Source of the DNA: a virus
Length of the DNA: 64,000 nucleotides
Strand: one strand, 5' to 3'
Virus record (IMG/VR): IMGVR_UViG_3300030090_007212
Coordinates: 64,001 to 128,000 of that record
Shown here: piece after piece, positions 1 through 64,000 of the stretch
Layout: every line of letters begins with the position of its first letter
Position numbering within the stretch: the stretch's first letter is position 1
Program-made: the position numbers and the translations under genes
Notes under the pieces: generated by a model
Seen by the model: only the letters and a program-made list of their open reading frames with translations
The model's database searches: none
Told to the model about the DNA's origin: nothing

Positions 1-3000
1 CATAATGAGTCCATGTTCAATTAATTGACCATTATAATTTAATAATCCCTCTGGTGCGTTAGCACCTCTACAAGAACAAAAGGCATTACACCCTGCTACT
101 GAATTTGTACCGCAAGTAGATCTACAACATTCTGCCTGCCATGACGTAGATAAATCATTTGGTAAACCTCCAAGACAGTTATATATACACGGGTCTAAAG
201 GGTTAGGGGGATCAATGTCAGGTGGAAACACCATAGGTGCACCTGTGGAACCTAAAGAAGGTGGTGTATTCCAACAATCTAAACTATTTTTAAAATATTC
301 TCCTCTTTCTATCATTCTAGTAGGGTCACATTTATTTTTATGTAAACCAAACCCACCTTGATTTTCCCAAGTTTCTGTCCCAAATTGATCAATAGTTTTA
401 ACATAATCTGGTTCACCAAATGGGTTAGCCCCTACTTTAGTTTCTGCAACTACTTGTAACCCACTAATATTATTCAATGCCCCTTGTAAAGACGCATAGT
501 TATCAAAAGTAATTTGACATTTTTTATCTGCATCATTTGTCCCATCTAATACTATTTGTTTTGCCGCTAAGTTTAAATTGTCTATACTATTACTATTATA
601 ATCCCCATACCAATCACTTACTATGTTAGCATCTAACCGAGCACTACATCCTTGTATTGTCACTGTAGGGGTACTATACCCCACATCTAATTTTATTCTA
701 TCCTGTAAAAAAGTAGCGTATCCTTGAAACTGAGGAGGATTAGCATTTTTAGTTAAACAATTATAATGACAAAATTTATCTTTCTTTATTTGTCCGAATT
801 TCTTTTTACTCTTTCTAACTTTATATTTTCTTTTTATTAAAGGGAAATATAAACTACCACTTACCCAATCATTATAAAAATCAAATTTTAACATTTTTAA
901 AAACACTGCCACAGGTTCTAATACACATGATACCCAATCTTTTATTATTGGAGTTTGTAATCCACCACACGTCCAACAACTATAAGGTTTAACATATGTA
1001 TCATTACACACATCTTTAGCAAATGGAGTTTTTAATATAGTAGGTTTAATGGTTATATCCTCTTCTTTACATTTTAACCCTATTAAAGGTATTTTTATAC
1101 AACATTTATCATCACAACAATCAAAGTTACTCCCACAACCACTTCCACCATCACAAGAAAATTCATCCCCACAGTAATTTTGACAAGGATCACAAAATAT
1201 CCCCGAGAATAAACATTGGAATTTTAACCCCCAACACCTACCTAAAAGTTTAATATAACCCGGATCACAGGTATTCCCAACACTACAAGTTTTACAATCA
1301 TTTACTGTTTGTGCTTCCATAGAAGATACACTACCCCCATAAAATGCCACTCTTTTACAACCCGGTCCTGGTGCGTACATACAAGAACCATAATTGTAAC
1401 ACCATCCCCCTGAATAATATTGACAACACGCCGCATTTACATTACCCCCCTGCCAAGAAACACCACTTTGATTATTTAATACATCCCACGTAAGATTGGC
1501 TCTATATCCTCCTCCCGGTCCGACAACTGAACTACATCCAGGTACACTATTTAAAGGGAGCATTAAATTTTGTAAACCTGCCGCATCATAACAATCCCTT
1601 AAATCGTTATTACAACTACCCACAGTATTAACATCATCACATTCTCCTTTAGCATCATAACATTCTGTAGTAAACATCTTTAAATCATTTTCATCATCCC
1701 ATACACCACCAGTATCATCGTATTCTTGTAACCTATATTTGATTTTAAATTGACCACCCTTTAAAGGATAACTACATATAAAAAATGGTATTTTGAATTT
1801 ACATAGTGCAGTTATTAATCCATTAATAATTTGTATTATACCATTTATAACCCCCACTAAATGTGCGAACAAAGAAAGTATAAAACATAATACACTATAT
1901 AATGGATGTATGTTAGTGTCTACCCTATTACTAGGAAATTTATTAACCCCATATCCATTAACAATATCTTTTATACCAATAAATGCTCTGGTTTCGTCTC
2001 TCTGACTCTTTTGAAATCTTCCTATGTATTGTTTAACAGTATAAACTTTTTTCCATCTAAAGGTAAAAAAGTCTTCAATGTAGTTATATTGGTTAGTAAG
2101 GTCATCTTCATATGGAGTATTTTGTGTGATAGTAGATAATTGTTCATTTATTTTCCAATGATCAGTATTTTGTAATGACCCATAAGAGTAAGACCCAAAA
2201 TTATAATTCCCCGTTAAATTAGGGACTAAAAATTTAACTCTTTGTCTTAATCTTTTATCGGTATCAGATTTATCCATTGATACTCTGAATCTAAAATCTG
2301 CTTCTGTTGCAATTCCTTTTATCCCATCAGGACTTGGTATTAAGTTACCAAATTCATCGGTAATTACTTTACGTAAATTCATAGGTAACTGGATTGACCA
2401 GTTTCCATTATCATCTATTGCATCACCATTAATCTCATAACTTTCTATAGTTCCATCAATTGTTCTTCGTATCGCCTCTAATTTTCCTGCACCAGTAATT
2501 ACATCATTCATCTTACCCATATCTTTATCGGGTCGACAATTTTTATTTACCGAATCTTTTTCATCATCGGAAAATATACTACCCATAAAAATGGCGGTAG
2601 GTATTAATTCTAAATCGATAGATATATCTTTTCTAACAATACCAATTGTACTACCCACACTCAAACTATCACACCAATAAGGGTGAACTGTTACGGATAT
2701 ATTTTGAGAATATATTTGGGTGAGATTATCTAAATTATTAGAGGATTTAAATTTAAATCTACTATCAAATAAATCTTCACTATAACCTTGTGCAATTAAT
2801 TCATAAGGTCTAGAAGATATAAATCCAATATCACTAACATCCATATCATAATGTAAGGTATGTTCCCCCACAGGAACCCCAAATAATATAAAATCTCCCG
2901 CCTGATTGGTGGTAGTGGTATATTTATAATACTTTTCATATATTTCTAAAGTTGTTCCATTGTCTAACATCTCTCTTTTAGAAGGGAAAGTTCCGACTGG

Positions 3001-3363
3001 GGTATGATCAAATGTTTGTTGTTTATTTGGTAATAAATTATAACGTATACCTCTATCATTTTTTTCATCATTAGTAGGTGAGGTATATGGATATATTGAA
3101 GATATGACTGGATTATTTAAATCCGCCTCTTCAATGGGCACAAAAATGGATACCTTTACATTAGGTACACCAAATCCATTATTAATGTCTATTCTTCCCG
3201 CAATTACCCCATAATCGGCACAGAAGTTTTGATACTCATCGGTTTGAGAAATTTTCAAACTTAGTATTTCTAGAAAATCATAGTGTTGATTTAAATCTAG
3301 ATTTACCTTTAAGTACCCATCATCTTCACCTGGTTTGGTTCTAATACGGTATGATTTAGACAT
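1..3363 (-). CDS. Large putative virion/baseplate-associated protein with a Cys-rich C-terminal half; runs off the window edge (>1121 aa)
   Basis: Absent from the ORF track because it has no stop in the window. Starts ATG at 3363 (MSKSYRIRTKPGEDDGYLKVNLDLNQHYDFLEILSLKI...). Read by hand without a stop to about position 1050; the remainder appears open and in frame to position 1. Hydrophobic stretch at ~1800-1910 followed by many CC/CxxC motifs. Lies directly downstream of baseplate genes. Confidence 0.8.
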   Translation of the reverse strand, partial: MSKSYRIRTKPGEDDGYLKVNLDLNQHYDFLEILSLKISQTDEYQNFCADYGVIAGRIDINNGFGVPNVKVSIFVPIEEADLNNPVISSIYPYTSPTNDEKNDRGIRYNLLPNKQQTFDHTPVGTFPSKREMLDNGTTLEIYEKYYKYTTTTNQAGDFILFGVPVGEHTLHYDMDVSDIGFISSRPYELIAQGYSEDLFDSRFKFKSSNNLDNLTQIYSQNISVTVHPYWCDSLSVGSTIGIVRKDISIDLELIPTAIFMGSIFSDDEKDSVNKNCRPDKDMGKMNDVITGAGKLEAIRRTIDGTIESYEINGDAIDDNGNWSIQLPMNLRKVITDEFGNLIPSPDGIKGIATEADFRFRVSMDKSDTDKRLRQRVKFLVPNLTGNYNFGSYSYGSLQNTDHWKINEQLSTITQNTPYEDDLTNQYNYIEDFFTFRWKKVYTVKQYIGRFQKSQRDETRAFIGIKDIVNGYGVNKFPSNRVDTNIHPLYSVLCFILSLFAHLVGVINGIIQIINGLITALCKFKIPFFICSYPLKGGQFKIKYRLQEYDDTGGVWDDENDLKMFTTECYDAKGECDDVNTVGSCNNDLRDCYDAAGLQNLMLPLNSVPGCSSVVGPGGGYRANLTWDVLNNQSGVSWQGGNVNAACCQYYSGGWCYNYGSCMYAPGPGCKRVAFYGGSVSSMEAQTVNDCKTCSVGNTCDPGYIKLLGRCWGLKFQCLFSGIFCDPCQNYCGDEFSCDGGSGCGSNFDCCDDKCCIKIPLIGLKCKEEDITIKPTILKTPFAKDVCNDTYVKPYSCWTCGGLQTPIIKDWVSCVLEPVAVFLKMLKFDFYNDWVSGSLYFPLIKRKYKVRKSKKKFGQIKKDKFCHYNCLTKNANPPQFQGYATFLQDRIKLDVGYSTPTVTIQGCSARLDANIVSDWYGDYNSNSIDNLNLAAKQIVLDGTNDADKKCQITFDNYASLQGALNNISGLQVVAETKVGANPFGEPDYVKTIDQFGTETWENQGGFGLHKNKCDPTRMIERGEYFKNSLDCWNTPPSLGSTGAPMVFPPDIDPPNPLDPCIYNCLGGLPNDLSTSWQAECCRSTCGTNSVAGCNAFCSCRGANAPEGLLNYNGQLIEHGLIM

Positions 3364-3367
3364 CCTT

Positions 3368-3772
3368 TCAATTTAATTCTGCTTTTTTGTTATCTTCAAT
3401 ATCTTCGTAGACTTCGATATCTAATAGTTCACTATTTTCGTCATATCCACCATTATTTTTGAATTGTTGTTCTCTTTTCTTTATTTCCTTTTTAATCCTA
3501 AATTGTTGTAATTTCACAAATAAATTGGTGAATCCATTACGGAATCTTTTATTAATCCCATTAACTGATTTAGGTATAAAGAAATGTATAAATACTTGAA
3601 AAACTAACGCCAATACTATAAAGGGTATTGCTAATACTACCGCTATAAAGGTACCTACTTTAATTAAAAAGTAATCCGTTACATTGGAATTCATTAGTTG
3701 GTCGGATACTAAACTAATATTATCTTTTTCTTCTTGATTTTGATTCTGTTGATTACATGTACTACATCCCAT
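3368..3772 (-). CDS. Small membrane protein with N-terminal CxxC
   Basis: 134 aa; begins MGCSTC; one long hydrophobic segment (FLIKVGTFIAVVLAIPFIVLALVFQVFIHFFI). Confidence 0.7.
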   Translation of the reverse strand: MGCSTCNQQNQNQEEKDNISLVSDQLMNSNVTDYFLIKVGTFIAVVLAIPFIVLALVFQVFIHFFIPKSVNGINKRFRNGFTNLFVKLQQFRIKKEIKKREQQFKNNGGYDENSELLDIEVYEDIEDNKKAELN

Positions 3773-3824
3773 AACTTTATTTTTTTACTTAAAACTAATT
3801 AAAAAAACGAAAAAGTAACTATTA

Positions 3825-5648
3825 TTATGTACTAACACTTACTTTAATGTCCTTATTTGGGTATTTTACCTCAAACATTCCATTAGGGATTCCAAATAGA
3901 GTATATCTATTTAATAAGTCAACTTGACGTGTGGCATCATCTAATAACGGTTGTGCTATTTCATTAAAAGAATATTTTCCATTCTCATTAACTTTATTAT
4001 ATATTCTTAAATCCGTTACATTTAATACCCCTGCAACATTGTTTATATTCTCAATTAAATCAGATAGGTAAATATTATCACCCATATCCCATTTATTGAT
4101 ATCCATATAATCGGTAATTGAAGTTATTACTCCTGATATGATTTCCCCTTTAGGTATATTCTTATCAACAAATAAATCAACTTCAAACCCTAAATTTATT
4201 ACTTGCCCATTCTTTATGGTTACGTAATCATTTATCATTCTATAATCTGCCAAATATTCGGCAATATTTTCTTTTAATGTAGAGGTGGATTGTGTAGTTA
4301 ATTTTCCATTCTCATCTAATGCAAGTATAGAAACATTAACTTTATTTCTTTCCTCCCAAACACCAGTCCTAAATGGAACCCCATATCTACCCGGCATTAA
4401 CTTTACTCTACTTTGATAATCTTTTATTGTCACACATCTATGTTGTGATGAAAAGTTATATCTAACTAAATTTCTAATTTCTTCTATTGATGGTTGTCCT
4501 AACCCTCCCATTGCAGGGATTGGGTTGTTAATAGTTAAACTTTCTCTTACTTGTGTATTAATATTACTATCATTACCATTAACGATGAAATTAATTACCC
4601 CTAATTGGGTTAATACGTTAGGCCCAATGTTAGAACTATTACCACCCCCTACTCTGTATCTAATAAACATAGTATTACTCACAGGTGGGATATCTCCCAA
4701 TGATGAATTATTAATTAAATTTCCTATTCTATCTATTTGACCTCTACACCCCACAAAATCATTTAATGCGGAAGTATCGGCTTCACCACCACCGAAAATA
4801 ATTCTACAAAATCCATTATCCGTAAAATCTTTTATAAATCTTTGTGGTGCATTTTTCCATTTACCAGGAGAAATACTACTATTATCACTTAATGTAGTAT
4901 CATCAGTAGTATAAATTTCTGCTTGTGCTAACGCTGGTACTTCATACCAATTATTTTCAAACGCTGCCCACTCACTTTCGGTTGGGTTAGTAGTAAAATT
5001 AGTTCCTTCTTTAGTAATAATGTTTTCAATAGATAATACATTATCATCAGGTAATATAAGTTCATTAAAAGGTTTATAATCTTGTATTTCAATAATCTTT
5101 TTAAATATTTTAGTAAATCCATTTAAAACTATTTCTCTTTTTACTAAATTATAACTTTGTATTTGACCACTACTATCAATATTAGGTAGAATTAATCTAT
5201 TGGGTATACCTCCTGTTGTAAATGGAGATGTAAAGTCACAATCTTCCATTAATTCAAATACTTTACCTGCACCATTTGCTTGGGATCCTTTAAGAATTTT
5301 AGGTGCGTAAGATAAATCAAAGGTGTCTCCTTTTACAGGAACTGTTACTGTCCAATCCACAATTGTAATACTAGGTCTCTTTCCCGGTACATTCAATCCG
5401 AAAGTTCTAGCTAATTCTAATAAAGACGATCTTTCTTGAGCATAATCTATTTGAGTTTCATTAAACATTCTATCGGTTTGGAAAGATAACATGTCTCCTA
5501 CCGCAGCATTTAACTCTAATAACATCATACCCACAGAGGCATCATTAAAATCAGAAAATACATCTGGATAATATTGTTTAATAAATTTTACTAACTGATC
5601 CCTTACATCAGCGAAATTTCTAGCGTTATAATCAATTTTCTTTATCAT
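3825..5648 (-). CDS. Baseplate wedge subunit (T4 gp6 / baseplate J-like)
   Basis: 607 aa; N-terminal DY.ARNF..VR..L, 'ELNAAVGDMLSF', 'YRVGGG..SN' and 'RCVTIKDY' motifs typical of gp6/J; adjacent to a gp25-like gene. Confidence 0.9.
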   Translation of the reverse strand: MIKKIDYNARNFADVRDQLVKFIKQYYPDVFSDFNDASVGMMLLELNAAVGDMLSFQTDRMFNETQIDYAQERSSLLELARTFGLNVPGKRPSITIVDWTVTVPVKGDTFDLSYAPKILKGSQANGAGKVFELMEDCDFTSPFTTGGIPNRLILPNIDSSGQIQSYNLVKREIVLNGFTKIFKKIIEIQDYKPFNELILPDDNVLSIENIITKEGTNFTTNPTESEWAAFENNWYEVPALAQAEIYTTDDTTLSDNSSISPGKWKNAPQRFIKDFTDNGFCRIIFGGGEADTSALNDFVGCRGQIDRIGNLINNSSLGDIPPVSNTMFIRYRVGGGNSSNIGPNVLTQLGVINFIVNGNDSNINTQVRESLTINNPIPAMGGLGQPSIEEIRNLVRYNFSSQHRCVTIKDYQSRVKLMPGRYGVPFRTGVWEERNKVNVSILALDENGKLTTQSTSTLKENIAEYLADYRMINDYVTIKNGQVINLGFEVDLFVDKNIPKGEIISGVITSITDYMDINKWDMGDNIYLSDLIENINNVAGVLNVTDLRIYNKVNENGKYSFNEIAQPLLDDATRQVDLLNRYTLFGIPNGMFEVKYPNKDIKVSVST

Positions 5649-5650
5649 AA

Positions 5651-6034
5651 TTAAAATGTTAACTGTATGGTATCTGAACTACTAAATGTACCTTCAGTAA
5701 CAGTATATTTTAGTTCAACTATTATTAATTCTTGTATATCATCATTTCTAAATGTTATATCATTAACATATAGATTTGGTATATATTTTTTAATTGTTTC
5801 GTTTAAATTATTTCTAATATCATCATGTGTGATATTATCGTTTGGCTCAAAAATATATTTTCTTAAATCACTACCAAAATCAGGTAGATATAACCTCTCC
5901 CCTTTATTTGTTAATAATAGATGTAATAAGTCCGATCTAATAGCATCTTTATCTGTACTATTTAATTTAAAATAATACCCGTTTTCACTATCTCTAAAAG
6001 GGAAATCAATATTTATATATCTTTTATCTGCCAT
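5651..6034 (-). CDS. Baseplate gp25-like sheath-initiator protein
   Basis: 127 aa; 'LLLTNKGERLYLPDFGSDL..YIFEP' is the GPW/gp25 signature. Confidence 0.93.
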   Translation of the reverse strand: MADKRYINIDFPFRDSENGYYFKLNSTDKDAIRSDLLHLLLTNKGERLYLPDFGSDLRKYIFEPNDNITHDDIRNNLNETIKKYIPNLYVNDITFRNDDIQELIIVELKYTVTEGTFSSSDTIQLTF

Positions 6035-6084
6035 TTGTATATAAATATTCTACAATAAATTTTTTAAAAGAAAAGTATTAATAT

Positions 6085-6114
6085 AAAAAAAAGGTACCCA
6101 TAAGAGTACCTTTT
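6085..6114 (-). terminator. Intrinsic terminator after the RNR gene
   Basis: Minus strand reads AAAAGGTACTC-TTAT-GGGTACC-TTTTTTTT: a stem-loop followed by a U-tract. Confidence 0.8.
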
Positions 6115-6137
6115 AATTAAATATATGTGTGAGTTAA

Positions 6138-7997
6138 TTAAGTAATTTCACATGCACCACCTGCACAAGCTAACTCTGAAGTTAAAGTAGTTTCATCTTT
6201 ATCTTCTACAATTTTAGATAAATCTATATCTTGTAAGAATTGAAACATTCTTTCGTATTGTTCCTCAGTTATATCCTCAAAAGGGGCTTGTACATACGTT
6301 CCACCATCATATGGTAATACAGACAACCCATTATAGTGTTCTCTATTATCCCACATCCATTCACCTGCCAATTCCCAATCTTCTTCTTTCAATGAGATGG
6401 TTGCAGATACATTATGACTATTAGAACCATTTCTATGTCCACTTTTAACCCATTCCGTTGCCACTTTTTTCACTCTTTCTAAAAGTTCGAAAGCAGATTC
6501 AGTTCTTAAAATAGAACCTTCTGGTGCGGCTTGAGGGATAGATATTACTGCAGTATCATGTCCACGAAAATAATCATCTTCTACTAATTCAGGATGATTT
6601 TGTTTTAAGTATGTATAAATAGATTCATTTTTACCTACTCTTATTCTTCTAATATAGAAGTCATTATGCCAGGCATGTATACCTGATGAAGTACCTAATG
6701 TTAATGAAGTTGTCCCTGCAGGTTTAACTGTAGTTGTTCTAGCAGCTTTATTAATTCCTAATATTTTAGCAACTCTAGAATTTTCCCTTTTAACAACGTC
6801 TGCAGCTTTAGACATATCATAACCTAATACTCTTCCTGACCCTATTCCTGTCATTGATACACCAATCAACGCATCTTTTTCAGTAGTTTCTCTCCATATA
6901 TCTCTTAGATAATGGAAATCAGTGTATCCAGCTTGTAATGTACCAATAAATGCTGCAGCTTTAACTCTTTCGTTTAAATCTTCTTGAGATTGGATGTTAC
7001 TCACATTTACTTCACATAGATTACAGAATTGGTAAGGTCGTAGAGCAATCTCACAACAAGGATTAGTTCCCCAATCTTTATCATTATTTAAATAAATTCC
7101 TGGTTCACCAGATTGACTCAATTCAACTCTTTTCCAAAGATTCATAAAAAACTTTTTAGTAATTTTATGTCTCATTAAACAAGCTGAATTATTTGCTCTA
7201 CCTCTTTGTGGGTTAAGTTCCCACCAGTTTCCTGATTTACAACCAATCATTAAATCATCATCTGCACTAAATAAACTAATTAGTGCCGCTCTTCTTATAC
7301 CACCTGCCAATACTGCATCTGCAATATGACAAACAATATCATGAACTTCAACAGTAGATAATTTATCACCATCTTCATGATTTTCTAAAATACCAGTAAT
7401 CTTAAGAATACATTCTTTTAATGGTTGAGGTCCCGGTGCTTTACCACCAGATGTTATTAATCTCGCACCTTTAGGGCGAATATCAGAATAATCAAATTCA
7501 ATTCGTGAACCTTTACCATTTAAGTATGATTTCATTAATACTTTAATCGCATCTGCCCAACCTTCAATAGAATCTCCAATAAGGAATCTTCTTTTTCTTT
7601 TAGGGTAAGGTTTATTTACGGGTGGTAATTTTTCAACGTGATGTTTTTGTACGGAATAACCTACACCAGTTCCACCTAATAATAGGAACATACACTCACT
7701 AAAGGAATCGATATGGTCAATAGGCATATATGCACAATTATAAATTCTGTTTGGGGATATCTCAATTGGTTTACCACCAAATTGCATACTCCTCATTGAG
7801 GGTAATACTTTCTTATCATATACAAATTTATAATTTTTTTCAATATCCTCTTTTAATTCAGGATATTTCTTAATGTGCATGTTTTTATTCCTGGTGACTA
7901 ACTCTTCCCAAGTTTCTCTTCTATTAAAATCGGGTAGATATCTAGCATATTTCATGTAGACTGTTATATCCGATAAAATCTTATTTGACAACTTCAT
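6138..7997 (-). CDS. nrdJ: Class II (adenosylcobalamin-dependent) ribonucleotide reductase, monomeric RTPR type
   Basis: 619 aa; 'RRETWEE', 'GGTGVGYS', 'GGIRRAA', active site 'TNPCCEI', 'TTVKPAGT' and C-terminal redox pair 'CAGGAC'. No beta subunit or activase nearby. Confidence 0.92.
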   Translation of the reverse strand: MKLSNKILSDITVYMKYARYLPDFNRRETWEELVTRNKNMHIKKYPELKEDIEKNYKFVYDKKVLPSMRSMQFGGKPIEISPNRIYNCAYMPIDHIDSFSECMFLLLGGTGVGYSVQKHHVEKLPPVNKPYPKRKRRFLIGDSIEGWADAIKVLMKSYLNGKGSRIEFDYSDIRPKGARLITSGGKAPGPQPLKECILKITGILENHEDGDKLSTVEVHDIVCHIADAVLAGGIRRAALISLFSADDDLMIGCKSGNWWELNPQRGRANNSACLMRHKITKKFFMNLWKRVELSQSGEPGIYLNNDKDWGTNPCCEIALRPYQFCNLCEVNVSNIQSQEDLNERVKAAAFIGTLQAGYTDFHYLRDIWRETTEKDALIGVSMTGIGSGRVLGYDMSKAADVVKRENSRVAKILGINKAARTTTVKPAGTTSLTLGTSSGIHAWHNDFYIRRIRVGKNESIYTYLKQNHPELVEDDYFRGHDTAVISIPQAAPEGSILRTESAFELLERVKKVATEWVKSGHRNGSNSHNVSATISLKEEDWELAGEWMWDNREHYNGLSVLPYDGGTYVQAPFEDITEEQYERMFQFLQDIDLSKIVEDKDETTLTSELACAGGACEIT

Positions 7998-8092
7998 TTT
8001 CTTCTCTATTTTTTTTCTTATTATTTTATAGGGTGTTAAACCCCACTATGATTATATACACTATAATCATTTTAAACGTATAAAAAAACTTA

Positions 8093-9484
8093 TTATTCGC
8101 TATTCCCCATGATGCCTTTCTTCTTTTTCATCGCTTCAATCACAAGATTAGATTTCTTTTTTTCTTCTCCTTTTTCGAAATCTAAAAATGAAACATCACT
8201 CGACATTGTGGTATCTATCTTCAATGTACCATTATCAAATAGTATATCTTCCAATATTACCCCATCTTTACCAAACCTAGATTTTAAAATAGCTAAAGTT
8301 GCCCTTCCTTCTTCTTTTTGTTCTAATGTTTTTGCGACCGATAAAATAAAGTGACCTATTTGTCCTTTTTTGATTGATCCTCCGATCATGTCCGCTTCTA
8401 CTACATTAGCACCAATAGAACTTCTATTACCTTGTACTGCCGTCCATCCTACAACATTTAATTCAGAAATCATGGTCTCGAATTGTCTCATAACATTTCC
8501 TTCTCCAGTCCATTCATCTTTAAATTGTTTTGTAGGTGAAACACAATCCATGTAATCTATAAAAACAATATCTGGTTTGGTACCATTTGAACTTAACTTC
8601 CTGAGATACTGTTTAATGTGTGGTATTGTTGTCCCATCACTCGGCATCTTTTTCAAAATCAAATTACCTTCCTTACTTTTAAATTTTGGTAAAATGTTTT
8701 TAATTTTATCTCTGTTTTCAGTTAATTCATTAAGTGGTACTTCAGTCCAACATGTAATATGTTTTCTCTGAATTACCTTGGGGTTATCCTCAAAAAAGAT
8801 TTGTACTACATTATAACCTAAATTATATGCAGTATTTGCCATTTTAGTTATTAATGTTGTTTTACCAACACCAAAAGGTGCTAAAATAACTCCTAACTCT
8901 CCTTTAGATAAACCACCATCCATTAAATTATCAATACCAACCATTCCTGTGGGTATGGGATTTCTAAAATCCTCACATAACACATCATCGATGGCATGAA
9001 ATACATCTATACCCGCATCTTTTTCTGTACCTACGGCTAAAGCATCTTTTAATATTTCTTCACATTCTTCATATCTATCAAAATCTCCCGCATCTAAAAT
9101 CTTTTGTATTTTAGTATTTGCTTTTTTAAGTTCTTGTTGTTTACAAAACTTAATAGCTACTTCTTGAGTGTGTAGACAATCTTTATGATCCGTATTCTTC
9201 ACTTCTTTAATCATAGTAATTGCAGACTCTCTGGCGATTTCTCGTTTAATGTCTACTTTTATTAATTGAAAGAGTGTTTCGTATGTAGGTATAGATTCAT
9301 ACTTTTCAAAGTAATCTTTTAGTGAAGCAATTATAATTCTCAGATACTCATTATCAAAATATAATGGCTCAATAATGTCCATTATTTCTTCTGAAAATTT
9401 TGTGTCTTCGATTAATTGTTTGACTAATCTTATTTGAAAACTATATCCTAAATATCCTAAATTTGTTCTTTTATCCTTAGTCAT
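8093..9484 (-). CDS. Replicative DnaB/gp41-like SF4 helicase
   Basis: 463 aa; 'IPTG..GID..MDGGL', Walker A APFGVGKT, Walker B 'FIDYMD', 'KSRFG'. Confidence 0.92.
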   Translation of the reverse strand: MTKDKRTNLGYLGYSFQIRLVKQLIEDTKFSEEIMDIIEPLYFDNEYLRIIIASLKDYFEKYESIPTYETLFQLIKVDIKREIARESAITMIKEVKNTDHKDCLHTQEVAIKFCKQQELKKANTKIQKILDAGDFDRYEECEEILKDALAVGTEKDAGIDVFHAIDDVLCEDFRNPIPTGMVGIDNLMDGGLSKGELGVILAPFGVGKTTLITKMANTAYNLGYNVVQIFFEDNPKVIQRKHITCWTEVPLNELTENRDKIKNILPKFKSKEGNLILKKMPSDGTTIPHIKQYLRKLSSNGTKPDIVFIDYMDCVSPTKQFKDEWTGEGNVMRQFETMISELNVVGWTAVQGNRSSIGANVVEADMIGGSIKKGQIGHFILSVAKTLEQKEEGRATLAILKSRFGKDGVILEDILFDNGTLKIDTTMSSDVSFLDFEKGEEKKKSNLVIEAMKKKKGIMGNSE

Positions 9485-9519
9485 TTTTATTAAAATGTGG
9501 GTTTAAATATAAATATCTC

Positions 9520-9978
9520 TTAAAGCGCGTAACCTTCATATTCACGCGTATAATTTTTTAAAGTTAATCCATTTTGTATGGTTGAAATTATCTCCGGAAT
9601 AATGGAACGAATGTCAACATCATATCTAACTTTTGGTGGGAAATCATTACCACTAAAAAATGTTTGTGCCACTATTCTTCCTTTAACCTTTATTTGGAAA
9701 GTGAAGATGTCTTCGTTCTCATAAATATTCTTTTTCTCATCCTTCTCCAAAGGTGGTTGAGTTATATACGGATTATAATATCTATATAGATAATCACAAC
9801 TTCTTGCCTTAAATTGTTCTTTAATCACATATACTGCATCATCTATAGTTTCTTTTAATTCTAAAGATCGTAAACTATGTACATTAAAACCTTTAATTTG
9901 GAAATTTCTTCCGACTATAGGTTTATTATTAATCAATAATAAAAATTCATAAGGGAGATTTTCATAATTCTTTTTCAT
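9520..9978 (-). CDS. Hypothetical protein in the replication operon
   Basis: 152 aa ORF tightly packed between the exonuclease and helicase genes. Confidence 0.75.
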   Translation of the reverse strand: MKKNYENLPYEFLLLINNKPIVGRNFQIKGFNVHSLRSLELKETIDDAVYVIKEQFKARSCDYLYRYYNPYITQPPLEKDEKKNIYENEDIFTFQIKVKGRIVAQTFFSGNDFPPKVRYDVDIRSIIPEIISTIQNGLTLKNYTREYEGYAL

Positions 9979-9984
9979 AACTTT

Positions 9985-11028
9985 TTAATTTGCGTTTTTA
10001 CTAAAATAACTTTTTTCTTTTTTAATAATTCTAAGAAATGGTCTTAAAAAATTTATATAACCATCTCTACCCCCAGGTATTGCCATTGTTAACCCATCTT
10101 CTACCATCATTTTAATAACATTTTTTGTTGTCCTATCTTCCGGATCAATAGGAGTTTCAAATAAGTCATCTAAATATGTTTTAGAAGATTCGGTTAATAA
10201 TGGTTTTTTTAAATCAATAATTTTATCGTTAATATTATAGATATCCTCCCCTTGAATACCTACAGTAACTTTATTGATTATGTTGTCTAATGTTTTCAAT
10301 CTTGTTTTTCTTTCGCTTTGTATTATTTCAATTTTACTAAATATATCTTCCAATGTCAAAGATTGTAGGGTAAATTCGGGAAAATATTTTATTAAAGTTT
10401 TTTCACTCACCCCTTTTATACCTTTAATGTTGTCACTGTTGTCACCAGAGAGGATTTTTAATAGTTTTATATTGCTATAATGATGGTTAAAATTTTCATT
10501 ATAATTTTTAATAGTTACTATTTTTCTTAAATTTATTACATATACACCAATACGTTCATGTAATAATTGTAACATATCTCTATCATTAGTGACTATGACT
10601 ATTTTTTCATCATCTTTAATTTTGGAACAATAATACGCAATTCCATCATCTGCTTCAATAATTTCATCTTGAAATTGTCGAATAAATAGTTCTTCACAAT
10701 ATTGGAATACTCTTTCTTTTTGAATATATAATTCGGGTTCCGAAGGTGGTTGTTGAGTATAGAAATCTTTGTCTCTGTTGGATTTATAATCTTTATAGAT
10801 GTCATACCTTAACCTACCACTAAATATTCCATCCCAGAAGACAAAAACCCTATCATAACGATGTTCATTAATACACTTCCTTAACATAGTTAGGAATTGA
10901 AAAATACCGCCTATATGGGTTTCTTTATAGTAAAGATTTTTCGCTCCATGATAGGCGGTTTTTAATAATGAATCACCATCTACTAATAGGGTGGTTGTAT
11001 ATTTTTTTCTTTTAGTTGGTCTGGACAC
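9985..11028 (-). CDS. 5'-3' exonuclease / flap endonuclease (PolA N-terminal / T4 RNase H-like)
   Basis: 347 aa; 'LLVDGDSL', 'YKSNR', 'EADD', 'NDRDMLQL' and 'GDNSDNIKGIKG' (H3TH motif). Confidence 0.93.
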   Translation of the reverse strand: MSRPTKRKKYTTTLLVDGDSLLKTAYHGAKNLYYKETHIGGIFQFLTMLRKCINEHRYDRVFVFWDGIFSGRLRYDIYKDYKSNRDKDFYTQQPPSEPELYIQKERVFQYCEELFIRQFQDEIIEADDGIAYYCSKIKDDEKIVIVTNDRDMLQLLHERIGVYVINLRKIVTIKNYNENFNHHYSNIKLLKILSGDNSDNIKGIKGVSEKTLIKYFPEFTLQSLTLEDIFSKIEIIQSERKTRLKTLDNIINKVTVGIQGEDIYNINDKIIDLKKPLLTESSKTYLDDLFETPIDPEDRTTKNVIKMMVEDGLTMAIPGGRDGYINFLRPFLRIIKKEKSYFSKNAN

Positions 11029-11060
11029 TTCTCATATTGATTCTAAAAATTAAACAATAG

Positions 11061-12110
11061 TTATTGATCGGCGTATTCCACTGGTGATTCTATAGTATCT
11101 CCTTCTTCAATAGAAAAATCTACTTCTTCACCAACACTGTCAAATACTTGTGACCAATATTCTTTATAATCTGATTTATAAGAATCAATAGACTTCTTAT
11201 CATCTTCTATGAACCCATGTGTGGTAGCTAATATTCTACAATCAGCATAACCTAATCCGTTCATATGATTTTTATGTATGCCTACCTTAGTCCTTACTGC
11301 AAAGTTTACTTTTCTACCTTTGTTAGTCGCATTTAATTTAGATACACCTGAACTTTTCTGATTACCAAATAGAAATACTAACGCACAAGATAAGTAAATT
11401 GATTGTCCTCCTTTAGGTTGGATTCTTGGTTGACTAAAAGGATTATCAGGTAATTCTACCCAAGGTTGGTTAACAAATACCATAGTATTAGTATAAGGAG
11501 CACTTTCTTTACGAGAAGATGTAATTCTTTGTGCCATACCCATACCCCATTTTTCAGAAATAATACGAGCGGTATGTTGATTACCACCTTTACCTTCAAA
11601 ACTCATTTTACAAGGAATTGTCCCTATAGAGTCCCATAAAAATACAATATCATGAGGTATATCCCCATTTTTTTGTGCATCTAATATTTCAGTAACATAA
11701 TCAAATGCTTGTTCTATGTATTCGAATCCCAACCTATATAATAGAAATCCATCCCAAAATGCTTCGATTTCTCCTGTACTTTCATCTACTTCTTCAACAT
11801 ATTCAGTTTCTAATCCCATTTGTTTAGCATGTTCAAAACTAAATTTCTGTTCGGTAATAATAAAAACAGGCAGTATTCCTTTCTTTTGTGCATCTACTGC
11901 GGTTTGGATTAAAGCGGTAGTTTTACCAGTATCGGAATGACCCAATAACATATTAATTTGACCCATTGCTGGTCCTGGTATTCCTGTCGCTTTTTGGAAA
12001 GATTCCCCTAGATCAAAGTATTTTTGTTCTTTATACTTATCACTAGAAGAAAAACGTTTCCGGATACTAGAAAAATCAGTTGATTTCTTTTTTAGAGGTT
12101 TTTTTGCCAT
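11061..12110 (-). CDS. RecA/UvsX-like recombinase
   Basis: 349 aa; Walker A GHSDTGKT, 'WDSIG', 'FVNQ', 'PKGGQS'; located next to the SSB gene. Confidence 0.88.
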   Translation of the reverse strand: MAKKPLKKKSTDFSSIRKRFSSSDKYKEQKYFDLGESFQKATGIPGPAMGQINMLLGHSDTGKTTALIQTAVDAQKKGILPVFIITEQKFSFEHAKQMGLETEYVEEVDESTGEIEAFWDGFLLYRLGFEYIEQAFDYVTEILDAQKNGDIPHDIVFLWDSIGTIPCKMSFEGKGGNQHTARIISEKWGMGMAQRITSSRKESAPYTNTMVFVNQPWVELPDNPFSQPRIQPKGGQSIYLSCALVFLFGNQKSSGVSKLNATNKGRKVNFAVRTKVGIHKNHMNGLGYADCRILATTHGFIEDDKKSIDSYKSDYKEYWSQVFDSVGEEVDFSIEEGDTIESPVEYADQ

Positions 12111-12115
12111 AATGC

Positions 12116-13006
12116 TTAAAATGGTAAGTCGTCAGTTTCTTCATTATCAAGTGGAGTTACATCTACACTATCATCTGTAGTGTCTACAGTAGAAGTAGTA
12201 GTAACATCATCCTTCAATAAATTTATTTCATCTTCCAATGAAGCGGTTTCTGATTCTTCTCTTTCTTCTTCCGCAACATACTTACTTTGTTCTGAATCCC
12301 AAATAGGAGTCATATTTTTTGCAACTATTTCTAAATATTCAGGAGATTTTTTGGCGTAAACATCTCTAAATGTTTCTTCGTTGTTAAACCACTCGTTAGC
12401 TTTGGTGGTATCTTCAGTTAATAGAGTTACATCGTCACACATAATAGAAGTCACAACGCTCCATCCTTTATCATTTCGATTAGTAGTAATAATAATATCT
12501 CTACCTTCTCTAGCATCAGTGATATCACCTTTTAGTTTAAACAAAGGCATTAACTTATCCATAACACCATCACCAGTGTATTTATGTTTAAATCTCCAAA
12601 ATTTAACACCATGATCTTCATTATCTCTATCTATACCTTTTACTACATAAAATTTACGAGGAGTATATTCTCTCGCCATTTCTTTGGCTTTCTTACTACC
12701 CTCCATTAATAAAGCTTCTTTAGCTTCATACAATGGGCAATATTCGCCATCATTTAATTTACTACAGTAAATTTTTTCATATTTACCATTAACTTGTCTT
12801 TCGTAAAAATATACTTCTTGAAAAGGAGAATTACCATCTTTTCCAGGTAAAATCCTAAAAGTTCTGGTAGCACTTTTAACTCCTTTTTGTAGTTTTTCTG
12901 TGAAATACTTTTTTAATCTGTCCTCGTTGGATATTCTACTTCCTTTTGTACTTTTTTCAGTATTTTTCTCATACTGAGATAGTATTGCGTCTAAAGCTTT
13001 ACTCAT
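12116..13006 (-). CDS. T4 gp32-like single-stranded DNA-binding protein
   Basis: 296 aa; 'FRILP', 'CPL', 'GVKFWRF', 'EGRDIII' and an acidic tail ending DDLPF. Confidence 0.85.
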   Translation of the reverse strand: MSKALDAILSQYEKNTEKSTKGSRISNEDRLKKYFTEKLQKGVKSATRTFRILPGKDGNSPFQEVYFYERQVNGKYEKIYCSKLNDGEYCPLYEAKEALLMEGSKKAKEMAREYTPRKFYVVKGIDRDNEDHGVKFWRFKHKYTGDGVMDKLMPLFKLKGDITDAREGRDIIITTNRNDKGWSVVTSIMCDDVTLLTEDTTKANEWFNNEETFRDVYAKKSPEYLEIVAKNMTPIWDSEQSKYVAEEEREESETASLEDEINLLKDDVTTTSTVDTTDDSVDVTPLDNEETDDLPF

Positions 13007-13042
13007 TTTTCTAATTTTTTATGATTAATTAATTTAATTATT

Positions 13043-13073
13043 TAAATATAAGGTACTTTTTTATAAAAGTCAA
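13043..13073 (-). promoter_or_regulatory. Probable host-sigma promoter of the SSB-recA-exonuclease-helicase operon
   Basis: Minus strand reads TTGACT-(17 nt)-TATATTTA, a one-base variant of the Bacteroidota TAnnTTTG element, immediately after a terminator. Confidence 0.55.
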
Positions 13074-13076
13074 TAT

Positions 13077-13116
13077 AAAAAAAAACCTATAATGGTTAAA
13101 TTTACACATTATAGGT
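13077..13116 (-). terminator. Intrinsic terminator after the 13143-13886 gene
   Basis: Inverted repeat ACCTATAATG ... CATTATAGGT flanked by an A-run (U-tract on the minus strand). Confidence 0.7.
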
Positions 13117-13142
13117 CAATTAGTCAAATTAAAAAAATAAGT

Positions 13143-13886
13143 TTATTCTGTTTCATCATTTGCGTCATAATCAAATGATTGCTGTACTTCAGTTTTACTA
13201 TAATCGTTTACGTCTTTTTGAGTAATTATATATTCTTCTTTTTCTTCACTACCTACATCATAACCTTCTTGATCTTTCCAAAAATCAGTTAAAGATACAC
13301 TATAAGGGAATGAATCCATTGATCTCATTTCTAATTGTTCTACAGGAGTTGGGTTTCTCTCCTCTATTTCTTTTTCTAACTCATCTATTTTATCAATAAC
13401 TTGATCCATTCCAGATACTTGCCCTTCTAAATCATTGAATTTTCCTAATAATTCATCCATTTTTGATGTTAAAGCATTAATTTCATTTCTTGTTTCTTCT
13501 GCTTTATCCACAATATCGGTAACTTCTATTTCTACAGTTTCTTCTCCACCTTCATCTGCAAATTCATCTTCTACTTCTAAACCACCTTCATCAGCAAAAG
13601 GATCAGTCTCACCTTCTTCATCAGCCATATCAGCAAAAGGATCTTCCCCTTCTTCTCCTTCAACTTCTTCTCCTTCAACCTCCTCATCAGCCATATCAGC
13701 AAAAGGATCTTCTCCTTCTTCCTCTCCCGGAACAGGATCTTGTTCATTTAATTCTTCTGCCGCACCCAATAATAAATTTTCAACTTCATCATTAGGGTTA
13801 GTAATATCATCTTCCATATAGAAAGTATATTCTAACAATTGCATATGCCGTTTAAGCTCCTCTTTTAATAAATTATCGTTTCCCAT
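13143..13886 (-). CDS. Highly acidic putative prohead core/scaffold-like protein
   Basis: 247 aa; leader with LLKE/LLE/LNEQ, repeated EGEDPFADMADEE, followed by a coiled coil. Confidence 0.6.
   Translation of the reverse strand: MGNDNLLKEELKRHMQLLEYTFYMEDDITNPNDEVENLLLGAAEELNEQDPVPGEEEGEDPFADMADEEVEGEEVEGEEGEDPFADMADEEGETDPFADEGGLEVEDEFADEGGEETVEIEVTDIVDKAEETRNEINALTSKMDELLGKFNDLEGQVSGMDQVIDKIDELEKEIEERNPTPVEQLEMRSMDSFPYSVSLTDFWKDQEGYDVGSEEKEEYIITQKDVNDYSKTEVQQSFDYDANDETE
13618..13712. repeat. 29-bp direct repeat pair encoding EDPFADMADE
   Basis: TCATCAGCCATATCAGCAAAAGGATCTTC at 13618-13646 and 13684-13712; partial third copy at ~13588-13604. Confidence 0.9.
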
Positions 13887-13891
13887 TTTTT

Positions 13892-14074
13892 TTAAATTAA
13901 TAATTGTCTACCATCTGTAGTTTTATAAACTTTAGTAACTCTTTCTACAATTTCTTTTCCATCATTGATAAAGCACTCTTCACCTACACACTCCTTCTCC
14001 TTTTTTTCATTTAAGAAATCATCCAATTTATCTTCTAAATTTTGTTTTTCCTTTTTTTCTTTTTTATTTTCCAT
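13892..14074 (-). CDS. Small hypothetical protein
   Basis: 60 aa; preceded by a TATTTATA element (14090-14097) and packed against the next gene. Confidence 0.75.
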   Translation of the reverse strand: MENKKEKKEKQNLEDKLDDFLNEKKEKECVGEECFINDGKEIVERVTKVYKTTDGRQLLI

Positions 14075-14102
14075 ATCAATGTCTTTAATTATAAATATTC
14101 TA

Positions 14103-14519
14103 TTATTCAGAAAAATTACGATTAATGTCCATTATTACTAAATTTCCATTTTTTACAATTAACATTTTTCCTTGATATTTATCCCAATCTATTTCATGTT
14201 CTTTATAATTAATATTCCCTTTTTCTAAACCTACTTCAGATTCAATTAACTTATTCAAGGCATTAATTGTGTAAAAACATTCTCCTTTTTTATGTACTAT
14301 AATAGTAGTAGGGAAAAAGGATTTTGTATTGATTTTTTTTCCATCTTTTAAATAAACCCTAAATGTTAATATCTGTTTATCCTGTTCTTCTTCTGATGTG
14401 TAGATGAAAATTTTATCTTCGGGGGTTCTAAACCTTTTTTGTAGATATTTTTTGAAACTTTCTACTTTATCATTAAGGACAAACGAAGCTAGGGTTATTA
14501 TCTTCACTGCATTCTCCAT
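14103..14519 (-). CDS. Hypothetical protein
   Basis: 138 aa ORF overlapping the end of the upstream gene. Confidence 0.75.
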   Translation of the reverse strand: MENAVKIITLASFVLNDKVESFKKYLQKRFRTPEDKIFIYTSEEEQDKQILTFRVYLKDGKKINTKSFFPTTIIVHKKGECFYTINALNKLIESEVGLEKGNINYKEHEIDWDKYQGKMLIVKNGNLVIMDINRNFSE

Positions 14520-15105
14520 ATCTATAAATGTAAGGTAGTATTTTATTATTTTTGTTAGTTTTTGTTATTATACTCTTACATTTATTAAATACTTGATTTC
14601 TGATTAAAAGGCTATCAGTTAATTGGTTGATTTTATTAATTATTTTTTGTTTTTTAATACCTATTAATTCCATAATATTTAAATCAACACCAAAAACGAT
14701 GTTTTCATTATAAATATATAACATATTATTGTCACTTATATATGAAATTGATTTATTAAAACTATTAATTTTATTAATAATTTTTTTAATTTTACTCTTT
14801 TTATCATGAATAGGATCAATATATACATAATTTAAATGATTCCCTATATTACTATAACATAGATTTTTAAATATTATAATATCTTCCTCATATTCAACTT
14901 TTCTTTCTTTTGGTGTGAATGTCCAACATAAATTTTCTTTTATTTGTTTATGTAAAATAGACGCTTCGGATATAGTATCCTTAGTAATATCCCACCCTAT
15001 TATTATTGTGGGTAAATTAGGTATAATATCTTCTATAGTAGTAGATACTTTAAATTCTTTTTCGAATTCTATGGGTTGGTGTGTAACTATATTTCCAATA
15101 ATCAT
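14473..15105 (-). CDS. Hypothetical protein
   Basis: 210 aa; has its own TAnnTTTG promoter just upstream. Confidence 0.75.
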   Translation of the reverse strand: MIIGNIVTHQPIEFEKEFKVSTTIEDIIPNLPTIIIGWDITKDTISEASILHKQIKENLCWTFTPKERKVEYEEDIIIFKNLCYSNIGNHLNYVYIDPIHDKKSKIKKIINKINSFNKSISYISDNNMLYIYNENIVFGVDLNIMELIGIKKQKIINKINQLTDSLLIRNQVFNKCKSIITKTNKNNKILPYIYRYGECSEDNNPSFVCP

Positions 15106-15110
15106 AATTA

Positions 15111-15118
15111 CAAATATA
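15111..15118 (-). promoter_or_regulatory. Bacteroidota-type -7 promoter element (TATATTTG)
   Basis: Plus-strand CAAATATA equals minus-strand TATATTTG, 5 nt before the ATG at 15105; matches TAnnTTTG. Confidence 0.65.
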
Positions 15119-15144
15119 AGAATTTTTTTTTAAAAAGTTAATAC

Positions 15145-18100
15145 CTATGCCCTATCGTAAGATATTAAAGGTTTACCCTCATACGAAAAATTACTTAAAA
15201 CGGACTCAAATTTTTCATAAAATTTATCTTTATCCTTTTTTGTAGGACAACTCATTGCACTAGTCCTTTCAAACGTAGTAGAATTACCATCTTCTTTAGC
15301 ATAATCATTACAAGATTTTTTGTTAGCATCTTTAATATCATTCCATACGTAAATTGCGGCACGTAAAGCAATATTAGGTTGAGTACTTACCGCAAAAGGT
15401 GTTAACTTTTGATCTCCTTTATCAAACTTTTTATACTGTTCTTTACCATTTATATAAAAATATCCTCTTTCTCTATATCTAAAAGAATCCCCTATTTGAT
15501 CATTACCACCAACAATTACACCATCTTGGTCTAACTTTTGTTTATCGTTATAAACATCATACACTTTATTTATTTCTAAACCATTAACTACAAAAGAATC
15601 CATTTGTGTTGCACTATAATATTTAGTTTGACCCGAAAATGGGGAGGAATCATCAAATTTAACAATAAAGTTTTCTAAAGAAGGTATATCATCTGCAGAT
15701 TGTTTTTCAGTTTTAGATAGGTTATCTGAATTTACTAATAAATTAGTTAAGAACATAGTTGCTTGACTATTACTTATAATACCATTTTGAATCATAACAT
15801 TACCTAATTCTGTGGCACTTACTCTTTCATTCACTGGAGTTGTCACCCCTAATTCTTGAGTTAATTTTTCTTCAGTTAGTTGATTATACTCAAAATTTAA
15901 TTTTTGTACCTCTTCATCAACACCAATACTATATAAGGGGTCAGTGGTTAAATTATTAGAAAATTCAATAGGAGGTAATTGTAAATCTGCCGTTAAATCT
16001 ATATTTAAGAAGGCAGTAGGTTTATCCACATAACTAGTAATAAATTTAGATTGTCTTACACCACTAAAATTAGTAGACATACTATTTGGTGTAATATTAT
16101 GATTTACGTTGGTTATAAGATATGCACCATTAAAAAATGGGACATTTTGTAAATCAAAATACATAAGTGGTTGGATATTCATACACCCCATAGCATCTAC
16201 TTTACACGTATAAGATCTGGTTTTAAATAACCTTAATAAGTCACTTCCCTGATATGATCTTTGTGTACCACCTTTTTTATCAATAAGATCACTTAATGCT
16301 TTAAAATACTCCGCAGTTTCTCTATGTTCTTGTTGACTTAAAGATACATTTTTAAAAATTGTTTGGTTTTGTGCACCAAACCCAACTTTAAAAGCAACTA
16401 AACTACTATCGGAATTAAAATCACTAGGAATATTCTTATTACTAAACGAAAACCCATCATTAGGATAAGAATAAGTAGTATTCTCCCCAATATCTAATAC
16501 TTCAGAATTACCACCCGCATAAATACAAACATACGCTGGTCCTCTAGACCTATTATTTTCATTAACATTAGTTATTGGTTTAAAAATTTCTGCAACTTCA
16601 ACATTATCTTTATAATTTATAAAAGTAGGTAATATCTGAAATAGAAAATTACTATCCCTCAATATTTTTGCAATAAAAAAATAGATTGAGGTGTTAAGGT
16701 CATTAGATAAACCTAGAATACTATCTAAATTGATAACCGCTTTATCTCCTATATCTGCCCAACCTCTGTCAATAAATTTAAAATAATCAAATAATTCATT
16801 ATTCGCACCACATACTTGTTGTTGTTTATTATCATCTGCCACCCATTTATTATTTACATTCTTAAAGTAATTATAAATTTGTAACTTAATAGAGTTTTCT
16901 GTTGAATTGCTGTTAGTGTTTACTTGTTCCGTTTTATTATCACTACCTTTCTCATTAACTGTTTCTTCAAATGCACTTTTAAATCCTGTTAGATAATCAT
17001 TTATATCATTTATGGTGATATTATTGTTTGGTGTGTTAGGGTCAAAAAATGAAGTAGGTGCAGTTAAAACCACTGAACTTAATTTATTCATTTCATTAAT
17101 GATTTGATTACGTGCAGAGATTTGTTGATCTTCGGATATGGTTAAATCACTACTTTTATATGTTTTAACTAAATTTTCAAAATTTAAAAATCCTTTTGCA
17201 CCTGAACTTAACCCTACCCAATTTTCAAATTTAAATATTAATTCTTGTTGTGTTTTAAAAGGTAAGTTTAATAATTCATTTTCTATGTTAGGGGTTTTAT
17301 CTCCGCTTAACACACCTATTTTATTTATATATTGATTTTTAGGTGAGGAAAGAACATTCCAATTACTTAAAAAGTCATTATTATATCTCGATAATAAACC
17401 ACCAATAAAATATAGATAATAACTTGGTATTTTTATTACTCGTGCGGTTTGATTTTCTTGTTTTAAAACTTCTAATACCTTTTTAAATTTATTGAAAGGT
17501 AAAGTAGATAATAATAATAATGCCCTACCTTTATCATCACTTATATTATTATAAAAATCATTATCTGTTAATAAAGTTTCATATTTTGTTTGATTATTAG
17601 GGGGTAATGTTGGATTTAAAATATTGATGTATTTCCCTTCTGCCTCACTTGGTTCATTACTTATAGTAGTATTAGGTAATGGGTTGGAGTTAGTTATTGT
17701 AGTATTAGGAAGAGGGGACGTAGAAGATACATTGGTGGTAGGGGTAATGTCTTCTGTTGTTATATTTCCCCCATCAATAACTTTTATACTTCTAATATTA
17801 TAATTTTCATTTTTATTATCCGTTGCTATTAATTTATTATTAACCTTATCTAACCAAATATGGTTAAATAAATTGTTAGTAAGATTATTATTATAATAAT
17901 AAGTTTTATAAGTCTTAGAATTTACTTCTTTAGCAACAATCTTTTTATAATCTTTATTATCAGTAATATCTCCCCATAAAGATTTACTGTTATTTACTAT
18001 TGTGGATACACTATTATCTACTATAATATATTGTGATTCTACAATTGGTTTATTGACAACTTCAAAACCGTTATTGATTTTTTTAACCATATTGGTATCA

Positions 18101-20355
18101 GTTGCAGTGGTAACAATATTTTGGAGAGGATCTAATCTGGTTTGAGGATTTGTTTTTAATATATTATTTTCAATATAATCTCTTATTACTTTTGAGAATA
18201 TTGTTAAATTTGCATTTATACCATCTAAAGACCCATATACTGTTAAAGGACTTTTATTATTTATATCTTTATTAAAATTAGAATAATTTTTTATAATATC
18301 AATTCTTTTAATGAATTGACTCACCATTTCTTCATTAATAGTGTTGGTATCATTTAATATGTTTAACCTTAAAAATGGATTAACATCATAATCTAAAGGA
18401 TTCACTGGAAACCAATTGTCAGTATCATTACCCGCAAACCCTGCTGTTGCTTTTGTTATTTCATTTAATTCACTTCTTTTTTTAGTTAAATTTTTAAATA
18501 CATCCTCCACAAATTTAACTTCAGGGAATAAAGAAATATTTGATTTTATTTGTTCATTTTCACCTAAATAAATTTCTATATTACCTTTGTCATCACTAGA
18601 TTGATAAACAGTGGGCCACATAAACTCGTTAAATTTTACAGGTAAATCACTATTTTTTTCACCGAACTCTTTAACAATTAAAGCTTTCCTTTGGTCTTGG
18701 GTATTACTAGAATTAACATTATTTTTTAATTCTTTTAAACATAATAACATTGCATCTGTATTATTACATATAATTCTAAATATATTACGTATAGAGGGGT
18801 TCATCTTTAAATTACCAATTAAGGTTTCATTTAATTTTTTTTGTACCTCTTCTTGTTGTTTTTTTATATTTTCCCTTAAATTAATTAATGTATTTTCTAC
18901 TTGTGATCTAATTTCTCTCAAATCAAAAACAAAAACATTATTAGATAAACTCATGTCTTCTACTCTAGTGTTTTTATTTTGTGGGGTAGAAAAGTATAAT
19001 GTCGGTTGGAATTCTGAGTTTATTAATGGATCTTGAGCAGGTAAAGGACCTTCATTTAAAATACCGCCTGGGGTATTAAATTGAGTGAAAACATTTTCTA
19101 TAGTAATAGATTTATTACCAACCGACCATAAAAATTTTTCATACGATTCTCCTATTTTAAAAGAATCTAATAAAGATTGTTGGCTTTCTTTTGAAATTCC
19201 TCCTTTGTTTCCTTTAACTTGTGATAATTCTTTATTTTTATTTATGAGAAAATCATTATAATCTTTAGTAATATCTTCTAAAGTTGTGAAATATTCTTTT
19301 ATATCTGGTAATCTTATTGAGTTAATTAATAAAAAATCTCTTATAGAAAGATAATCGGATCCTAATACTAATGAATTATCAGTAATTTTACTAGTTTCTA
19401 CCTGCGTAGAATTATTAGTTTGTTTTAAATATTCTGTTGTAGACTCATTATTAATATCTTTAGTTAAAGGTACCCCTATAAATGTTTGTAACCTTTTTAG
19501 TTTCCCAAAAAGTTCATTTAAAGTTTTTAATACTTCAAATTCATCGTTTTTATCTTTAATGTCCTCAAATTCTAATTGTAATTTAGATATTCTTACGAAA
19601 AAATCATCTATTTGTCGAATATCCGTTTCAATAGGTGGTAAGTCCGGATCAATAGCTTCTTGATTATCATAAATTTGATTTAATTTATTAACCCCTATTT
19701 CCGTATTTACCGCACCAATTATATTACCTAATACCATATCTGCTAAAAAAGCCTGCTGAAACCCTACAAAGTTAGCAGTTATATTAAAATCTCCTGTTCC
19801 ACCATCAAAATCTGATGTCCAATTAGTCATATGAAGACAATAATCTACTGTTTTACCAAAATATCCTTTTACAGATAATTTAAAAATAGGATAAGGCATT
19901 TTAAAAAATATACTATATGGTGATTTTCTATTATCATTATCAATAACATCAAATAATGATGCACCTCTCACATCCGTAAAAGTTATATCTACCTGTGGTA
20001 CTAAACTAGCATCATATTTTATATCAATACTTTTTATACCAAACCCTTCTAATATCCCTCTACTATTTGCATCTACAGTACCCCCTATTTTAGTATAATT
20101 GGTAGTTGCATAAGTTTTTTGTGGTGAAGGATCAATCTCCCCTTTAGCGTTATAATTTACTTCAGTCGCAATAAAATTAATTTCACCTATAGTTTCTACC
20201 AAATCACTCCTATTTCTTTCATATGCGGAAAATTTAACATATATAAACATATCTTCAGGTGGAATCATATCCATTCCCGGTGGATTAGGGTCAACTAAAA
20301 ATATATTAGCTGCCACACGTTCAACATTAGATGTATTTGATTGGTTAGTAGGCAT
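15145..20355 (-). CDS. Large baseplate hub-like protein with a C-terminal GH19 (chitinase/lysozyme)-like domain
   Basis: 1736 aa; hub-like signatures ('FGIKSIDI', 'GCMNIQPLMYF.L.NVPFFNGAYLITNVNHNI'); C-terminal 'GDSFRYRERGYFYINGKEQY...AAIYVW' resembles GH19; follows the tape measure, tube-initiator and gp53-like genes. Confidence 0.7.
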   Translation of the reverse strand: MPTNQSNTSNVERVAANIFLVDPNPPGMDMIPPEDMFIYVKFSAYERNRSDLVETIGEINFIATEVNYNAKGEIDPSPQKTYATTNYTKIGGTVDANSRGILEGFGIKSIDIKYDASLVPQVDITFTDVRGASLFDVIDNDNRKSPYSIFFKMPYPIFKLSVKGYFGKTVDYCLHMTNWTSDFDGGTGDFNITANFVGFQQAFLADMVLGNIIGAVNTEIGVNKLNQIYDNQEAIDPDLPPIETDIRQIDDFFVRISKLQLEFEDIKDKNDEFEVLKTLNELFGKLKRLQTFIGVPLTKDINNESTTEYLKQTNNSTQVETSKITDNSLVLGSDYLSIRDFLLINSIRLPDIKEYFTTLEDITKDYNDFLINKNKELSQVKGNKGGISKESQQSLLDSFKIGESYEKFLWSVGNKSITIENVFTQFNTPGGILNEGPLPAQDPLINSEFQPTLYFSTPQNKNTRVEDMSLSNNVFVFDLREIRSQVENTLINLRENIKKQQEEVQKKLNETLIGNLKMNPSIRNIFRIICNNTDAMLLCLKELKNNVNSSNTQDQRKALIVKEFGEKNSDLPVKFNEFMWPTVYQSSDDKGNIEIYLGENEQIKSNISLFPEVKFVEDVFKNLTKKRSELNEITKATAGFAGNDTDNWFPVNPLDYDVNPFLRLNILNDTNTINEEMVSQFIKRIDIIKNYSNFNKDINNKSPLTVYGSLDGINANLTIFSKVIRDYIENNILKTNPQTRLDPLQNIVTTATDTNMVKKINNGFEVVNKPIVESQYIIVDNSVSTIVNNSKSLWGDITDNKDYKKIVAKEVNSKTYKTYYYNNNLTNNLFNHIWLDKVNNKLIATDNKNENYNIRSIKVIDGGNITTEDITPTTNVSSTSPLPNTTITNSNPLPNTTISNEPSEAEGKYINILNPTLPPNNQTKYETLLTDNDFYNNISDDKGRALLLLSTLPFNKFKKVLEVLKQENQTARVIKIPSYYLYFIGGLLSRYNNDFLSNWNVLSSPKNQYINKIGVLSGDKTPNIENELLNLPFKTQQELIFKFENWVGLSSGAKGFLNFENLVKTYKSSDLTISEDQQISARNQIINEMNKLSSVVLTAPTSFFDPNTPNNNITINDINDYLTGFKSAFEETVNEKGSDNKTEQVNTNSNSTENSIKLQIYNYFKNVNNKWVADDNKQQQVCGANNELFDYFKFIDRGWADIGDKAVINLDSILGLSNDLNTSIYFFIAKILRDSNFLFQILPTFINYKDNVEVAEIFKPITNVNENNRSRGPAYVCIYAGGNSEVLDIGENTTYSYPNDGFSFSNKNIPSDFNSDSSLVAFKVGFGAQNQTIFKNVSLSQQEHRETAEYFKALSDLIDKKGGTQRSYQGSDLLRLFKTRSYTCKVDAMGCMNIQPLMYFDLQNVPFFNGAYLITNVNHNITPNSMSTNFSGVRQSKFITSYVDKPTAFLNIDLTADLQLPPIEFSNNLTTDPLYSIGVDEEVQKLNFEYNQLTEEKLTQELGVTTPVNERVSATELGNVMIQNGIISNSQATMFLTNLLVNSDNLSKTEKQSADDIPSLENFIVKFDDSSPFSGQTKYYSATQMDSFVVNGLEINKVYDVYNDKQKLDQDGVIVGGNDQIGDSFRYRERGYFYINGKEQYKKFDKGDQKLTPFAVSTQPNIALRAAIYVWNDIKDANKKSCNDYAKEDGNSTTFERTSAMSCPTKKDKDKFYEKFESVLSNFSYEGKPLISYDRA

Positions 20356-20363
20356 TAAAACTC

Positions 20364-20690
20364 TTAACTTTCACCATATAACCTTTCATACTCATTTACT
20401 GCTTCAATATATTGTTGTAAACTATCTCTAAAAGGATATGGTATTCTTATTATTTCATTATCAGGAATATTTTCTTCCACACCACCATATTGGGGATTGG
20501 CTAACATAATTAACCACCCATGATAGGGATTATCATAATATTGTTGACTTAATTTATCCATTCTTGTTCTTTGAGAATGGTAAACTACTGTCTTATCACT
20601 TTGTTTTGGTGTTATTTTTATAAAAGGTATCATAGTATAACCACCATCCACTTTAAATCTTTGATATCTATCGTAATATTCCTTTGACAT
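20364..20690 (-). CDS. Baseplate gp53 / LysM-like (tail X) protein
   Basis: 108 aa; 'RMDKLSQQYYDNPYHGWLIMLANP...IIRIP'. Confidence 0.8.
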   Translation of the reverse strand: MSKEYYDRYQRFKVDGGYTMIPFIKITPKQSDKTVVYHSQRTRMDKLSQQYYDNPYHGWLIMLANPQYGGVEENIPDNEIIRIPYPFRDSLQQYIEAVNEYERLYGES

Positions 20691-20700
20691 AGTATTTTAT

Positions 20701-23700
20701 TTAAGTTAACCCATTAGTTGTATAAGTAAATAATTTATTAGTTTCACTTCCTTTATCATCTTCATATATTGCCAATATTTTAACCTGATTAGGTTTAGAT
20801 TCTAATTTTTTAATAGTATTCCTATTATTTGTCATCAGTGTATCTATCTCATTTAATCTTTGGATTTCATAAGAAGTATTTAAGGACAAACTATCTCTTT
20901 CTGATTGTAATATCCCATTATCAATTTGTAATTGATTTATTCTATCGTAATTTTGTTGATAATTAGAAATATAGGAAGTTAAATCATATTCTTTTTCTTT
21001 TTTATTTTGGGTTTTATTAAGAACGTCTTTAAAATTATTTGGTGTATCTTGTGTCTGTACTTTTACTTTAATTTTTTTATTATCATCTGGAGTGGCAACC
21101 ACTATTTTATTATTATCTTTTTTATTGATATTAATTGTATTATTAGGTGGTGTACCAGTTTCACTACCAGTCTTTTTGGAGTCTTCCTCTTGTTTTACAA
21201 TACCTTCTTGTTTAAGAGAATCAGTAACTTTTAATAATCCTTCAGGTCCTAAAGCATTTTCTTTCATTTGACCTAATTTTAATCCATCTACTATTGTACC
21301 GGTAGACTTATCTACTGAATCTGCCCTAACATCATACATTTCAGTATTTGCGTAAAAATTAAAAGATAATGCATTTTGTAGTCTATTGATTGGGTTTAAT
21401 AAGGAATGTCCCCCTATTAAATCTATAGACATAGTTACATTTGCCATCATAGGTTGTACACCTATACCCGATGGATTCATATCCCATTGTATTCCATTAC
21501 CTGCCTCATACGTAATATTAAGACTATTAATAACTATTTTAGTATGAAAGAAATCTCCAATTCTTAGGATACAAATTGGTGGTCTACCAAATGCTAAATT
21601 TTGTGGTTGTACCGTATCTTTATCATCATATATACTAGGTCCTTGTCTCATACATTGTTGTAAGAAAGTTAATCTAGTATTTAACCCTTCCGGTGTCATA
21701 GAGTGAAAACCAGGATGGAAATATTTTATTTTTTCTGATATAGTAGAAAAATAGTTAGGGAAATTAGCATCAACAAATTCAAAATAACCATTTTCATCAA
21801 TAACTAAACTATCAATAAGTTGTACTTCTTCAGGATAAAACGAAAGGTCACCTAAAGATTGATCTTTATGATTAATATCTTTACCTTTTAACGCATCATT
21901 TTGTACCGTAACCATTACTCTTCTATCACTAGGACTACTAGAAGAAGGTTCACCTTTTCCAATAATTTGTTTACTATAATCCGATGAATTAACTCCAGCA
22001 CTAGTAAGTCCATTATTAATACTTGACCAAACTGCATTTGCTCTTAAAGTACTAATTTGTTGTGAATCTTGTTCATCATCCGATCCCGCAAATCCCTCAA
22101 CAGTAATTTTTACTTTATCTTCACCATTTATAATAGTTTGTATTTTACTTACTACCGAAGCAGTTGAAGAGGGTGTCCATGTATCTGATTCATCAGTATC
22201 GAATTGGAATTCAAAGGTTTCTTTAATAGAGGTTGTATTACTTACTTTTTCTAATTGTATTTCATTATACTTTTTAGTTATTTCGTCTTTTTGATTTTGA
22301 CTAATACTACTATTCTTATCTAAAAATTCTAAAAATTGGGTAGGTGTAATACATCCCGCAAAAAATCTTTCTATTGCATCGGTTCTTTTACCTCTATAAC
22401 CATTAATAACTCTAGGATGATCAACTAATACTTTGAAACTTAATTGACCAGTTCTATTGGTGTTGTTATATGTGAAAACTGGTTCACCTCTTCCAATAAA
22501 GTCTGTTTTATTCCAATTCGCTGCAACACTTTCATCAAATCTTAAATCATAAGGTGGAAACCACATAATTCTTCCTTTATTACCACTTAAAATATCTCCC
22601 GGACCGATTTCATTAAGAGGTAAATCTGCCAAATTATCTGCCCACGCTAAATTTTCTAACGATAACATAAACTTTTTAAATGTAGTTTTAGAATCATCTT
22701 TAGTAGGATGTGTTTTTACAAATCCATTATCATTCAAAACACTTAAAGATGCTTTTTCATTTGTAACCGAAAATCCAGGTAACGTAGGATCTGGCGAAGA
22801 AAATAATCCCGTATTTCTTATAGCATTAAGATAATTGTAATTATCATTAACTGTCCATACTCTACAGAAATTACCATTTGCCTCTGCCTCAATTAAACTA
22901 AATTTACTTATAGCATTTCCTCTACTTATAAGTTTATCTTCTGTTTTGTCTTTAAAATATTTTTTGGTTTGGTTAATCCATACACCATCAGGATGTTCAT
23001 CTACTAATTTTTGTGTTTTATATAATAATGTTTTTTCATTAAAATTAGATTGGTCACCAGTGTTCCAAAAGAATTTTTCATCTACCGTTGTTGTTTTAGT
23101 AGTGTCTGGTGAGTCCAAACCATCTGCCCCATTAAACTCATCACTTTGAAAAACTTGAGTGATTGTTGCCCCTCTATTTGTACTTCTCTCACTACCTATA
23201 TAATATCTACTATTAGTACCTTCTTCTGAAGTTCCTACCATTCTTCTGTCCGTATAATTTGGGACATATAAATTTTGTTGGAAAGATGTTAATAAAAATC
23301 CTACTTGTTGGGCACTAGTTTTTTCTAACAAACTATTCACTCTCGCCTCAGTTGATAAAGAAGGATTAGTATAATTACCTAATTCTGAATTTACTTTTTG
23401 TAATTGAGATGCTATTTGATTATCTTTACTGTTGGAGTTATATTCTTGCCAACCTACCGCATCATTAGATAAAGTGTTAAAATATGATTGTGTCCCATTT
23501 ATACGATTAATATATTCATCTACACCAAATAAACCAGTAGTAATAGAATCAGTTTTATCGGTTTCTACTTGTGCAATTTTATTACTAACAGAAATTTGTA
23601 ATTCTTCACCACCAACTAACCCTAAAGAAGATTCCTTAGTTAAATTTAAATTCTGATATCTATCTATTACCGTATAAGGGTTAACCACACCTTTTTTATC

Positions 23701-24132
23701 ACCTTTATTTATTAAATCAAAATTATCTTCATTATATTGAGTTGGGTAAGGTCCTTTTGGTGGAGTTTCTGTCCATCCCGGTATTGGTGGAATAGGATTT
23801 ATATAATCACTATAACCAATAACACCATAATTGTCATTAAGTGGTGCAAACTGATTATTGTTTACATTTTTTGTATCCCTATAAAATATACCTAAAGGGA
23901 ATAGTTTTTTATCTTCATCGTAATGTAAAGGGATATTTTCATCTTGTGTTCCCCATATAGGAACATTTACTACTTTACCAATATCTTGTAAATAAGTTGT
24001 TAATCCTGCCTGTGATAATGTATCACTTACTGGTGGTGGAAGGTTTCTTCCCAATAACATATCCCTATAATCTGAAGTACTATACGGTCCGAATCCCGCT
24101 AGAGTCTTGTTATAATCTAATATTCCTGGCAT
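20701..24132 (-). CDS. Putative tail-tube initiator/baseplate protein with an inserted OmpA-like domain
   Basis: 1143 aa; 'W....FIGRGEPVFTYNNTNRTGQLSF' and 'PPICILRIGDFF..K.VI.SLNITY..WD' flank an OmpA-C-like segment ('ITVEGFA...ISTLRANAV...GKGE...DRRV'). Confidence 0.7.
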   Translation of the reverse strand: MPGILDYNKTLAGFGPYSTSDYRDMLLGRNLPPPVSDTLSQAGLTTYLQDIGKVVNVPIWGTQDENIPLHYDEDKKLFPLGIFYRDTKNVNNNQFAPLNDNYGVIGYSDYINPIPPIPGWTETPPKGPYPTQYNEDNFDLINKGDKKGVVNPYTVIDRYQNLNLTKESSLGLVGGEELQISVSNKIAQVETDKTDSITTGLFGVDEYINRINGTQSYFNTLSNDAVGWQEYNSNSKDNQIASQLQKVNSELGNYTNPSLSTEARVNSLLEKTSAQQVGFLLTSFQQNLYVPNYTDRRMVGTSEEGTNSRYYIGSERSTNRGATITQVFQSDEFNGADGLDSPDTTKTTTVDEKFFWNTGDQSNFNEKTLLYKTQKLVDEHPDGVWINQTKKYFKDKTEDKLISRGNAISKFSLIEAEANGNFCRVWTVNDNYNYLNAIRNTGLFSSPDPTLPGFSVTNEKASLSVLNDNGFVKTHPTKDDSKTTFKKFMLSLENLAWADNLADLPLNEIGPGDILSGNKGRIMWFPPYDLRFDESVAANWNKTDFIGRGEPVFTYNNTNRTGQLSFKVLVDHPRVINGYRGKRTDAIERFFAGCITPTQFLEFLDKNSSISQNQKDEITKKYNEIQLEKVSNTTSIKETFEFQFDTDESDTWTPSSTASVVSKIQTIINGEDKVKITVEGFAGSDDEQDSQQISTLRANAVWSSINNGLTSAGVNSSDYSKQIIGKGEPSSSSPSDRRVMVTVQNDALKGKDINHKDQSLGDLSFYPEEVQLIDSLVIDENGYFEFVDANFPNYFSTISEKIKYFHPGFHSMTPEGLNTRLTFLQQCMRQGPSIYDDKDTVQPQNLAFGRPPICILRIGDFFHTKIVINSLNITYEAGNGIQWDMNPSGIGVQPMMANVTMSIDLIGGHSLLNPINRLQNALSFNFYANTEMYDVRADSVDKSTGTIVDGLKLGQMKENALGPEGLLKVTDSLKQEGIVKQEEDSKKTGSETGTPPNNTININKKDNNKIVVATPDDNKKIKVKVQTQDTPNNFKDVLNKTQNKKEKEYDLTSYISNYQQNYDRINQLQIDNGILQSERDSLSLNTSYEIQRLNEIDTLMTNNRNTIKKLESKPNQVKILAIYEDDKGSETNKLFTYTTNGLT

Positions 24133-24332
24133 ATTTATACTTTATATATAAATATTTAAACAAGAAATTCCAGGAAAATTATTATGAACTTTATTATAAC
24201 AAGATAATTTATTATATTTGTTCTTGTTATTTTTTAATATTTTTAAACTGTTTATATTTGGTCCTTATAATAGTACAGAAAATTTTCTTCAAAGTAAAGT
24301 GTTTACACTTAAAAAAATAATTTTTTTTTCAA

Positions 24333-26282
24333 TTAAGAATCGTAAACTTGTTTTGATGTTATAGTACCACCATTTCTATCTTTTTGATTAATAATGTCTA
24401 CAACCATTTTTCTTAATTCTGGTGCTTTAATGGATGCTATTGCACCTGATGCTCCGGTTATTCTTATTTCCCCATTTAAATTAACGTTAGTAGGTGAGGT
24501 ATTGGTAGATGTATTATTAATTGCTTGATTTAATAATTTGTCAATTACACCACCTTTTTTAGCACCTAATACGTCATCTTGAGATGTAAAACTACTATGT
24601 CTACCATCATTCCTTGATAAAAAATCACTGTCAGTATCCGTTGTATTAGGCATAGGTGAAGTTGTATCTTCTATAGTGGTATTAGGACTAATAACTTTTA
24701 AGTCACCGGTTACTTTATCTATTGTAATAGTCTGAGGATTATTAATATCTATTGCTGACCCGCTTAATAAATCTACTATGTTGTTTATTGATTTAGACAT
24801 TTCATCGTCAAATACTGCACCTTGACTAAACATTTTTTCCATTTGTTCTGCCAAAAGGCTTTGATCGAAACTTTCTTTTATTTTTTCTAAACTAGTGGTA
24901 AGAGCAGAATTCAAAGAGGATATAGTTTTAACAGAAGACTCCTCCATTTGTCTATACACATCGATATCTTTAACAAATCCCAATTCAAATGCTTTTTCCA
25001 TATTCTGCAATCTTTGATTTGTAGTCTGTGCTTCATATAACATTGATCCCATATAATCCTCTTCGTTTTGAGGTGCTTTCAATATCATTTCTGCATGACC
25101 ACTTGTTAAATCTTCTAACGCCTTAGTTTGTTTTTCACCATTTTCATCCACAAAATCTACTACCATTTGTCCATCTTGCATTCTCGCCATATTACCAATA
25201 CCCTCCATTTCTTCATCAGTAAACATCCCTTTACTTGATAATAATGTTTTAGCATCATTTAATTTGGCTGTTTGACGAGCCATTTCAGTCATTTTTTGAA
25301 CATCAATACCTAATTGATCACCTGCGGATTTTAATTGCATTCTGGCTTCTGCGGGTAATTCATATTCACCTGTTACCTCATTAAATTGTAACATGTTTTC
25401 TGTCATATCCGACAACCTTTTTGCTAATTCTTCTGGTTTATTTCGGGCTAAATACATAGTTTCGAAAGGATCACCAAACGCTTCTGCTATATCTCCCCCT
25501 AACATTTGTAAATTCGCTGCTGCCTCAATTGCTGCTTCAGGTTGGTAAAATTTATCTGCCATTCCAATAACATCGGCAATATCCAATCTCATTTTAACTG
25601 CTTGTTTTGCCATTTCAGTCATACCTTTAACTCCATTAGCAAAAGAATATGACTGGAGAGAATTCATATTTTTTGATAATTCTTTCATCACTTTAGACGA
25701 ATTTAACCCTATTTTCTGTGACGAAATAACTACATCTTCCATACTTTTACTTGCGGATTCATTAGAAATACCCATCATTTCTAACGTTTCAAATAATTGA
25801 GCACTTTCTGTACCCATAAGATTAGTTGCTGCACCTAATTTATAGATATTTGCTACCTCTTCTTCACCTAAAATTCTTACTCTACCAGAAGAATCTGCAA
25901 AATCTTGATAGATAGCTTGCACATCTCCCATATCACCACCAAACTCTTTTATAATTGCAGCAGCACCTTTAAATTGGGTACTTAAATCTGCCGTGCGGTG
26001 TACAGATAAACCTATACTTATGGAAGTTTCTTTATATTTTTCCGCTAATTGTTCAGCTAACTTATATTGTCTACCGGTGTCGTAGGTAAACTCTTTCATA
26101 CTTTTCACCATACTAGACACCGTATCTTTATAGTCTTTTAGAATATTTTTACTCTTACCAATATTAGAACTGAAGTTTTCCGCCTCTCTATTAAGGTTTT
26201 TCATATCAACCCTTAACTGATCGATTTCGGCTCTTAAAATTTTTATCTGTTCATCAGGTGGTAAAGTATCAAATGCTGCCAT
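24333..26282 (-). CDS. Tail tape measure protein
   Basis: 649 aa, helical, A/M/Q/E-rich; lies between the tail chaperone genes and the baseplate genes. Confidence 0.75.
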   Translation of the reverse strand: MAAFDTLPPDEQIKILRAEIDQLRVDMKNLNREAENFSSNIGKSKNILKDYKDTVSSMVKSMKEFTYDTGRQYKLAEQLAEKYKETSISIGLSVHRTADLSTQFKGAAAIIKEFGGDMGDVQAIYQDFADSSGRVRILGEEEVANIYKLGAATNLMGTESAQLFETLEMMGISNESASKSMEDVVISSQKIGLNSSKVMKELSKNMNSLQSYSFANGVKGMTEMAKQAVKMRLDIADVIGMADKFYQPEAAIEAAANLQMLGGDIAEAFGDPFETMYLARNKPEELAKRLSDMTENMLQFNEVTGEYELPAEARMQLKSAGDQLGIDVQKMTEMARQTAKLNDAKTLLSSKGMFTDEEMEGIGNMARMQDGQMVVDFVDENGEKQTKALEDLTSGHAEMILKAPQNEEDYMGSMLYEAQTTNQRLQNMEKAFELGFVKDIDVYRQMEESSVKTISSLNSALTTSLEKIKESFDQSLLAEQMEKMFSQGAVFDDEMSKSINNIVDLLSGSAIDINNPQTITIDKVTGDLKVISPNTTIEDTTSPMPNTTDTDSDFLSRNDGRHSSFTSQDDVLGAKKGGVIDKLLNQAINNTSTNTSPTNVNLNGEIRITGASGAIASIKAPELRKMVVDIINQKDRNGGTITSKQVYDS

Positions 26283-26407
26283 TACTTATTTTTTTGTTTT
26301 TTAATATTTTTATCTATTTTTTGATTCTTAACTTTATCTTTTTTTAAGTTTTTTAATATTTTTTCAAATCTTTCTATTTCTTTATTTATAATTGTTGAAC
26401 CAAACAT
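26282..26407 (-). CDS. Small basic ORF (41 aa) translationally coupled to the tape measure gene
   Basis: MFGSTIINKEIERFEKILKNLKKDKVKNQKIDKNIKKQKNK; its TAA overlaps the tape measure ATG (TAATG). Below the ORF-track length cutoff. Confidence 0.45.
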   Translation of the reverse strand: MFGSTIINKEIERFEKILKNLKKDKVKNQKIDKNIKKQKNK

Positions 26408-26408
26408 A

Positions 26409-26876
26409 TTACTTTTTTTTTCGTATAGAATAATTAATAGATTCTTCAGGACCTATAAGTTTTTCTCTCCCTCTTCTATATATTAAAAGACCCTTTTCTC
26501 TTTGTTTTTTAAAATCCTTCAAAGTAGAGTAATAAAGTCTAATTACAAATGTTTTAGGCATACTAGATGTGCGCAAGTCCATATAATTATTATTACCATT
26601 AACCACTTTAAAATACATTAAACCTTTTAATTTTCGGTCAAAATTTTCAATACCATACTTAGGTAATTGTAATTCAAATTCCCCATCAAAATCAATTTCT
26701 ATATATGAAAACCCTAAAGAGTTCTTATGTAAAGAACGTTTTAATTCTTGCACCTCATCATACATTTTTCGTAATTGTTTAGACTGTGAGGGACTTTCTT
26801 TAAGTAATAAAGTAATATTATTATTAATTTCTTTTATTAATTTATTATAATACTCTATTTTATCATTAGATTTCAT
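26409..26876 (-). CDS. Hypothetical protein with an LxE-type leader
   Basis: 155 aa; LIKE...LLLKE leader; TATTTATA upstream at 26890-26897. Confidence 0.75.
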   Translation of the reverse strand: MKSNDKIEYYNKLIKEINNNITLLLKESPSQSKQLRKMYDEVQELKRSLHKNSLGFSYIEIDFDGEFELQLPKYGIENFDRKLKGLMYFKVVNGNNNYMDLRTSSMPKTFVIRLYYSTLKDFKKQREKGLLIYRRGREKLIGPEESINYSIRKKK

Positions 26877-26911
26877 ATATATCTTTATATATAAATATCT
26901 ATTCTCTAAAA

Positions 26912-27121
26912 TTAATCTTCTTTAGGTGTTAAATAATTTATATAATATCTACGGATATGGGTAGACATCATCATAGTGTCAGAATACGAAAATCCTTTAT
27001 GAACTAAAAATAATTGTTCATTTAATAAATTTTGGTAGTAATGTTTAGATTTCAGGATACCAAAAATTCCTTCCCAATCTAAGAAAGCAACCAACGGACC
27101 CTCCCCCCTGAGTCCGAGCAT
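26912..27121 (-). CDS. Probable frameshift extension (gpT-like) of the tail assembly chaperone
   Basis: Overlaps the end of 27045-27815 in the +1/-2 frame; C-terminal 'LVHKGFSYSDTMMMSTHIRRYY' resembles GT-type chaperone tails; upstream of the tape measure gene. Confidence 0.6.
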   Translation of the reverse strand: MLGLRGEGPLVAFLDWEGIFGILKSKHYYQNLLNEQLFLVHKGFSYSDTMMMSTHIRRYYINYLTPKED

Positions 27122-27815
27122 TAGTTTCTAAATTTATTCCCGGTTCTATTTCCCCAATATATTTATTAAACTTTCGTATTTCTATAAGGTTTAATGTTTT
27201 CAATATATGAGATATTTTCATTTTATCTCTTTCCCCATCTATCTCCATAATAGAACGTTCTAATCTTAATGTAGTATTAGTAGAAATACCCCCATTCTTT
27301 TCTTTTTGTTTTTGATCGATATTTTCTATTTCTTTTTCGTCTTTATGAGTTAGTAATCTAAACTTAATTTTTTTATTAGTTTTAGTAAAAATATAATCAA
27401 ATTCCCCTTTTTCATCAGGTTTAACATTTAAATTTTTCATTTTAAGTTCACTTAAATCTATAATTCCTTCTACTAAATTTCTATCTTCATCAAAAACAGT
27501 TTGGTAGTATTCATTACCTAATCCTGTAGTCCTTAAAAATAATAAAATTGCCATTCTATCCCCACTTAATAGTTCATCATGATCAAAACCCAATTCTTTT
27601 ACTTTCCTTTCTATTAAAACATCTAATGCTTTACCATTAGATAAAAGATTAGGGGAAGTTAAAATATTTTCATCATAAGCAGTCATATATTCTACCTTAA
27701 CTGACGATTTTTTATTCTTATATAAAAGACCTTGAGAAGGTAAATCTATAACATCAAAAGGGACTTTATATTCTTCCGGAACATAATTCGGATCAACAAA
27801 CATTTTCTTTTCCAT
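27045..27815 (-). CDS. Tail/baseplate hub assembly chaperone (T4 gp26-like)
   Basis: 256 aa; 'IDLPSQGLLY', 'YMTAYDENILTS', 'GDRMAILLFLR', 'IKFRLLT', ending 'NFWYPEI'. Confidence 0.8.
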   Translation of the reverse strand: MEKKMFVDPNYVPEEYKVPFDVIDLPSQGLLYKNKKSSVKVEYMTAYDENILTSPNLLSNGKALDVLIERKVKELGFDHDELLSGDRMAILLFLRTTGLGNEYYQTVFDEDRNLVEGIIDLSELKMKNLNVKPDEKGEFDYIFTKTNKKIKFRLLTHKDEKEIENIDQKQKEKNGGISTNTTLRLERSIMEIDGERDKMKISHILKTLNLIEIRKFNKYIGEIEPGINLETNARTQGGGSVGCFLRLGRNFWYPEI

Positions 27816-27860
27816 AAAACTAATTTAATATATTATATAAATATAGTAAATAGTAAAATT

Positions 27861-29453
27861 TTACCAATTTCTAGTATTATCTATTACCTCAATGTTAACC
27901 TCTTCTACTTTTTGATTTTTGATACATTCTGCCTTTGCGTTTTCGATTGCACTTTTCCAATTTTCCCCCTGCTCTCCAGACAGACTCATCATACCATCAA
28001 AAACCTTTTCAGAATCTCTTTTATAACCAGTAATTTGTTCGTCACTGAGACCGGGCGTATTAATTATAATCTGTTGAATTTCTGCTGTCTCTTCCTCAAT
28101 TACCCCCATACTCATTGCTGATAGTATTTGAGAATCAGTTTTATCATTAATATTTTTGCAGTTAATTATGGGATGTTGACCACTAGCAATCTTCTCAAAA
28201 TTACTTATTGTTTTCTTAATTACGTTAGATTTTGCAGTCGCTAAATTATACTTATTATCTGTTGCCCTTTCTAAAGCATCATTAAGACCTTTCATTGCTT
28301 CTTCGGCTACCTCCTTAGCATCGGGCATAAATTTGGCGAAAATATTTGCCCATTCATCAAACACTGCTCTGACAGGATTTTGCCCTTTTCTGGCTGCATC
28401 AATTCCGATGTATGCTGAATACAAACCTGCCGGAATTACTACAATTCTCATAATATAAAAGGGAAGTAGACCTGCATAATCACTATAAGGATATTTTAAA
28501 TAAGCTTTAAAAGGCCCTGTAATAGCACTTTTTGTACCACTCCAGATTTTTTGCAGTCTGGTTTTTTCTTCGATATCTGGCATATCATCTATTTTTTCTT
28601 TTATTTTATCAACATTTACACCTGTACCCTCTATAGGTCCTTTAGGATTATTCTGTATATTGATGTTCTCAACATGTGCACCCTCTTGAATAATAAAAAC
28701 ATTACTCCCCTCACTCTGCACTTTATTGGCTTCATTAGCAATAGCTGTCATATTTTCCTCTGTGGCTACTACAGTTTTACCATCTAATTCATCTAAAGAT
28801 TTACCTTTGGGGTCAACTACCTCATCTACTTTAGGTTTAGTAGGTTCAACCTCCCTCTTCTTAGGATCTACATTTTCAAATTCACCTTTTTCATTTTTCT
28901 TGTATTGATCAACTTTACCAGTTCCATCAGTTTTAGTTATTAATATTTCATCACCTACTTTTTCCACTTCTATTTTGGTAGGATTCATTTCTATTACTTT
29001 TGACCCACCTAAAGCTTCACTGTATAATTCTACTACAGTTTCTCTCATTCCACCTTCGGTGGGTACATCTTTAAGGGCCGCTATAAAAGCATCTTTATCC
29101 ACATTTTTTAACTGACCAGTATTTGCCATATAATCTAAACTTTTAATAAAACTATTTACCTTCACTAAATCTACAGCTGCCGGTACAAGTTGTTTCCAAA
29201 CATTAGGAAATTCATCAATATGTTTACTTAAATCGTCAAAAGTACCTATTTTAAAATTTAAATAATCAGTAAGAATTTTAGGATCAATAGTTTTTAGCCC
29301 AGCAGTAAATGCTCTCTTTAATGATTGAAATGGCCTTCTCTGTTCGTGTAACATAGAGGTATTTTTTACTAGATTACCATATAATCTCTCTTCTGAAAAT
29401 AGGGATTTCATTCTTGAAATCTCTTCATTTAATGTTTTTATTTTATTTTTCAT
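27861..29453 (-). CDS. Leader-bearing protein with a shared ~150 aa module and a membrane-segment C-terminal region
   Basis: 530 aa; leader ending LHEQ; residues ~37-186 are paralogous to 33905-35221; hydrophobic segment GLLPFYIMRIVVIPAGLYSAYIGI. Confidence 0.8.
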   Translation of the reverse strand: MKNKIKTLNEEISRMKSLFSEERLYGNLVKNTSMLHEQRRPFQSLKRAFTAGLKTIDPKILTDYLNFKIGTFDDLSKHIDEFPNVWKQLVPAAVDLVKVNSFIKSLDYMANTGQLKNVDKDAFIAALKDVPTEGGMRETVVELYSEALGGSKVIEMNPTKIEVEKVGDEILITKTDGTGKVDQYKKNEKGEFENVDPKKREVEPTKPKVDEVVDPKGKSLDELDGKTVVATEENMTAIANEANKVQSEGSNVFIIQEGAHVENINIQNNPKGPIEGTGVNVDKIKEKIDDMPDIEEKTRLQKIWSGTKSAITGPFKAYLKYPYSDYAGLLPFYIMRIVVIPAGLYSAYIGIDAARKGQNPVRAVFDEWANIFAKFMPDAKEVAEEAMKGLNDALERATDNKYNLATAKSNVIKKTISNFEKIASGQHPIINCKNINDKTDSQILSAMSMGVIEEETAEIQQIIINTPGLSDEQITGYKRDSEKVFDGMMSLSGEQGENWKSAIENAKAECIKNQKVEEVNIEVIDNTRNW

Positions 29454-29462
29454 CTTTTTTTT

Positions 29463-30104
29463 TTAATATCCTAAATCTGCTTTAGTTAACACGTGGTTAG
29501 TATTTCTTAACTCAGAAATTTTAACTAAAGGGTTACCTGAATTATCTAAAATCATAAAATCATCTCCTAATGTTTTAGTATCTATTCTTTTAGGGTTGTC
29601 GGTAGAATATACACCAGAATAAGTGAGATTTTTATAATTCAATATTATATTTGAGGGGTCACTATCATCACATTCAAATTTACCATCATATTGGACTTGA
29701 GCAAATTCTTTAGTACCATTTACTGCTTTTTGTAAAACACTTAAGGTATCAATATAAGTCATTCTCCCATTATCCCAAAAAGTGTAATTCATATCAGGAT
29801 AATTTCTTCCCTTATGTGTAATGTTACCAACAGAATGCATTAAATAACAATTTCCTACACCAGAATGTTTTTTAATAGTTATATTATTACTATCAATACC
29901 CTGTTGTGTCATCCATTTCTTAACGCATTGTAAAAAAGGTTTATTTTCACATCCTGCACTCGATGTTCTTTGTTCACTTTTATTATAAACTACATAACCC
30001 GCCTTCTCTAATTGTTTCTCACAATCCGCATGAGATTGTTCATTTAGACCCATTAAATGTCTTATCTGATTTATTTCGGTTATAATATTTTTTTTATTCT
30101 TCAT
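29463..30104 (-). CDS. Leader-bearing hypothetical protein
   Basis: 213 aa; begins MKNKKNIITEINQIRHLMGLNEQ. Confidence 0.8.
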   Translation of the reverse strand: MKNKKNIITEINQIRHLMGLNEQSHADCEKQLEKAGYVVYNKSEQRTSSAGCENKPFLQCVKKWMTQQGIDSNNITIKKHSGVGNCYLMHSVGNITHKGRNYPDMNYTFWDNGRMTYIDTLSVLQKAVNGTKEFAQVQYDGKFECDDSDPSNIILNYKNLTYSGVYSTDNPKRIDTKTLGDDFMILDNSGNPLVKISELRNTNHVLTKADLGY

Positions 30105-30255
30105 CTTTTTCTATAATGTTTAAAATCCTTTCAAATTCCTTAATATCCTCATTAATAAATATATCTTGTTCTGAATTAAAACCATATTCTATAATATAAT
30201 TCTTATATTTATCCAGTTTTTCTTTTATTTCAATTAGAGTTATGTTATTTTCCAT
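30094..30255 (-). CDS. Small hypothetical protein (53 aa)
   Basis: MENNITLIEIKEKLDKYKNYIIEYGFNSEQDIFINEDIKEFERILNIIEKDEE; fills the gap between its neighbours; translated by hand. Confidence 0.55.
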   Translation of the reverse strand: MENNITLIEIKEKLDKYKNYIIEYGFNSEQDIFINEDIKEFERILNIIEKDEE

Positions 30256-30259
30256 TATG

Positions 30260-32437
30260 TTAAGGTACTTTATATTTTTCCAAAAAATTATCTATACCCT
30301 CTTCACCTGGTGGATTAGGAGCATTCATTACTTCTACATCAATATTGTCAGGAATATAAACTACTCTTTTACCATCTTCTTTTTCATCAGTGGATTTTTC
30401 ATCACTTTTATGTTTATAAATCGTATCTTTTTTATAATCAGATTTTAGCTCATATCTTTTTTTATAGGTGTCTGTTTGAAATTCTGCAGGTACTTTATTA
30501 AAATCATTCATTGTAGGTTGTTGTTTATTTTGTATGAACTTTTTATCATAAGGTCTCCACCCACTTTTCCACGCTTTAGTTAATAAAATATTATCATCAC
30601 GAGACTTTTCCATAGTAAAATTAGGGTCAGTATTTAAAATAGAACCAAAAATTTGTTTAGTTTGGTTCCAATCGTAACCCTCAACCTCAACGCGATTTTT
30701 AATAGAAGGATGTAATTTATATTTACCTTCTCTATATATTAAACCCACCCATTCTTGAACTTCAGGTAATTGTAAAATTTCTTGTACCCCCACAAATGCA
30801 CCTATTTGAATTAAAAATTCCTTATATAATGGTCTCTTTAGATATTTATTGAGTGTAACTAATACATCACCATTGTTTGCCTTTAATGCGTCTTGCCAAT
30901 CCTTATTTTTAAATATTTCTTGTAAAGAAAATGAATGTTTTTTCCTAACTGTGTTTTCTGCTTTTTCTAAATATTTAGTATAAGTTTTTAATAAATCCGG
31001 TTCAATCTTATTAAAAGTTTTTATTAAATCATGAGCCATTAAAATTTCACTATCTGTCATTTTAAATTTATTGGCTGCATCAGCATAAATTTTTGTCAAT
31101 TTATTTTTATCTTTTATACTTTTTAGGTTTTTAACCGCCCCAAATTCTTTCTTTGTTTTATCTACTACTTCCCCCATATACTTATAAATCTTAGGATTGG
31201 CACTTGCTTTTCTAATATTATTCATACTTTTCATACCACCACCAGCCATACCCCCACCTAATGTTAATATACCAGCAAATATTGCAGCAGTGCGTTCTGC
31301 ACCTGTTTCTGCATTAAAAGCTTCTACACCATAAGCAGTGGCATTAATTGCATCTAACCCAAAACTTATTGCGACCCCATAGACAGGGATTGCTAATGCC
31401 GCAATAGATAATAAATCTAATACACAATGATAATCTTCCGTACATTTACCTAAATAATCTACCACTCCCTCAAAAAATCCTGGGGCATTTTCTTTTTTAT
31501 AGTCTTTAAATTGTTTTGTCCACCCTAATAAATCTTGTTTACTAAAATTTCCATGTTGGGTTAAATATCCATCGTTATGACTTGTTTCGTTTATGCACCC
31601 ACACATATGTCCTGCCTGTGTATTATAAACAAATACTCCCTTTTCTGTTGGATTCCCACAAAATGTCCAAGGACTTTCACTTATATCTTGATAATATACG
31701 TGATACCAACCCCTGGATGTATATCTATTATCTTTAGGTTTCCCATAATATACTTTGTTTTGGGGTCCGGGGGAACCAATTTTTGCTTGTTGTTGACGTG
31801 CTCGTTTTGCCCCCTCATTATCACTACCATAATACTGTATTATCCATTGTTTATCAGAAGTTTTCGTACAATATTGAGATATAAGGTTTTTTTGATCTCT
31901 AATAGTTCGATTCCAGTCTTGCGCCATTATATAATTCTTCCACAATTCCTGTTGATTCATATTATAATCAGATTGTGACAGTTGTTTATAATAGTTATTT
32001 TGTTTTATATACGTACTTAATCCGCCTGTTTCAGTATCTACCGGAATAGAGGGATTATAATCTGCGATTGGGAAGTCATCCACCTCATTATCGTAATTAT
32101 AAGGATGATCTTCTAAAGATTGACCGGGAGGTATTAATTTCTCAAGAATTTCATCGGGTATTAAATTATGACCTGTTTTAGAATTTGGTGCACCCCATAA
32201 TGCCCATTGTCCTTGTGCTCGTTTATATGCACCTTCTGGTGTTGAGTATGCCAATTGTTGGGTAAGACGATTAAATTCCTGTGCCTTATATCGGTCATAT
32301 GAATCCTTATCAAAACCAGATTGATTTTTTTTATAATTATCTACATTATGTGCACCATAAAATGTACCATCCTCAGCAGTATATTGTTCAGTTAAAAAAA
32401 TACGTTTATATTGATTTTCAGTAATACGAAGCTTCAT
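30260..32437 (-). CDS. Leader-bearing protein with a pre-toxin-TG-like hydrophobic hairpin
   Basis: The likely start is 32437 (MKLRITENQYKRIFLTEQ), because the track's longer start lies within a terminator/promoter region. Central segment 'HCVLDLLSIAALAIPVYGVAISFGLDAINATAYGVE'. Confidence 0.8.
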   Translation of the reverse strand: MKLRITENQYKRIFLTEQYTAEDGTFYGAHNVDNYKKNQSGFDKDSYDRYKAQEFNRLTQQLAYSTPEGAYKRAQGQWALWGAPNSKTGHNLIPDEILEKLIPPGQSLEDHPYNYDNEVDDFPIADYNPSIPVDTETGGLSTYIKQNNYYKQLSQSDYNMNQQELWKNYIMAQDWNRTIRDQKNLISQYCTKTSDKQWIIQYYGSDNEGAKRARQQQAKIGSPGPQNKVYYGKPKDNRYTSRGWYHVYYQDISESPWTFCGNPTEKGVFVYNTQAGHMCGCINETSHNDGYLTQHGNFSKQDLLGWTKQFKDYKKENAPGFFEGVVDYLGKCTEDYHCVLDLLSIAALAIPVYGVAISFGLDAINATAYGVEAFNAETGAERTAAIFAGILTLGGGMAGGGMKSMNNIRKASANPKIYKYMGEVVDKTKKEFGAVKNLKSIKDKNKLTKIYADAANKFKMTDSEILMAHDLIKTFNKIEPDLLKTYTKYLEKAENTVRKKHSFSLQEIFKNKDWQDALKANNGDVLVTLNKYLKRPLYKEFLIQIGAFVGVQEILQLPEVQEWVGLIYREGKYKLHPSIKNRVEVEGYDWNQTKQIFGSILNTDPNFTMEKSRDDNILLTKAWKSGWRPYDKKFIQNKQQPTMNDFNKVPAEFQTDTYKKRYELKSDYKKDTIYKHKSDEKSTDEKEDGKRVVYIPDNIDVEVMNAPNPPGEEGIDNFLEKYKVP

Positions 32438-32475
32438 AATTAAATTTATATATAAATAAATATCTATAGGCATAG

Positions 32476-32498
32476 AAAAAGCCACTACAAAGTGGCTT
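32476..32498 (-). terminator. Intrinsic terminator after the tail tube gene
   Basis: AAGCCACT-acaa-AGTGGCTT stem with an adjacent A-run. Confidence 0.75.
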
Positions 32499-32530
32499 AA
32501 TCAATATCTTTATATGGAGATTTAAATCTC

Positions 32531-33019
32531 TTAGAATACGTTGATTGCTCTATCGAACCTCAATGTACATGTGATATCCGCCAAGTCACTAGAAGAATAA
32601 TCCAACCCACCGAAATCTGCGTCGTTAAGTTGAGTTCCTTGAAGAATCCATTTTTGTACTACAACACCTGTAGGATCTAACATTTCTAATTCAACGTCTT
32701 TTTTGTATCCTGCTGCGTAACCTTGTCTACCTGTTACTGATTCAGAGTGAAGTCTTACCCACTCCATTAATGCTTGTGTTGCCGAAGGACCGATTGGATC
32801 TCTAAAGGTAACTGAAATAGTTTCCCATCTAAATCTACCAATAACAAAAGTCTCCGTATTTAAGAAAGGTATTGATACCTCATCACTTGTATATTTTGGT
32901 CGACTTGCTGTAGAAATCCACCATTCTTGAATACCTAATTCATCAGGAAATCTAAGAATCCATCTATTCTTTCTTAATGGTTCGTAAGGAACCGGCATTC
33001 TCATTAATAAATCTGCCAT
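32531..33019 (-). CDS. Tail tube protein (T4 gp19-like)
   Basis: 162 aa; 'EPLRKNRWILRF', 'GRFRWETISVTFRD', 'WILQG', 'DFGGLDY', 'TLRFD'. Confidence 0.9.
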   Translation of the reverse strand: MADLLMRMPVPYEPLRKNRWILRFPDELGIQEWWISTASRPKYTSDEVSIPFLNTETFVIGRFRWETISVTFRDPIGPSATQALMEWVRLHSESVTGRQGYAAGYKKDVELEMLDPTGVVVQKWILQGTQLNDADFGGLDYSSSDLADITCTLRFDRAINVF

Positions 33020-33082
33020 TGTTTTATTTTTTTAATATTGTTTTATTCTTTAATTATAAATATTCGACTTTTAAAAAAAAGT

Positions 33083-33901
33083 TTACTTTTTAACGATAAT
33101 TCTTTTTTTCTTAGGGTTTTCAGGATCAGAAGTATCATATACTAAAAATCTAACATCAGGATATAAACCTTTTAAGGTTTCTTGTATATATCTTTCTGCA
33201 GTTTCCACATTACCTAAATCATCATCACTAAATCCTATACTAATACCCGTATATTCAGGATCGTCTTTTATTTTATCTACTGCCTTTACTACTCTATCTA
33301 CAAAACTCTTTAACGCTAATGTTTTTGCAATTTCAGGTTCGGTAGAAGTAGACTCTATCCCAAACTTTTCCATAAATTCATCAGAAGATACAGGATAATA
33401 ATCTTGTAAATTAAGATATTGATCAATTGATACCCCATGAAGGTTGGCAATCATTTGTCCTCTCTCCTCTTCTGTTAAAATGGTATCTATTATTATCTTT
33501 ATTGCGTCTTTTATTGCCTTTGGAGGATTTCCCCTTGCCGTTATAATAGAGAAATCACTTCCATAGGATAATGCTTCCTTAAATTTATCAAAACTAGGGC
33601 CAAACGCTTGTTTTCTTAATGCTTCATTAGTATCTTTTATAAAAGAATCGTAAGATCTAAAATCTTTAAAAGATTTCATAGGGTCATTATCTACATATCT
33701 ATATAATTTTCCCATTTCTTTACGTACTTCCCTAAATTCTTCTGTAGATACGGAAATAGGTACCCACCCTTTACCCACTCTTTTCTCCAAATATATCTGA
33801 GTAGGCATAAATAAAATATTATCATCCCAATCAAAAGAATATGCTCTTTTTTGGAATTCTAAAAGAAGTTTTTGTTGATATTTTGTTAATCTCAGTTTCA
33901 T
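33083..33901 (-). CDS. HAD-superfamily phosphatase-like protein with an LxE leader
   Basis: 272 aa; motif I 'FDWDDNI', motif II 'IITARG', Lys in 'EIAK', motif IV 'FSDDDLGN'. Confidence 0.8.
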   Translation of the reverse strand: MKLRLTKYQQKLLLEFQKRAYSFDWDDNILFMPTQIYLEKRVGKGWVPISVSTEEFREVRKEMGKLYRYVDNDPMKSFKDFRSYDSFIKDTNEALRKQAFGPSFDKFKEALSYGSDFSIITARGNPPKAIKDAIKIIIDTILTEEERGQMIANLHGVSIDQYLNLQDYYPVSSDEFMEKFGIESTSTEPEIAKTLALKSFVDRVVKAVDKIKDDPEYTGISIGFSDDDLGNVETAERYIQETLKGLYPDVRFLVYDTSDPENPKKKRIIVKK

Positions 33902-33904
33902 TTT

Positions 33905-35221
33905 TTAATGGTTATTTTTCAAATATTCTCTAAAATTATAGATACCATAATTCTCAAAACCTCCTCTGGAAATCATATTATAATTATTACTTTTAATCGC
34001 ATCATTAATAAAAATATCATATTCCTCTACACTTTTAGCGTTTACTATTTTACTCCAATCAATTTCACTTGTATCCCCAAATTTAGTAGAAAGGTAATTT
34101 ATAGGTATAGTTTTAGTTACTTTATTATTACTAAATAAATCCTCAACATCGTTTGGTTTATATGATCCACCAGAATTTTTATTATAATATTGATTATAAT
34201 GTTCCCAATCTCTGAATCCACCGTTAGGGGGTGCACCAATTAACTCGTTTCTATAATGAATTTGAGGTGTAATCATTTTATCTCCCATTATATTACCACC
34301 TTTATTATTATATCCTTGAATTGCAGACTTAATATCTGATAACATCGCACCCTGTTGGTTTTTATCAATTACCGACTTAGGTATATAAATGGTGGCCCCT
34401 TGTTTACCATGTTGAGGTGTGCCGGGTTTCATCTTAACATGATTGACTTGTTCTAACCCACCTACTTTTCCATGTGCACCATATTTTTTAGATACCGGAG
34501 TTAACCTCTCTATTAAAAAGGCAGAATCTTCTAAAGTAGAACCAAATATATGAAATTTCCACCCACTATGGTTAGGCCACTCCACTTTAGATCCAAATTC
34601 TATCCAACCTCTTTCATTTGGATTACCATATTTATAAAGTATGTTAAGAGAATCTTCAATAACACTATTATCAAGTTCTTTTGTTATTGGTAAAAAATTA
34701 GTATTTTTATGTTTTTTATATTGTTTAACCTCATTACCTTTAATTGTGGTAATAATTACTTCATCACCTACCTTTTCCACTTCTATTTTGTAAGGTTTTA
34801 TTTCCCTTACTTTTCCTAGTCGCGATTCATCAAATAGTTCTACTACAGTTTCTCTCATTCCACCTTCTGTTGGAATATCCACCAAAGCCTTAATAAAGTC
34901 TTCAATTTCCACATTTTTTAACTTACCCCTCTTTGCCATATAATCTAAACTTTTAATGAAACTATTTACCTTAACTAAATCTACACTTGCCGGTATAAGT
35001 TGCTTCCAAACCCCTGCGAATTCATCAATATGTTTACTTAAATCATTAAAATTAGTGATTTTAAAATTTAAATAATTAGTAAGAATTTTAGGGTCAATAG
35101 TTTTTAACCCAGCAGTAAATGCTCTCTTTAATGATTGTAATGGTCTTCTTTGTTCCGTTAGAATTCCACCACCATTTTCACATAAAAAATTAAATTGACT
35201 TTCACTAATTATTATCTTCAT
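33905..35221 (-). CDS. Leader-bearing protein with the shared module and an OspF/SpvC-like phosphothreonine lyase domain
   Basis: 438 aa; motifs GWKFHI, GKV, GKQGATIY, GD and YRNEL occur in the order seen in OspF/SpvC and LanL/LanKC lyase domains. Confidence 0.72.
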   Translation of the reverse strand: MKIIISESQFNFLCENGGGILTEQRRPLQSLKRAFTAGLKTIDPKILTNYLNFKITNFNDLSKHIDEFAGVWKQLIPASVDLVKVNSFIKSLDYMAKRGKLKNVEIEDFIKALVDIPTEGGMRETVVELFDESRLGKVREIKPYKIEVEKVGDEVIITTIKGNEVKQYKKHKNTNFLPITKELDNSVIEDSLNILYKYGNPNERGWIEFGSKVEWPNHSGWKFHIFGSTLEDSAFLIERLTPVSKKYGAHGKVGGLEQVNHVKMKPGTPQHGKQGATIYIPKSVIDKNQQGAMLSDIKSAIQGYNNKGGNIMGDKMITPQIHYRNELIGAPPNGGFRDWEHYNQYYNKNSGGSYKPNDVEDLFSNNKVTKTIPINYLSTKFGDTSEIDWSKIVNAKSVEEYDIFINDAIKSNNYNMISRGGFENYGIYNFREYLKNNH

Positions 35222-35244
35222 ATATAATAAATATTATTGGGTAT

Positions 35245-35268
35245 AAAAAAACCCACATAAGTGGGTTT
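35245..35268 (-). terminator. Intrinsic terminator
   Basis: AAACCCAC-ataa-GTGGGTTT stem with a 7-A run. Confidence 0.8.
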
Positions 35269-35291
35269 AGGTAATACTTAGTTTTATGAAA

Positions 35292-35615
35292 TTAATAATT
35301 AGGTATTTTTTCATCCATAGGATATCTACCACTACTTGGCATACATTTTGCCCCACATTCTAATAATTTAGGTCCAATTATAAATGCATCTGTCATATCT
35401 ACACCTTCTAATAATGCTGCAATATCACTCATAGAAGGAGCTTCCATTTCCATTAACATTGCCGCTATTTTCATTGCTTTTGCACTATATTTAGGCCCTA
35501 ATGCGTCTTCCACACAAGAAACACATACTGGAGATGGTTCAATACTTTGCTCTACCAATACTCTTTTAACGATTTTTTGTAAATCCGATTCTTTTAATTT
35601 AATTACTTTTTTCAT
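35292..35615 (-). CDS. Small leader-bearing protein with two Cys pairs
   Basis: 107 aa; begins MKKVIKLKESDLQKIVKRVLVEQ; contains CVSC and CGAKC. Confidence 0.8.
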   Translation of the reverse strand: MKKVIKLKESDLQKIVKRVLVEQSIEPSPVCVSCVEDALGPKYSAKAMKIAAMLMEMEAPSMSDIAALLEGVDMTDAFIIGPKLLECGAKCMPSSGRYPMDEKIPNY

Positions 35616-35627
35616 TTTTTATATTTT

Positions 35628-35656
35628 AAAAAAGGGGGAGATTTTACCACTCCCCC
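35628..35656 (-). terminator. Intrinsic terminator after the sheath gene
   Basis: GGGGGAG...CTCCCCC stem preceded by an A-run on the plus strand. Confidence 0.8.
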
Positions 35657-35665
35657 ATTATATTA

Positions 35666-38485
35666 TTAAATATCATCAAAAGATGCACCAGTATTAGTAA
35701 TATTGAATTCTATGCTGATGTATTCTAATGTTCTAGTTGGTTTAATAAAGATTCTACCATTCAACTCATTTCTATCAATTGATTCTGGTGTATCATCTAA
35801 TACCACTCTAAAGTCAGTTAAACCTCTTTCTTTACGGATATTATCCAAAATTGGGTTAACTAATGAAAGGAATTGATTTCTTACAACCTCATCATTTTGT
35901 TCAAATAACAATCTGATAGAAACTGCAGATATAAGTTTTCTTGCTTGAAGTAAAAGTCTTCTAACATTAATTCTATTAAGTGCTGTTTCTTTTTGTTGTA
36001 ATGTTTTATTACCCCAAATTACTACTCCCACATCTGAGAATGTTGCCATTGGGTTAATCATACCTTCATAAAGAGTATCTCTTTGGTCTAAAGTCAATTT
36101 TAATCTCGCTTTAATTGCGTTTGTTGTACCTCTATTTAAACCTGCTGCTGCAAACCAAGGAAATGCAACGTTATCTGTTAATGCAATGTTTCTAACAACC
36201 TCTAATGTTGGTGGTAACCATACATATTGGTTATTTTCTGTATCATTCATCTGTAACCACGGCCAGTAAGTGGCAGAATAGTTACTGTCGATTCCTGCAT
36301 CTGCGATTAAATCAACCGCTTCTTCTGGATCAATTGCTTGTCCATCACTATCAGTATCCGGTGTAGTTAGGATATAAAGTGAATCCGCTCTATCAACTTC
36401 TACAACATCAATTGCATTTTCAATCAATCCTGTTTGATCTCTTACATCCAACCCTGGAGTTGCGAATACATTTATATTAACCGCTTCAGGATTATTGAAT
36501 GTGTATAAACCATCTAAGAATGCGTAATAATCAGAAGTGATTCCTTCATCTCCTTCACTTGTTACAAATGTTTGGAAAGTTCCTGCCAATAATCCTGCCG
36601 CACCATTAGTTCCAGCTTTTGTATAAGAATCTCCGTTAGTTCTTTCGGTTCTATATTCATCCCATCCATCATAACCACCAAATGGTGCAAATGTGAATTT
36701 TCTTGCCGCTAATTTTTCATAAGGACCACTAGTTACTGAAGCGTTACTCGTAAATGCCGATACACCTACTTGAAGTGCTGGGAAGTAACTATCAGCACCT
36801 GCCGATATTTCTGCTCCTTCTGCATTTACATCCATATGGAAACCATCTGTTCTTCCAGTATAAACACCATCATTAACTGCGTTTCTACCTTTATAATCGA
36901 AGTAATCTTGATCTACCCCTATAGAACTATTTAAACCTAAGTAAGTTTTTCTAAGTCTTGCAGTAGTTAATTGTCCGTATGCCGTCTTATATTCAATTTG
37001 TGGTGGTAAAGAAGTTCTTGTACCAATGTATTCCCTATTTAATACTCCCTCAAATCCTGCAGGGAAAGCATTGTGTGGGAAATCATCTGCCAATTCTACC
37101 ATCACATATTCACTACGTAATGGATATTCACCATCCGTAGTACCAATTTTTCTACCAATAAATCCATTATCTGTTGGATCCATTGTAATTTTTGAAAATT
37201 TCTCTACAGTTTGAATATTAGAATCTGTATCATTGAATTTTCTTACCAATAAATCAAATGTTCTTTCATCAGGTTTAATATTAACAATAGAGAATTTAAT
37301 GTCTTCATTCGCTGCGTTACCATCAGATATTGTAACGAATCTAAATAATCTTTGTAATACATTACCTCGTAGTTCTGATAATACATAAGGAGATGATGCA
37401 GATTTCCATTGTTCTTCATAATCATCTAAATTATTAGTGTCAGTAGATAATATTTCATTGAAAGTAATATCTAAACCTCTTACTTTACCTGCACTATTTA
37501 AATCATCTAATGTATTATAGTATAATTCCTCTACCCATAATTCAGTTTCTTTATCCTGTGTCTTACTACCGAATAAACCTGCAATATAGTTAGTTTTTGT
37601 TTTATCTAAAGATGTATCATAACTAAATGTGTTACCCGCTGCCGTTGTACCTGTAATTGTAAACGATGCGAATGGATTAGTAACGATATCATCAGTATTT
37701 GTCATTTCAGTTGCAGTAACCGTATAATCTAAGATTTGGTCACCACCATAGTCACCTCTAGATCTTAATGTTGCAACAACACTACCATCAATACTTGAAT
37801 CACAAGTTGCACTATATGTAACCACCGTACCTGATGTTACACCAGTAATTCCACCTGCAACACTTGATCCGATGGAAATAACCTCCATATCAAATGTTCT
37901 ACCTGTAAAATCACACCCTACTTTAATATACGCTGGATCATCTATTGAGAAATCATCACCTACAGTTGCATTACCAATATTAGTAAATGTAGAAGATATC
38001 TCCCCATCATCATATAAGTCTTGTAAACCACTACTAGCGTCAAATGTCATAGTAACTGGTGTACCACCTGTGGTTGCACTAAACGTTAATAACGGATCAT
38101 AAGAAGTAGTATCTGTTATACTTACTGTATCCGCATCAGGATTAGAGTCTAATGTAATACTCCACGCACTACCTGCCTTATAACCTGAATACCCCAATAC
38201 TCTACTTACATATAATTGGTTAGTTTGTGTAAGAAATGATTTTGCAATGTAATTTAATTCATATTTGTGAAAACCAGAACCTTTAAATTTCTCAGAATTC
38301 AAACCACCAAAATAATTCATGAATTCATTATAGTTTGAAATAAAGACTGGTTCAAATGCTGGCCCTTTCGGAGTTTCACCTACTAATCCTAATGTAGTGA
38401 CTCCTACTTGTCTTGTTACAAATGTTAAATCCTTTTCTGAGGTGAATACCCCCGGACTAACAAAAATTCTATCTGTCGATGCCAT
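35666..38485 (-). CDS. Contractile tail sheath protein (T4 gp18-like)
   Basis: 939 aa; 'FVSPGVFTSEKD', 'GETPKGPAFEP', 'YWPW', 'PWFAAAGLNRG', 'WGNKTL', 'RINVRRLL', 'IKPTRTLEYI'. Confidence 0.96.
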   Translation of the reverse strand: MASTDRIFVSPGVFTSEKDLTFVTRQVGVTTLGLVGETPKGPAFEPVFISNYNEFMNYFGGLNSEKFKGSGFHKYELNYIAKSFLTQTNQLYVSRVLGYSGYKAGSAWSITLDSNPDADTVSITDTTSYDPLLTFSATTGGTPVTMTFDASSGLQDLYDDGEISSTFTNIGNATVGDDFSIDDPAYIKVGCDFTGRTFDMEVISIGSSVAGGITGVTSGTVVTYSATCDSSIDGSVVATLRSRGDYGGDQILDYTVTATEMTNTDDIVTNPFASFTITGTTAAGNTFSYDTSLDKTKTNYIAGLFGSKTQDKETELWVEELYYNTLDDLNSAGKVRGLDITFNEILSTDTNNLDDYEEQWKSASSPYVLSELRGNVLQRLFRFVTISDGNAANEDIKFSIVNIKPDERTFDLLVRKFNDTDSNIQTVEKFSKITMDPTDNGFIGRKIGTTDGEYPLRSEYVMVELADDFPHNAFPAGFEGVLNREYIGTRTSLPPQIEYKTAYGQLTTARLRKTYLGLNSSIGVDQDYFDYKGRNAVNDGVYTGRTDGFHMDVNAEGAEISAGADSYFPALQVGVSAFTSNASVTSGPYEKLAARKFTFAPFGGYDGWDEYRTERTNGDSYTKAGTNGAAGLLAGTFQTFVTSEGDEGITSDYYAFLDGLYTFNNPEAVNINVFATPGLDVRDQTGLIENAIDVVEVDRADSLYILTTPDTDSDGQAIDPEEAVDLIADAGIDSNYSATYWPWLQMNDTENNQYVWLPPTLEVVRNIALTDNVAFPWFAAAGLNRGTTNAIKARLKLTLDQRDTLYEGMINPMATFSDVGVVIWGNKTLQQKETALNRINVRRLLLQARKLISAVSIRLLFEQNDEVVRNQFLSLVNPILDNIRKERGLTDFRVVLDDTPESIDRNELNGRIFIKPTRTLEYISIEFNITNTGASFDDI

Positions 38486-38572
38486 TTATTTAATTTTTTA
38501 AAATTTATATTATTTTATCTTTATATTATAAATATGCTGGTTTTTATGAAAGTATTTTAATGTTTTAAAATT

Positions 38573-38604
38573 AGTATGACAATTTTCATACTTTTATCAT
38601 ACTT
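38573..38604. promoter_or_regulatory. Candidate operator array (AGTATGA / TCATACT x2)
   Basis: AGTATGA at 38573-38579 and its reverse complement TCATACT at 38586-38592 and 38597-38603, just upstream of the small RHH-like gene. Confidence 0.55.
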
Positions 38605-38618
38605 ATATAAAAAAACCT

Positions 38619-38777
38619 ATGAAAAGGACTAAAAATCTAAAGATTACACCTAAAACTCATGAATTACTTAAATCATATTGTGAAGATAATGGGTTAAAAA
38701 TGTTCGCCTTTGTAGAAAAAATAATAAGGGAAAAATGTATACCTAAAAAAGATATATATGGTGATGTAGTAAAATAA
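38619..38777 (+). CDS. Small ribbon-helix-helix-like DNA-binding protein (52 aa)
   Basis: MKRTKNLKITPKTHELLKSYCEDNGLKMFAFVEKIIREKCIPKKDIYGDVVK: beta strand, helix, G turn, helix pattern. Divergent from the sheath gene and followed by a terminator. Not in the ORF track. Confidence 0.75.
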   Translation: MKRTKNLKITPKTHELLKSYCEDNGLKMFAFVEKIIREKCIPKKDIYGDVVK

Positions 38778-38807
38778 AAAAAGAGGGAGATTTCTCCCCC
38801 TCTTTTT
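38776..38807. terminator. Bidirectional intrinsic terminator
   Basis: AAAAAAAGAGGGAGA-ttt-CTCCCCCTCTTTTT between convergent genes. Confidence 0.8.
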
Positions 38808-38848
38808 AAAGTGTTTATAAAACTTAATAGATTTACCTTAATAAACTA

Positions 38849-41776
38849 TTATTTTTTAACTTTAGCTTGTAGTGGTGTATAAACAATATCTACATAAGAC
38901 CCTTCAGCTTTTATAGCTTTTATAGTCTCATTTAACTCAGCGTGTACCTGCTCGTAGTTGGCTGCCATTGAGCCTGACCATATAGCTGGCATACTTGCTG
39001 TGTTGTAATTATCCCCTGGTCTCCCAGCGAATGTATTATTATCGTTCATTGCACTTGCAAGATATTGAGATAATCCTGGAGCGTTTGGATCCCAATTCAT
39101 TGCTTCCTCTAACATGCTGTGATAAGTATCAAAGTCACCACCAGCGGCAACTCCTTCTCTAACATGGTTATAGAAATTAATCATTGGACCATACTCTCTA
39201 ACTAAGTTTTCCAATCCTTTACGACCATTCACATATGATATAAACATTTGGAAAGGGTCAGGACCTAAACCAATACTACCTTCAAAAGTTAACCAAAATT
39301 CTCTTTTGATTTCTCCTTCAGATTTAGGTTCTTCAACTGGTGCATCTATAGGTTCTTCCACTTCACCTTCTTCTTTAATAGAATCTAGTTCCGCTTCCGC
39401 TTCTTTTAATGCCTTGGCAGCTTCCTCACCTTCAACAGCGGCCTGTTTATGCATATCCCTTACAGTTGCAACTTCTGCTTCTGCTTGAGATACCCATTCC
39501 TTATTATCTTCAGATGGGTCAGCATCATAAGCTTCTTTAGCAGCTTTAAGTTCCGCCTCTACTTTCTCTAACGTTTTACTAACAGAGTCATATTCTTTGT
39601 TAGCTTTGTCAGAAGCAGCTTGCGCCTCTTTAACTTCAGTTTCAGCCTTTTGGATTGCCTCTTTTCTAGCTTCTTCTTCAGCTTTCTTCTTAGCTTCTTC
39701 TTCAGCTTTCTTAGCATCTTCTTCAGCTTTCTTCTTAGCTTCTTCTTCAGCTTTCTTAGCTTCTTCTTCAGCTTTCTTAGCTTCTTCTTCAGCTTTCTCA
39801 ATCAAAGATTTGATATCTTTAATCTGACCTTCCAAAGTTTTCAATGAAGCATCTGCAATTGGAAGAAAAACTCCACCATTATCGACATATTCAGAAATTT
39901 CCTTTCTCTGACCTTCATATTGATTTAAAATAATAAGTAAGTCTTCAACATCCAACTCACCATTATGTTGAGGTGTGACTTCTAAGAACGCAGGAACAGG
40001 TTCAGGAGCCGGAAGTTCAACTCCACTCTCTAACTCTTTAATCTCCTCTTTTAAAGAAGATATTTTTTCCTGAAGTTCAGCATTTTCCTCATCCAATTGC
40101 GAAATTTCGTCCTCAAGAGTTACAATACTTTCTTTACTAGAAGATATGCTATCTTTAAGTTCATCAATTTCAGCTTTTGATTTAGAAATACTTTCATCAT
40201 ACTCAACTATAGATTTAATAGTCTCCGCTAAAGATTTTTGTGATTCATGAAGTTCTTTGGAATCTTCCTTTATCATATCCTCTAACTGAGCGAGTTTTGT
40301 TTCCATTTCTAAAAATTCAGGAGTATCTGGAGTTAAATCCTCTTCCATATGTTGTATCATCTTAGCTTTCTTTTCCTGCCTTTGAGCGAGTTCTTGAGTT
40401 TTCATGTCTATAGAATCTTCTATATCCACTTTTTGGTCATTTAAATCTCTTAAATCACTTTCACTCATTGCCAACTCAGTTTCTTTGGCATCTAAATCAG
40501 CTTCTCCATGCTCAACATCGTCTTTAGTTGCTGTAAGCTCATCTTGCTTTGCAGTAAGTTCAGTTTCTACCTCTTCTCTCTTAGTTTCATTCTCTTCTAA
40601 ACTTCCTTTAGCCTTAGCTAAAGCTATTAGGTTTAGTTTCCCATCAACTGGTTGGAAGGGTCCTTCCTGTTCTTTCTTCTTAGCTTCTTCTGCAGCTTTC
40701 TCCCTAGCTTCTTCTTCAGCTTTCTTCTTAGCTTCTTCTTCAGCTTTCTTCTTAGCTTCTCTTTCCGCTTCAACAGCTTCTTTTTCCGCTTTATACATAA
40801 GAATAGAGTTTTCATAACTTACAGCTTCTTTTTCAGCTTGTTTAACTATATACGACTCTCTCTCCTCATCCTGCATTTTTTCTAAAAGTTTCTCGAATTG
40901 TTCTTCAGACATACCCTCTTCTTTAGCTATAACTATAGCCTCTTCAATAATAGCGTCAGAAAAACCTTCTCGTGCTTCATCCTCAATATCAGATATTCTT
41001 TTTAGAAGAGTTGGTATTTCACCTTCTCCTTCTACTTGCATATCTGCATCAACAATTTTTTGTACTCGAAGTTGTATTTCTTGACTAACTATTCTTTTAC
41101 GAGAGCTTTCTATTGATCTACCAACAAATTCTTTAGAAGCCTCTAATGATTCTTCAATTACTTCGTCAATAGACATTTCTGCACCTTTAGATTTAACAGA
41201 AATTCTTAGTTTTTGCATTGTTTTTGTTCTTATAGCTTCTAACCCTTCTTCAATACCTTCATTTTCTACATCTGCTCTCACAGCTGCAACCAATGATTTT
41301 TGAAGATTATTCACTGCATTAAATGCGGCAAATAAAGTTGAAGATACGTCATCATTTTGGGATAAACGTTTAGACGCAGAAACACCAAAAAGGTCTTCCT
41401 TCTCTAAATTAACCCCACAAGCTTTAACTAAGTTAACTGTTGCAGTTTTTGCATCTTCTACAGAATCTCCATCATCCATGAAACCTTTAACCATTGTAGT
41501 TACTGGGGAAATATTCAGTGATATCTCAGTGTGACCTTTAAATACCTCTTTATTTTCCTCACCAGTCCAAACATTGGATCCACCTGATGCTTTGAATGAT
41601 CCACTATACCCTGCAGGTATTGCAAATTCACCCATTGAATTAGTGGTAGTTGTTTCACCAGTTTCAAATTCTATATCTGCACCCTCAATAGGAGCATCCT
41701 CTAATGTTCCTGTATCTCCGGTGTCGTCATCATCGCCACCGTCACCTTCTTGTTCGGCTTCAGTGTTTCCTATGAA
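38849..41776 (-). CDS. Long acidic coiled-coil protein with KKAEEEA repeats; probable -1 frameshift extension of 41770-43050
   Basis: The track ORF starts at 41635, but the frame stays open and protein-like for 47 more codons up to the slippery site at 41776-41782. Confidence 0.75.
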   Translation of the reverse strand, partial: FIGNTEAEQEGDGGDDDDTGDTGTLEDAPIEGADIEFETGETTTTNSMGEFAIPAGYSGSFKASGGSNVWTGEENKEVFKGHTEISLNISPVTTMVKGFMDDGDSVEDAKTATVNLVKACGVNLEKEDLFGVSASKRLSQNDDVSSTLFAAFNAVNNLQKSLVAAVRADVENEGIEEGLEAIRTKTMQKLRISVKSKGAEMSIDEVIEESLEASKEFVGRSIESSRKRIVSQEIQLRVQKIVDADMQVEGEGEIPTLLKRISDIEDEAREGFSDAIIEEAIVIAKEEGMSEEQFEKLLEKMQDEERESYIVKQAEKEAVSYENSILMYKAEKEAVEAEREAKKKAEEEAKKKAEEEAREKAAEEAKKKEQEGPFQPVDGKLNLIALAKAKGSLEENETKREEVETELTAKQDELTATKDDVEHGEADLDAKETELAMSESDLRDLNDQKVDIEDSIDMKTQELAQRQEKKAKMIQHMEEDLTPDTPEFLEMETKLAQLEDMIKEDSKELHESQKSLAETIKSIVEYDESISKSKAEIDELKDSISSSKESIVTLEDEISQLDEENAELQEKISSLKEEIKELESGVELPAPEPVPAFLEVTPQHNGELDVEDLLIILNQYEGQRKEISEYVDNGGVFLPIADASLKTLEGQIKDIKSLIEKAEEEAKKAEEEAKKAEEEAKKKAEEDAKKAEEEAKKKAEEEARKEAIQKAETEVKEAQAASDKANKEYDSVSKTLEKVEAELKAAKEAYDADPSEDNKEWVSQAEAEVATVRDMHKQAAVEGEEAAKALKEAEAELDSIKEEGEVEEPIDAPVEEPKSEGEIKREFWLTFEGSIGLGPDPFQMFISYVNGRKGLENLVREYGPMINFYNHVREGVAAGGDFDTYHSMLEEAMNWDPNAPGLSQYLASAMNDNNTFAGRPGDNYNTASMPAIWSGSMAANYEQVHAELNETIKAIKAEGSYVDIVYTPLQAKVKK
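39664..39798. repeat. Tandem 21/24-bp repeats encoding (K)KKAEEEA
   Basis: GCTTCTTCTTCAGCTTTCTT(CTT)A units; a second shorter array lies at ~40672-40760. Confidence 0.9.
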
Positions 41777-43050
41777 AAATTTACACCAAAAAGTGTATAA
41801 ACTGCTCCTGAGTCAGTAGCTACTGGAGTAAATGATACTACAGTTTCACCACCTTCTTCGTCATAGTTACATGCATCAACATTTGTTTGAATACCATTAA
41901 CAAATAATATTGCAGTTGAAGTCTCAACTTTTCCTTCTACAGAGAAAGAGTATGCTTCACCCTCAACAGCTTCAAACTCACCAGTTGAATGTCTGTAATC
42001 AGTGTTTTGTACACCTGCTCCAGCATTTGCTTCAACTGTATCAGTTAAGTCAGATATAGATCCTTCTAAGTCAGCTTTTGCGTCAGCTAATGCTTGTGCA
42101 GCTTCTTCAGCGTTTGCTTTGATTATAGCATCTTGTGAGTCTTGCTCTTCATCTACTTCAACTTTGAATGCTTTTATAGTATCATTGACTTCATCATGAT
42201 TTGCAGAAACAGTATCCGATAGATCAGATATAGCTGAATCTAATTCTTCTCTGTTTTGTGCATCTGCAGCTTCTAACTCATCTTTAGCATCTTTTAATGA
42301 TTGAGCAGCTTCTTCGGCGTTTGCTTTGATTGCTTTGTCTTGATCTGCTTGTCCATCTGCTGTTTCATCCATGAATGCTTTTAATGAATCATTGATTGCA
42401 TCATGATTTTCACTAACTTTAGTATCTAAAGAAGTAATAGAGTCAATAATCTCAGTATCCGCTAAGTTATAGGCATCATTTAATTCCTTAAGTGTATCCC
42501 AGTCAACTTCAGCACCATCAAGAATTGCACTAACTCTATCATCTACAGCTTTAACTGAAGCATCTAATTCAGATCTGTTTTGTGCATCTTTAGTTTCTAA
42601 CTCAGCTTTAGCATCTTCTAATGCTTTAGCAGCATCTTCAGCGTTTGCTTTGATTGTAGAATCTAATTCTTCTGTTGCGTCAGCTAATGCTTTAGCAGCT
42701 TCTTCAGCGTTTGCTTTGATTGTAGCTTCTTGTGATGTGAAATCTTCATCTACTTCAACTTGGAATGCTTTTAATGAATCATTGATTGCATCATGATTTT
42801 CACTAACTGTTGCAGTTAATTCAGCATGTTCTTGCTTTCTTTCTGCAGTGTCAGCTTTAGCAGCTTCTTCAACTGCTTCAATCGCCTCTTTTCTTCCTTT
42901 AATCTCTTCAGAAAGCTCAGCGATTTCATTTTCACCTAATACTATATCAAAATTAAAGTCGAATTTTCCATCTTCATTAAGTTGGATCTCTTTAATTTGA
43001 CCAATACCAGGACCTCTTCTTAGAGGATTTGGGTCTTGCATCATCATCAT
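41770..43050 (-). CDS. Coiled-coil fibre/whisker-like protein next to the neck genes
   Basis: 426 aa; repeated 'IKANAEEAA..L.DA' and 'VSENHDAINDSLKAF'; fibre-type motif 'ILDGAEVDWDTLKEL'; small C-terminal beta domain ('LFVNGI'). Confidence 0.7.
   Translation of the reverse strand: MMMMQDPNPLRRGPGIGQIKEIQLNEDGKFDFNFDIVLGENEIAELSEEIKGRKEAIEAVEEAAKADTAERKQEHAELTATVSENHDAINDSLKAFQVEVDEDFTSQEATIKANAEEAAKALADATEELDSTIKANAEDAAKALEDAKAELETKDAQNRSELDASVKAVDDRVSAILDGAEVDWDTLKELNDAYNLADTEIIDSITSLDTKVSENHDAINDSLKAFMDETADGQADQDKAIKANAEEAAQSLKDAKDELEAADAQNREELDSAISDLSDTVSANHDEVNDTIKAFKVEVDEEQDSQDAIIKANAEEAAQALADAKADLEGSISDLTDTVEANAGAGVQNTDYRHSTGEFEAVEGEAYSFSVEGKVETSTAILFVNGIQTNVDACNYDEEGGETVVSFTPVATDSGAVYTLFGVNFS
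42373..42808. repeat. 46-bp exact direct repeat 390 bp apart
   Basis: GAATGCTTTTAATGAATCATTGATTGCATCATGATTTTCACTAACT at 42373-42418 and 42763-42808. Confidence 0.9.
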
Positions 43051-43213
43051 AATAATTGTTTTTTATGTTTGATTGTTATTAGTAAGAATTGTGTGATTTT
43101 TATGCGCATATTTTTATACAATTCACTTAATAAATACCATGAATTATATAAAAGAACTACCTAGAAAAGTTAAATTAAAATTAATTTACAAAAGTGTGAC
43201 TTTATGGTGACTT

Positions 43214-43501
43214 TTACCTATAAACAAAGACTAAAACGTCATCAATTTGAAGGGAATAATCTCCTATCCATTTAATAGTGTGGAGATTTATTATATTATA
43301 ATCTTGTCCATAATTATAACGTATACCATTAATATATAATTCTGTTTTATTATATTCACTAACAGTAAGAGGGACAATACCCTCAAATAAAACTTGAGCA
43401 TCTATAGTGGGACTAAAAGTAACTGTTTCATATTTCCCTCCCCCTATAACAGTAATGTCACTAGGGTTTCTTACAATATAATTTTTTATAATTTTTTTCA
43501 T
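43214..43501 (-). CDS. Small putative structural beta-domain protein
   Basis: 95 aa; 'ELYINGIRY..GQDY...L..DD.L...Y' pattern; coupled to the upstream gene by an ATGA overlap. Confidence 0.7.
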   Translation of the reverse strand: MKKIIKNYIVRNPSDITVIGGGKYETVTFSPTIDAQVLFEGIVPLTVSEYNKTELYINGIRYNYGQDYNIINLHTIKWIGDYSLQIDDVLVFVYR

Positions 43502-44529
43502 TTCAATTTACCTTTTAAAGTCATATAGGCACTATTAGTAACTATAGTTTTATTTATAGTAATTGTTAAAACATCTCCATATTTTACATCATAAGGTAAT
43601 GTAACAGGAACCCCATTTAATTGAACAATGTAGGTATTAATATTTTCAACTTCTATTTCTTCGTATGTTGCATCAATATCTACAGTTAAATTGAACATGT
43701 TAACACCAGGATCAAATTGTATATTTAATTCAATTAACCCTTCTTTTTCTTGTTTGGTTATTTGATATGGTGCAAGATTTATATTTTCACTAACTTCATA
43801 AAATTGTATTCCTCTACTAATTGCAGGTTTAACTTTAAATTCATTTTCATCTAATAGATAACCTAACATTTTAATAGAATATAATTGAACATAATATCTC
43901 TTTTCATCAATATTATTAATCACACTTTCATCCCCAATACTATCTAATAATAAAGGTATGGGGTGACCATTTATACGCAAATATTTTTCACCTGCAGAAA
44001 AAGATTCTAACATCTTTTTATTAAAAATATTTAGATCTCTCATTTTATTACAAAATAACCTCACTTCATAGTTCATATCAATAGAAACTGGTTGAGGTAT
44101 TTGGTATACGTCATAACTTTTTATATTTCCATCCCATGTTGGTATTTTCATATAGGTGAATGTAGGTTTACCCGGTATATTGAATGCGCCAGCATAATTT
44201 GTCCCTACTTGTGCGTCAGGTTTTCTTACAATAGTTATAAAAGGAATTTTTATATTTTTATTTTCATCAGAAAATTTCCAAGTTTTTGCAAATTCTGCCC
44301 ATCTTTGAATACTTAAAAATATTACAGGAACTTCTTTACCACCTAAACTTAGATTAATAGAATTTTTCACATATTCAATAAAATCTCTATCCATATCTTC
44401 ATGAAGAATACTTTTAGGTAGATATGTACCATTATTAGCAATATTATCTAATATTTGTTGTCTCGCCGCAAATCCTGTTTTAGGAGGATTTATATTTAAA
44501 TTTTTTCTATAATTTTTAGGTAGTCCCAT
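43498..44529 (-). CDS. Tail terminator/sheath stabiliser (T4 gp15-like)
   Basis: 343 aa; 'VPVIF...QRW', 'PFITIVR', 'IPQPVSIDMNYEV'; neck-gene context. Confidence 0.65.
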   Translation of the reverse strand: MGLPKNYRKNLNINPPKTGFAARQQILDNIANNGTYLPKSILHEDMDRDFIEYVKNSINLSLGGKEVPVIFLSIQRWAEFAKTWKFSDENKNIKIPFITIVRKPDAQVGTNYAGAFNIPGKPTFTYMKIPTWDGNIKSYDVYQIPQPVSIDMNYEVRLFCNKMRDLNIFNKKMLESFSAGEKYLRINGHPIPLLLDSIGDESVINNIDEKRYYVQLYSIKMLGYLLDENEFKVKPAISRGIQFYEVSENINLAPYQITKQEKEGLIELNIQFDPGVNMFNLTVDIDATYEEIEVENINTYIVQLNGVPVTLPYDVKYGDVLTITINKTIVTNSAYMTLKGKLK

Positions 44530-44534
44530 CTTAA

Positions 44535-45056
44535 TTAAATACCTTTAAATTCATCTTCATCTACGGGTACACATGTCACAGTTCTGTAAAATCCTTTAAA
44601 ACCACCTATAGTATGTGTATTATCCGAGTTTATAATACCATTATTCGAAACGGTATAGTATTGGATTCTATCTTCTGTTTCTGAATAACCAATGTAATCC
44701 CCATAATTTATTTCTGCACCCAATTCTTGTAATTGTGCATCATATACACCAAAAACTAAATTACCATGTTCTAAATGTCTTAAAGAGCCATTAGGATTAT
44801 ATGATTCATTAATAGGTGTATTATTATTTAAAACAACAGTTAACTCTACAGGTTCTTTAAATCTTATTTCATTTCTTCCTGCCTCCCCATATATATCATC
44901 TGTAAGGGATTCTCCTTGTAACACTTGGAATAATATTACTTTAATATTTATATCACCTTCTAACCATTCTCTACCAAATTCTATCTGTAAATCAAAATCA
45001 TCTTGTGAAAAAAACTTATTTAACCTGGTTATAGGGATTTTTCTATTGTTTTTCAT
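44535..45056 (-). CDS. Neck/head-completion protein (T4 gp14-like)
   Basis: 173 aa; 'DDIYGEA...F.EPVEL', 'GDYI'; located between gp15-like and gp13-like genes. Confidence 0.6.
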   Translation of the reverse strand: MKNNRKIPITRLNKFFSQDDFDLQIEFGREWLEGDINIKVILFQVLQGESLTDDIYGEAGRNEIRFKEPVELTVVLNNNTPINESYNPNGSLRHLEHGNLVFGVYDAQLQELGAEINYGDYIGYSETEDRIQYYTVSNNGIINSDNTHTIGGFKGFYRTVTCVPVDEDEFKGI

Positions 45057-45068
45057 CTATCTTTTCTC

Positions 45069-45082
45069 TATAAATATTTATA
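45069..45082. promoter_or_regulatory. Palindromic double TATTTATA element between divergent genes
   Basis: TATAAATATTTATA is a perfect palindrome lying between the starts at 45056 (-) and 45095 (+). Confidence 0.65.
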
Positions 45083-45094
45083 GTTAATAAAAAA

Positions 45095-46915
45095 ATGAGT
45101 ATAATTGTAAATATGTTAGATATAAAAGATATTAAAGGATTAGGAGGGGAAGAACTATTAAAATCTTATGAAGGTAGAAATCCCTACATAAATTATATGA
45201 AAAAAAAGTATCTTACTGAGAAATCTTATTTTCTCACAACCAATCAAAGTAAGTATGTCAAAAAGTTTTTTAATTTTGAGCCTCGTTCAATGAATAAAGT
45301 AATTGAATTAACTAATTATTTTGCGGAACAATTAAAGGAAGAATATAAATTAAAAGTACCCATTAAGAAAATTTTAATAGAAACTTTATTAGCAGAATCC
45401 GATAAAGCATTACATGTAATCTGTAAATTTTATAAAAATCAAAAAGATGTAAAATTATTATGGATACCTAAAACTCAATTAATTGAAGATATTCATTATG
45501 AAGAAATCGAGGTAGAAGTAGATTATAAGAAGTATGAAGAATTAGATAAAAGAGGGTGGAAGGCATTTGGGCATCAAGAAGAAGGTATAGAATTTCTTTT
45601 AAAAAATCCTAAATGTATTTTAGCGGATGATATGGGATTAGGGAAAACATACCAATCTATTGTTGCCGCCTTAGAATGTGATGCAGAGAGAATATTAATA
45701 GTTTGTCCAGCCTCCCTAAAAATAAATTGGATGAGAGAAGTACAAAATTTTTGTGATGATGTATCAATAATAAAAGGAAAACATTGGGATCCCTCTAGGT
45801 TTACTATAATTAATTATGATATATTGAAAAATTTTCATACTATTGAAGAGAGAGGGAAAAAATATGAGGAGTGGGAATTAAGAAGAGAGATTGTGGAATT
45901 TAATCCTGATTTAATAATTTTAGATGAAGCTCATTTTGTAAAAAATCATAAAAGTATTAGGGGTAAAATATTAAAAGATTTAGCCACTAGATTTACCCCT
46001 GAAAGAATATGGTTATTAACTGGTACCCCTATTGCAAATCGACCTATGGACTATTATAATTTACTATCCATTATAGATTCTCCTGTTGCCCGTAATTGGG
46101 TTCATTACGCTAGAACATATTGTGAAGGTATAAGATTTAGAAAAGGTAGAAGATATATATGGGTAACAAAGGGTGCATCCAACCTAGAAGAATTAAACGA
46201 TAAAACTAAAAGAACAATTTTAAGAAGAAAAAAAGAAGAGGTTTTAGATTTACCAGATAAATTGATAACACCAGTTTATTTAGAACTCCAAAATGTAGAA
46301 GGTTATAAAAATGTATGGGAAGAATATTTAACACAAAGAAAATTAGATGGTAAAAAAGGTAATCCTGCAAGAGATTTAGTAGAGATGACATTATTAAGAA
46401 CTTTTATTGCCCTAGAAACTGTCCCTTATACTATAGAAAAAACTGATGAAGCCTTGGAATTAGGTAAAAAAACTATAATATTTTGTAATTTTAATGATGA
46501 AATGGATGCATTTATGAGATATTATGGAGAAAAAGCGGTATGTATTAGAGGTGGTATGTCAGATAAACAAAAACAACATGCAGTAGATAGATTTCAAGAA
46601 GACGATAGTTGTAAAGTTTTTATTGGACAAATTAAGGCGGCAGGGGTAGGTTTAACTCTAACTGCGGCAGAAATTGTTATTATGAATTCATTAGATTGGG
46701 TTCCTGGAAATCACGAACAAGCAGAAGATAGAGCATATAGAATAGGACAAAATAAAACTGTAAATATTTATTATATGTTAATAGACGATACAATAGATAC
46801 ATTAGTATGGGATATTTTAAATGAAAAAAAGAAAGTTATCGGAACAATAATGGGTGAAGATGACATAATAATAGAATTTATTAAACAAATTGAAAATGGA
46901 AGTAATAGTATTTAG
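45095..46915 (+). CDS. SNF2-family (SF2) helicase/ATPase
   Basis: 606 aa; 'LADDMGLGKT', 'VCPASLKINW', 'DEAH', 'LTGTP', 'AGVGLTLT', 'QAEDRAYRIGQ'. Confidence 0.95.
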   Translation: MSIIVNMLDIKDIKGLGGEELLKSYEGRNPYINYMKKKYLTEKSYFLTTNQSKYVKKFFNFEPRSMNKVIELTNYFAEQLKEEYKLKVPIKKILIETLLAESDKALHVICKFYKNQKDVKLLWIPKTQLIEDIHYEEIEVEVDYKKYEELDKRGWKAFGHQEEGIEFLLKNPKCILADDMGLGKTYQSIVAALECDAERILIVCPASLKINWMREVQNFCDDVSIIKGKHWDPSRFTIINYDILKNFHTIEERGKKYEEWELRREIVEFNPDLIILDEAHFVKNHKSIRGKILKDLATRFTPERIWLLTGTPIANRPMDYYNLLSIIDSPVARNWVHYARTYCEGIRFRKGRRYIWVTKGASNLEELNDKTKRTILRRKKEEVLDLPDKLITPVYLELQNVEGYKNVWEEYLTQRKLDGKKGNPARDLVEMTLLRTFIALETVPYTIEKTDEALELGKKTIIFCNFNDEMDAFMRYYGEKAVCIRGGMSDKQKQHAVDRFQEDDSCKVFIGQIKAAGVGLTLTAAEIVIMNSLDWVPGNHEQAEDRAYRIGQNKTVNIYYMLIDDTIDTLVWDILNEKKKVIGTIMGEDDIIIEFIKQIENGSNSI

Positions 46916-47177
46916 TATGGAAGGTTGTCCTCATTGTGATAACCTTAAAAATCAATTAGTAGAAAAAAATATTAACTTTACGGAAAAAGATGTAGATAAA
47001 CATGAAATTTTATATGAGTCTTTTTCTAAAAAAGTAGATAGTGAATTTTTACCTGCAATTTTAATTGGAAAAAAAGCATTTATTCCGGATAGATCTTTTA
47101 AAACTATTGATCAAGCAGTAAAAATTATTGAAAATCACCTGTCGGAGCTGTCTCGTCATGGTCGCCACTTAGGTTAA
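46890..47177 (+). CDS. Glutaredoxin/thioredoxin-fold protein (CPHC)
   Basis: 95 aa (start may be 46896); 'VFSMEGCPHC', with the cis-Pro loop 'FLPAI'. Confidence 0.85.
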   Translation: MKMEVIVFSMEGCPHCDNLKNQLVEKNINFTEKDVDKHEILYESFSKKVDSEFLPAILIGKKAFIPDRSFKTIDQAVKIIENHLSELSRHGRHLG

Positions 47178-47538
47178 AATTATCATAACTTTGACTATAT
47201 TCATCAATTAATTCCCCTAATTGGTTAATTAAATTATCGTGTCCCTCATCACCATCCCAACCAGCACCACTACCACTACTATGTAATAATGATTTTCTTA
47301 TATCTTCTAATGCTAGAATTAGATCTTCATTATTAGTATCTGCTTCGTATGCAAATTGTATTGCAGCTTCAATATCTCTAAGGGCAGATGCTAAATGATT
47401 CATTGCTTTATGCATAAATCCTACCGCAATATCAGTAGAAGTTTTAGTAGTTGTTTCAGTATAAGGAAATAAATTTTCCTCTACTTCATATTCCACTTCT
47501 TCCCTTAAAATTTTTTTTATTAGATTTCTTTCCATCAT
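47125..47538 (-). CDS. Acidic leader-bearing hypothetical protein
   Basis: 137 aa; begins MMERNLIKKILREE; TATTTATTA directly upstream. Confidence 0.75.
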   Translation of the reverse strand: MMERNLIKKILREEVEYEVEENLFPYTETTTKTSTDIAVGFMHKAMNHLASALRDIEAAIQFAYEADTNNEDLILALEDIRKSLLHSSGSGAGWDGDEGHDNLINQLGELIDEYSQSYDNFNLSGDHDETAPTGDFQ

Positions 47539-47554
47539 TTAATAAATATCTTAA

Positions 47555-47566
47555 TATTTATAAATA
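47555..47566. promoter_or_regulatory. Palindromic double TATTTATA element between divergent genes
   Basis: TATTTATAAATA between the starts at 47538 (-) and 47579 (+). Confidence 0.6.
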
Positions 47567-47578
47567 AATACTATTAAT

Positions 47579-48733
47579 ATGGCAAATGAGTTAAATGATC
47601 AATTAAAAGAAGAATTATTTACCCTGATAAAGCATAGATTAGGTGCACCTATTAGAAAAATAGAGTTAGATTGGGATCAAGAATGTTCTTTATTAGAAAC
47701 CGCAATTGAAGATTATGCACAAAGAGTACAAGATTGGTTAATAGAAAATCAATGGGCATCCTTATTAGGAAATGATGTAGATAATTTAGATATTGCATTT
47801 GCATTAACCACACGTTCTTTGGATTTTGAATCTAGATTTTCTTATGCGTATTCTAAACAAGTTGGATTACAAGATAGAGGTCCGTGGGAATTAAAAAAGG
47901 ATTATGTAACTATAGAATCGGGTAAACAAGTCTATCAAATACCTGGAGGACGAGAAGTAAACGAAATATTATGGATAACACCTAACAGTACCGATCACGC
48001 ACTTTATTCATTTGCAGGTTTTGGTGATTATGGTTTTGGTGGTGGATTCGGTCAAGTTCCTTATGCAGGATGGGGACAAGGTGGTGGATTAGGTAATGGT
48101 GGTTTTTATGTTGCTCCCGCATTCGATGTTTTATTAAGAGCTGCGGATTTTAGTTTAAAATCTAAATTATTAAGAAGTCAATTAACTTATAAAGTTACTG
48201 CAGGACCAAATGGAACCAGATTATTACATCTTATGCCTATCCCTGGTAGTAGATTATCTTTCAGTGCTGCTGGTTTAGTAGGAAGTCAAATTGGTTTGGC
48301 AGGAACTAAAGTATGGTATTATTATTATGATACTGGGGGGATGACACCTGAAGAGGTAAATAATTGTTTAAATGAAAATAAAGATATTATTGCATTACCT
48401 AATGAAGTTCCTTTATCTAAATTAAAATATTCCGATTTAAACGAACCAACTAGAGTGTGGGTGAGAAGATATCTAACTGCGTTATTTAAAGAAGCTTTAG
48501 GTCGTGTAAGAGGAAAATTCAGTGGGGCATTAAAAGTTCCGGATGCAGAATTAACTATGGATTACGATAGTTTGTTAAGTGAAGGAAAAGAAGAACAGGC
48601 AAAACTTTTAGAAGATTTAGATGCTCGTTTAGAAAGACTAAGTAACGCTAAACAACTCGAATTAAAAGCAAGTGAAGCAGAGAATTTAAATAAATCACTA
48701 CAATACAGACCTCTCGGTTTGTTTGTTATCTAA
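47579..48733 (+). CDS. Neck protein (T4 gp13-like head-tail adaptor)
   Basis: 384 aa; 'RLGAPIRKIEL' at the N-terminus and 'WVRRYLTALFKEALGRVRGKF...LLSEGKEE' at the C-terminus. Confidence 0.8.
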   Translation: MANELNDQLKEELFTLIKHRLGAPIRKIELDWDQECSLLETAIEDYAQRVQDWLIENQWASLLGNDVDNLDIAFALTTRSLDFESRFSYAYSKQVGLQDRGPWELKKDYVTIESGKQVYQIPGGREVNEILWITPNSTDHALYSFAGFGDYGFGGGFGQVPYAGWGQGGGLGNGGFYVAPAFDVLLRAADFSLKSKLLRSQLTYKVTAGPNGTRLLHLMPIPGSRLSFSAAGLVGSQIGLAGTKVWYYYYDTGGMTPEEVNNCLNENKDIIALPNEVPLSKLKYSDLNEPTRVWVRRYLTALFKEALGRVRGKFSGALKVPDAELTMDYDSLLSEGKEEQAKLLEDLDARLERLSNAKQLELKASEAENLNKSLQYRPLGLFVI

Positions 48734-51466
48734 AGAAAATTTATCTAAAATCCCATAATCCTCAAACATATATGTAGGGGATACCCCAATACTTTCCCAG
48801 AAATCTAATTCTTCTGGTGTTATGGTTAATAAATCTTCAATAGTATCTTGATCACCATCCCCAAAGGGTTGTCCTGAAGTTAATTCTAATTGTTTTCTAG
48901 TAAAGTATTGTCTATGTAAAGGTGAAGTAATTAAAATATCATCTCTAACCTCCGGACTAAAACATACTAAAAGAGGTTTAATTCTTTTATTAAATGCGTC
49001 TATATATCTTTCTATGTTATATACTCCCGTAGTTTCAGGATGATTTTCTATAATATCTTGAGAAATATATTGACAATTAATATGAACAGTTTTTTCTTTT
49101 GTTTTCTTATCGGTTTTAGTTTGAATGTCCCCATGGGATTTACGAGTGCCGGTATTAACATAATAAATGGTATCTCCTAAGTCTACGGTAAGATTTTCTT
49201 TAATAATTAATTCCATATGTGCCTGTTTAGGAAGAGGATTACCTGCCTTATTTAATTGTTGTGCTCTTTTTTCATAATCTTTTACCGACATTCTTACCCT
49301 AGATTTGTTTGCAATTTTAGAAAGGGGGATTTCTTGATTATAAATTCTTTCTATAGTGTCATAATAATCACTAATAAAATCATACCCATTACCATGTAAT
49401 AAAAGATCTAAACCTCTATCTATAAATTCTGCAATATAAGTAGGTAATTTTTTAGATTTGATTGTATTACCCACTAATTTTACTTTCCCATCTATTAAAT
49501 CTGCATAATTTTTACGGGCAATATTAATAGTTGCCTCACATATTTCGTCTACATCTAATCCCATCACACCTTTCATATATACATCATTATATTCCGCAAC
49601 GACCGCATCCATACCTTTATATGTTTTTCCTTTCTCATTGAATCTGTGTTTACCAGAAGAGGTATAGACATATTTATCTACATCTGAAGGGATTGAAAAG
49701 TTAAAACCATCAGTATCTCCTACTAAAGGTTTAAATCCTTTCTCATTAAAAAATCTAATCATATGACGTAAGTATTGTCTCCCTGTACATGTAATTTTTT
49801 CCCCCATATTAGTATCTCCCCATGGAAATACATTAGGTGCAGATATCGATCCAAACATACCATTATTTAATATTTTTAATGGTAATTGTTTTTTATCGTA
49901 ATAATCCGATTTTTCTTTTTCCCCTAATTTTGCGTGTTTAGATTTTAATTCTTTATATAAATTACGATAGTCATAATTATATTGTAGTAATCCTCTCATT
50001 GCACCAGTGACATCGGATTCAGTAAACACATCATGAGTTAATTGTATAGAGGGGTATAGTGAGGCAAAATCGAATTTAACAACATTTTGACTATATCCTA
50101 CTTCTAATAACCTAGAAAGTCCACCAGTAAATCCTTTAGTGGGCATTGTATGGGGAATACCTAAACCGTTTTTATATGCCCATCCTAACATAAGTAATTT
50201 CCATGTGGCAGCAGTACCCATAGTAGAAGATCTCATAAAAGAAGTAGGTAATATTTTTGCCAATAAAAATGTTGCCTGATTAAATATATTATCTACCTTT
50301 TCTGTTTCCCATAAATCATCTATAAGATATCTTTCTACAATATATTGTCCGTTTACTACTTGACAACCATCAGGTATTTTACTTTCTAAAACACCCCAAC
50401 TTCCATCTTCTTCGTTAAACCAATATTTATTATCTTCATCACTCCATACCTTATTAATTTTATCACCCGGAATATATACACGATTAGGTTTTGCGGCGTT
50501 AGAATATTTTGTAATATATTTAAGACTTGCCTGTTTTATTGAGGAATTAATTGCCTGTGCTCTTCTAACTGCATGATATACATCCATAATATTATATCCC
50601 CACATTACGGTTTGTTCATAATATTCCATCTCTGGACCCATTTTTAAACTTTGTTTTTTTCTATAAAATGGGATTGGACCTAAAGTCTTTGCAATTTTAC
50701 CCATTTCTATACCTAATTGGTTTGCCCTTTCTACTATAAAATGCCAGTCAAAATTTTCTGAATTATATCCTGCGATAATGGCAGGTTTTAAATGGTGAAT
50801 TATTTTAAAAAAAGTAATAATTGCTTGGGATTCTCTCATCCTTAATTCTCTACGAGTTTCACCTTCGATAGATAAAACATGTTGGAATCCTCTATTATCT
50901 TTTATACCTATTTGAAATATACTACATTGTTTAGGGTCTAAACCAGTAGTCTCAATATCAAAAGATAATCTATGAACATCATCATATTCATCCATACCTT
51001 TAAATAAACGTTTACCAGATTGTATTAGAAATTGTTCAGTAGGGCTGATTGCTAAAAATTTATCCCTATGTTCTTCAGAATAAACTTCCATTTTACCTTG
51101 TTTGAAAAAGTTTAGTAAATCTCCGTAGGTTCCCCTACATGTAACTAAAAATTTATAACCATCTATTAATCTTGGGATTTCGTCTCCATTTTCATTTTTT
51201 ATGTCTAAAGGGATGAACTTTATACCAAATTCCCTCATTTTCTTTTTTATTTCTCTCCGATTACCTTCATAAAAAATAGACATATCTGGACTTTTCATCC
51301 ATAAAAAGGGTCTTAGTTTATGTTTTTCTATACGTTTACCTTTTTCTGGGTCATGTATTATTAAACTAATTTTATTTTCCCTATAAGACGATTCTACTCC
51401 TACGATATATTTTTGATCATCGTAGCCTTCTAAATACTCTTTAATTTCTTCTACGGTTGCAGGCAT
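48698..51466 (-). CDS. polB: Family B DNA polymerase
   Basis: 922 aa; ExoI 'FDIETTG', ExoII 'GYNSENFD', motif A 'DFASLYPS', motif B 'K...NGMFG', motif C 'GDTDG'. No intein or intron evident. Confidence 0.96.
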   Translation of the reverse strand: MPATVEEIKEYLEGYDDQKYIVGVESSYRENKISLIIHDPEKGKRIEKHKLRPFLWMKSPDMSIFYEGNRREIKKKMREFGIKFIPLDIKNENGDEIPRLIDGYKFLVTCRGTYGDLLNFFKQGKMEVYSEEHRDKFLAISPTEQFLIQSGKRLFKGMDEYDDVHRLSFDIETTGLDPKQCSIFQIGIKDNRGFQHVLSIEGETRRELRMRESQAIITFFKIIHHLKPAIIAGYNSENFDWHFIVERANQLGIEMGKIAKTLGPIPFYRKKQSLKMGPEMEYYEQTVMWGYNIMDVYHAVRRAQAINSSIKQASLKYITKYSNAAKPNRVYIPGDKINKVWSDEDNKYWFNEEDGSWGVLESKIPDGCQVVNGQYIVERYLIDDLWETEKVDNIFNQATFLLAKILPTSFMRSSTMGTAATWKLLMLGWAYKNGLGIPHTMPTKGFTGGLSRLLEVGYSQNVVKFDFASLYPSIQLTHDVFTESDVTGAMRGLLQYNYDYRNLYKELKSKHAKLGEKEKSDYYDKKQLPLKILNNGMFGSISAPNVFPWGDTNMGEKITCTGRQYLRHMIRFFNEKGFKPLVGDTDGFNFSIPSDVDKYVYTSSGKHRFNEKGKTYKGMDAVVAEYNDVYMKGVMGLDVDEICEATINIARKNYADLIDGKVKLVGNTIKSKKLPTYIAEFIDRGLDLLLHGNGYDFISDYYDTIERIYNQEIPLSKIANKSRVRMSVKDYEKRAQQLNKAGNPLPKQAHMELIIKENLTVDLGDTIYYVNTGTRKSHGDIQTKTDKKTKEKTVHINCQYISQDIIENHPETTGVYNIERYIDAFNKRIKPLLVCFSPEVRDDILITSPLHRQYFTRKQLELTSGQPFGDGDQDTIEDLLTITPEELDFWESIGVSPTYMFEDYGILDKFSLDNKQTERSVL

Positions 51467-51484
51467 ACTTATAATGTTTAATTA

Positions 51485-51514
51485 CAAATATACGAAAATT
51501 TTTTTAATTTTCAA
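51485..51514 (-). promoter_or_regulatory. Bacteroidota-type promoter of the polymerase gene
   Basis: Minus strand TTG at 51512-51514, then 19 nt, then TATATTTG (51485-51492), matching the -33/-7 consensus. Confidence 0.65.
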
Positions 51515-51879
51515 CTATCGAGGACGTTAATAAATAATTTATCTCTAATTGGTGCGATTAATGTTCCTGTCCCATCTAAAAATTCTATAACAAATTCTCC
51601 ATTGTATTTTCCCGGTTTTTTTGTATCTCTATCACTCCAATTATAGACAATATAATATTCGGGAGAATCTCCACCAATATCACAATCTTCACATTTTAAT
51701 TCTATACTTGCAGGGGAGTTGGCGATTCTTTTAACATTGTTTTTAACATCCCACATATTAAATTTAATAGTAGCATTTTGTATTTTTTCGAAAAACATTC
51801 TAAAATCATTCCTACCATCATTAATAAGTTCCATTTTTAATGGGGGTAAATTACTATCTTTATTTATAAAAAATTCCAT
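51511..51879 (-). CDS. BppU-like Ig-fold structural protein
   Basis: 122 aa; 'FFINK...P.L', 'YNW...DT..PG.Y.GEF.I.F'. Confidence 0.6.
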   Translation of the reverse strand: MEFFINKDSNLPPLKMELINDGRNDFRMFFEKIQNATIKFNMWDVKNNVKRIANSPASIELKCEDCDIGGDSPEYYIVYNWSDRDTKKPGKYNGEFVIEFLDGTGTLIAPIRDKLFINVLDS

Positions 51880-51891
51880 ATCTTTATTTTT

Positions 51892-54183
51892 TTATACAAT
51901 TGGCCAAGGCTCAACACTACCATCACCAATATCTACCGAACTTACATAATTAGAGATAAAAGGTTCCTCTGAACTACATGGAGGTTCCACCACCCCTAAA
52001 ATACAGTTAACAGTACCTACCAGTAATTCTAATCCACCAGTTTCTGGACCAGCCACTAAGAAATTATCATATGGCTCGCCTTCTGCCTCATATTGGGACG
52101 ACACTTCTTTTACCCCAAAATAATTAATCATCGCTTGACCCCATATTTCTACCACATCTAATACATTAAGTATAGAATCCGGCGCATAGTCATTAACAGT
52201 ACCTTCCCATCCAATATTATTAGTAGTAGTAGTATACCTAATAGTGGAAATTGGATTATCAATTAATACACTTCCATTATCTTCACTAATACTTAATGTA
52301 CATAATAAAGTAGATTCTTCACTAGTACCTAGAGTGGCACCTGCAAACGACCACATCGCTACTTTAGAAGTAGTTATTTCACTACCTTCTTCTAATGGTA
52401 TTTCCGAAGTAGATTGAACCATAAATCCTGCATCTCCGGCTTCTCCCCCTTCTCCGGTGGCGGATATCACAGTAAATCCTGGTCTAAATTGTATGTTAAC
52501 TCCACTTAATTCCGTATTACTGGTATAATACACCTCTACTATCCCTTCTTCTTCACCAGGTTGAAAAGAGAATGAGACTCCGGCTGGTGGTGCTGGTATA
52601 CACGATTCACCTTCACAACATTCAGAATCTTCCAATACTTCAAAATTAGTTATTCCTTCAGTAGGTTCTTCTTCAGGTACACATAACATAAAATTATAAC
52701 ACTTCCATGTTTCCCCATCATCTGTACTCATTCTTACACAAGATGGTGGTGCGTAGATTCCTAATGGTCCTAGAGTAGTATTTTCCCATACTACTTGATC
52801 TTCTTCATCATCACATGCACTATATTTCCATTTTGGGTTTTGACCACAACAATCACAACCTTCTTCTTCAGTATAAATGGCTTGTGGTTCAAATACATCA
52901 TGAGTTGATTCCCCTAATTCTTCGGTTACATAAAAACAAGTCTCTGCTAGTCCAGGAAGAGTTTCCGCGTTTATATAATTTCCTACATACTCACTCAAAT
53001 CAGTATCCGTAAAAAACTCTGTTAAACCATCACAACCCATTAATTTATATGTAGTAGGTGGTTCACCCCCACATTCTATAGTTAGACAATCTACCACTAT
53101 AATATTTTCTAATGCCCCCACATTTGCGGGTTGTTTTATTTTATCCGCAGTAAAACACCCATCAGTGGTGGAAGAACTAAATGCAACACCTGGTGCCCAT
53201 AATTCGCTTTGTGTGGTAGTGATACCAACAATTTCTCCTAGACAATTAGTTAATTGCCAGTTATCTAAACACTCTTCACAACCTTCTAAATATACTGAAT
53301 AATTAATAGGTATTGTAGGTTCACAATCTTCAATACACTCAACCACGGTATAACAAATTCCTGTTTCCTTTTCTTTAATTGAGTGTCCTGTGTCAACATA
53401 ATCACTTAAATCAGTATCAGTATTAATGGGGATACCCTCCCATCCATCACATGGTACTAAAGTATATGTTGTAGCGGTACAAGCATTACATGTCTCATAT
53501 TCATTGGCAACTGGAACTTTTCCATCTAATGTCCATTCATCACATGTTTCCGTTACATTAAAACATCCCTCTACCTCTAATATCTTAATAATTTTACCTA
53601 CATAAGATGCTCCACCCCATGCTTCATAATTAACAACTTCCCATACTTCACCGGTTACGCAATTCGAAATTTTATAATTAGCGAAACAACAGTCTTCTAT
53701 GGATGTTACCTCTAAAGTTGGTTGTAAGGTGACTTCCCATCTAGTGGGTCCTTCACTGGCCAGTGTTACTACCTGACCCACATACTCACTAAGATTCTGA
53801 AGTGTTACAATATCATTTTTATTACCTTTACAATCCTTTAAAATATAGGTAGGTATAGAAACACTATTAGCGTTATCAAAATCAATATCTGTTTCAGTAT
53901 CAGGAGATAAATTTACACTTCCTTTAAACGTGGTTTCACCATTAACTACTATCTCACCCATTTGAATTGGTGAACATCCTGATATACTGTGTACCCATAA
54001 TTGATTGATACAAGTTGCTAAAGTATTACCTGTAAAAGTACTACTACCCCCACTTACTATAGCAGCAATTGCACCTAATGTAGTTTGGGAAGTAACATCA
54101 TTCTCATTAACTAATACAAAAATATCAGTATTTTTTAAACTACCAGCATTAGGTAAATCACTTATTCTTTTTGGAAATCCCAT
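51892..54183 (-). CDS. Acidic Cys-rich repeat protein, putative fibre/decoration protein
   Basis: 763 aa; fibre-type N-terminus 'KRISDLP.A..L...D'; several ~65-75 aa 'Y.L..C...C..C' repeats; cohesin/dockerin-like C-terminus. Confidence 0.7.
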   Translation of the reverse strand: MGFPKRISDLPNAGSLKNTDIFVLVNENDVTSQTTLGAIAAIVSGGSSTFTGNTLATCINQLWVHSISGCSPIQMGEIVVNGETTFKGSVNLSPDTETDIDFDNANSVSIPTYILKDCKGNKNDIVTLQNLSEYVGQVVTLASEGPTRWEVTLQPTLEVTSIEDCCFANYKISNCVTGEVWEVVNYEAWGGASYVGKIIKILEVEGCFNVTETCDEWTLDGKVPVANEYETCNACTATTYTLVPCDGWEGIPINTDTDLSDYVDTGHSIKEKETGICYTVVECIEDCEPTIPINYSVYLEGCEECLDNWQLTNCLGEIVGITTTQSELWAPGVAFSSSTTDGCFTADKIKQPANVGALENIIVVDCLTIECGGEPPTTYKLMGCDGLTEFFTDTDLSEYVGNYINAETLPGLAETCFYVTEELGESTHDVFEPQAIYTEEEGCDCCGQNPKWKYSACDDEEDQVVWENTTLGPLGIYAPPSCVRMSTDDGETWKCYNFMLCVPEEEPTEGITNFEVLEDSECCEGESCIPAPPAGVSFSFQPGEEEGIVEVYYTSNTELSGVNIQFRPGFTVISATGEGGEAGDAGFMVQSTSEIPLEEGSEITTSKVAMWSFAGATLGTSEESTLLCTLSISEDNGSVLIDNPISTIRYTTTTNNIGWEGTVNDYAPDSILNVLDVVEIWGQAMINYFGVKEVSSQYEAEGEPYDNFLVAGPETGGLELLVGTVNCILGVVEPPCSSEEPFISNYVSSVDIGDGSVEPWPIV

Positions 54184-54224
54184 TTTAATTTTCTATTTCT
54201 ATATAAATATGTTAATATTCTTTA

Positions 54225-56291
54225 TTATTCGTCGCACCAAGTTATAAAATCTTCACCGTCTTCACTAGATAAGGGACTACCGTCCTCCGTTTCTAAAAAA
54301 CAATCTAGGGGTAACGGACATATACCATAATTCGCACATAATTCATTAAATCTATATCTAATACTAGTAATATCTAAACAACATTCATATAATCTAAATT
54401 TAGATATATCACCAAAGAAAGTTCCTGCAAAGAACTTTTGCATATATAGATTTTCATCTAAAGGGTCTGGTCCACCAATAGTATTAGTCTCTAATAATCC
54501 TTGAGTCCCCCCACCTAAACTATAATTAAATGGAACCCCTTCTTGTTTTTCTCTATATTCTATTAAATCTCTAAAAATAAACTCATCAAAATCTTCTACA
54601 CTATATTTAAGATAACCATTTACGTAAAAATCTAATCTTCCTTTTCTTCTAGGTACATTAGAAATCTCATCTAATGGATAACCTTCATATGCACAGAACC
54701 TAATGGCTAGTTGAATCCATTCATCTTCAGGTACTATTCCTTTTTTGGAGTAAGATTCATTTACAGTTACTCCAGTTATATATTTTTCTGTTACGGTAAG
54801 GGCAGTTATACTTCCTTTACAATTACAACTATTAGGTTCACCACATTCTTTACACCAAGGACCACATCCTCCAGTTCCATTATCTAAAGGAGTATTACAT
54901 ACTTGACAATTACATCCAGAATTACAATCTCCGCATTGACATTGTTCTTTACAATCTGATATAGTAGTGGCGGTTACTGCGGAGCATACTCCACTTACCC
55001 CTAATGACCTATACCCTACACTACCATCATTTTTTATCCTAAATCCTAATGCATTATTAATTATATCTGCATTTTTATCTCTTTCATGTGTAGTTTCAGT
55101 AATAATTCCTGGGAAACAACAACATCCTGTGGGTTGATAAACTAAAAATGGGTTATCTGTTAAAACTTCTTTTTTAACTAGAGGTGGTGGTAATGGATAT
55201 CCTGATGTTGTAGTATATCCTGTTTCACCACTAAATACATCCCAAAATTTATTTTCTGCCCTTGTACCCATATAATAGAAAAATCCTTCGTTATTGGGAT
55301 ATAAAGCGTTTAAAGTATTTCCTGTATTTATACATACTTTACTATTTTTTCTCATCCAAAACTCTGCAGTCCATCCTTGTTCGTAGCGTGTAGGTAATAT
55401 TTGATAATCCCATGGTTTTGGTGCTTTATCATTATAACATTTAAATGCTTTACGTGGGTCAGGACAACATCCCCCTTTACCATCTCCTTTTCCTCCACAA
55501 TTTGCGCACCAAGGACCACATCCTCCAGTTCCATTATCTAAAGGAGTATTACATACCTGACAATTACTATTACCACATCCATTACACGCACCTGTACTTC
55601 CAGGAATGAATAAAGGATTTGAGTCCCCACAACCACATCCTGAATTACATTGTCCACAACATGTGGAACCAGTAGTACCCGTAGAGGCACTTACAGGAGG
55701 ACAATCAGGTGGGCACGTAAACCAACTAATAGGCCATACAAACATATTGTCAGGCATTTCCTTATAAAAGGTTCTATCTGATAATTTAAAAAATCCTTGA
55801 TAAAATCCCCCACATAATTCTACATATCTACCAACAGTGTTTGCAGAAGTGATAAATCTAGATGAATAATCATAGGTACATCCAGTTACTTTAGTAAAAC
55901 AAAAATTAGTATCTCCTGATCCTATAGTGTAAGTAGACCCAGTGTAAGTATCTATAAAGGTTGTACTAGTTGTAGAAGCGTTACAATCATACTTTATAAA
56001 CCCATTATCAATACCTGTTAATCCAATATCGTATAAAGTTAATCCTGTTGTTGGAACCGATAAACTTTCAAAACAAGAATCCCCTGACCAACTAACTAAA
56101 CTACACAAAGTATCACCACTAGCACATTTATCCACATCCACATCTATATCAATTATTAAACACGCTTCGAGAATTGATTCATGATCTAATCCACAACCAC
56201 AATCTGTACATAAAAAAAGATCCCAATAATCTGAATTACTTAAACGTAAATTAAAACAGTTATTGAAATTATTTTGGTTAATATTACTCAT
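54225..56291 (-). CDS. LamG/concanavalin-like virion protein with Cys-rich insertions
   Basis: 688 aa; 'GWTAEFW', 'W..LAIRF', 'FYVNGYL', 'F.G.IS.FRLY...L'; two Cys/Gly-rich inserts. Confidence 0.7.
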   Translation of the reverse strand: MSNINQNNFNNCFNLRLSNSDYWDLFLCTDCGCGLDHESILEACLIIDIDVDVDKCASGDTLCSLVSWSGDSCFESLSVPTTGLTLYDIGLTGIDNGFIKYDCNASTTSTTFIDTYTGSTYTIGSGDTNFCFTKVTGCTYDYSSRFITSANTVGRYVELCGGFYQGFFKLSDRTFYKEMPDNMFVWPISWFTCPPDCPPVSASTGTTGSTCCGQCNSGCGCGDSNPLFIPGSTGACNGCGNSNCQVCNTPLDNGTGGCGPWCANCGGKGDGKGGCCPDPRKAFKCYNDKAPKPWDYQILPTRYEQGWTAEFWMRKNSKVCINTGNTLNALYPNNEGFFYYMGTRAENKFWDVFSGETGYTTTSGYPLPPPLVKKEVLTDNPFLVYQPTGCCCFPGIITETTHERDKNADIINNALGFRIKNDGSVGYRSLGVSGVCSAVTATTISDCKEQCQCGDCNSGCNCQVCNTPLDNGTGGCGPWCKECGEPNSCNCKGSITALTVTEKYITGVTVNESYSKKGIVPEDEWIQLAIRFCAYEGYPLDEISNVPRRKGRLDFYVNGYLKYSVEDFDEFIFRDLIEYREKQEGVPFNYSLGGGTQGLLETNTIGGPDPLDENLYMQKFFAGTFFGDISKFRLYECCLDITSIRYRFNELCANYGICPLPLDCFLETEDGSPLSSEDGEDFITWCDE
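54853..55567. repeat. 61-bp direct repeat (1 mismatch) encoding NCQVCNTPLDNGTGGCGPWC
   Basis: Copies at 54853-54913 and 55507-55567. Confidence 0.9.
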
Positions 56292-56353
56292 TAATATAGT
56301 TTATTAATAAATATTAAGAAATACTAATTAAAATCAATAAGATTTAATTATAG

Positions 56354-59300
56354 TTACACACCAGCGTAAATGATATAATTTAATACAATGTACGGTTGTA
56401 AATTATTGTGTGGTGAACCATTACTATTAGAAGAAGCCGCACCAACATCCATAGTATGGGTATGTTCCCCATCAGGATTTAATTTACCATTATTCATAGC
56501 CCAATTAGAATCTTTTTCATCTACATCACCATTAGGGTAATATTGGTGACCACCTGTAAATACGCTGTTCTTATATCCCGCATCTAACCCACCTAAATTT
56601 CTTTGTGCATTTAATCGTTTAGAGTGGTGTAAATTTATTACATTAGTGGCTTGTTCTCTATCATTTGTATTAGTTTGATAAGTGGCTTGACCATCATGTA
56701 CCCAACTAATTTCATGATGATGTTTACTACCACTATCATCATTAATTGTGTGAGTGTGTTCTTTATATGGTACTTCTGTATGACTTAATGTTACCGTTTT
56801 TTCACCACCCATATCACCTAAACTATTAAAATCACTATCACCATTATCTTTACCCACAGGTATTTTACCACTTAATAAGGGTACTCTAAAGTTATTTCCT
56901 CCATCTAATGACGAGTCATCACCTTTATTACCAGGATTGAATGAGGGTTCTACTTGCCCATAAGTAAAACCAATTACATTAAATAAAAGAAAATAGTCAT
57001 TAGGTTCATACGCTGCACCATCACACATTAACCAACCTGGAGGAGGAGTGTCACCAGCAAATTGTATTATACTACCTACAGGTACATTACTACCACCATT
57101 AGAAGAAGGCGTTTGCCAACTCGCCAATCCGTTAGCGTCTGATGTTAAAACTTTGTTATTACCTTGTGACCCATCTACTATTTTAATTTGTCCATTAATA
57201 TGTAAATCTACATCAGGTGAACTTTGATTAATACCTACCTTATCATTTGCAATGTCTATTGTCATTGTTTCTCTACTATCAGAAGGCCAAGATATGGAAT
57301 GACTTTGGAATGTTATTTTAGAATCAGATTGTAAAGATAATATAGCGGTATTGTCCCTATTAGTTGCACCTAATATGTTTATTTTGTTAATACCAGAATT
57401 CATTGCTACTGCGTTATAATCAATATTTTCACCATTATTGGTAAAATATGTAGTTAACTCTATCGCAATTTCTCCTTCTGGTTTTTCTGTAGTATTTGCC
57501 GCCCTAGTTTGCCAACTTGATGAACTATTCGCACCACCGCTCTGGGGTCTATGTTGAAGGATAACATTATTTGTTTTATTACCAACACCGGAAACACCAC
57601 CAAATGAAAATATACTATCATTACTAGTCATAGTTAAAACATCATTTCTATTAGTTTCTTTTAAGTGAGTAGTACCTTCCACAGATAATGAATGAGCACC
57701 TAATGGTCCAATACCACCTATACCAACTTGACCATTTTGTGCAGATAACGCCATAGTGCCGGGACTATTTATTAAATTAATAGCACCATTTGATTCTGTA
57801 TTCCAAATATAGAAATCCTCAGTTTTATCGCTAATAAAACCAACTTTTGCCTTTGTTCCTGCAGAGTCAGTATAATCAATAAAATTACCACCTGCATTAG
57901 CTATAGTTTCTAATGTTAGAATTGCATTATTATCTTTTACATGTAATTTACTTTGTGGGGTATCTTTACCAATCCCCACATTACCTGTTGGTTCGGAATA
58001 CATATCATTACCAGAAATTTTCCAATCCGCATCCGAACTATTACCTCCACCTGCCAATGAAGATAAATCGACATTATAATCTGTACCGGTGTTTAACCCT
58101 AATTGTAATATATTTCCCGCTAAGCTCGCACTGGCAAGATAAGTATCTGCACCCCCACCTGCCAATGATGATAAATCAATAGTTTGTTGTGGTGCTTCTC
58201 CACAACCATCTGGTGTGGAATGAACCAAAGTTAAAATGTTTGTGGCATCATCAAAAAGTAAATTAGAAACGTAATTATCTCTTATCAATTGACTAACATC
58301 GATGTCTATTTCACTCGCATCTGACATTATTAATTTTAAAATTTTAGTATTACACCTACCATTAGGGGTACCATCTAATAATCCTCCACTAACCAAATAT
58401 TTATCCTCACCTAAATCTACATTTTGTAACAAGGTAGATAAATCTTCCCACGATGCTAATCCACTCGCATCCGAAGTTAATACTTTTTCAACCCCTTCAC
58501 TCCCATCTACAATTTTAACTTGACCATCTACATGTAACTTACTATCTGGGGTTGAAGTTCCAATACCTACATTACCAATTGATCTATAAATGTTGTTTCC
58601 ACTAGGTTTAGGTGACCATAAATTAGTATCATCTAATAAATCTGAAAGATCTATTGATGAAACTGATGATCCATCACTTAATAATAAATCTAAATTAGTG
58701 CCATTTAATTGCCCCGAACTTACATATGTATTAGTATCGGCAACCATACCTCCTACTAACTCACTTAAATTTACTGTATTGCCGTTTGAAATAGTTAAAT
58801 CATAAGTACTCCCATTCCAAGTTAATTGTTGAAAATCTAAATCTCTATGGGTAATAGTAGATACTACTCTACCTTCACTATCAAGTAAGGATATTTCTGC
58901 TGTCTTACTATTATAAGATAATGTATAAGAATTATCTCGTATATCTTCCCATGTGGCTAAACCATCTGCGTCTGATGTTAAAACTTTATTGTTACCTTGT
59001 GTCCCATCTACTATTTTAATTTGTCCATTAAGTTGTGCGTAATTTTTTTCTCTATCGTTAGAATCTTTCCAAAGTAAAAATACTCTATCCCAATCAATAT
59101 CATCCCCTTCTACAAAACCGTCTTTTTGGTTACTAATATTAAACACATATCGTCCTCCACCATTTCCATAAAACGCCAATAACCCTGCATGTGCCTGATT
59201 ACTAGTAGGGTTATGTGAAAAAGGATAAGTAGTGTGACCAGACAATTCTAAATTCCCCTCAAAACTACCAGGTTCTTTAACTGCATTAAAAAGTAAACCA

Positions 59301-59509
59301 TGTGACCCCGACCAACTGTCTTGCACTAATTCAAAATACGTATTCCATGCCCCATCAGCAGCATTAAACGATAAAACATCATCCTGTTTAGATTTACGAG
59401 CACCTTTACCAAAATGTGCGCCGCCATATACTAGTAAGGTAGATTCTCCCGCATCATAAGTTCCCACACTTACTTTATTATTTACATTTAAGTTACCTAT
59501 TAGTTTCAT
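56354..59509 (-). CDS. Tail fibre protein with a C-terminal tail-collar domain
   Basis: 1051 aa; 'GNVGIGT..P..KLHV' units, three 'GQ.KIVDG..G..KVLTSDA.GLA.W' repeats, collar 'PVGSIIQFAG...GWLMCDG', ending 'HNNLQPYIVLNYII'. Confidence 0.88.
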   Translation of the reverse strand: MKLIGNLNVNNKVSVGTYDAGESTLLVYGGAHFGKGARKSKQDDVLSFNAADGAWNTYFELVQDSWSGSHGLLFNAVKEPGSFEGNLELSGHTTYPFSHNPTSNQAHAGLLAFYGNGGGRYVFNISNQKDGFVEGDDIDWDRVFLLWKDSNDREKNYAQLNGQIKIVDGTQGNNKVLTSDADGLATWEDIRDNSYTLSYNSKTAEISLLDSEGRVVSTITHRDLDFQQLTWNGSTYDLTISNGNTVNLSELVGGMVADTNTYVSSGQLNGTNLDLLLSDGSSVSSIDLSDLLDDTNLWSPKPSGNNIYRSIGNVGIGTSTPDSKLHVDGQVKIVDGSEGVEKVLTSDASGLASWEDLSTLLQNVDLGEDKYLVSGGLLDGTPNGRCNTKILKLIMSDASEIDIDVSQLIRDNYVSNLLFDDATNILTLVHSTPDGCGEAPQQTIDLSSLAGGGADTYLASASLAGNILQLGLNTGTDYNVDLSSLAGGGNSSDADWKISGNDMYSEPTGNVGIGKDTPQSKLHVKDNNAILTLETIANAGGNFIDYTDSAGTKAKVGFISDKTEDFYIWNTESNGAINLINSPGTMALSAQNGQVGIGGIGPLGAHSLSVEGTTHLKETNRNDVLTMTSNDSIFSFGGVSGVGNKTNNVILQHRPQSGGANSSSSWQTRAANTTEKPEGEIAIELTTYFTNNGENIDYNAVAMNSGINKINILGATNRDNTAILSLQSDSKITFQSHSISWPSDSRETMTIDIANDKVGINQSSPDVDLHINGQIKIVDGSQGNNKVLTSDANGLASWQTPSSNGGSNVPVGSIIQFAGDTPPPGWLMCDGAAYEPNDYFLLFNVIGFTYGQVEPSFNPGNKGDDSSLDGGNNFRVPLLSGKIPVGKDNGDSDFNSLGDMGGEKTVTLSHTEVPYKEHTHTINDDSGSKHHHEISWVHDGQATYQTNTNDREQATNVINLHHSKRLNAQRNLGGLDAGYKNSVFTGGHQYYPNGDVDEKDSNWAMNNGKLNPDGEHTHTMDVGAASSNSNGSPHNNLQPYIVLNYIIYAGV

Positions 59510-59532
59510 TGTGTTTTATTTATAAATATATG

Positions 59533-62500
59533 TTAAGTTGTTGTTATACTCCAATTATATGTAGAGTTAGTTAAAATATTAATTGCCCCTAATCCATCAT
59601 ACCCACCAGAAGTATTATCTGGGGCATCATTATTACCATTAATAATTAAAGTAATATTATTCCATCTAGGGGAATTATTAATTGTAATTGTTTTTAAATC
59701 ATCTAATATATGATTAACTTCTGAGGCGCTCATATTATTATCTTCCAAATGTATAGTACTATATTTAGGTGGAGATGATGTTTCATGATTAAGTGTTGCC
59801 CCAGCTAATGGTGAAAAATCTATATACCCTAAATTACAATTATTCAGTTGGAAAGCGTGATTAGAAATTACTGAACTTGAATCCAAAAATATTTGGGTTG
59901 AGGTAGGAAATATTATATTAGTTAAATTAGGATTATGTTCTAATCTTATTTTAAACCTTAAATTAATAAGTCCTGAAATATCGTGAGTACCTGTTAAATC
60001 ATTATGATTTAAAGAATAATTATTTATTCTCCTACTAAAATTTCCATGAAGAACTTCTGTTAGTGAATTATTATACATTATATTAAAACCTTGATCCATT
60101 GTATATGAACCACTTACTACAGAACTTTCCCATTTTGTGCCGTTAAAGTCTGTAGGTTCTGGACAACCAACATCTAACATAGTTAAATCTAATTCTTTTA
60201 CTCCAGTATAACTACATTCATATTTACGAATATAGGTTGGGCTAGCACTATGAGTTACACTAGTTAAATTAATATTACCACTAATGTTTAAATAGCCCCA
60301 AAAATATTGATTGGTATGTGCATTTCCCACACCAATAGAATAATTAGATAAATCTAAATGTGGTTTTATATCACAATTACCTACATTAAAATTATAGATT
60401 AGATTAGTGGTCGGGGGATGAGAAATGGTTGTTAAGTTAGGATTATGACTCACATCAAATATTCCACCCGCGTTAGTAAAAGTTGCACCTAAAGGGTCAC
60501 CTATCCCTAAAGAATCTAACATAGAAATATCTAATATATCCTGTAAATCACAATAACTTAAATTTATTCTTTCTATATCTTCTACCGAAGATGTAAATGA
60601 AACCGATTTTAATTTAGTATTGTGGTTAGCAATTAAATATTTTAATCCACCGCAAGGTGTTAAATCTAAGTTTGGTTGTATATCAGCAGCATCTGCCGTG
60701 ATATACATAGGATTAGTAGAAGTGGGTAGTGTTAAACCAGATAATTGAGTATTATATCTTACATCTAAACTTGTTAATCCACTAATATGTGATACGTCTA
60801 ATGTCCCCCAAGATTTTAAAGGTGTAGTAGGGGTATTATGTCCTGTTTTATAATGTGCAACAATAGTTAAAGGATATTTATGATTATCTTGTATGGTAAT
60901 TCCTGAAAGATTTACATTATGACTTACATTTAAATAAGTCATTCCGGACATCATAGACACATCTAGGTTATTTTGTAAGTTACATTTAGCCGCATTGATG
61001 GATATAGGGCGGTTATTACTTGGGAATTTAATATTCTGTAAGTTACCATAAAAATTAGTAAACCCACTATAATTGTGACTTACATTAAAATCACCACCTA
61101 ATCCTTTTAACATACTAACATCTAATTCACCTTCTAGCGCACAATAATAGGCATGGTATTTATTAAAATTTTTATCACTTTCTCCATGAGTAATTTTTCT
61201 TAAACCAATTTTTCTATAGTTTGGCCAAGGAGGTATATTATCATAGTAATCTCCTTTATTATATTCTACCCTAAAATCTCCACCTAGAGAAGTTAAACCA
61301 GTTAAAACAAGTTCATCAGATAAAGAAGACTGATACCCATGAAAATGAGTAAATAATTCTGAAGTATTAGTAAATGTTAAACCTGTAAGGTTGTAGCATC
61401 TCCACGCATACAATTGTCCCCCCAATTTAGGAAAATGAGACATATCGTGATTACCCTCAATCGCAGTATTAGAAATATTATAATAAGTTAATGGGAATGT
61501 AGAAGTGCATGCAGTATGAGTTAATTTTTTTAATTTACCAGAACTAGCAGCAGTGAAATAACCACATAAATTAGGTATCATCGTCATATCATGTTCTACT
61601 AACTCATCACAACTATTAATCCAATAATTTCTTAAATATAAATTTGTATAAGTATGGGTAATACCTGTTAAATATTTACATGCATTTGCTTGAAATGATC
61701 CATCATATGCCCCACTAAATAATTTATGTTCCGGTGTACCTAATCTTAACATACTTAAATCTAAAGACCTAACCCCTGTGTTCCCACACCAGTATGTATT
61801 AATATTACTAGTGTTTGGGGAGTGAGTTATACCAGTTAATTCATAACTATATTTTATAGGCCACCCTTTACCCCCTTGATTTCTTACATCAAACATACCT
61901 GTATGATTTCCATATAATGGAGAAGGAGTATAGTCATCTTCTACTGGATTACCAATATCAATACCTGAAAGATCTAAATTCCCTTTTAAATTACAATTAG
62001 GTAATAATACTATATTAAATCTATTATGGGAATTGGGAAATTTAATATTTTTTAAATAAGGATGGTTAGACATATCAAAGTAACCACCTAAACCAGATAA
62101 CATAGATACATCATGAACACCAGTAATACCGGAATACCCATAACCTTCAGGAATAGGATGTTCCCAATTAGTGGTGGAATATAACCCTGCCGATATGGAG
62201 TAAATATAAAATTTTTCATCTGAAGAACCGTGTTTAACCTTATTCAAAAAAGGATTATTAAATAATCTAAACCAACCCTGAGTAGTGTCCGTATATCCTG
62301 AACCACCCCCTAATTTAACCCCTGTTAAATCTAGTTCACCTTTTAAACCTGTACCCCCCTTATCCCAATTATTTTCTATGTTTTTGATAGGGTGGGTACC
62401 TATCTGAACATTACTTAATGTTCTATCATTTCTATAAGAAGACGTAAAAGTAATACCAGTTAAAAATTCTGTTCCCCCATCATATAATTCTAAACTTTCT

Positions 62501-62913
62501 AATCCAGAAAATTTACTTAAATCTAAATGACCATAAGGATTTTGCCACCTCATGTTAATAAATTTTATATCATTTAATCTATTAGTCCTAATAGTAATAT
62601 TGGTTGGTTCATTAATGGCAGGATAATAAGTAGGGGTTTCCATTGTTATACCCCATTTTAAATTACCACAATAACCACCAGTGGGGTTAGCGTATCGAGG
62701 ATCACTATTATTAAATGTATTAACTATTCCATAATCCCATGATATTCTTTTTTTTGGGTTTCCCCCATATGTACCTGGTTGACTAGGTAATTTCATATTA
62801 CCCCCCTCAAATGCAATAACACCTGTCCATGTTTTTCCTGTCCATGTCAGTACTTTAAAAGACCAAGTTTCACCAACTTTATTATGTGATCTAAAAACGC
62901 CTACTCTACTCAT
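59533..62913 (-). CDS. Leucine-rich-repeat-like solenoid protein, possible adhesin
   Basis: 1126 aa; recurring 'L...LD(L/V)S.L..LGG.F.V..N..L..I..P' units; located between two fibre genes. Confidence 0.72.
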   Translation of the reverse strand: MSRVGVFRSHNKVGETWSFKVLTWTGKTWTGVIAFEGGNMKLPSQPGTYGGNPKKRISWDYGIVNTFNNSDPRYANPTGGYCGNLKWGITMETPTYYPAINEPTNITIRTNRLNDIKFINMRWQNPYGHLDLSKFSGLESLELYDGGTEFLTGITFTSSYRNDRTLSNVQIGTHPIKNIENNWDKGGTGLKGELDLTGVKLGGGSGYTDTTQGWFRLFNNPFLNKVKHGSSDEKFYIYSISAGLYSTTNWEHPIPEGYGYSGITGVHDVSMLSGLGGYFDMSNHPYLKNIKFPNSHNRFNIVLLPNCNLKGNLDLSGIDIGNPVEDDYTPSPLYGNHTGMFDVRNQGGKGWPIKYSYELTGITHSPNTSNINTYWCGNTGVRSLDLSMLRLGTPEHKLFSGAYDGSFQANACKYLTGITHTYTNLYLRNYWINSCDELVEHDMTMIPNLCGYFTAASSGKLKKLTHTACTSTFPLTYYNISNTAIEGNHDMSHFPKLGGQLYAWRCYNLTGLTFTNTSELFTHFHGYQSSLSDELVLTGLTSLGGDFRVEYNKGDYYDNIPPWPNYRKIGLRKITHGESDKNFNKYHAYYCALEGELDVSMLKGLGGDFNVSHNYSGFTNFYGNLQNIKFPSNNRPISINAAKCNLQNNLDVSMMSGMTYLNVSHNVNLSGITIQDNHKYPLTIVAHYKTGHNTPTTPLKSWGTLDVSHISGLTSLDVRYNTQLSGLTLPTSTNPMYITADAADIQPNLDLTPCGGLKYLIANHNTKLKSVSFTSSVEDIERINLSYCDLQDILDISMLDSLGIGDPLGATFTNAGGIFDVSHNPNLTTISHPPTTNLIYNFNVGNCDIKPHLDLSNYSIGVGNAHTNQYFWGYLNISGNINLTSVTHSASPTYIRKYECSYTGVKELDLTMLDVGCPEPTDFNGTKWESSVVSGSYTMDQGFNIMYNNSLTEVLHGNFSRRINNYSLNHNDLTGTHDISGLINLRFKIRLEHNPNLTNIIFPTSTQIFLDSSSVISNHAFQLNNCNLGYIDFSPLAGATLNHETSSPPKYSTIHLEDNNMSASEVNHILDDLKTITINNSPRWNNITLIINGNNDAPDNTSGGYDGLGAINILTNSTYNWSITTT

Positions 62914-62923
62914 AATCGTTGGT

Positions 62924-64000
62924 TTATGTATAATCGTTACCTACTGTCCAATAAAGATTTTTTCCATTATATGTAAAAGATATTATATCTATAGCATTAG
63001 GGTTAGTGGTTAATACTAATTCTCCTCCGCCACCATTTACTACTTTGTGTGACCCTGCATTTCCATTAACTGTCCCTAAAGTTAATGTACGACTTCCGAT
63101 ATTATCTTGAGTTATTATCATAGTACCGTATTGTCCACTTTTTAATCCTTCTAAATTAAGAATTGCATCATCATCTAAAGTTACCTCAAATTGGGTACTA
63201 ATACTGGTATCCCATTCAATAACTCCCACAGCATTAACGGTAGTTGCACAATATTTATCTGCCTCTGCACTTATAGTTACATCTACACTATCATTTGTTT
63301 GATTATCTTCTATATGTAAAGAGATATTTGGTCCTTCAATTAAATTTAAATTATGACGAACCTCAGTATTAATGGTTATTCCATTATTAGTTATACCGGT
63401 AAATCCATCTGTACCACCTCCTACTATAGTAGATTGAGTTGATCCGGTACTATTACCATTACTTAAGCCGCCTGTAATTATTACGGTATATGTACCACTT
63501 ACCGAAACAGTAACATAAATTTCGTTATTATTATACTTATCTACTAAATGTGGGATAATTAATTCATTTGTTCCATTATCTTTGACTTGAACCATTACAT
63601 CCTCATCATTAAGATTATGGGTTATTAATTTAGGTGTATTTCCTATAAAAGTATCAGTTATTACTTTTTTACCGATACCACTTCCACCACCACCATCTAT
63701 ATTAAGGATATTATGATTAAGTTGTTTAATACCTTCAATCATAAAAGGAATTAAATCTTCATAATTCATTTTATCTACATGTTCAGGTTGTGAATTTGTA
63801 CCAAACATAAATTTACGTTTAGTTCTTCTCACCATAGATTTCGCTGTATCATTAACTTGTTGTTGTTTTAATGAATGGGTTTGTCCTGCGCTAATTAAAT
63901 TATCCCTAAAATCATCTACTTTAAATCCATAATGGAATTTAGTAGGATCACCAATTCTACTTTCTGGTCTCCATTGGAATTGGTAACCTTTTACGTTATT
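62924..64000 (-). CDS. Tail fibre protein (5' part outside the window) with an internal S74-like chaperone domain
   Basis: The frame is open to the window end (NNVKGYQFQWRPE...HYGFK...NYEDLIPFMIEGIKQL); C-terminal fibre domain 'IITQDNIGSRTL...LTTNPNAIDIISF.YNG'. Confidence 0.78.
   Translation of the reverse strand, partial: NNVKGYQFQWRPESRIGDPTKFHYGFKVDDFRDNLISAGQTHSLKQQQVNDTAKSMVRRTKRKFMFGTNSQPEHVDKMNYEDLIPFMIEGIKQLNHNILNIDGGGGSGIGKKVITDTFIGNTPKLITHNLNDEDVMVQVKDNGTNELIIPHLVDKYNNNEIYVTVSVSGTYTVIITGGLSNGNSTGSTQSTIVGGGTDGFTGITNNGITINTEVRHNLNLIEGPNISLHIEDNQTNDSVDVTISAEADKYCATTVNAVGVIEWDTSISTQFEVTLDDDAILNLEGLKSGQYGTMIITQDNIGSRTLTLGTVNGNAGSHKVVNGGGGELVLTTNPNAIDIISFTYNGKNLYWTVGNDYT

Follow-up and report, generated by a model that had tools for sequence, protein, structure and literature searches.

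The tail gene cluster and its leader-bearing genes

The window, the whole stretch of 64,000 nucleotides that was analysed, is part of the genome of an uncultivated, ~330 kb-class Flavobacteriia-type marine myovirus represented by metagenome data only. Its tail region encodes the paralogs orf530 and orf438, which lie among the following features (window positions).

27861-29453, minus strand: orf530, tail region; type A leader, module and class-1 tail
27861-28895, minus strand: C-terminal region of orf530 (class-1 tail); charged linker, weak hydrophobic segment and Cys-containing C-terminal part
28896-29345, minus strand: module copy in orf530 (aa 37-186), delimited by BLASTP, codon-level comparison and sliding windows
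29346-29453, minus strand: type A leader of orf530 (aa 1-36); LNEEISRMKSLFSEERLYGNLV helix motif and a spacer ending M-L-H-E
29463-30104, minus strand: orf213; type A-like leader ITEINQIRHLMGLNEQ and Cys-containing domain
30260-32437, minus strand: orf725 (741 aa as listed, counting from a GTG start); large protein with type B leader MKLRITENQYKRIFLTEQ and a hydrophobic stretch rich in Gly/Ala
32531-33019, minus strand: tail tube gene (backbone); PHROG 4542, E 4.8e-23, 91-98% identity in relatives
33083-33901, minus strand: orf272; conserved backbone gene with type B-like leader MKLRLTKYQQKLLLEF
33905-35221, minus strand: orf438, tail region; type B leader, module, lyase-like domain and helical extension
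33905-34042, minus strand: predicted C-terminal helical extension of orf438 (aa 394-438, from a model) and stop codon
34043-34669, minus strand: phospho-Ser/Thr-lyase-like domain of orf438 (aa ~185-393), from a fold match
34712-35155, minus strand: module copy in orf438 (aa 23-170); helical bundle and three-strand beta meander in models
35156-35221, minus strand: type B leader of orf438 (aa 1-22); MKIIISESQFNFL...G-I-L-T-E, then Q
35249-35268, minus strand: terminator-like hairpin immediately ahead of orf438, with the ATATTTAT motif after it
35292-35615, minus strand: orf107; small Cys-containing protein with type B leader MKKVIKLKESDLQKIVKRVLVEQ
35666-38485, minus strand: tail sheath gene (backbone); 75-79% identity over the full length in 5/5 related records

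The sheath, tube and tape-measure genes are kept in relatives of this phage, and the leader-bearing genes in between vary. The contents of these slots differ greatly between phages with sheath proteins 74-79% and tube proteins 91-98% identical, a combination of varied slots and conserved sheath and tube that is expected of accessory or host-directed genes more than of structural ones. All leader-bearing genes examined, in the window and in 8/8 related loci, sit among sheath, tube, hub-like and tape-measure genes. In a motif scan of 31 related loci, 27 had type A or B leaders on diverse proteins, and such leaders are also present in the eight related loci mapped gene by gene. The leader-bearing proteins of the window's own genome comprise orf530, orf213, orf438, orf725, orf272, orf107 and further ORFs. 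The orf530 leader reads MKNKIKTLNEEISRMKSLFSEERLYGNLV...LHEQ, with R14, K16, S17, L18, F19, R23, L24, Y25, G26, N27 and E37 invariant in its alignment (A4), and its LNEEISRMKSLFSEERLYGNLV motif is also at the head of many unrelated proteins encoded by related loci; type B leaders recur on orf725, orf272, orf107, the genome ORF at 21119-22351 and in related loci.

Homologues of orf213 occupy the same position in five of the eight related loci examined, and orf272 is found at 61-72% identity in 5/8, with leaderless homologues in phage records of 630-735 kb. A match of orf272 to WapI fell below the cut-off (14.7 vs 27 bits, E 0.037). The ATATTTAT motif lies about 10 nt ahead of the orf438 ATG, and terminator-like sites number 12, compared with 4.3 +/- 2.4 in shuffles.

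The group to which the phages belong is widespread in marine and fresh waters and has Flavobacteriia-type hosts, and the window stretch, or parts of it, is present in runs of 11 studies. No homologues of orf438, orf530 or orf725 were found in GenBank phages, and the collection contained no cultured relative. One relative (G003) carries a ribosomal protein S21 gene, as described for such phages in the accessible parts of one report (PMC9723584).

Architecture of the shared module and its payloads

The initial annotation had described orf530 and orf438 as paralogs sharing a module that begins at E-Q and ends at QYKK, and BLASTP, codon-level comparison and sliding windows all bore this out. BLASTP gave one significant segment (178 aa, 66% identity, E 8e-72) and no further segment with E < 4, and the ~150 aa module is 76% identical in amino acids and 81% in nucleotides in the codon-level comparison. 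Nucleotide identity was 0.36-0.62 in sliding windows over the leaders, rose to 0.84-0.96 from the one starting at orf530 aa 35 and fell to about 0.6 past QYKK, placing a sharp onset at the E-Q dipeptide and the end at QYKK. The two leaders are of different subtypes, type A on orf530 and type B on orf438, as had been claimed. The supposed membrane-segment region of orf530 proved to be a single weak hydrophobic segment (aa 326-351, about 140 aa past the module; Kyte-Doolittle 1.5-1.6, containing an Arg), at which most homologues fall below threshold. Two cysteines of this tail, C432 and C510, are invariant in its alignment (A8).

Models of the orf438 copy (pLDDT 80-84, with low confidence in the first ~8 residues) place helices up to about aa 135 and strands at 145-170. 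The module is thus predicted to be a helical bundle with a three-strand sheet; a fold could be modelled, as had been suggested, and a structure search with the models returned no known fold.

The module family was represented by 40 library sequences (E <= 0.001; repeat proteins P0009 and P0039 dropped), at 25-50% identity. A leader precedes the module in most of them, the module starting at about residues 23-63 in rows with an N-terminal leader; short rows with no leader or with a signal peptide deviate from this start. Six unrelated tail classes were distinguished among the 33 module proteins with tails of at least 60 aa, including the class-1 (orf530-type) tail in 15 and a class with DUF5122 (E 3e-52, beta-propeller); nine additional module proteins are module-only or short forms. 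Together with a fusion to an orf272-like domain in L008, which falls beyond the six classes, these tails extend the C-termini past the two originally noticed. The possibility that those two are diverged homologues was contradicted by profile-profile comparison of the orf530 and orf438 tail classes, in which just 20 columns aligned, all of them leader. HExxH and Nudix-like motifs were also seen by eye among the payloads. Rare module copies carry a lipoprotein-type signal peptide, one of them in a Flavobacteriales chromosome; the short form P0020, 75% identical to the leader-A protein P0026, retains an L-I-T-E-A junction.

Neither orf530 nor orf438 matched Pfam or PHROG. The suggestion of a lyase-like domain at the orf438 C-terminus gained support from fold comparison, and this payload is predicted to have a phosphoserine/threonine-lyase fold. 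VIA-align matched the modelled domain to the CuvL lyase domain (Z 12.5, rmsd 3.4, 161 aligned) and to SpvC, OspF, VirA and HopAI1-type chains (Z 7.8-9.5); the top 23 rows were all lyase domains or lyases (Z 12.5-7.8), with the next unrelated fold at Z 5.5, and Foldseek matched a lyase at E 1.3e-4 with a probability of about 1. No Pfam match was obtained for the domain at E <= 0.1, and a profile search of PDB sequences returned no lyase. The motifs GWKFH, K..GG, GKxG, YIP, GD and HYR, which may include equivalents of the catalytic Lys/His and phosphate-binding Arg of SpvC, are invariant in 18 homologues of the domain, among which the helical extension is conserved together with it.

Concerted evolution of the module

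Module identity within genomes was 76% (window), 81% (L004) and 69% (L008), compared with 28-49% between genomes, and in the ML tree the module pairs of the window (98/92) and of L004 (100/99) were each sisters. The leader-B genes of the window and L004 are positional counterparts with lyase domains 72% alike, and their modules do not group in this tree. The silent-site difference (pS) of the module within the three genomes was 0.38 (0.26 in the first half), 0.21 and 0.40, below the between-genome values of 0.48-0.60 for tube, sheath and orf272 and 0.60-0.65 for module counterparts. As the copies are closer within than between genomes, and their pS is below the between-genome level, the sequences indicate that the two loci of one genome exchange the module at the DNA level by gene conversion, with concerted evolution as the outcome. 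The homogenisation of the module between paralogs in three genomes is new here. Between genomes the module is the fastest-diverging part, with a pN of 0.36 vs 0.15 for the lyase domain.

Mosaic genes indicate that leaders, modules and payloads recombine independently. P0016 is 77% like orf438 in the leader, 31% in the module and 96% in the lyase domain; P0074 has the orf438 leader (100%) and most of the orf438 module (91% overall) with two orf530-type patches, and a lyase domain only 75% like that of orf438; and P0045 joins leader B to the lyase domain with no module. The earlier proposal of shuffling at module borders holds for P0016 and P0074, although the strongest signal is homogenisation within genomes.

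An old duplication in which purifying selection alone preserved the module, with no DNA exchange between copies, would agree with a module still findable at 25-50% identity across the family, but is very improbable, given that paralogs are closer than counterparts in three genomes and that silent sites differ less within a genome than those of backbone genes do between genomes. The P0074 patches, which are of orf530 type within an orf438-type gene, contradict it together with the ML tree and the silent-site data. The modular architecture and gene conversion, taken alone, are held with high confidence.

The homogenisation points to a partner that all cargo must fit, and our best guess is that the module may be a common docking or handling domain fitting one phage-specific partner; the homogenisation could also be neutral gene conversion with no functional meaning. 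In a more speculative reading, which we consider improbable, the module would be a phage-specific address domain with one allele per phage, docking to one fast-evolving partner that would be either a packaging or ejection component of the phage or a host envelope target. In that case selection beyond neutral conversion would hold the copies of one genome to a common allele, even as alleles diversify from phage to phage, and the lipoprotein-type copies would act as decoys that block incoming cargo with a matching allele.

The leader junction, proposed routes of delivery and known systems

The residue before the module (P1) is Glu in 36/36 rows, with I/L/V at P3 in 35 and L/I/V at P4 in 33, and the module starts with Gln (P1') in 29 of the 36, so that leaders end in [LIV][LIV]-x-E, then Q. 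This junction motif is enriched at residues 9-50 of the genome's ORFs (8 vs 1.7 expected, P 4e-4). Two of five related partial records with sheath proteins 75-79% identical to that of the window (G003 and G004) encode Peptidase_S77 (E 5e-27 and 9e-27) and a Gp23-type capsid protein, which in G003 reads ...A-L-L-T-E|A ahead of the conserved core; no prohead protease was found in the other three. According to the accessible parts of the T4 literature, 10-residue capsid-targeting sequences occur on unrelated internal proteins with cleavage after Glu, and prohead processing involves multiple sites within propeptides (PMC9026906, PMC5694885, PMC3012670).

We propose that orf530 and orf438 are members of a large set of leader-bearing cargo genes in variable slots between sheath, tube and tape-measure genes, each protein consisting of a leader (A or B), a ~150 aa module of this family and a payload, which would be the phospho-Ser/Thr-lyase fold in orf438 and, in orf530, a long charged stretch that includes a single weakly hydrophobic segment. 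The leaders would act like T4 capsid-targeting sequences and bring the proteins into the prohead core, where a T4-type (S77) protease would cut after Glu and leave the module as the mature N-terminal domain; the mature proteins would be enclosed in the virion and reach the host along with the DNA. The full proposal, from modular cargo and gene conversion to capsid-targeted, protease-trimmed ejection proteins, is somewhat favoured. Counting against capsid targeting are the length of the strongly conserved leaders (22-36 aa, compared with 10 residues in T4), the position of the genes in the tail cluster, outside the head cluster, and the absence of a prohead protease or capsid gene from the 138.5 kb (about 42%) to which the window's own genome is available. 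Three of the five related records lack one too. The junction residues may also belong to the module itself, as the lipoprotein-signal forms keep them yet would not meet a prohead protease.

That retention of the junction would suit tail-borne cargo, in which the leaders load the tube lumen, baseplate or tape-measure complex and E-Q is no protease site. N-terminal signals do likewise for the cargo of extracellular contractile injection systems, where they are not known to be cleaved, and the location of all examined leader-bearing genes among tail genes agrees with this route. The ATATTTAT motif found 10-45 nt ahead of the sheath, tube, orf438, orf725, orf256 and orf155 genes points the same way, but is not enriched across the window (35 vs 25.6 +/- 5.3; 35 reached by 5/100 shuffles). 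Gene position does not dictate virion location, and the near-invariant junction agrees with the motif of the protease family that close relatives encode, with a site of the same L-L-T-E|A type in the G003 capsid protein; tail-borne cargo appears unlikely.

Alternatively, the proteins could be non-delivered virion or assembly accessory proteins, with leaders that bind a chaperone or scaffold, paralogs serving as structural decorations and a module homogenised only because two nearby direct repeats recombine. Gene conversion does not require selection, orf530 and orf438 have no Pfam or PHROG match, and the leader A motif is similar to short coiled-coil heptads, with weak matches to GCN4 chimeras (E 0.13-1). 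This alternative is doubtful, as the payloads include an effector-typical enzyme fold, a beta-propeller and the HExxH/Nudix-like motifs seen by eye, and slot contents vary greatly among phages with conserved sheath and tube.

Should the leaders prove to be capsid-targeting signals, the delivered proteins of this group would form a large and quickly reshuffled arsenal with an effector-type lyase among them, and the leaders would allow that arsenal to be listed from sequence alone. Like the T4 targeting sequence, the leaders could also be used to load foreign proteins into phage particles. Homogenisation within genomes and fast divergence between them make the module a clear case, open to testing, of concerted evolution among accessory proteins of phages.

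Among known systems, the OspF/SpvC/HopAI1 lyases and the lyase domains of class III lanthipeptide synthetases share the predicted fold of orf438 ~185-393 (Z 12.5 to 7.8), a domain with conserved Lys/His/Arg-containing motifs, but the orf438 domain has no sequence-family match and stands behind a leader and module in a phage structural region.

Polymorphic toxin systems, reportedly classified by Zhang and Aravind, are alike in the order of trafficking part, conserved region and variable C-terminal domain, in recombination at domain borders and in a conserved N-terminal region with unrelated, exchangeable C-termini (here six classes among 33 tails). They differ in that the conserved region itself diverges fastest between genomes here. 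For orf530 and orf438 there is no evident toxin activity, dedicated immunity gene or secretion system: no immunity gene follows orf438, the next gene being the backbone gene orf272, which is present in relatives that have no lyase gene (L027, L022, L013), and the hub-like orf256 comes after orf530. Nothing pointed to export through a bacterial secretion system either, the genes being part of the tail cluster of a phage both in the window and in eight related loci. Of the initial comparison with polymorphic toxins, the architecture of leader, adaptor and variable payload stands, with its six tail classes, and the toxin likeness does not, with no immunity gene.

The ejection and inner-body paralogs of the giant phages phiKZ, 201phi2-1 and SPN3US are alike in belonging to large phages with many processed head proteins and in their common N-terminal propeptides with several Glu-ending sites, according to the accessible parts of PMC5694885, which describe no concerted evolution of a post-propeptide module. 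Their protease family is S80, with the motif A/S/G-x-E, and the module has no sequence or fold similarity to their ejection proteins.

The closest known kind is the T4 system of capsid-targeting sequences and internal proteins, not polymorphic toxins. The present leaders are 2-3 times longer than those of T4 and form at least two families, the genes lie in the tail cluster, and a conserved 150 aa module, homogenised within each genome, follows the leader. T4 IPI, IPII, IPIII and Alt likewise carry a short conserved N-terminal leader on unrelated, fast-changing proteins, as described in the accessible parts of PMC9026906, PMC3012670 and PMC5694885, and in both systems the leader ends in hydrophobic-x-Glu, the type of site that the T4-type prohead protease cleaves, a family that close relatives of the present phage encode.

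The tail cluster and its phage group

The record containing the window measures 138.5 kb and is estimated to be 42% complete. The window itself has a G+C content of ~30%, carries nearly all of its genes on the minus strand and includes a tail cluster of the myovirus type, with the following genes:

35666-38485, sheath gene
33905-35221, minus strand, orf438, type B leader followed by the shared module and a C-terminal payload
33083-33901, orf272, conserved protein of 272 aa
32531-33019, tube gene (PHROG 4542, E 4.8e-23)
27861-29453, minus strand, orf530, type A leader followed by the shared module and a different C-terminal tail
27045-27815, hub-like gene (PHROG 150, E 1.4e-4)
24333-26282, tape-measure-sized gene (649 aa), named from its position, its size and the 29-55% homologues that relatives have there

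Interspersed among the tail backbone genes are orf107, orf438, orf272, orf725, orf53, orf213 and orf530, none of which gave a significant Pfam or informative PHROG match in a scan that covered all of them except orf53. The GenBank phage collection holds zero homologues of orf438, orf530 and orf725, and a DNA search of GenBank phages matched just two records: Flavobacterium phage 'immuto', in its tube gene, and one huge phage, over 120 bases that lie inside orf272. Homologues of orf272 are also present in phage records of 630-735 kb, and the FDWDDNIL near its N-terminus resembles, by eye, a HAD-type phosphatase motif.

Relatives of the phage are present in IMG/VR, where the sheath is 75-79% identical over its full length in five of the records behind the related loci and the tube is 91-98% identical across eight related loci mapped gene by gene. 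The sheath, hub-like and tape-measure genes are kept in these eight wherever the locus extends to them, and orf272 is found in five. In the slots between backbone genes, the number and kind of genes vary among the eight loci, and nearly all of these genes start with a type A or type B leader.

A gene for ribosomal protein S21 (E 2e-14) in the close relative G003 (locus L043, 179275-179433) links this phage group to the 'bS21 phages' of Bacteroidetes, a trait reported in Bacteroidetes phages as large as 331 kb (PMC9723584). No head genes are present in the 138.5 kb record. Peptidase_S77, the family of the T4 prohead protease, occurs in two of the five related records (E 5e-27 and 9e-27), in both of which a Gp23-type capsid gene adjoins it. 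In G003 (locus L037), one of these two, a very acidic repeat protein, which is likely a scaffold, is encoded between the protease and capsid genes.

The motif ATATTTAT (gene strand) lies 10-45 nt upstream of orf155, orf256, orf213, orf725, the tube gene, orf438 and the sheath gene, corresponding to ATAAATAT with plus-strand starts at window positions 26891, 27837, 30155, 32456, 33056, 35227 and 38528. Across the window as a whole it shows no enrichment (35 against 25.6 +/- 5.3), and in its upstream positions may be a late promoter element. The RNA runs X19 and X20 gave small shares (0.10 and 0.06), and no claim on expression rests on them.

Leaders, module and payloads

The likeness between orf530 and orf438 noted in the initial annotation is real and involves one shared segment of 178 aa (66% identity, E 8e-72), with no other match between the two. 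The module proper (orf530 aa 37-186, orf438 aa 23-170) is 76% identical in protein and 81% in DNA. Its proposed borders hold, identity rising abruptly at an E-Q dipeptide and decaying past QYKK, as does the division of the leaders into type A (...LNEEISRMKSLFSEERLYGNLV...LHE/Q) and type B (MKIIISESQFNFL...ILTE/Q). Both types also head other genes of the tail cluster and genome. The core of leader A (LNEEINRMKSLFGE type; for example, window 29380-29430) aligns weakly to an engineered GCN4 zipper segment, IENEIARIKKLIGE (E 0.13-1, not significant), and a profile search of PDB sequences returned weak coiled-coil chimeras against leader A only (E at least 0.13) and no lyase; the weak GCN4 alignment suggests that this core could be a short coiled-coil-forming helix.

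Outside the window, ORFs at 21119-22351, 29240-29773 and 28199-28459 of the genome record start with leader-like sequences that end in hydrophobic-x-E-Q/A (MRLIVKESQYKSIIREQ; ...RKVLTEQ; ...HIIKEA). The sheath-tube slot of one relative (L020, 3796-7163) contains tandem paralogs with more leader types (MKKLIRKILREEINKS three times, MIRRPWETKRNLILESN twice). In a 634 kb phage record (L042, LR745206.1, 9944-19328), another N-terminal motif recurs on neighbouring ORFs as M..KKFNQF, KKYNQF, KRFNKF and KRFNES, and may mark a further family of leaders in huge phages; the orf272 homologue of that record lacks a type B leader. The leader motif, searched as text, had no match in the literature, and the retrieved portions of the literature on jumbo phages, Flavobacteri-, prohead protease and propeptide gave no description of the leaders.

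Scanning all 1.84 billion representatives with HMMER for the module yielded 40 proteins at E <= 0.001; P0009 and P0039, repeat proteins matched in many stretches, were set aside. The module is carried by 42 of the 73 proteins collected, including the two of the window, and starts at ~residues 23-63 in those bearing an N-terminal leader. Single-linkage clustering (E <= 1e-4) of tails of at least 60 aa divided 33 module proteins into six unrelated classes (15, 10, 5, 1, 1 and 1 members). Three of these are the orf530 type, another long type and the lyase type; the remaining three are represented by P0013 (DUF5122 beta-propeller repeats, E 3e-52), P0012 (by eye, an HExxH motif) and P0008 (by eye, a motif resembling Nudix). 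Pfam on ten homologues found DUF5122 in P0013 only, the rest being sub-threshold. In the related locus L008 (106-3096), a 996 aa protein carries an orf272-like domain (53% identity to orf272 residues 8-272) C-terminal to a leader and the module, so that orf272 itself serves as payload in one relative. The lyase-type domain occurs after many N-terminal regions, in most of which no module can be recognised and nearly all of which include a leader, and profile-profile comparison of these module-less proteins with the orf530 class aligned 20 leader columns and nothing else. Neither of the two outcomes that had been named as speaking against the initial annotation is thus seen: the module is not always followed by the same two C-termini, and the two C-termini are not diverged homologues of each other.

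Nine module proteins are short, and in six of them (P0020, P0027, P0035, P0038, P0041 and P0042), which carry the helical part of the module only, a signal peptide ending in Cys replaces the leader (lipoprotein-like by eye). P0020 is 75% identical to the leader-A phage-type P0026, including the L-I-T-E-A junction, and has no relative in IMG/VR. A chromosomal copy (L034, 5875-6381) lies amid lipoprotein and envelope genes in a Flavobacteriales genome, on a contig of 400 kb. Profile matches were present in three of 301 Flavobacteriales genomes, at full length only in the genome with the chromosomal copy, the other two being confined to the signal-peptide part of the profile. A cluster look-up of the signal-peptide forms returned short contigs only.

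The structure of orf438 modelled from 49 sequences (mean pLDDT 83.6) has an ill-defined leader, a module predicted as a helix bundle (~aa 30-135) followed by three strands (145-170), and a well-defined C-terminal domain; the module modelled alone gave the same picture (pLDDT 80.4). The best VIA-align match to the module fold among 48,161 chains had Z 4.3, with none at Z 5, the best in BFVD had E 0.085, and two ESM Atlas look-ups scored at most 0.80 and hit no named family. COMMD-like rows were set aside for their low probability (0.11-0.23). Complex prediction of two module copies (score 0.00, mark 0.32) is evidence neither way. The C-terminal domain resembles the lyase domain found in class III lanthipeptide synthetases (Z 12.5; 161 aligned at rmsd 3.4) and phosphothreonine lyases of the OspF/SpvC/VirA/HopAI1 type (Z 9.5-7.8), followed by the next fold at Z 5.5, and Foldseek matched it to the lyase fold at E 1.3e-4. 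Eighteen homologues share GWKFH, K..GG, GKxG, YIP, GD and HYR without variation. The domain is lyase-like by predicted fold, with putative equivalents of the catalytic residues. A literature search for phosphothreonine lyase with bacteriophage and virion found nothing related.

DNA exchange between module copies

Three genomes, those of the window and of the related loci L004 and L008, have two module genes each, which are compared below.

Module identity and proportion of silent sites differing (pS) within and between genomes
Window pair: identity 76% within genome, 28-49% between genomes; pS 0.38 over the whole module, 0.26 in the first half, 0.48 in the second half
L004 pair: identity 81% within genome, 28-49% between genomes; pS 0.21
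L008 pair: identity 69% within genome, 28-49% between genomes; pS 0.40
Module counterparts between genomes: pS 0.60-0.65
Tube, sheath and orf272 between genomes: pS 0.48-0.60

The lower pS within genomes indicates that DNA was exchanged between the copies after the phage lineages split. In a maximum-likelihood tree of 28 modules, from which L009 and L010 were omitted for their weak module alignments, the two copies of the window (98/92) and the two of L004 (100/99) each form a sister pair, and the L008 pair falls in one clade that includes P0006 (86/77). The leader-B genes of the window and L004 correspond in position, with 72% likeness in the lyase domain, yet their modules are grouped apart. 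An old duplication under purifying selection alone was rejected as an explanation. Between genomes, protein-level change is faster in the module (pN 0.36) than in the lyase domain joined to it (0.15) or in the sheath (0.13).

P0016 and orf438 share 96% identity in the lyase domain and 77% in the leader but 31% in the module, and the P0016 module is ~50% identical to that of leader-A proteins of a different subtype. P0074 matches orf438 throughout the leader and over most of the module, contains two patches identical to orf530 and has a lyase domain just 75% alike. Payload classes are intermixed on the module tree, where P0013 (propeller) is sister to P0015 of the orf530 class (96/88). Recombination between module copies, as read from these sequence comparisons, is the main new result, and a modular, recombining architecture is well supported.

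The leader junction and comparison with known systems

Among the 36 rows of the module alignment A3 with at least 15 residues upstream of the module, the preceding residue is Glu in all 36, P3 is I/L/V in 35, P4 is L/I/V in 33, and Gln directly follows the junction Glu in 29. The junction motif occurs eight times within residues 9-50 of the 121 non-overlapping genome ORFs (1.7 expected, P 4e-4), and an earlier hydrophobic-x-Glu is found inside both leader types (T-L-N-E and I-I-S-E). The T4 protease motif is likewise hydrophobic-x-Glu. In T4, the protease cleaves after Glu, and internal proteins enter the prohead via a 10-residue N-terminal targeting sequence whose processing is governed by residues 8 and 10; giant-phage propeptides often have several Glu-ending cleavage sites, and 'LIE-9' conforms to the T4 protease logo (PMC9026906, PMC5694885, PMC3012670). 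The Gp23-type capsid protein of G003 (L037, 1297-3048) has ...ASALLTE/ATDAG ahead of its conserved core, a site of the type found at the cargo leader ends.

Because of the junction residues, the T4 precedent and the G003 capsid site, we infer by analogy that the leaders would be propeptides for capsid targeting and that, once the protein is mature and packaged, the module would form its N-terminal domain; the delivery mechanism is likewise reasoned from these features. Counting against capsid targeting are the absence of a protease gene from the 138.5 kb record, the position of the leader-bearing genes in the tail cluster, the length of the leaders and the retention of the junction in signal-peptide forms.

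The proposed resemblance to polymorphic toxins extends to the layout and no further: the downstream orf272 is a backbone gene present also where the lyase gene is absent, and there is no secretion system. In its proposed working, the phage cargo system is closest to the capsid-targeting sequences of T4 and to giant-phage ejection proteins that undergo processing. It differs from these in three respects: its genes are placed in the tail cluster, it has two long leader families, and the module behind the leader evolves in concert within each genome.

What the first reader, a model, noticed from the sequence alone, without database searches (positions are those of the whole stretch)
34130..34620. 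Phage-encoded OspF/SpvC-like phosphothreonine lyase domain on a putatively virion-packaged protein
Seen: the C-terminal half of 33905-35221 has GWKFHI (34547-34564), GKV, GKQGATIY, GD and YRNEL (34241-34255) in that order. Established: the Shigella OspF / Salmonella SpvC / Pseudomonas HopAI1 effectors have G-D-K-F-H-I, a catalytic Lys in WKV, GAQxTLY, a conserved Asp and YRNE. They irreversibly eliminate phosphate from pThr, and the LanL/LanKC lyase domain (GWKxH) is homologous. Inference: no kinase, cyclase or lanthipeptide precursor is present in this window, so this looks like a stand-alone effector. Because it carries the shared leader, it could be injected with the DNA to destroy host pSer/pThr sites, for example to disarm Ser/Thr-kinase-based anti-phage defence. 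I do not know of such a phage effector being described.
Basis: partly seen in the sequence, partly recalled or inferred. Interest (0 to 1): 0.92.

Follow-up and report, generated by a model that had tools for sequence, protein, structure and literature searches.

The report
Phage phospho-serine/threonine lyase cargo protein
An uncultured large phage encodes a protein whose middle part is a well-preserved copy of the enzyme that pathogens and lantibiotic makers use to strip phosphate irreversibly from proteins, here without a kinase partner, so the phage may use it to erase phosphorylation marks in its host.

Summary

No Pkinase was found in six related viral records. No APH or LanC was found in five of them. 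The relatives come almost entirely from viral contigs.

The gene sits in a variable slot between the tail sheath and tube genes. It lies behind a promoter-like motif shared with structural genes.

The protein has an N-terminal leader that is shared by many unrelated proteins. Related phages encode a T4 gp21-type prohead protease. That fits capsid packaging, but packaging, injection and an anti-kinase role are untested.

Literature searches found no described phage phospholyase. This scan has noted similar domains in other phages' cargo proteins before (e1-5895990, e1-6119890, e1-5990936).

Verdict: a real, probably active enzyme in a new biological setting.

The parts
33905..35221 (-). Whole gene: 438-aa protein (P0001) made of a leader, an N-domain, a lyase domain and a C-module
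   Evidence: ORF list and translation. Module boundaries come from jackhmmer on 151 relatives. The exact protein is on record on 12 contigs, the longest 297,246 bp.
35153..35221 (-). N-terminal leader, residues 1-23, class A type, holding LCE (13-15) and LTE (20-22)
   Evidence: The leader HMMs match 138 of 379 N-termini, 0 of 313 internal windows and 0 of 379 reversed N-termini. Residues 1-24 have pLDDT below 50 and sit ahead of a well-folded domain. High identity to the paralogue begins at EQRRP.
34682..35152 (-). N-domain, residues ~24-180: helices followed by a small beta-sheet. Shared with the paralogue ORF 27861-29453 and with many 580-770 aa proteins.
34118..34636 (-). Phospho-Ser/Thr lyase domain, residues ~196-368 (HMM envelope 201-367)
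   Evidence: Profile against PDB: ThurKC 8sao_B at E 1.7e-10. Pfam RamC_N matches 15 of 27 family members. Model pLDDT 91.9. Fold matches.
34550..34558 (-). K222-F-H224. Equivalents: ThurKC K65/H67 and SpvC K104/H106 (phosphate binding and general acid).
   Evidence: HMMER alignment to 8sao_B read with PMC10604976. K is kept in 107 of 109 and H in 104 of 109 relatives.
34466..34468 (-). K252, equivalent to ThurKC K94 and SpvC K136 (catalytic base)
   Evidence: Only invariant column of alignment A1. Kept in 112 of 113 relatives. Alignment and paper.
34385..34405 (-). K273 (equivalent to ThurKC K117 and SpvC R148) through Y279 (SpvC Y158, in TLY)
   Evidence: K is kept in 110 of 113 and Y in 111 of 114 relatives. 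Supporting calls: 13, 32, 88.
34250..34282 (-). D314 (equivalent to ThurKC D152 and SpvC D201) through R324 (ThurKC R163 and SpvC R213, in YRNE)
   Evidence: D is kept in 103 of 113 and R in 112 of 114 relatives. Supporting calls: 13, 32, 46, 88.
33911..34117 (-). C-terminal module, residues 369-437. It is also found at the end of many other leader-bearing proteins. Function unknown.
   Evidence: jackhmmer module map. Separate hits to query residues ~375-437.
35227..35268 (-). Terminator-like hairpin of the upstream gene (35268..35249), then the promoter-like ATATTTAT motif (35227-35234), 5 nt before the start codon
   Evidence: Hairpin. Motif matches. I compared these with the ORF starts: 15 of 18 minus-strand matches lie 3-50 nt upstream of a minus-strand ORF start, including sheath, tube, hub and this gene.
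33083..33901 (-). Downstream neighbour, a 272-aa core gene lying 3 nt after the lyase stop. Context only; not shown to be a functional partner.
   Evidence: 727 homologues. It sits between sheath and tube in 76 related loci, none of which has a lyase.

Best explanation
The gene encodes a modular accessory protein of an uncultured jumbo-size myovirus. Its central domain (residues ~196-368) is most likely an active phospho-Ser/Thr lyase. K252 would abstract the alpha-proton. H224 would protonate the leaving phosphate. K222, K273 and R324 would hold the phosphate. The product is dehydroalanine or dehydrobutyrine, so the site cannot be phosphorylated again.

No kinase is fused to it or found nearby. 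It must therefore act on residues phosphorylated by something else, most plausibly host Ser/Thr kinases.

The short N-terminal leader is shared by many unrelated proteins of this phage group. I read it as a T4-like capsid-targeting and processing signal that ends in LxE. On that reading the enzyme would be loaded into the particle, cut by a gp21-type prohead protease and delivered with the DNA, as T4 Alt and the internal proteins are.

Shown: fold, homology, residue conservation, absence of a kinase in the fragments, the leader family, and the variable gene slot. Inferred: catalysis, packaging, cleavage, injection and the host target.
For: Homology
- The A1 profile hits eight class III lanthipeptide synthetase sequences, at E 1.7e-10 to 1.1e-05. 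Nothing else scores below E 0.09.
- Pfam RamC_N matches 15 of 27 family members.

Fold
- Model pLDDT is 91.9.
- All 18 Foldseek matches with E <= 0.001 are lanthipeptide synthetases or SpvC/VirA lyases. OspF, HopA1-type effectors and LxmKY follow at E 1e-03 to 2.7e-02.

Residues
- The equivalents of ThurKC K65, H67, K94, K117, D152 and R163 are present. Alanine variants of each of these impaired ThurA1 dehydration (passages of PMC10604976). They are kept in 91-99% of 116 distinct relatives.
- dN/dS of the domain among orthologues is 0.28-0.50.

No partner enzymes
- Pkinase: 0 of 6 records.
- APH and LANC_like: 0 of 5 records.
- Longer relatives carry no precomputed kinase domain.

Viral setting
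- The pattern scan gave 12 loci in viral contigs, against 1 locus in one genome for each of 185,579 species.
- The gene lies between tail sheath and tail tube.

Leader and packaging
- Leader HMMs match 138 of 379 N-termini and 0 internal or reversed controls.
- 46 of 74 lyase fusions have a leader. None of the 46 stand-alone forms does.
- Peptidase_S77 (T4 gp21 type) is present in 5 of 11 related records.
- T4 internal proteins are a diverse set of anti-defence proteins that share only a capsid-targeting sequence (passages of PMC3012670).
- The promoter-like motif is shared with sheath, tube and hub genes.
Against: - No activity, virion or cleavage data exist.
- The window's own domain matches no Pfam, PHROGs, NCBIfam or PDB sequence on its own. 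Only the family profile and the fold do.
- hhalign of the family against SpvC alone is not significant: probability 3%, 35 columns.
- I could not identify the equivalent of SpvC R220 / ThurKC R191, one of four phosphate ligands.
- Peptidase_S77 was not found in this record or in its closest relative G001. Both are fragments, about 40% complete.
- The gene lies in the tail module, not a head module.
- 46 of 120 family members are short leaderless proteins, so the enzyme does not need the leader to be useful.
- dN/dS of 0.28-0.50 shows only moderate constraint.
- The host is unknown, so it is unknown whether it has Ser/Thr kinases worth countering.
- I could not inspect model coordinates, so I did not test whether the residues form one pocket.
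Confidence: 0.5

Rival explanations
1. The domain is an active lyase, but the protein is not packaged. It is made late inside the infected cell and acts there on host or phage phosphoproteins. The leader serves some other purpose, for example assembly-site targeting, chaperone binding or regulated turnover.
For: 46 of 120 family members are leaderless stand-alone proteins, some of them on viral contigs beside leader-bearing genes. The gene lies in the tail module behind a motif shared with late structural genes. No S77 protease was found in this record.
Against: The leader is strictly N-terminal. It is shared by dozens of unrelated proteins and is swapped between paralogues exactly at an E-Q boundary. 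It is modelled as a detached helix. Related phages have the protease family that processes such leaders in T4.
Confidence: 0.25
2. The lyase works on phage proteins or peptides rather than host targets. It would make dehydro-amino acids in other leader-bearing cargo or structural proteins, for cross-linking or maturation. An unrecognised or host kinase would supply the phosphate, giving a split, RiPP-like dehydration pathway.
For: The nearest relatives by sequence are lanthipeptide synthetase lyase domains. Small Cys/Ser-containing leader-bearing ORFs sit next to the gene, for example the 107-aa ORF 35292-35615. A split kinase/lyase pair exists in class V systems, as the LxmKY matches show.
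Against: No Pkinase in six records, and no APH or LanC-like gene in five. The small neighbour's sequence after its leader is not conserved among the orthologous loci L003-L005. The enzyme itself carries the leader. In 80 related loci the slot lacks the lyase altogether, so no essential maturation step depends on it.
Confidence: 0.1
3. The domain is a phospho-peptide binding module or pseudoenzyme that has lost catalysis. It would serve to dock the protein on a phosphorylated partner.
For: One phosphate ligand (SpvC R220 equivalent) was not found. The window's own sequence has N where most of the family has Y in YRYE: 4 of 114 have N. Constraint is moderate.
Against: The catalytic base K252 is kept in 112 of 113 relatives and the acid H224 in 104 of 109. 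D314 is also kept, in 103 of 113, and it is not needed for mere binding. SpvC itself has YRNE.
Confidence: 0.08

Closest known systems
N-terminal lyase domain of class III/IV lanthipeptide synthetases (LanKC/LanL; Pfam RamC_N PF25816; ThurKC 8SAM/8SAO, CuvL 8CAV, PneKC, SalKC)
   Different: These domains are always the first domain of a kinase-cyclase enzyme that acts on its own leader-bound peptide. Here there is no kinase, cyclase or recognisable precursor. The domain is flanked by phage-specific modules and sits in a virus.
Type III effector phosphothreonine lyases OspF (Shigella), SpvC (Salmonella), VirA (Chromobacterium) and HopAI1 (Pseudomonas)
   Different: There is no significant direct sequence match. 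It has no type III secretion signal or MAPK-docking N-terminus and carries a phage leader and N-domain instead. The target would be bacterial, not eukaryotic MAP kinases. The SpvC R220 equivalent was not identified.
HopA1 / LanY (LxmY) lyases of class V lanthipeptide systems
   Different: Only 8-12% identity in the structural alignment. LxmY works in a complex with a dedicated kinase, LxmK. No APH-type kinase was found here.
Phage T4 capsid-targeted internal proteins and Alt (delivery analogy only)
   Same: Unrelated cargo proteins share a short N-terminal signal. A gp21-type prohead protease is encoded in the phage group. T4 internal proteins are a diverse anti-defence set sharing only the targeting sequence (passages of PMC3012670). 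That Alt is an injected host-modifying enzyme, and that gp21 cuts after (L/I)xE, is my recall.
   Different: No sequence similarity to the T4 signal was tested or claimed. The genes here lie in the tail module. Packaging and cleavage are not shown.

Membership tests
Phospho-Ser/Thr lyase superfamily (OspF/SpvC, HopA1/LanY, LanKC/LanL lyase fold) | Shared alpha/beta fold | tested here: met
Phospho-Ser/Thr lyase superfamily | Catalytic Lys base, His acid and Asp (SpvC K136, H106, D201; ThurKC K94, H67, D152) | tested here: met
   K252, H224 and D314 align to ThurKC K94, H67 and D152 (numbering). They are kept in 112 of 113, 104 of 109 and 103 of 113 relatives.
Phospho-Ser/Thr lyase superfamily | Four basic phosphate ligands (SpvC K104, R148, R213, R220) | tested here: inconclusive
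   K222, K273 and R324 match three of them. The R220 / ThurKC R191 equivalent lies beyond the HMMER alignment and was not identified.
Phospho-Ser/Thr lyase superfamily | The residues line one active-site cleft | not testable with these tools
   Model coordinates are not exposed to scripts. Only whole-domain superposition statistics are available.
Phospho-Ser/Thr lyase superfamily | Beta-elimination of phosphate from pSer/pThr (98-Da loss) | not testable with these tools
   Needs an enzyme assay.
RamC_N / LanKC-LanL lyase domain (PF25816) | Match to the family model | tested here: inconclusive
   15 of 27 family members match at E <= 1 (best 9.1e-07). The window's own domain does not. The family profile hits LanKC chains at E 1.7e-10.
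RamC_N / LanKC-LanL lyase domain (PF25816) | Fused to a Ser/Thr kinase domain and a LanC-like cyclase | tested here: not met
   The protein has no such domains. No Pkinase in 6 records; no APH or LANC_like in 5. Relatives of 383-605 aa carry no precomputed kinase domain.
OspF/SpvC type III effector family | Direct sequence match to the effector family | tested here: not met
   No Pfam family for the window's protein at E <= 10. No effector family is among the 13 families matched by the 27 members. No SpvC/OspF chain appears in the profile search at E <= 10. hhalign against SpvC gave probability 3%.
OspF/SpvC type III effector family | Type III secretion signal and MAPK-docking motif at the N-terminus | not tested
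   The N-terminus here is a phage-type leader plus a phage-specific domain. No secretion-signal predictor was available.
T4-like capsid-targeted, protease-processed internal proteins | Short N-terminal signal shared by otherwise unrelated proteins | tested here: met
   Two leader classes match 138 of 379 N-termini and 0 controls. Leaders are swapped between paralogues.
T4-like capsid-targeted, protease-processed internal proteins | gp21-type (Peptidase_S77) prohead protease in the genome | tested here: inconclusive
   Present in 5 of 11 related records: G002, G003, G004, G006 and G010, at E 1e-23 to 1e-27. Not found in G000 itself, which is about 42% complete.
T4-like capsid-targeted, protease-processed internal proteins | Cleavage after the leader and presence inside the capsid | not testable with these tools
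   LCE (13-15) and LTE (20-22) are present in the sequence. Cleavage and location need proteomics.

The most novel reading that the evidence does not exclude
Uncultured jumbo phages run a leader-directed cargo system that loads dozens of interchangeable enzymes into the particle. One of these cargoes is an injected 'phospho-eraser'. On entry it would irreversibly convert host phospho-Ser/Thr into dehydro-amino acids and so pre-empt kinase-based immunity or signalling. That would be a phage counterpart of the OspF/SpvC strategy that bacteria use on eukaryotic cells.
Probability: 0.25. Interest if true: 0.85.

Novelty: new variant of a known kind. Interest (0 to 1): 0.7.

Why it matters
Phospho-Ser/Thr lyases are known in two settings. 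They are type III effectors that permanently silence host MAP kinases, and they are the dehydration step of lanthipeptide synthesis.

A kinase-free branch of at least 116 distinct sequences, carried almost entirely by viral contigs, would add a third setting: phage against bacterium. Here the enzyme often sits on leader-bearing cargo proteins.

Protein phosphorylation is now known to be used by both sides of that conflict. For example, the T7 kinase disarms bacterial defences (title and abstract of PMC13645617, seen in the listing). An irreversible eraser would be a new type of weapon in it.

The hypothesis is directly testable with peptide assays. The domain is small (about 170 aa) and confidently modelled. 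It could also be a useful reagent for making dehydroalanine in proteins.

Tried and rejected
Searches that gave nothing
- Whole-protein searches returned nothing: Pfam, PHROGs, NCBIfam, PDB phmmer and tblastn against 50,697 phage records.
- BFVD viral models gave no match at E <= 0.001. The best was a Tupanvirus orfan at E 0.027.
- hhalign of the family against SpvC alone gave 3% probability.
- tblastn of a 27-aa leader against cultured phages gave only E >= 6 hits.

N-domain
- The ESM Atlas gave no usable hit.
- The AlphaFold model has pLDDT 78.1.
- Foldseek's best matches were COMMD-like proteins at E 0.016 with TM 0.14-0.21.
- I report no fold assignment for this domain.

N-domain-bearing relatives
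- Pfam on ten proteins sharing the N-domain gave no credible domain.

Neighbour genes
- Pfam, PHROGs and NCBIfam named only the sheath, the tube and a weak hub match.
- The 272-aa neighbour looked HAD-like to me by motif. Neither its sequence nor its profile hit any HAD structure. I therefore drop it as evidence.

Ideas considered and rejected
- A lanthipeptide-like cluster: no kinase, cyclase or conserved precursor.
- A chance motif match.
- A conserved lyase-neighbour pair: the neighbour occurs in 80 loci without any lyase.

Limits of what I ran
- The leader HMMs were seeded from the same protein set that they were scored on, so only the controls are informative.
- The dN/dS script stopped with a division error after 7 of 10 pairs. 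The remaining pairs involved the identical sequences of L004 and L005.
- Supplements of PMC10604976 (Figures S9 and S10, with the residue superposition and variants) were closed. I rely on the main-text passages.
- I did not use the look-up of sequencing runs, read laying or complex prediction.
Full report
**Setting.** The window is bases 64001-128000 of a 138.5-kb viral record that CheckV rates about 42% complete. The identical target protein is on record on 12 contigs, the longest 297,246 bp, so the phage genome is probably about 300 kb. G+C is about 30% and nearly all genes are on the minus strand. PHROGs and Pfam name the 939-aa ORF 35666-38485 as a tail sheath (E 1.9e-63). They name ORF 32531-33019 as a tail tube (E 4.8e-23). 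ORF 27045-27815 is weakly a baseplate hub. The target ORF 33905-35221 (-) lies between sheath and tube.

**The observation.** The ORF encodes 438 aa. A script placed GWKFHI, GKV, GKQGATIY, GD and YRNEL at residues 220-225, 251-253, 272-279, 313-314 and 323-327, which are the reported coordinates. SpvC from plasmid pSLT has GDKFHI (102-107), WKV (135-137), TLY (156-158) and YRNE (212-215), with K104, H106, K136, R148, Y158, D201, R213 and R220 at the published positions.

**What the protein is made of.** The whole protein matches nothing in Pfam, PHROGs, NCBIfam, PDB sequences or 50,697 phage records. An exhaustive phmmer search of 1.84 billion representatives gave 155 hits at E <= 0.001. These hits resolve the protein into modules:
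- a leader, residues 1-23;
- an N-domain, about 24-180, shared with many 580-770 aa proteins and with a paralogue in the same window (ORF 27861-29453, 66% identity);
- the central domain, about 196-368, which also exists as stand-alone proteins of 157-218 aa;
- a C-terminal module of about 70 aa that ends many other proteins.

**Identity of the central domain.**
- A 27-sequence alignment (A1) has one invariant column, K252.
- Its profile hits eight class III lanthipeptide synthetase sequences in the PDB: ThurKC 8sao_B at E 1.7e-10, and others from 1.6e-08 to 1.1e-05. The alignment covers their N-terminal lyase domain. The only two other rows are at E 0.097 and 0.17.
- Pfam RamC_N (PF25816) matches 15 of the 27 members, best E 9.1e-07, though not the window's own copy.
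- AlphaFold2 with this alignment gives pLDDT 91.9 and pTM 0.88.
- Foldseek against the PDB returns 18 matches at E <= 0.001, all LanKC enzymes or SpvC/VirA. OspF, HopA1-type effectors and the lexapeptide LxmKY complex follow.
- Direct hhalign of the family against SpvC alone is not significant: 3% probability, 35 columns around YR(N/Y)EL.
- The link to the effectors therefore rests on fold and on the lanthipeptide bridge, not on sequence.

**Catalytic residues.** The HMMER alignment to ThurKC (chain index plus 3 gives the paper's numbering) was read with the mutagenesis passages of PMC10604976. It gives these equivalences:

| This protein | ThurKC | SpvC |
|---|---|---|
| K222 | K65 | K104 |
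| H224 | H67 | H106 |
| K252 | K94 | K136 |
| K273 | K117 | R148 |
| D314 | D152 | D201 |
| R324 | R163 | R213 |

- The paper reports no turnover for K65A and R163A, and only unmodified peptide for K94A. H67A, K117A and D152A stalled or were reduced.
- Conservation across 116 distinct domain sequences (120 hits): K222 in 107 of 109, H224 in 104 of 109, K252 in 112 of 113, K273 in 110 of 113, Y279 in 111 of 114, D314 in 103 of 113 and R324 in 112 of 114.
- I could not find the equivalent of SpvC R220 / ThurKC R191.
- I could not check pocket geometry, because model coordinates are not exposed.
- Among orthologues at 58-82% identity, dN/dS of the domain is 0.28-0.50. That is purifying but not strict selection.

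**No partner enzymes.** Pkinase is absent from the record and from five related lyase-bearing viral records (0 of 6). APH-type kinases and LanC-like cyclases are absent from five. The controls rang in 12, 13 and 2 of 14 reference genomes. All records are fragments, 17-64% complete, so absence from the whole genomes is not proven. A profile search among longer proteins found 20 phage-type fusions of 388-605 aa with no precomputed Pfam domain. It also found one distant 1,916-aa protein with EF-hand and RamC_N domains.

**Distribution.**
- A scan for the SGWK(F/L/I)H(I/V)(Y/F) signature found 12 loci in viral contigs.
- The same kind of scan found one locus in one genome for each of 185,579 prokaryote species. 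That locus is a 157-aa stand-alone copy among cellular-looking genes of a Pacearchaeota MAG.
- All source names are 'hypothetical protein'.
- In three contigs close to this phage (L003-L005) the lyase protein sits in the same place but with different N-terminal parts (567 and 582 aa). In more distant contigs it lies within runs of other leader-bearing proteins.
- The 272-aa gene just downstream is a core gene, with 727 homologues and 154 viral stretches. My ORF caller found it in 76 of 80 related loci. There the order is sheath, then none to three variable and often leader-bearing ORFs, then the 272-aa gene, with the tube gene usually next.
- No lyase domain occurs in any of the 80 loci (0 of 554 ORFs, and none in six frames).
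- The lyase is therefore an accessory gene in a variable slot, not a core function.

**The leader and the packaging idea.**
- Many proteins of this phage group begin with one of two short helical leaders. In G000 they include at least nine ORFs.
- HMMs built from them match 138 of 379 N-termini, 0 of 313 internal windows and 0 of 379 reversed N-termini. The seeds came from the same set, so only the controls are informative.
- Among lyase proteins, 46 of 74 fusions carry a leader, with a few more visible by eye. None of the 46 stand-alone forms does.
- In the target, the leader holds LCE (13-15) and LTE (20-22). High identity with the paralogue, which has the other leader class, starts at EQRRP.
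- The leader is modelled at pLDDT below 50, ahead of a confident domain.
- A T4 gp21-type prohead protease (Peptidase_S77, above the Pfam cut-off, E 1e-23 to 1e-27) is encoded in 5 of 11 related records. Two of the five share the sheath, 272-aa gene synteny. It is not in G000 or G001.
- In T4 the internal proteins are a diverse anti-defence set sharing only a capsid-targeting sequence (passages of PMC3012670). That gp21 cuts after (L/I)xE, and that Alt is an injected ADP-ribosyltransferase, is my recall.
- A terminator-like hairpin (35268..35249) is followed by ATATTTAT, 5 nt before the start codon. By my comparison, 15 of 18 minus-strand copies of this octamer lie 3-50 nt upstream of an ORF start, including sheath, tube and hub. 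This suggests co-expression with structural genes.
- Overall the octamer is not clearly enriched: 35 found against 26 +/- 4.5 expected, and 3 of 100 shuffles reach 35.
- All of this is circumstantial. Packaging, cleavage and injection remain inferences.

**Literature and earlier notes.**
- Full-text searches found no phage-encoded enzyme of this kind. The searches were 'phosphothreonine lyase' with 'phage' (80 papers, 20 listed); 'phospholyase' with 'bacteriophage' (2 papers); OspF, phage-encoded, kinase and anti-phage terms; and 'phosphothreonine lyase' with 'virion' and 'jumbo phage'.
- The jumbo-phage comparative genomics paper PMC7824862 contains none of OspF, SpvC, phospholyase or lanthi-.
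- Subscription journals are not covered.
- Earlier AI notes of this scan report similar lyase domains in a giant phage ejection protein (e1-5895990), in a crAss-like cargo protein (e1-6119890) and beside a minimal kinase in another phage (e1-5990936). I did not test them. They suggest the theme recurs across phage groups.

**Verdict.** The domain assignment is solid, at about 0.95 for superfamily membership. Catalytic competence is likely, at about 0.7. Action on phosphoproteins made by another party's kinase follows from the lack of a kinase, at about 0.5-0.6. Delivery in the virion is plausible, at about 0.4. It works most like OspF/SpvC, as a stand-alone eraser used against another organism's kinases. 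By descent it is closest to the lanthipeptide lyase domain. It fails the architectural criterion of that family and the sequence criterion of the effector family. It is best filed as a new phage-borne branch of the superfamily.

Noticed in passing
window 33083-33901 (-): The 272-aa gene 3 nt downstream of the lyase is a highly conserved core gene: 727 homologues, mostly 272-286 aa. It lies between sheath and tube in 76 related loci. Its invariant DWDDN, SIITAR and GFSDDD motifs look like HAD phosphatase motifs to me (recall only). No Pfam, NCBIfam or PDB profile hit supports that.
   Followed up: partly
window 26409-35615 and G000 C1:12187-12816, 21119-22351, 38997-39563: Two classes of short N-terminal leader are shared by many unrelated proteins of this phage group. 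They match 138 of 379 N-termini in the collected set and 0 in the controls.
   Followed up: partly
window 27861-29453 (-) versus 33905-35221 (-): A paralogue pair shares a ~150-aa N-domain at 66% identity but has different leader classes and unrelated C-terminal parts. High identity starts at EQRRP.
   Followed up: yes
window, minus strand; e.g. 38528-38535, 35227-35234, 33056-33063, 27837-27844: The octamer ATATTTAT lies 3-50 nt upstream of 15 minus-strand ORF starts (15 of its 18 minus-strand copies). This suggests a phage promoter element shared by sheath, tube, hub and cargo genes.
   Followed up: partly
loci L020-L099 (slot between sheath and the 272-aa gene): The slot that holds the lyase here is empty or holds one to three different ORFs of 63-594 aa in related phages. 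Many of those ORFs carry leaders. It is a hot spot for cargo gene exchange.
   Followed up: partly
L017, L018, L019, L100, L101: Homologues of the T4 gp21 prohead protease (Peptidase_S77, ~240-aa ORFs) occur in 5 of 11 related viral records.
   Followed up: partly
L015:7965-8438 (+): A 157-aa leaderless lyase homologue sits in a Pacearchaeota MAG. By eye its neighbours look cellular: aminoacyl-tRNA synthetase-like, RNase H-like and acylphosphatase-like N-termini. It was the only hit in one genome for each of 185,579 species.
   Followed up: no
window 33911-34117 (-): The C-terminal ~70-aa module of the lyase protein recurs at the C-terminal end of about 40 other proteins, with or without the lyase domain. 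Its function is unknown.
   Followed up: no
window 35292-35615 (-): A 107-aa leader-bearing ORF with several Cys and Ser lies upstream of the lyase. Its post-leader sequence is not conserved in the orthologous loci L003-L005.
   Followed up: partly

What the first reader, a model, noticed from the sequence alone, without database searches (positions are those of the whole stretch)
41636..41815. Probable programmed -1 frameshift extending a neck-linked fibre protein from 426 to ~1400 aa
Seen: the 41770-43050 gene ends GGT GTA AAT TTT TCA TAG, with a canonical X XXY YYZ heptamer A AAT TTT (41776-41782) one codon before the stop. The -1 frame continues without a stop as FIGNTEAEQEGDGGDDDDTGDTGTLEDAPIEGADIEFETGETTTTNS into the Met at 41635. 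The annotated Met falls in the middle of what looks like a single 'D.PI.GA......TTT...G.F' beta domain. GC-rich pairing potential lies downstream (CACTG with CGGTG; CGGTG with CACCG). Established: phages use -1 frameshifts to add C-terminal extensions to structural proteins. Inference: a minority long form carries a ~975 aa coiled-coil extension, which is unusually large.
Basis: partly seen in the sequence, partly recalled or inferred. Interest (0 to 1): 0.8.

Follow-up and report, generated by a model that had tools for sequence, protein, structure and literature searches.

The report
Likely frameshift joining two phage fibre genes
In an uncultured marine phage, a 426-residue fibre-like gene is followed by a 975-codon reading frame that has no normal start codon, so it is most likely reached by ribosomes slipping back one base just before the first gene's stop, which would give a rare 1,400-residue long form that has not been shown experimentally.

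Summary
On the minus strand, the 426-aa ORF (43050..41770) ends GGT GTA AAT TTT TCA TAG. A_AAT_TTT lies at 41782..41776. The -1 frame is open from 41812 to 38849.

The 134-nt "spacer" before the annotated ATG (41635) is coding in that -1 frame:
- Its GC is 45%, against 5-28% in the 25 other inter-ORF gaps.
- Its codon-usage score exceeds 99% of true in-frame windows.
- A weak CarboxypepD_reg match spans the Met.

The -1 frame has no ATG, GTG or TTG upstream of that Met. The only alternative start is ATA (41773), which overlaps the TAG.

Three independent public assemblies bridge the junction without an indel. All nine upstream-protein relatives whose match reaches the C-terminus end in VNFS, including one only about 30% identical in that domain. 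No fused relative was found.

My best reading is a -1 programmed frameshift giving 425 + 975 = 1,400 aa (confidence 0.6). The main rival is (re)initiation at ATA.

Weak points:
- The heptamer class is common here (1.1% of codons) and is not avoided.
- The downstream hairpin is modest and starts 10 nt away.
- No relative's DNA could be fetched.
- There are no protein data.

This is a known kind of mechanism with an unusually large extension.

The parts
41770..43050 (-). Upstream ORF, 426 aa (P0001). It has a conserved N-terminal ~45 aa, a repetitive coiled-coil and a conserved C-terminal beta domain, and ends ...GVNFS-TAG.
   Evidence: The only Pfam match is a coiled-coil-type hit below cut-off. 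Relatives were found.
41773..42069 (-). Conserved C-terminal ~99 aa of the upstream ORF. It includes a beta domain that also matches internal repeats of long multi-domain proteins.
   Evidence: Identity is 92-95% in P0010-P0012 and about 30% in P0018. All of these end in VNFS.
41776..41782 (-). Candidate slippery heptamer A_AAT_TTT, in X_XXY_YYZ phase with the upstream ORF.
   Evidence: H_HH.U_UU.Y is listed among the most efficient classes in E. coli (PMC4066793, passage seen).
41770..41772 (-). TAG stop of the upstream ORF, one codon (TCA) after the heptamer.
41813..41815 (-). TGA that closes the -1 frame upstream. Any shift must therefore occur between 41812 and 41770 (14 codons).
41771..41773 (-). 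ATA in the -1 frame overlapping the TAG (ATAG). It is the only NCBI table-11 alternative start codon in that frame ahead of the beta domain, and is the site of the main rival explanation.
   Evidence: Read. The frame was checked.
41636..41769 (-). The so-called spacer. It is coding in the -1 frame: an acidic Gly/Asp/Thr-rich linker followed by the first strands of a beta domain.
   Evidence: GC is 0.448, against 0.05-0.28 in 25 other gaps. The codon log-likelihood is +62.7 bits, against an in-frame mean of 35 (sd 10.9, n=1092), and 0 of 2184 off-frame windows reach it.
41612..41701 (-). Weak CarboxypepD_reg-like match (PF13620, profile positions 10-44 of 82). It spans the annotated Met, with 22 of its 30 residues upstream of it.
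   Evidence: E = 0.0033, 18.2 bits, below the 32.3-bit cut-off.
41633..41635 (-). ATG that ORF finders take as the start of the 928-aa ORF. It is probably an internal Met.
   Evidence: The 25 nt upstream have GC 0.36, the highest (tied) of 40 starts. Real starts here have A/T-rich leaders.
41737..41765 (-). Predicted hairpin (5 bp, an internal loop, then 3 bp; -10.3 kcal/mol) that starts 10 nt after the heptamer.
   Evidence: z = -3.47 in a 40-nt window. It ranks 3rd of 212 in-frame heptamer sites and 1st of 14 A_AAT_TTT sites by 40-nt downstream MFE.
41719..41741 (-). Alternative hairpin CGGUG...CACCG (-8.6 kcal/mol). It cannot form together with the first hairpin.
38849..41776 (-). The -1 frame continuation: 975 codons plus TAA. 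Order of parts: linker, beta domain, helical region, long coiled-coil with EEAKKKA-type repeats, and a C-terminal ~175-aa domain of unknown fold.
   Evidence: Relatives are P0003-P0007 and L002.
38775..38808 (-). Strong intrinsic-terminator-like hairpin (15 pairs followed by a T run) 41 nt after the downstream stop. It closes the two-ORF unit.
   Evidence: No promoter-like or terminator-like site lies between the two ORFs.

Best explanation
The two ORFs are one expression unit of a fibrous virion-module protein.

Proposed mechanism:
- Most ribosomes stop at the TAG (41770) and make the 426-aa short form.
- A minority slip back one base on A_AAU_UUU (41782..41776). An equivalent route is the Phe-tRNA alone slipping on U_UUU, which gives the same product.
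- These ribosomes then read UUC AUA GGA... and continue for 975 codons.
- The result is a 1,400-aa long form. It has the short form's N-terminal anchor, coiled-coil and beta domain, then an acidic linker, a second beta domain, a long coiled-coil and a distal C-terminal domain.

Shown here:
- The geometry of the two frames.
- That the 134-nt 'spacer' is coding in the -1 frame.
- That the -1 frame lacks a canonical start.
- That independent assemblies show no indel.
- That relatives keep the stop position.

Inferred:
- That slippage is how the -1 frame is entered.
- That the nearby stop and the hairpin 10 nt downstream help.
- That the long form is a minor virion component.
For: 1. Frame geometry and the heptamer were verified.
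2. The spacer is coding in the -1 frame:
   - GC is 0.448, against 0.05-0.28 in the 25 other gaps.
   - The codon LLR is +62.7 bits, above 99.4% of 1092 true in-frame windows, and 0 of 2184 off-frame windows reach it.
   - The PF13620 partial match spans the Met.
3. The -1 frame has no ATG, GTG or TTG before 41635. The leader of that ATG is the most GC-rich (tied) of 40 starts, whereas real starts here have A/T-rich leaders.
4. A ~20-residue acidic linker ahead of the first domain fits an inter-domain linker better than a protein's N-terminus (inference).
5. A_AA.U_UU.U falls in H_HH.U_UU.Y, which is listed among the most efficient heptamer classes in E. coli. U_UU.U is the third-best tetramer (PMC4066793, passages).
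6. A slip site followed by one codon and then UAG resembles pea enation mosaic virus G_GAU_UUU_UGG_UAG, where the stop matters (PMC5009743, passage).
7. Contigs from 3 of the 4 runs laid (one DNA, two RNA libraries, three studies) bridge 41776-41782 with no gaps. The fourth run has no cover there. The substitutions at 41797 and 41812 are synonymous in the upstream frame.
8. All 9 relatives whose match reaches the C-terminus end in VNFS. One of them, P0018, is about 30% identical in that domain. No fused form appeared among 1.84 billion representatives.
9. The downstream 40-nt MFE of -10.3 kcal/mol ranks 3rd of 212 in-frame heptamer sites and 1st of 14 A_AAT_TTT sites.
10. No promoter-like or terminator-like site lies between the ORFs, and a strong terminator follows the second ORF.
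Against: - In-frame X_XXY_YYZ heptamers are common here (212 of 19,030 codons), so there is about a 14% chance of one in the overlap.
- A_AAT_TTT occurs in frame 14 times, against 15.6 +/- 2.8 expected from synonymous shuffling. It is therefore not avoided and is probably not very shifty on its own in the host.
- The hairpin is small. It starts 10 nt after the heptamer, whereas the usual spacing as I recall it is 5-9 nt. With a 60-nt window it ranks only 18th of 212. It has no covariation support, because the region does not vary in the runs laid.
- The AGGAG at 41809..41805 is 22 nt upstream of the heptamer. That is too far for a dnaX-type stimulator (recalled), and genes here show no Shine-Dalgarno use.
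- The conserved VNFS(TCA)-stop would equally preserve the ATAG overlap.
- No DNA from a diverged relative could be obtained, so conservation of the heptamer itself was not tested.
- There are no protein-level data.
- dN/dS between the window and L002 in the downstream ORF is about 0.9. Purifying selection on the extension is therefore not demonstrated, beyond its being kept open with in-frame indels.
Confidence: 0.6

Rival explanations
1. Termination-reinitiation, or weak de novo initiation, at the ATA (41773..41771) that overlaps the TAG stop. The ATAG overlap has the same geometry as the common ATGA stop/start overlap. This would give a separate 974-aa protein beginning (M/I)GNTEAEQ..., with no fusion product.
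For: - ATA is the only NCBI table-11 start codon in the -1 frame between 41812 and the start of the beta domain.
- It overlaps the stop, so terminating ribosomes are already on site.
- Its 25-nt leader is fairly A/T-rich (counted by eye).
- It would also explain why the spacer is coding.
- The conserved ...FS-stop in 9 of 9 relatives would preserve TCATAG as well.
Against: - The 40 ORF starts listed in the window are ATG (38) or GTG (2). The ORF listing offers only ATG, GTG or TTG, so this reflects common usage rather than a test of ATA.
- ATA is a very poor initiator in tested bacteria (recalled, not from a call).
- An independent protein that opens with a ~20-aa acidic disordered linker is unusual.
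- A heptamer of an efficient class lies 3 nt upstream, with a local hairpin in the top 1.4% of sites.
Confidence: 0.17
2. These are two ordinary genes and the second starts at ATG 41635. The open, coding-like 134 nt upstream would then be a relic of an ancestral longer or fused gene and would not be translated.
For: - Gene callers started all 5 of 5 downstream relatives at this Met, including P0007, which is 85% identical over the 140-residue N-terminal region searched.
- There is an ATG with a long ORF.
- dN/dS of about 0.9 shows weak constraint in parts of the gene.
Against: - In a 31%-GC genome with intergenic GC of 5-28%, an untranslated relic would decay. Instead the spacer has GC of 45% and the best codon score of any frame.
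- The Met lies inside the PF13620-like match, so a Met start would remove the first strands of the domain.
- The leader of this ATG is the least start-like of the 40.
- The stop position is old, because it is shared with a relative about 30% identical.
Confidence: 0.08
3. The split is an assembly or sequencing indel, or there is a DNA-level length polymorphism in the T5 run. Most genomes would then carry one continuous 1,400-codon gene.
For: - The shift window contains A3T5.
- Logan contigs drop rare variants, so a minor T4 or T6 population cannot be excluded.
Against: - Contigs from three other runs in three studies bridge the site with 0 gaps, and no indel is listed within 41300-42137.
- Nine independently predicted relatives stop at the same residue.
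- No fused form was found among 1.84 billion representatives.
- T5 is short for slippage errors.
Confidence: 0.04

Closest known systems
Frameshift-made C-terminal extensions of phage structural proteins (T3/T7 capsid 10A/10B; Lactobacillus phage A2; Listeria phages A118, A500 and PSA), as summarised in Atkins et al. 2016 (PMC5009743, passages seen)
   Same: - One structural gene gives a major short product and a minor long product.
- The added part begins with an Ig-like or beta-sandwich type domain.
- The shift site lies just before the short form's stop.
   Different: - Those extensions are one small domain on capsid or tail-tube proteins.
- Here the extension is 975 aa, more than twice the size of the short form. 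It is itself a complete coiled-coil fibre with its own distal domain.
- No product has been observed here.
Tail assembly chaperone G/GT-type conserved -1 frameshift (Xu, Hendrix and Duda 2004; seen only as a reference-list entry, otherwise recalled)
   Same: A -1 slip on an X_XXY_YYZ heptamer near the end of the upstream ORF sets a fixed ratio of two products with a shared N-terminus.
   Different: - G/GT lies between the tail tube and tape-measure genes and encodes small chaperones that are absent from virions.
- This pair lies upstream of the sheath gene, is very large and is fibrous.
Pea enation mosaic virus G_GAU_UUU_UGG_UAG site (PMC5009743, passage)
   Same: It has an N_NAU_UUU-type slip site followed by exactly one codon and then UAG. 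In that virus the stop contributes to shifting.
   Different: It is a eukaryotic RNA virus with a different ribosome. This is an analogy of layout only.
T4 fibritin (wac) and other neck or collar whiskers
   Same: It is a coiled-coil fibre with a small N-terminal attachment region and a C-terminal globular domain, encoded in the structural module of a distantly T4-like myovirus (sheath match).
   Different: - No sequence match to any fibritin or neck family was found (PHROGs gave 0 families for P0001; Pfam).
- Attachment to the neck is not shown.
- Fibritin is not made by frameshifting (recalled). The search found 0 papers containing both terms.

Membership tests
-1 programmed ribosomal frameshift site | An X_XXY_YYZ heptamer in phase with the upstream ORF, inside the overlap of the 0 and -1 frames | tested here: met
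   A_AAT_TTT lies at 41782..41776 and the overlap is 41812..41770. The chance expectation is about 14%.
-1 programmed ribosomal frameshift site | The -1 frame encodes a real protein segment that has no initiation codon of its own | tested here: met
   The spacer is coding in the -1 frame and has no ATG, GTG or TTG. Caveat: an ATA overlaps the stop.
-1 programmed ribosomal frameshift site | A stimulatory element at a suitable distance: a 3' hairpin or pseudoknot about 5-9 nt away, or a 5' SD-like element about 10-14 nt away (distances recalled) | tested here: inconclusive
   The hairpin is -10.3 kcal/mol and starts 10 nt 3' of the heptamer. It ranks 3rd of 212 sites with a 40-nt window but 18th with 60 nt. 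AGGAG lies 22 nt 5' of the heptamer. No covariation data are available.
-1 programmed ribosomal frameshift site | The slip site and frame arrangement are conserved in diverged relatives | tested here: inconclusive
   Only protein-level evidence is available. 9 of 9 relatives end in VNFS, including one about 30% identical. DNA of diverged relatives could not be fetched.
-1 programmed ribosomal frameshift site | A transframe product is observed | not testable with these tools
   No proteomic data or reporter assay is available.
Pfam PF13620 CarboxypepD_reg domain (N-terminal domain of the -1 frame product) | Score at or above the curated gathering cut-off | tested here: not met
   The score is 18.2 bits against a 32.3-bit cut-off, E = 0.0033, and the match is partial (profile positions 10-44 of 82). 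I treat it only as a sign of a beta-sandwich-like coding segment, not as family membership.
Tail assembly chaperone G/GT frameshift pair | Small ORF pair located between the tail tube and tape-measure genes | tested here: not met
   The pair lies upstream of the sheath gene (35666-38485), the tube gene is at 32531-33019, and the ORFs are 426 and 975 codons long.
T4 fibritin / neck whisker | Sequence or profile similarity to fibritin or neck-fibre families | tested here: not met
   PHROGs gave 0 families for P0001. The downstream ORF gave only weak coiled-coil-type hits to tape-measure families. tblastn against 50,697 phage records found no match.

The most novel reading that the evidence does not exclude
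A conserved -1 frameshift makes a fixed small fraction of a 1,400-aa chimeric chain, in which one complete coiled-coil fibre is extended by a second, exchangeable fibre. The distal half differs completely in P0007 and carries large in-frame deletions in P0003 and L002. If short and long chains co-assemble through their shared N-terminal coiled-coil, the phage would display a few long, variable 'reach' fibres among many short ones. That would be the largest frameshift-added extension known to me for a phage structural protein, and a new way of combining a conserved anchor with a swappable distal module.
Probability: 0.3. Interest if true: 0.65.

Novelty: new variant of a known kind. Interest (0 to 1): 0.5.

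Why it matters
If this is real, gene callers systematically mis-annotate the locus. All five downstream relatives in the protein database start at an internal Met, which cuts off a linker and part of a domain.

It would also extend the known use of frameshifting in phage structural genes. The known cases add one small decoration domain. This case would append a whole second fibre, nearly 1,000 residues long, whose distal end differs between relatives.

The phage sequence is held by runs from 11 studies, most of them marine, so its adsorption apparatus is of ecological interest.

The practical value is a clear, cheap test: a tagged expression or dual-reporter construct covering about 200 nt.

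Tried and rejected
**DNA of diverged relatives.** I could not obtain any.
- Protein-pattern scans of IMG/VR with P0001, the 975-aa frame, P0018, P0007 and alignment A3 gave only L002. That contig starts inside the downstream ORF and lacks the junction.
- My own degenerate DNA patterns gave nothing in IMG/VR.
- The JGI metagenome scans gave no relative or 6 chance hits in non-coding frames.
- The GTDB genome scans gave 2 chance hits and no relative.
- blastn and tblastn against GenBank phages found no match for either ORF.
- The relatives found as proteins come from a source whose DNA I could not fetch. The tool that would fetch it is closed and I did not call it.

**Structure prediction.**
- Single-sequence AlphaFold2 of the 120-aa junction-proximal segment failed (pLDDT 36.1).
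- The C-terminal 175 aa also failed (pLDDT 39.1).
- No fold search was run.

**Other searches with no useful result.**
- The ESM Atlas search of the 110-aa junction-proximal segment gave no named relative scoring 0.9 or more; one cluster scoring 0.85 has PF13620 on 13% of its members. The search of the C-terminal 175 aa gave no usable hit.
- The PDB sequence search and NCBIfam gave nothing.
- No paralogue of either junction domain exists in the 138.5-kb record.
- Rfam (0 families at gathering threshold) and tRNA scans of the window were empty.
- Earlier-findings look-ups returned nothing.

**Run coverage.** Run X4 has no cover over 41776-41843, so it says nothing either way.

**Explanations rejected.**
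- Stop-codon reassignment. Reading through the TAG in frame 0 gives a stop-ridden, non-protein-like sequence with LLR of -51.8 bits.
- Transcriptional slippage. The run is only A3T5 and the RNA contigs carry the genomic length. Minor species cannot be seen in contigs.
- The upstream AGGAG as a dnaX-like stimulator. It is 22 nt away, and the genome shows no SD use.

**Literature.**
- Searches returned 4, 0 and 82 papers (12 listed). From the listings, and from the passages of PMC9965538 that I read, none described a frameshift in a fibritin-like or fibre gene. I did not open the other listed papers.
- The measured value for A_AA.U_UU.U itself is in Sharma et al.'s figure and supplement, which I could not see. 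Only the class statement was read.

Full report
**Setting.** The window is bases 64001-128000 of a 138.5-kb IMG/VR virus record.
- It is AT-rich (31% GC).
- It carries a contractile-tail structural module and replication genes: a 939-aa tail sheath (35666-38485), a tail tube (32531-33019), a tail-fibre-like protein (56354-59509), a DNA polymerase and an SNF2 helicase.
- The sheath's best GenBank matches are only 30-37% identical. They include Microcystis phage Mel-JY01, an uncultured 484-kb phage and T4-like cyanophages.
- The stretch around the finding is held by public runs from 11 studies, most of them labelled marine metagenome.
- Nearly all genes, including those of the finding, lie on the minus strand.

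- One search shows the minus-strand text ...GGT GTA AAT TTT TCA TAG GAA ACA.... The ORF 43050..41770 translates to 426 aa ending GVNFS.
- The -1 frame is closed by TGA at 41815..41813. From 41812 it is open to the TAA at 38849.
- It reads ...KFFIGNTEAEQEGDGGDDDDTGDTGTLEDAPIEGADIEFETGETTTTNSMGEF....
- A_AAT_TTT at 41782..41776 is in X_XXY_YYZ phase. A slip there gives 425 + 975 = 1,400 aa.
- The ORF listing places the first ATG, GTG or TTG of the -1 frame at 41635.

**Is it more than chance?**
- The heptamer by itself is not. In 40 ORFs, 212 of 19,030 codon positions carry an in-frame X_XXY_YYZ (1.1%). A 14-codon overlap therefore contains one about 14% of the time.
- A_AAT_TTT itself occurs in frame 14 times, against 15.6 +/- 2.8 expected after synonymous shuffling. 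It is not avoided.
- What stands out is what follows. This is the only one of the 212 sites with a long -1 frame (975 codons; the next longest is 34).

**The 'spacer' is coding in the -1 frame.** This is the most secure result.
1. Its GC is 0.448. The other 25 gaps between listed ORFs have 0.05-0.28, and ORFs average 0.31.
2. I trained a codon model on the 38 other ORFs. The 45 spacer codons score +62.7 bits in the -1 frame, -51.8 in the upstream frame and -128.3 in the third frame. True in-frame 45-codon windows average 35.0 (sd 10.9, n=1092; 99.4% score lower). None of 2184 off-frame windows reaches 62.7.
3. Pfam gives a weak partial CarboxypepD_reg match (E = 0.0033, 18.2 bits, below the 32.3-bit cut-off). 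It covers residues 26-55 of the post-slip translation, so 22 of its 30 residues lie before the Met.
4. The 25 nt before ATG 41635 are the most GC-rich (tied, 0.36) of 40 start contexts. Real starts here have A/T-rich leaders without Shine-Dalgarno motifs.

So translation must enter this frame upstream of the Met, and no canonical start is available there.

**Is it an assembly error?** That is unlikely.
- I laid Logan contigs from four runs in four different studies.
- Three have a contig bridging the site with zero gaps: X8 (DNA, 41300-42053), X10 (RNA library, 41300-41918) and X19 (RNA library, 41355-41845). X4 has no cover over 41776-41843.
- No insertion or deletion is listed below 42138.
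- The substitutions near the site are at 41796, 41797 and 41812. By my reading of the codons, 41797 and 41812 are synonymous in the upstream frame. The change at 41796 gives Thr to Ala, the same variant seen in proteins P0009 and P0011.
- Contigs hide rare variants, so a minor T4 or T6 population is not excluded.

**Relatives.**
- Nine predicted proteins match through the last residue of the upstream ORF. They are P0008, P0009, P0010, P0011, P0012, P0018, P0019, P0020 and P0021. All nine end ...VNFS.
- Their coiled-coil parts differ in length and sequence. The full-length proteins are 350-425 aa, and P0009 is 57% identical overall.
- P0018 is only about 30% identical in the C-terminal domain yet shares the last four residues exactly. 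This suggests constraint on the end of the ORF, but it is protein-level evidence only.
- Rows left out of this count:
  - P0013 is a 113-aa protein whose match stops at query residue 65.
  - P0014-P0017 are long proteins, 27-32% identical to the query. P0014's sequence shows the matched domain as an internal repeat.
  - P0022 is an N-terminal fragment.
- The unrestricted HMMER search of 1.84 billion representatives found no fused form.
- For the downstream ORF, 5 of 5 relatives were called from the same Met. P0007 is 85% identical over the 140-residue N-terminal region searched and has an unrelated C-terminal half. P0003 has a large internal deletion.
- L002 is a partial IMG/VR relative. It differs by in-frame indels and gives dN/dS of about 0.9. 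The extension is therefore kept open but is not under visibly strong purifying selection.

**Mechanism.**
- In E. coli reporter work, H_HH.U_UU.Y heptamers are listed among the most efficient classes. U_UU.U is the third-best tetramer when a pseudoknot follows (PMC4066793, passages only). The specific value for A_AA.U_UU.U is in a figure or supplement that I could not see.
- The layout of slip site, one codon, then UAG also occurs in pea enation mosaic virus, where the stop matters (PMC5009743, passage).
- Downstream, the minimum-energy fold has a hairpin at 41765..41737 (-10.3 kcal/mol; z = -3.47 in a 40-nt window; 1 of 200 shuffles folds as well).
- By 40-nt downstream MFE it ranks 3rd of 212 in-frame heptamer sites and 1st of 14 A_AAT_TTT sites. 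With a 60-nt window it ranks only 18th.
- The hairpin starts 10 nt after the heptamer, slightly beyond the usual 5-9 nt (recalled). Seven nucleotides separate the UCA codon from the hairpin, so a P-site-only slip of tRNA-Phe on U_UUU with UCA in the A site is also conceivable. That route gives the same protein.
- No promoter-like or terminator-like site separates the ORFs. A 15-pair terminator follows the second ORF. The pair therefore looks like one transcription unit.

**Main rival.**
- The -1 frame codon ATA at 41773..41771 overlaps the TAG (ATAG). This is the geometry of the familiar ATGA coupling.
- (Re)initiation there would also explain the coding spacer and the conserved ...S-stop.
- I rate it lower for four reasons. 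ATA is a very poor start (recalled). All 40 listed starts here are ATG or GTG. An independent protein that opens with a 20-residue acidic linker is odd. An efficient-class heptamer with a locally unusual hairpin sits right there.
- The other rivals, a Met 41635 start with a relic spacer and a DNA indel, conflict and respectively.

**What the protein is.**
- It is fibrous and coiled-coil-rich. Pfam and PHROGs give only coiled-coil-type hits below cut-off.
- It lies between two genes weakly similar to the two that precede the sheath region in Mel-JY01 (E = 2e-5 and 0.027) and the sheath gene. In Mel-JY01 there is no such pair at that position.
- 'Neck-linked' is therefore not supported by any test. 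'Accessory fibre cassette in the tail/neck gene block' is as far as the evidence goes.
- Both AlphaFold attempts failed.

**Verdict.**
- The sub-claim that the frame upstream of the annotated Met is translated is strong (about 0.9 in my judgement).
- Entry by -1 frameshifting is the best explanation, at about 0.6.
- The kind of mechanism is known: a frameshift-made long form of a phage structural protein. The size and nature of the extension would be unusual.

Noticed in passing
window 42050-42300 (coiled-coil repeats of the upstream ORF): This stretch is highly polymorphic between public runs. There are many substitutions, contigs that skip 108-110 nt or go back 207 nt, and very high summed depth. 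Relatives of the protein range from 350 to 426 aa. It looks like repeat-number variation in the coiled-coil, in contrast with the near-invariant 41300-41918 block around the junction.
   Followed up: partly
downstream ORF 38849-41776 and proteins P0003, P0007, locus L002: The distal part is modular. P0007 is 85% identical over the 140-residue N-terminal region searched and then has a completely different 800-aa C-terminal half. P0003 lacks about 320 internal residues, and L002 has in-frame indels. dN/dS between the window and L002 is about 0.9.
   Followed up: partly
window 38775-38808 (-): A very strong intrinsic-terminator-like hairpin (15 pairs, then a T run) lies 41 nt after the downstream ORF. 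It sits in a 363-nt gap before the sheath gene.
   Followed up: no
whole window: Gene starts have extremely A/T-rich leaders: 25-nt GC is 0-0.20 for 33 of 40 starts. No Shine-Dalgarno motif is visible. Stops are TAA in 33 of 40 ORFs, TAG in 4 and TGA in 3. This suggests a host with SD-independent initiation. I made no host assignment.
   Followed up: no
window 43498-45056 (-) versus L003 7095-8620: The 343-aa and 173-aa ORFs upstream of the fibre pair weakly match the two ORFs that lie one small gene before the sheath in Microcystis phage Mel-JY01 (E = 2e-5 and 0.027). The fibre pair is absent there, so it looks like an inserted cassette.
   Followed up: partly
G000 (the whole record): IMG/VR classes the record as a 'provirus' and 42% complete. 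The window, however, shows only phage structural and replication genes typical of a large lytic myovirus. I did not examine the ends of the record.
   Followed up: no
window 27135 (-) and 4722 (-): Two other in-frame A_AAT_TTA heptamers have downstream 40-nt folds at least as stable as the finding's (-11.3 and -11.7 kcal/mol; the first reaches -17.6 over 60 nt). Neither is among the ten longest -1 frames listed, so each is followed by fewer than 16 open -1 codons.
   Followed up: no
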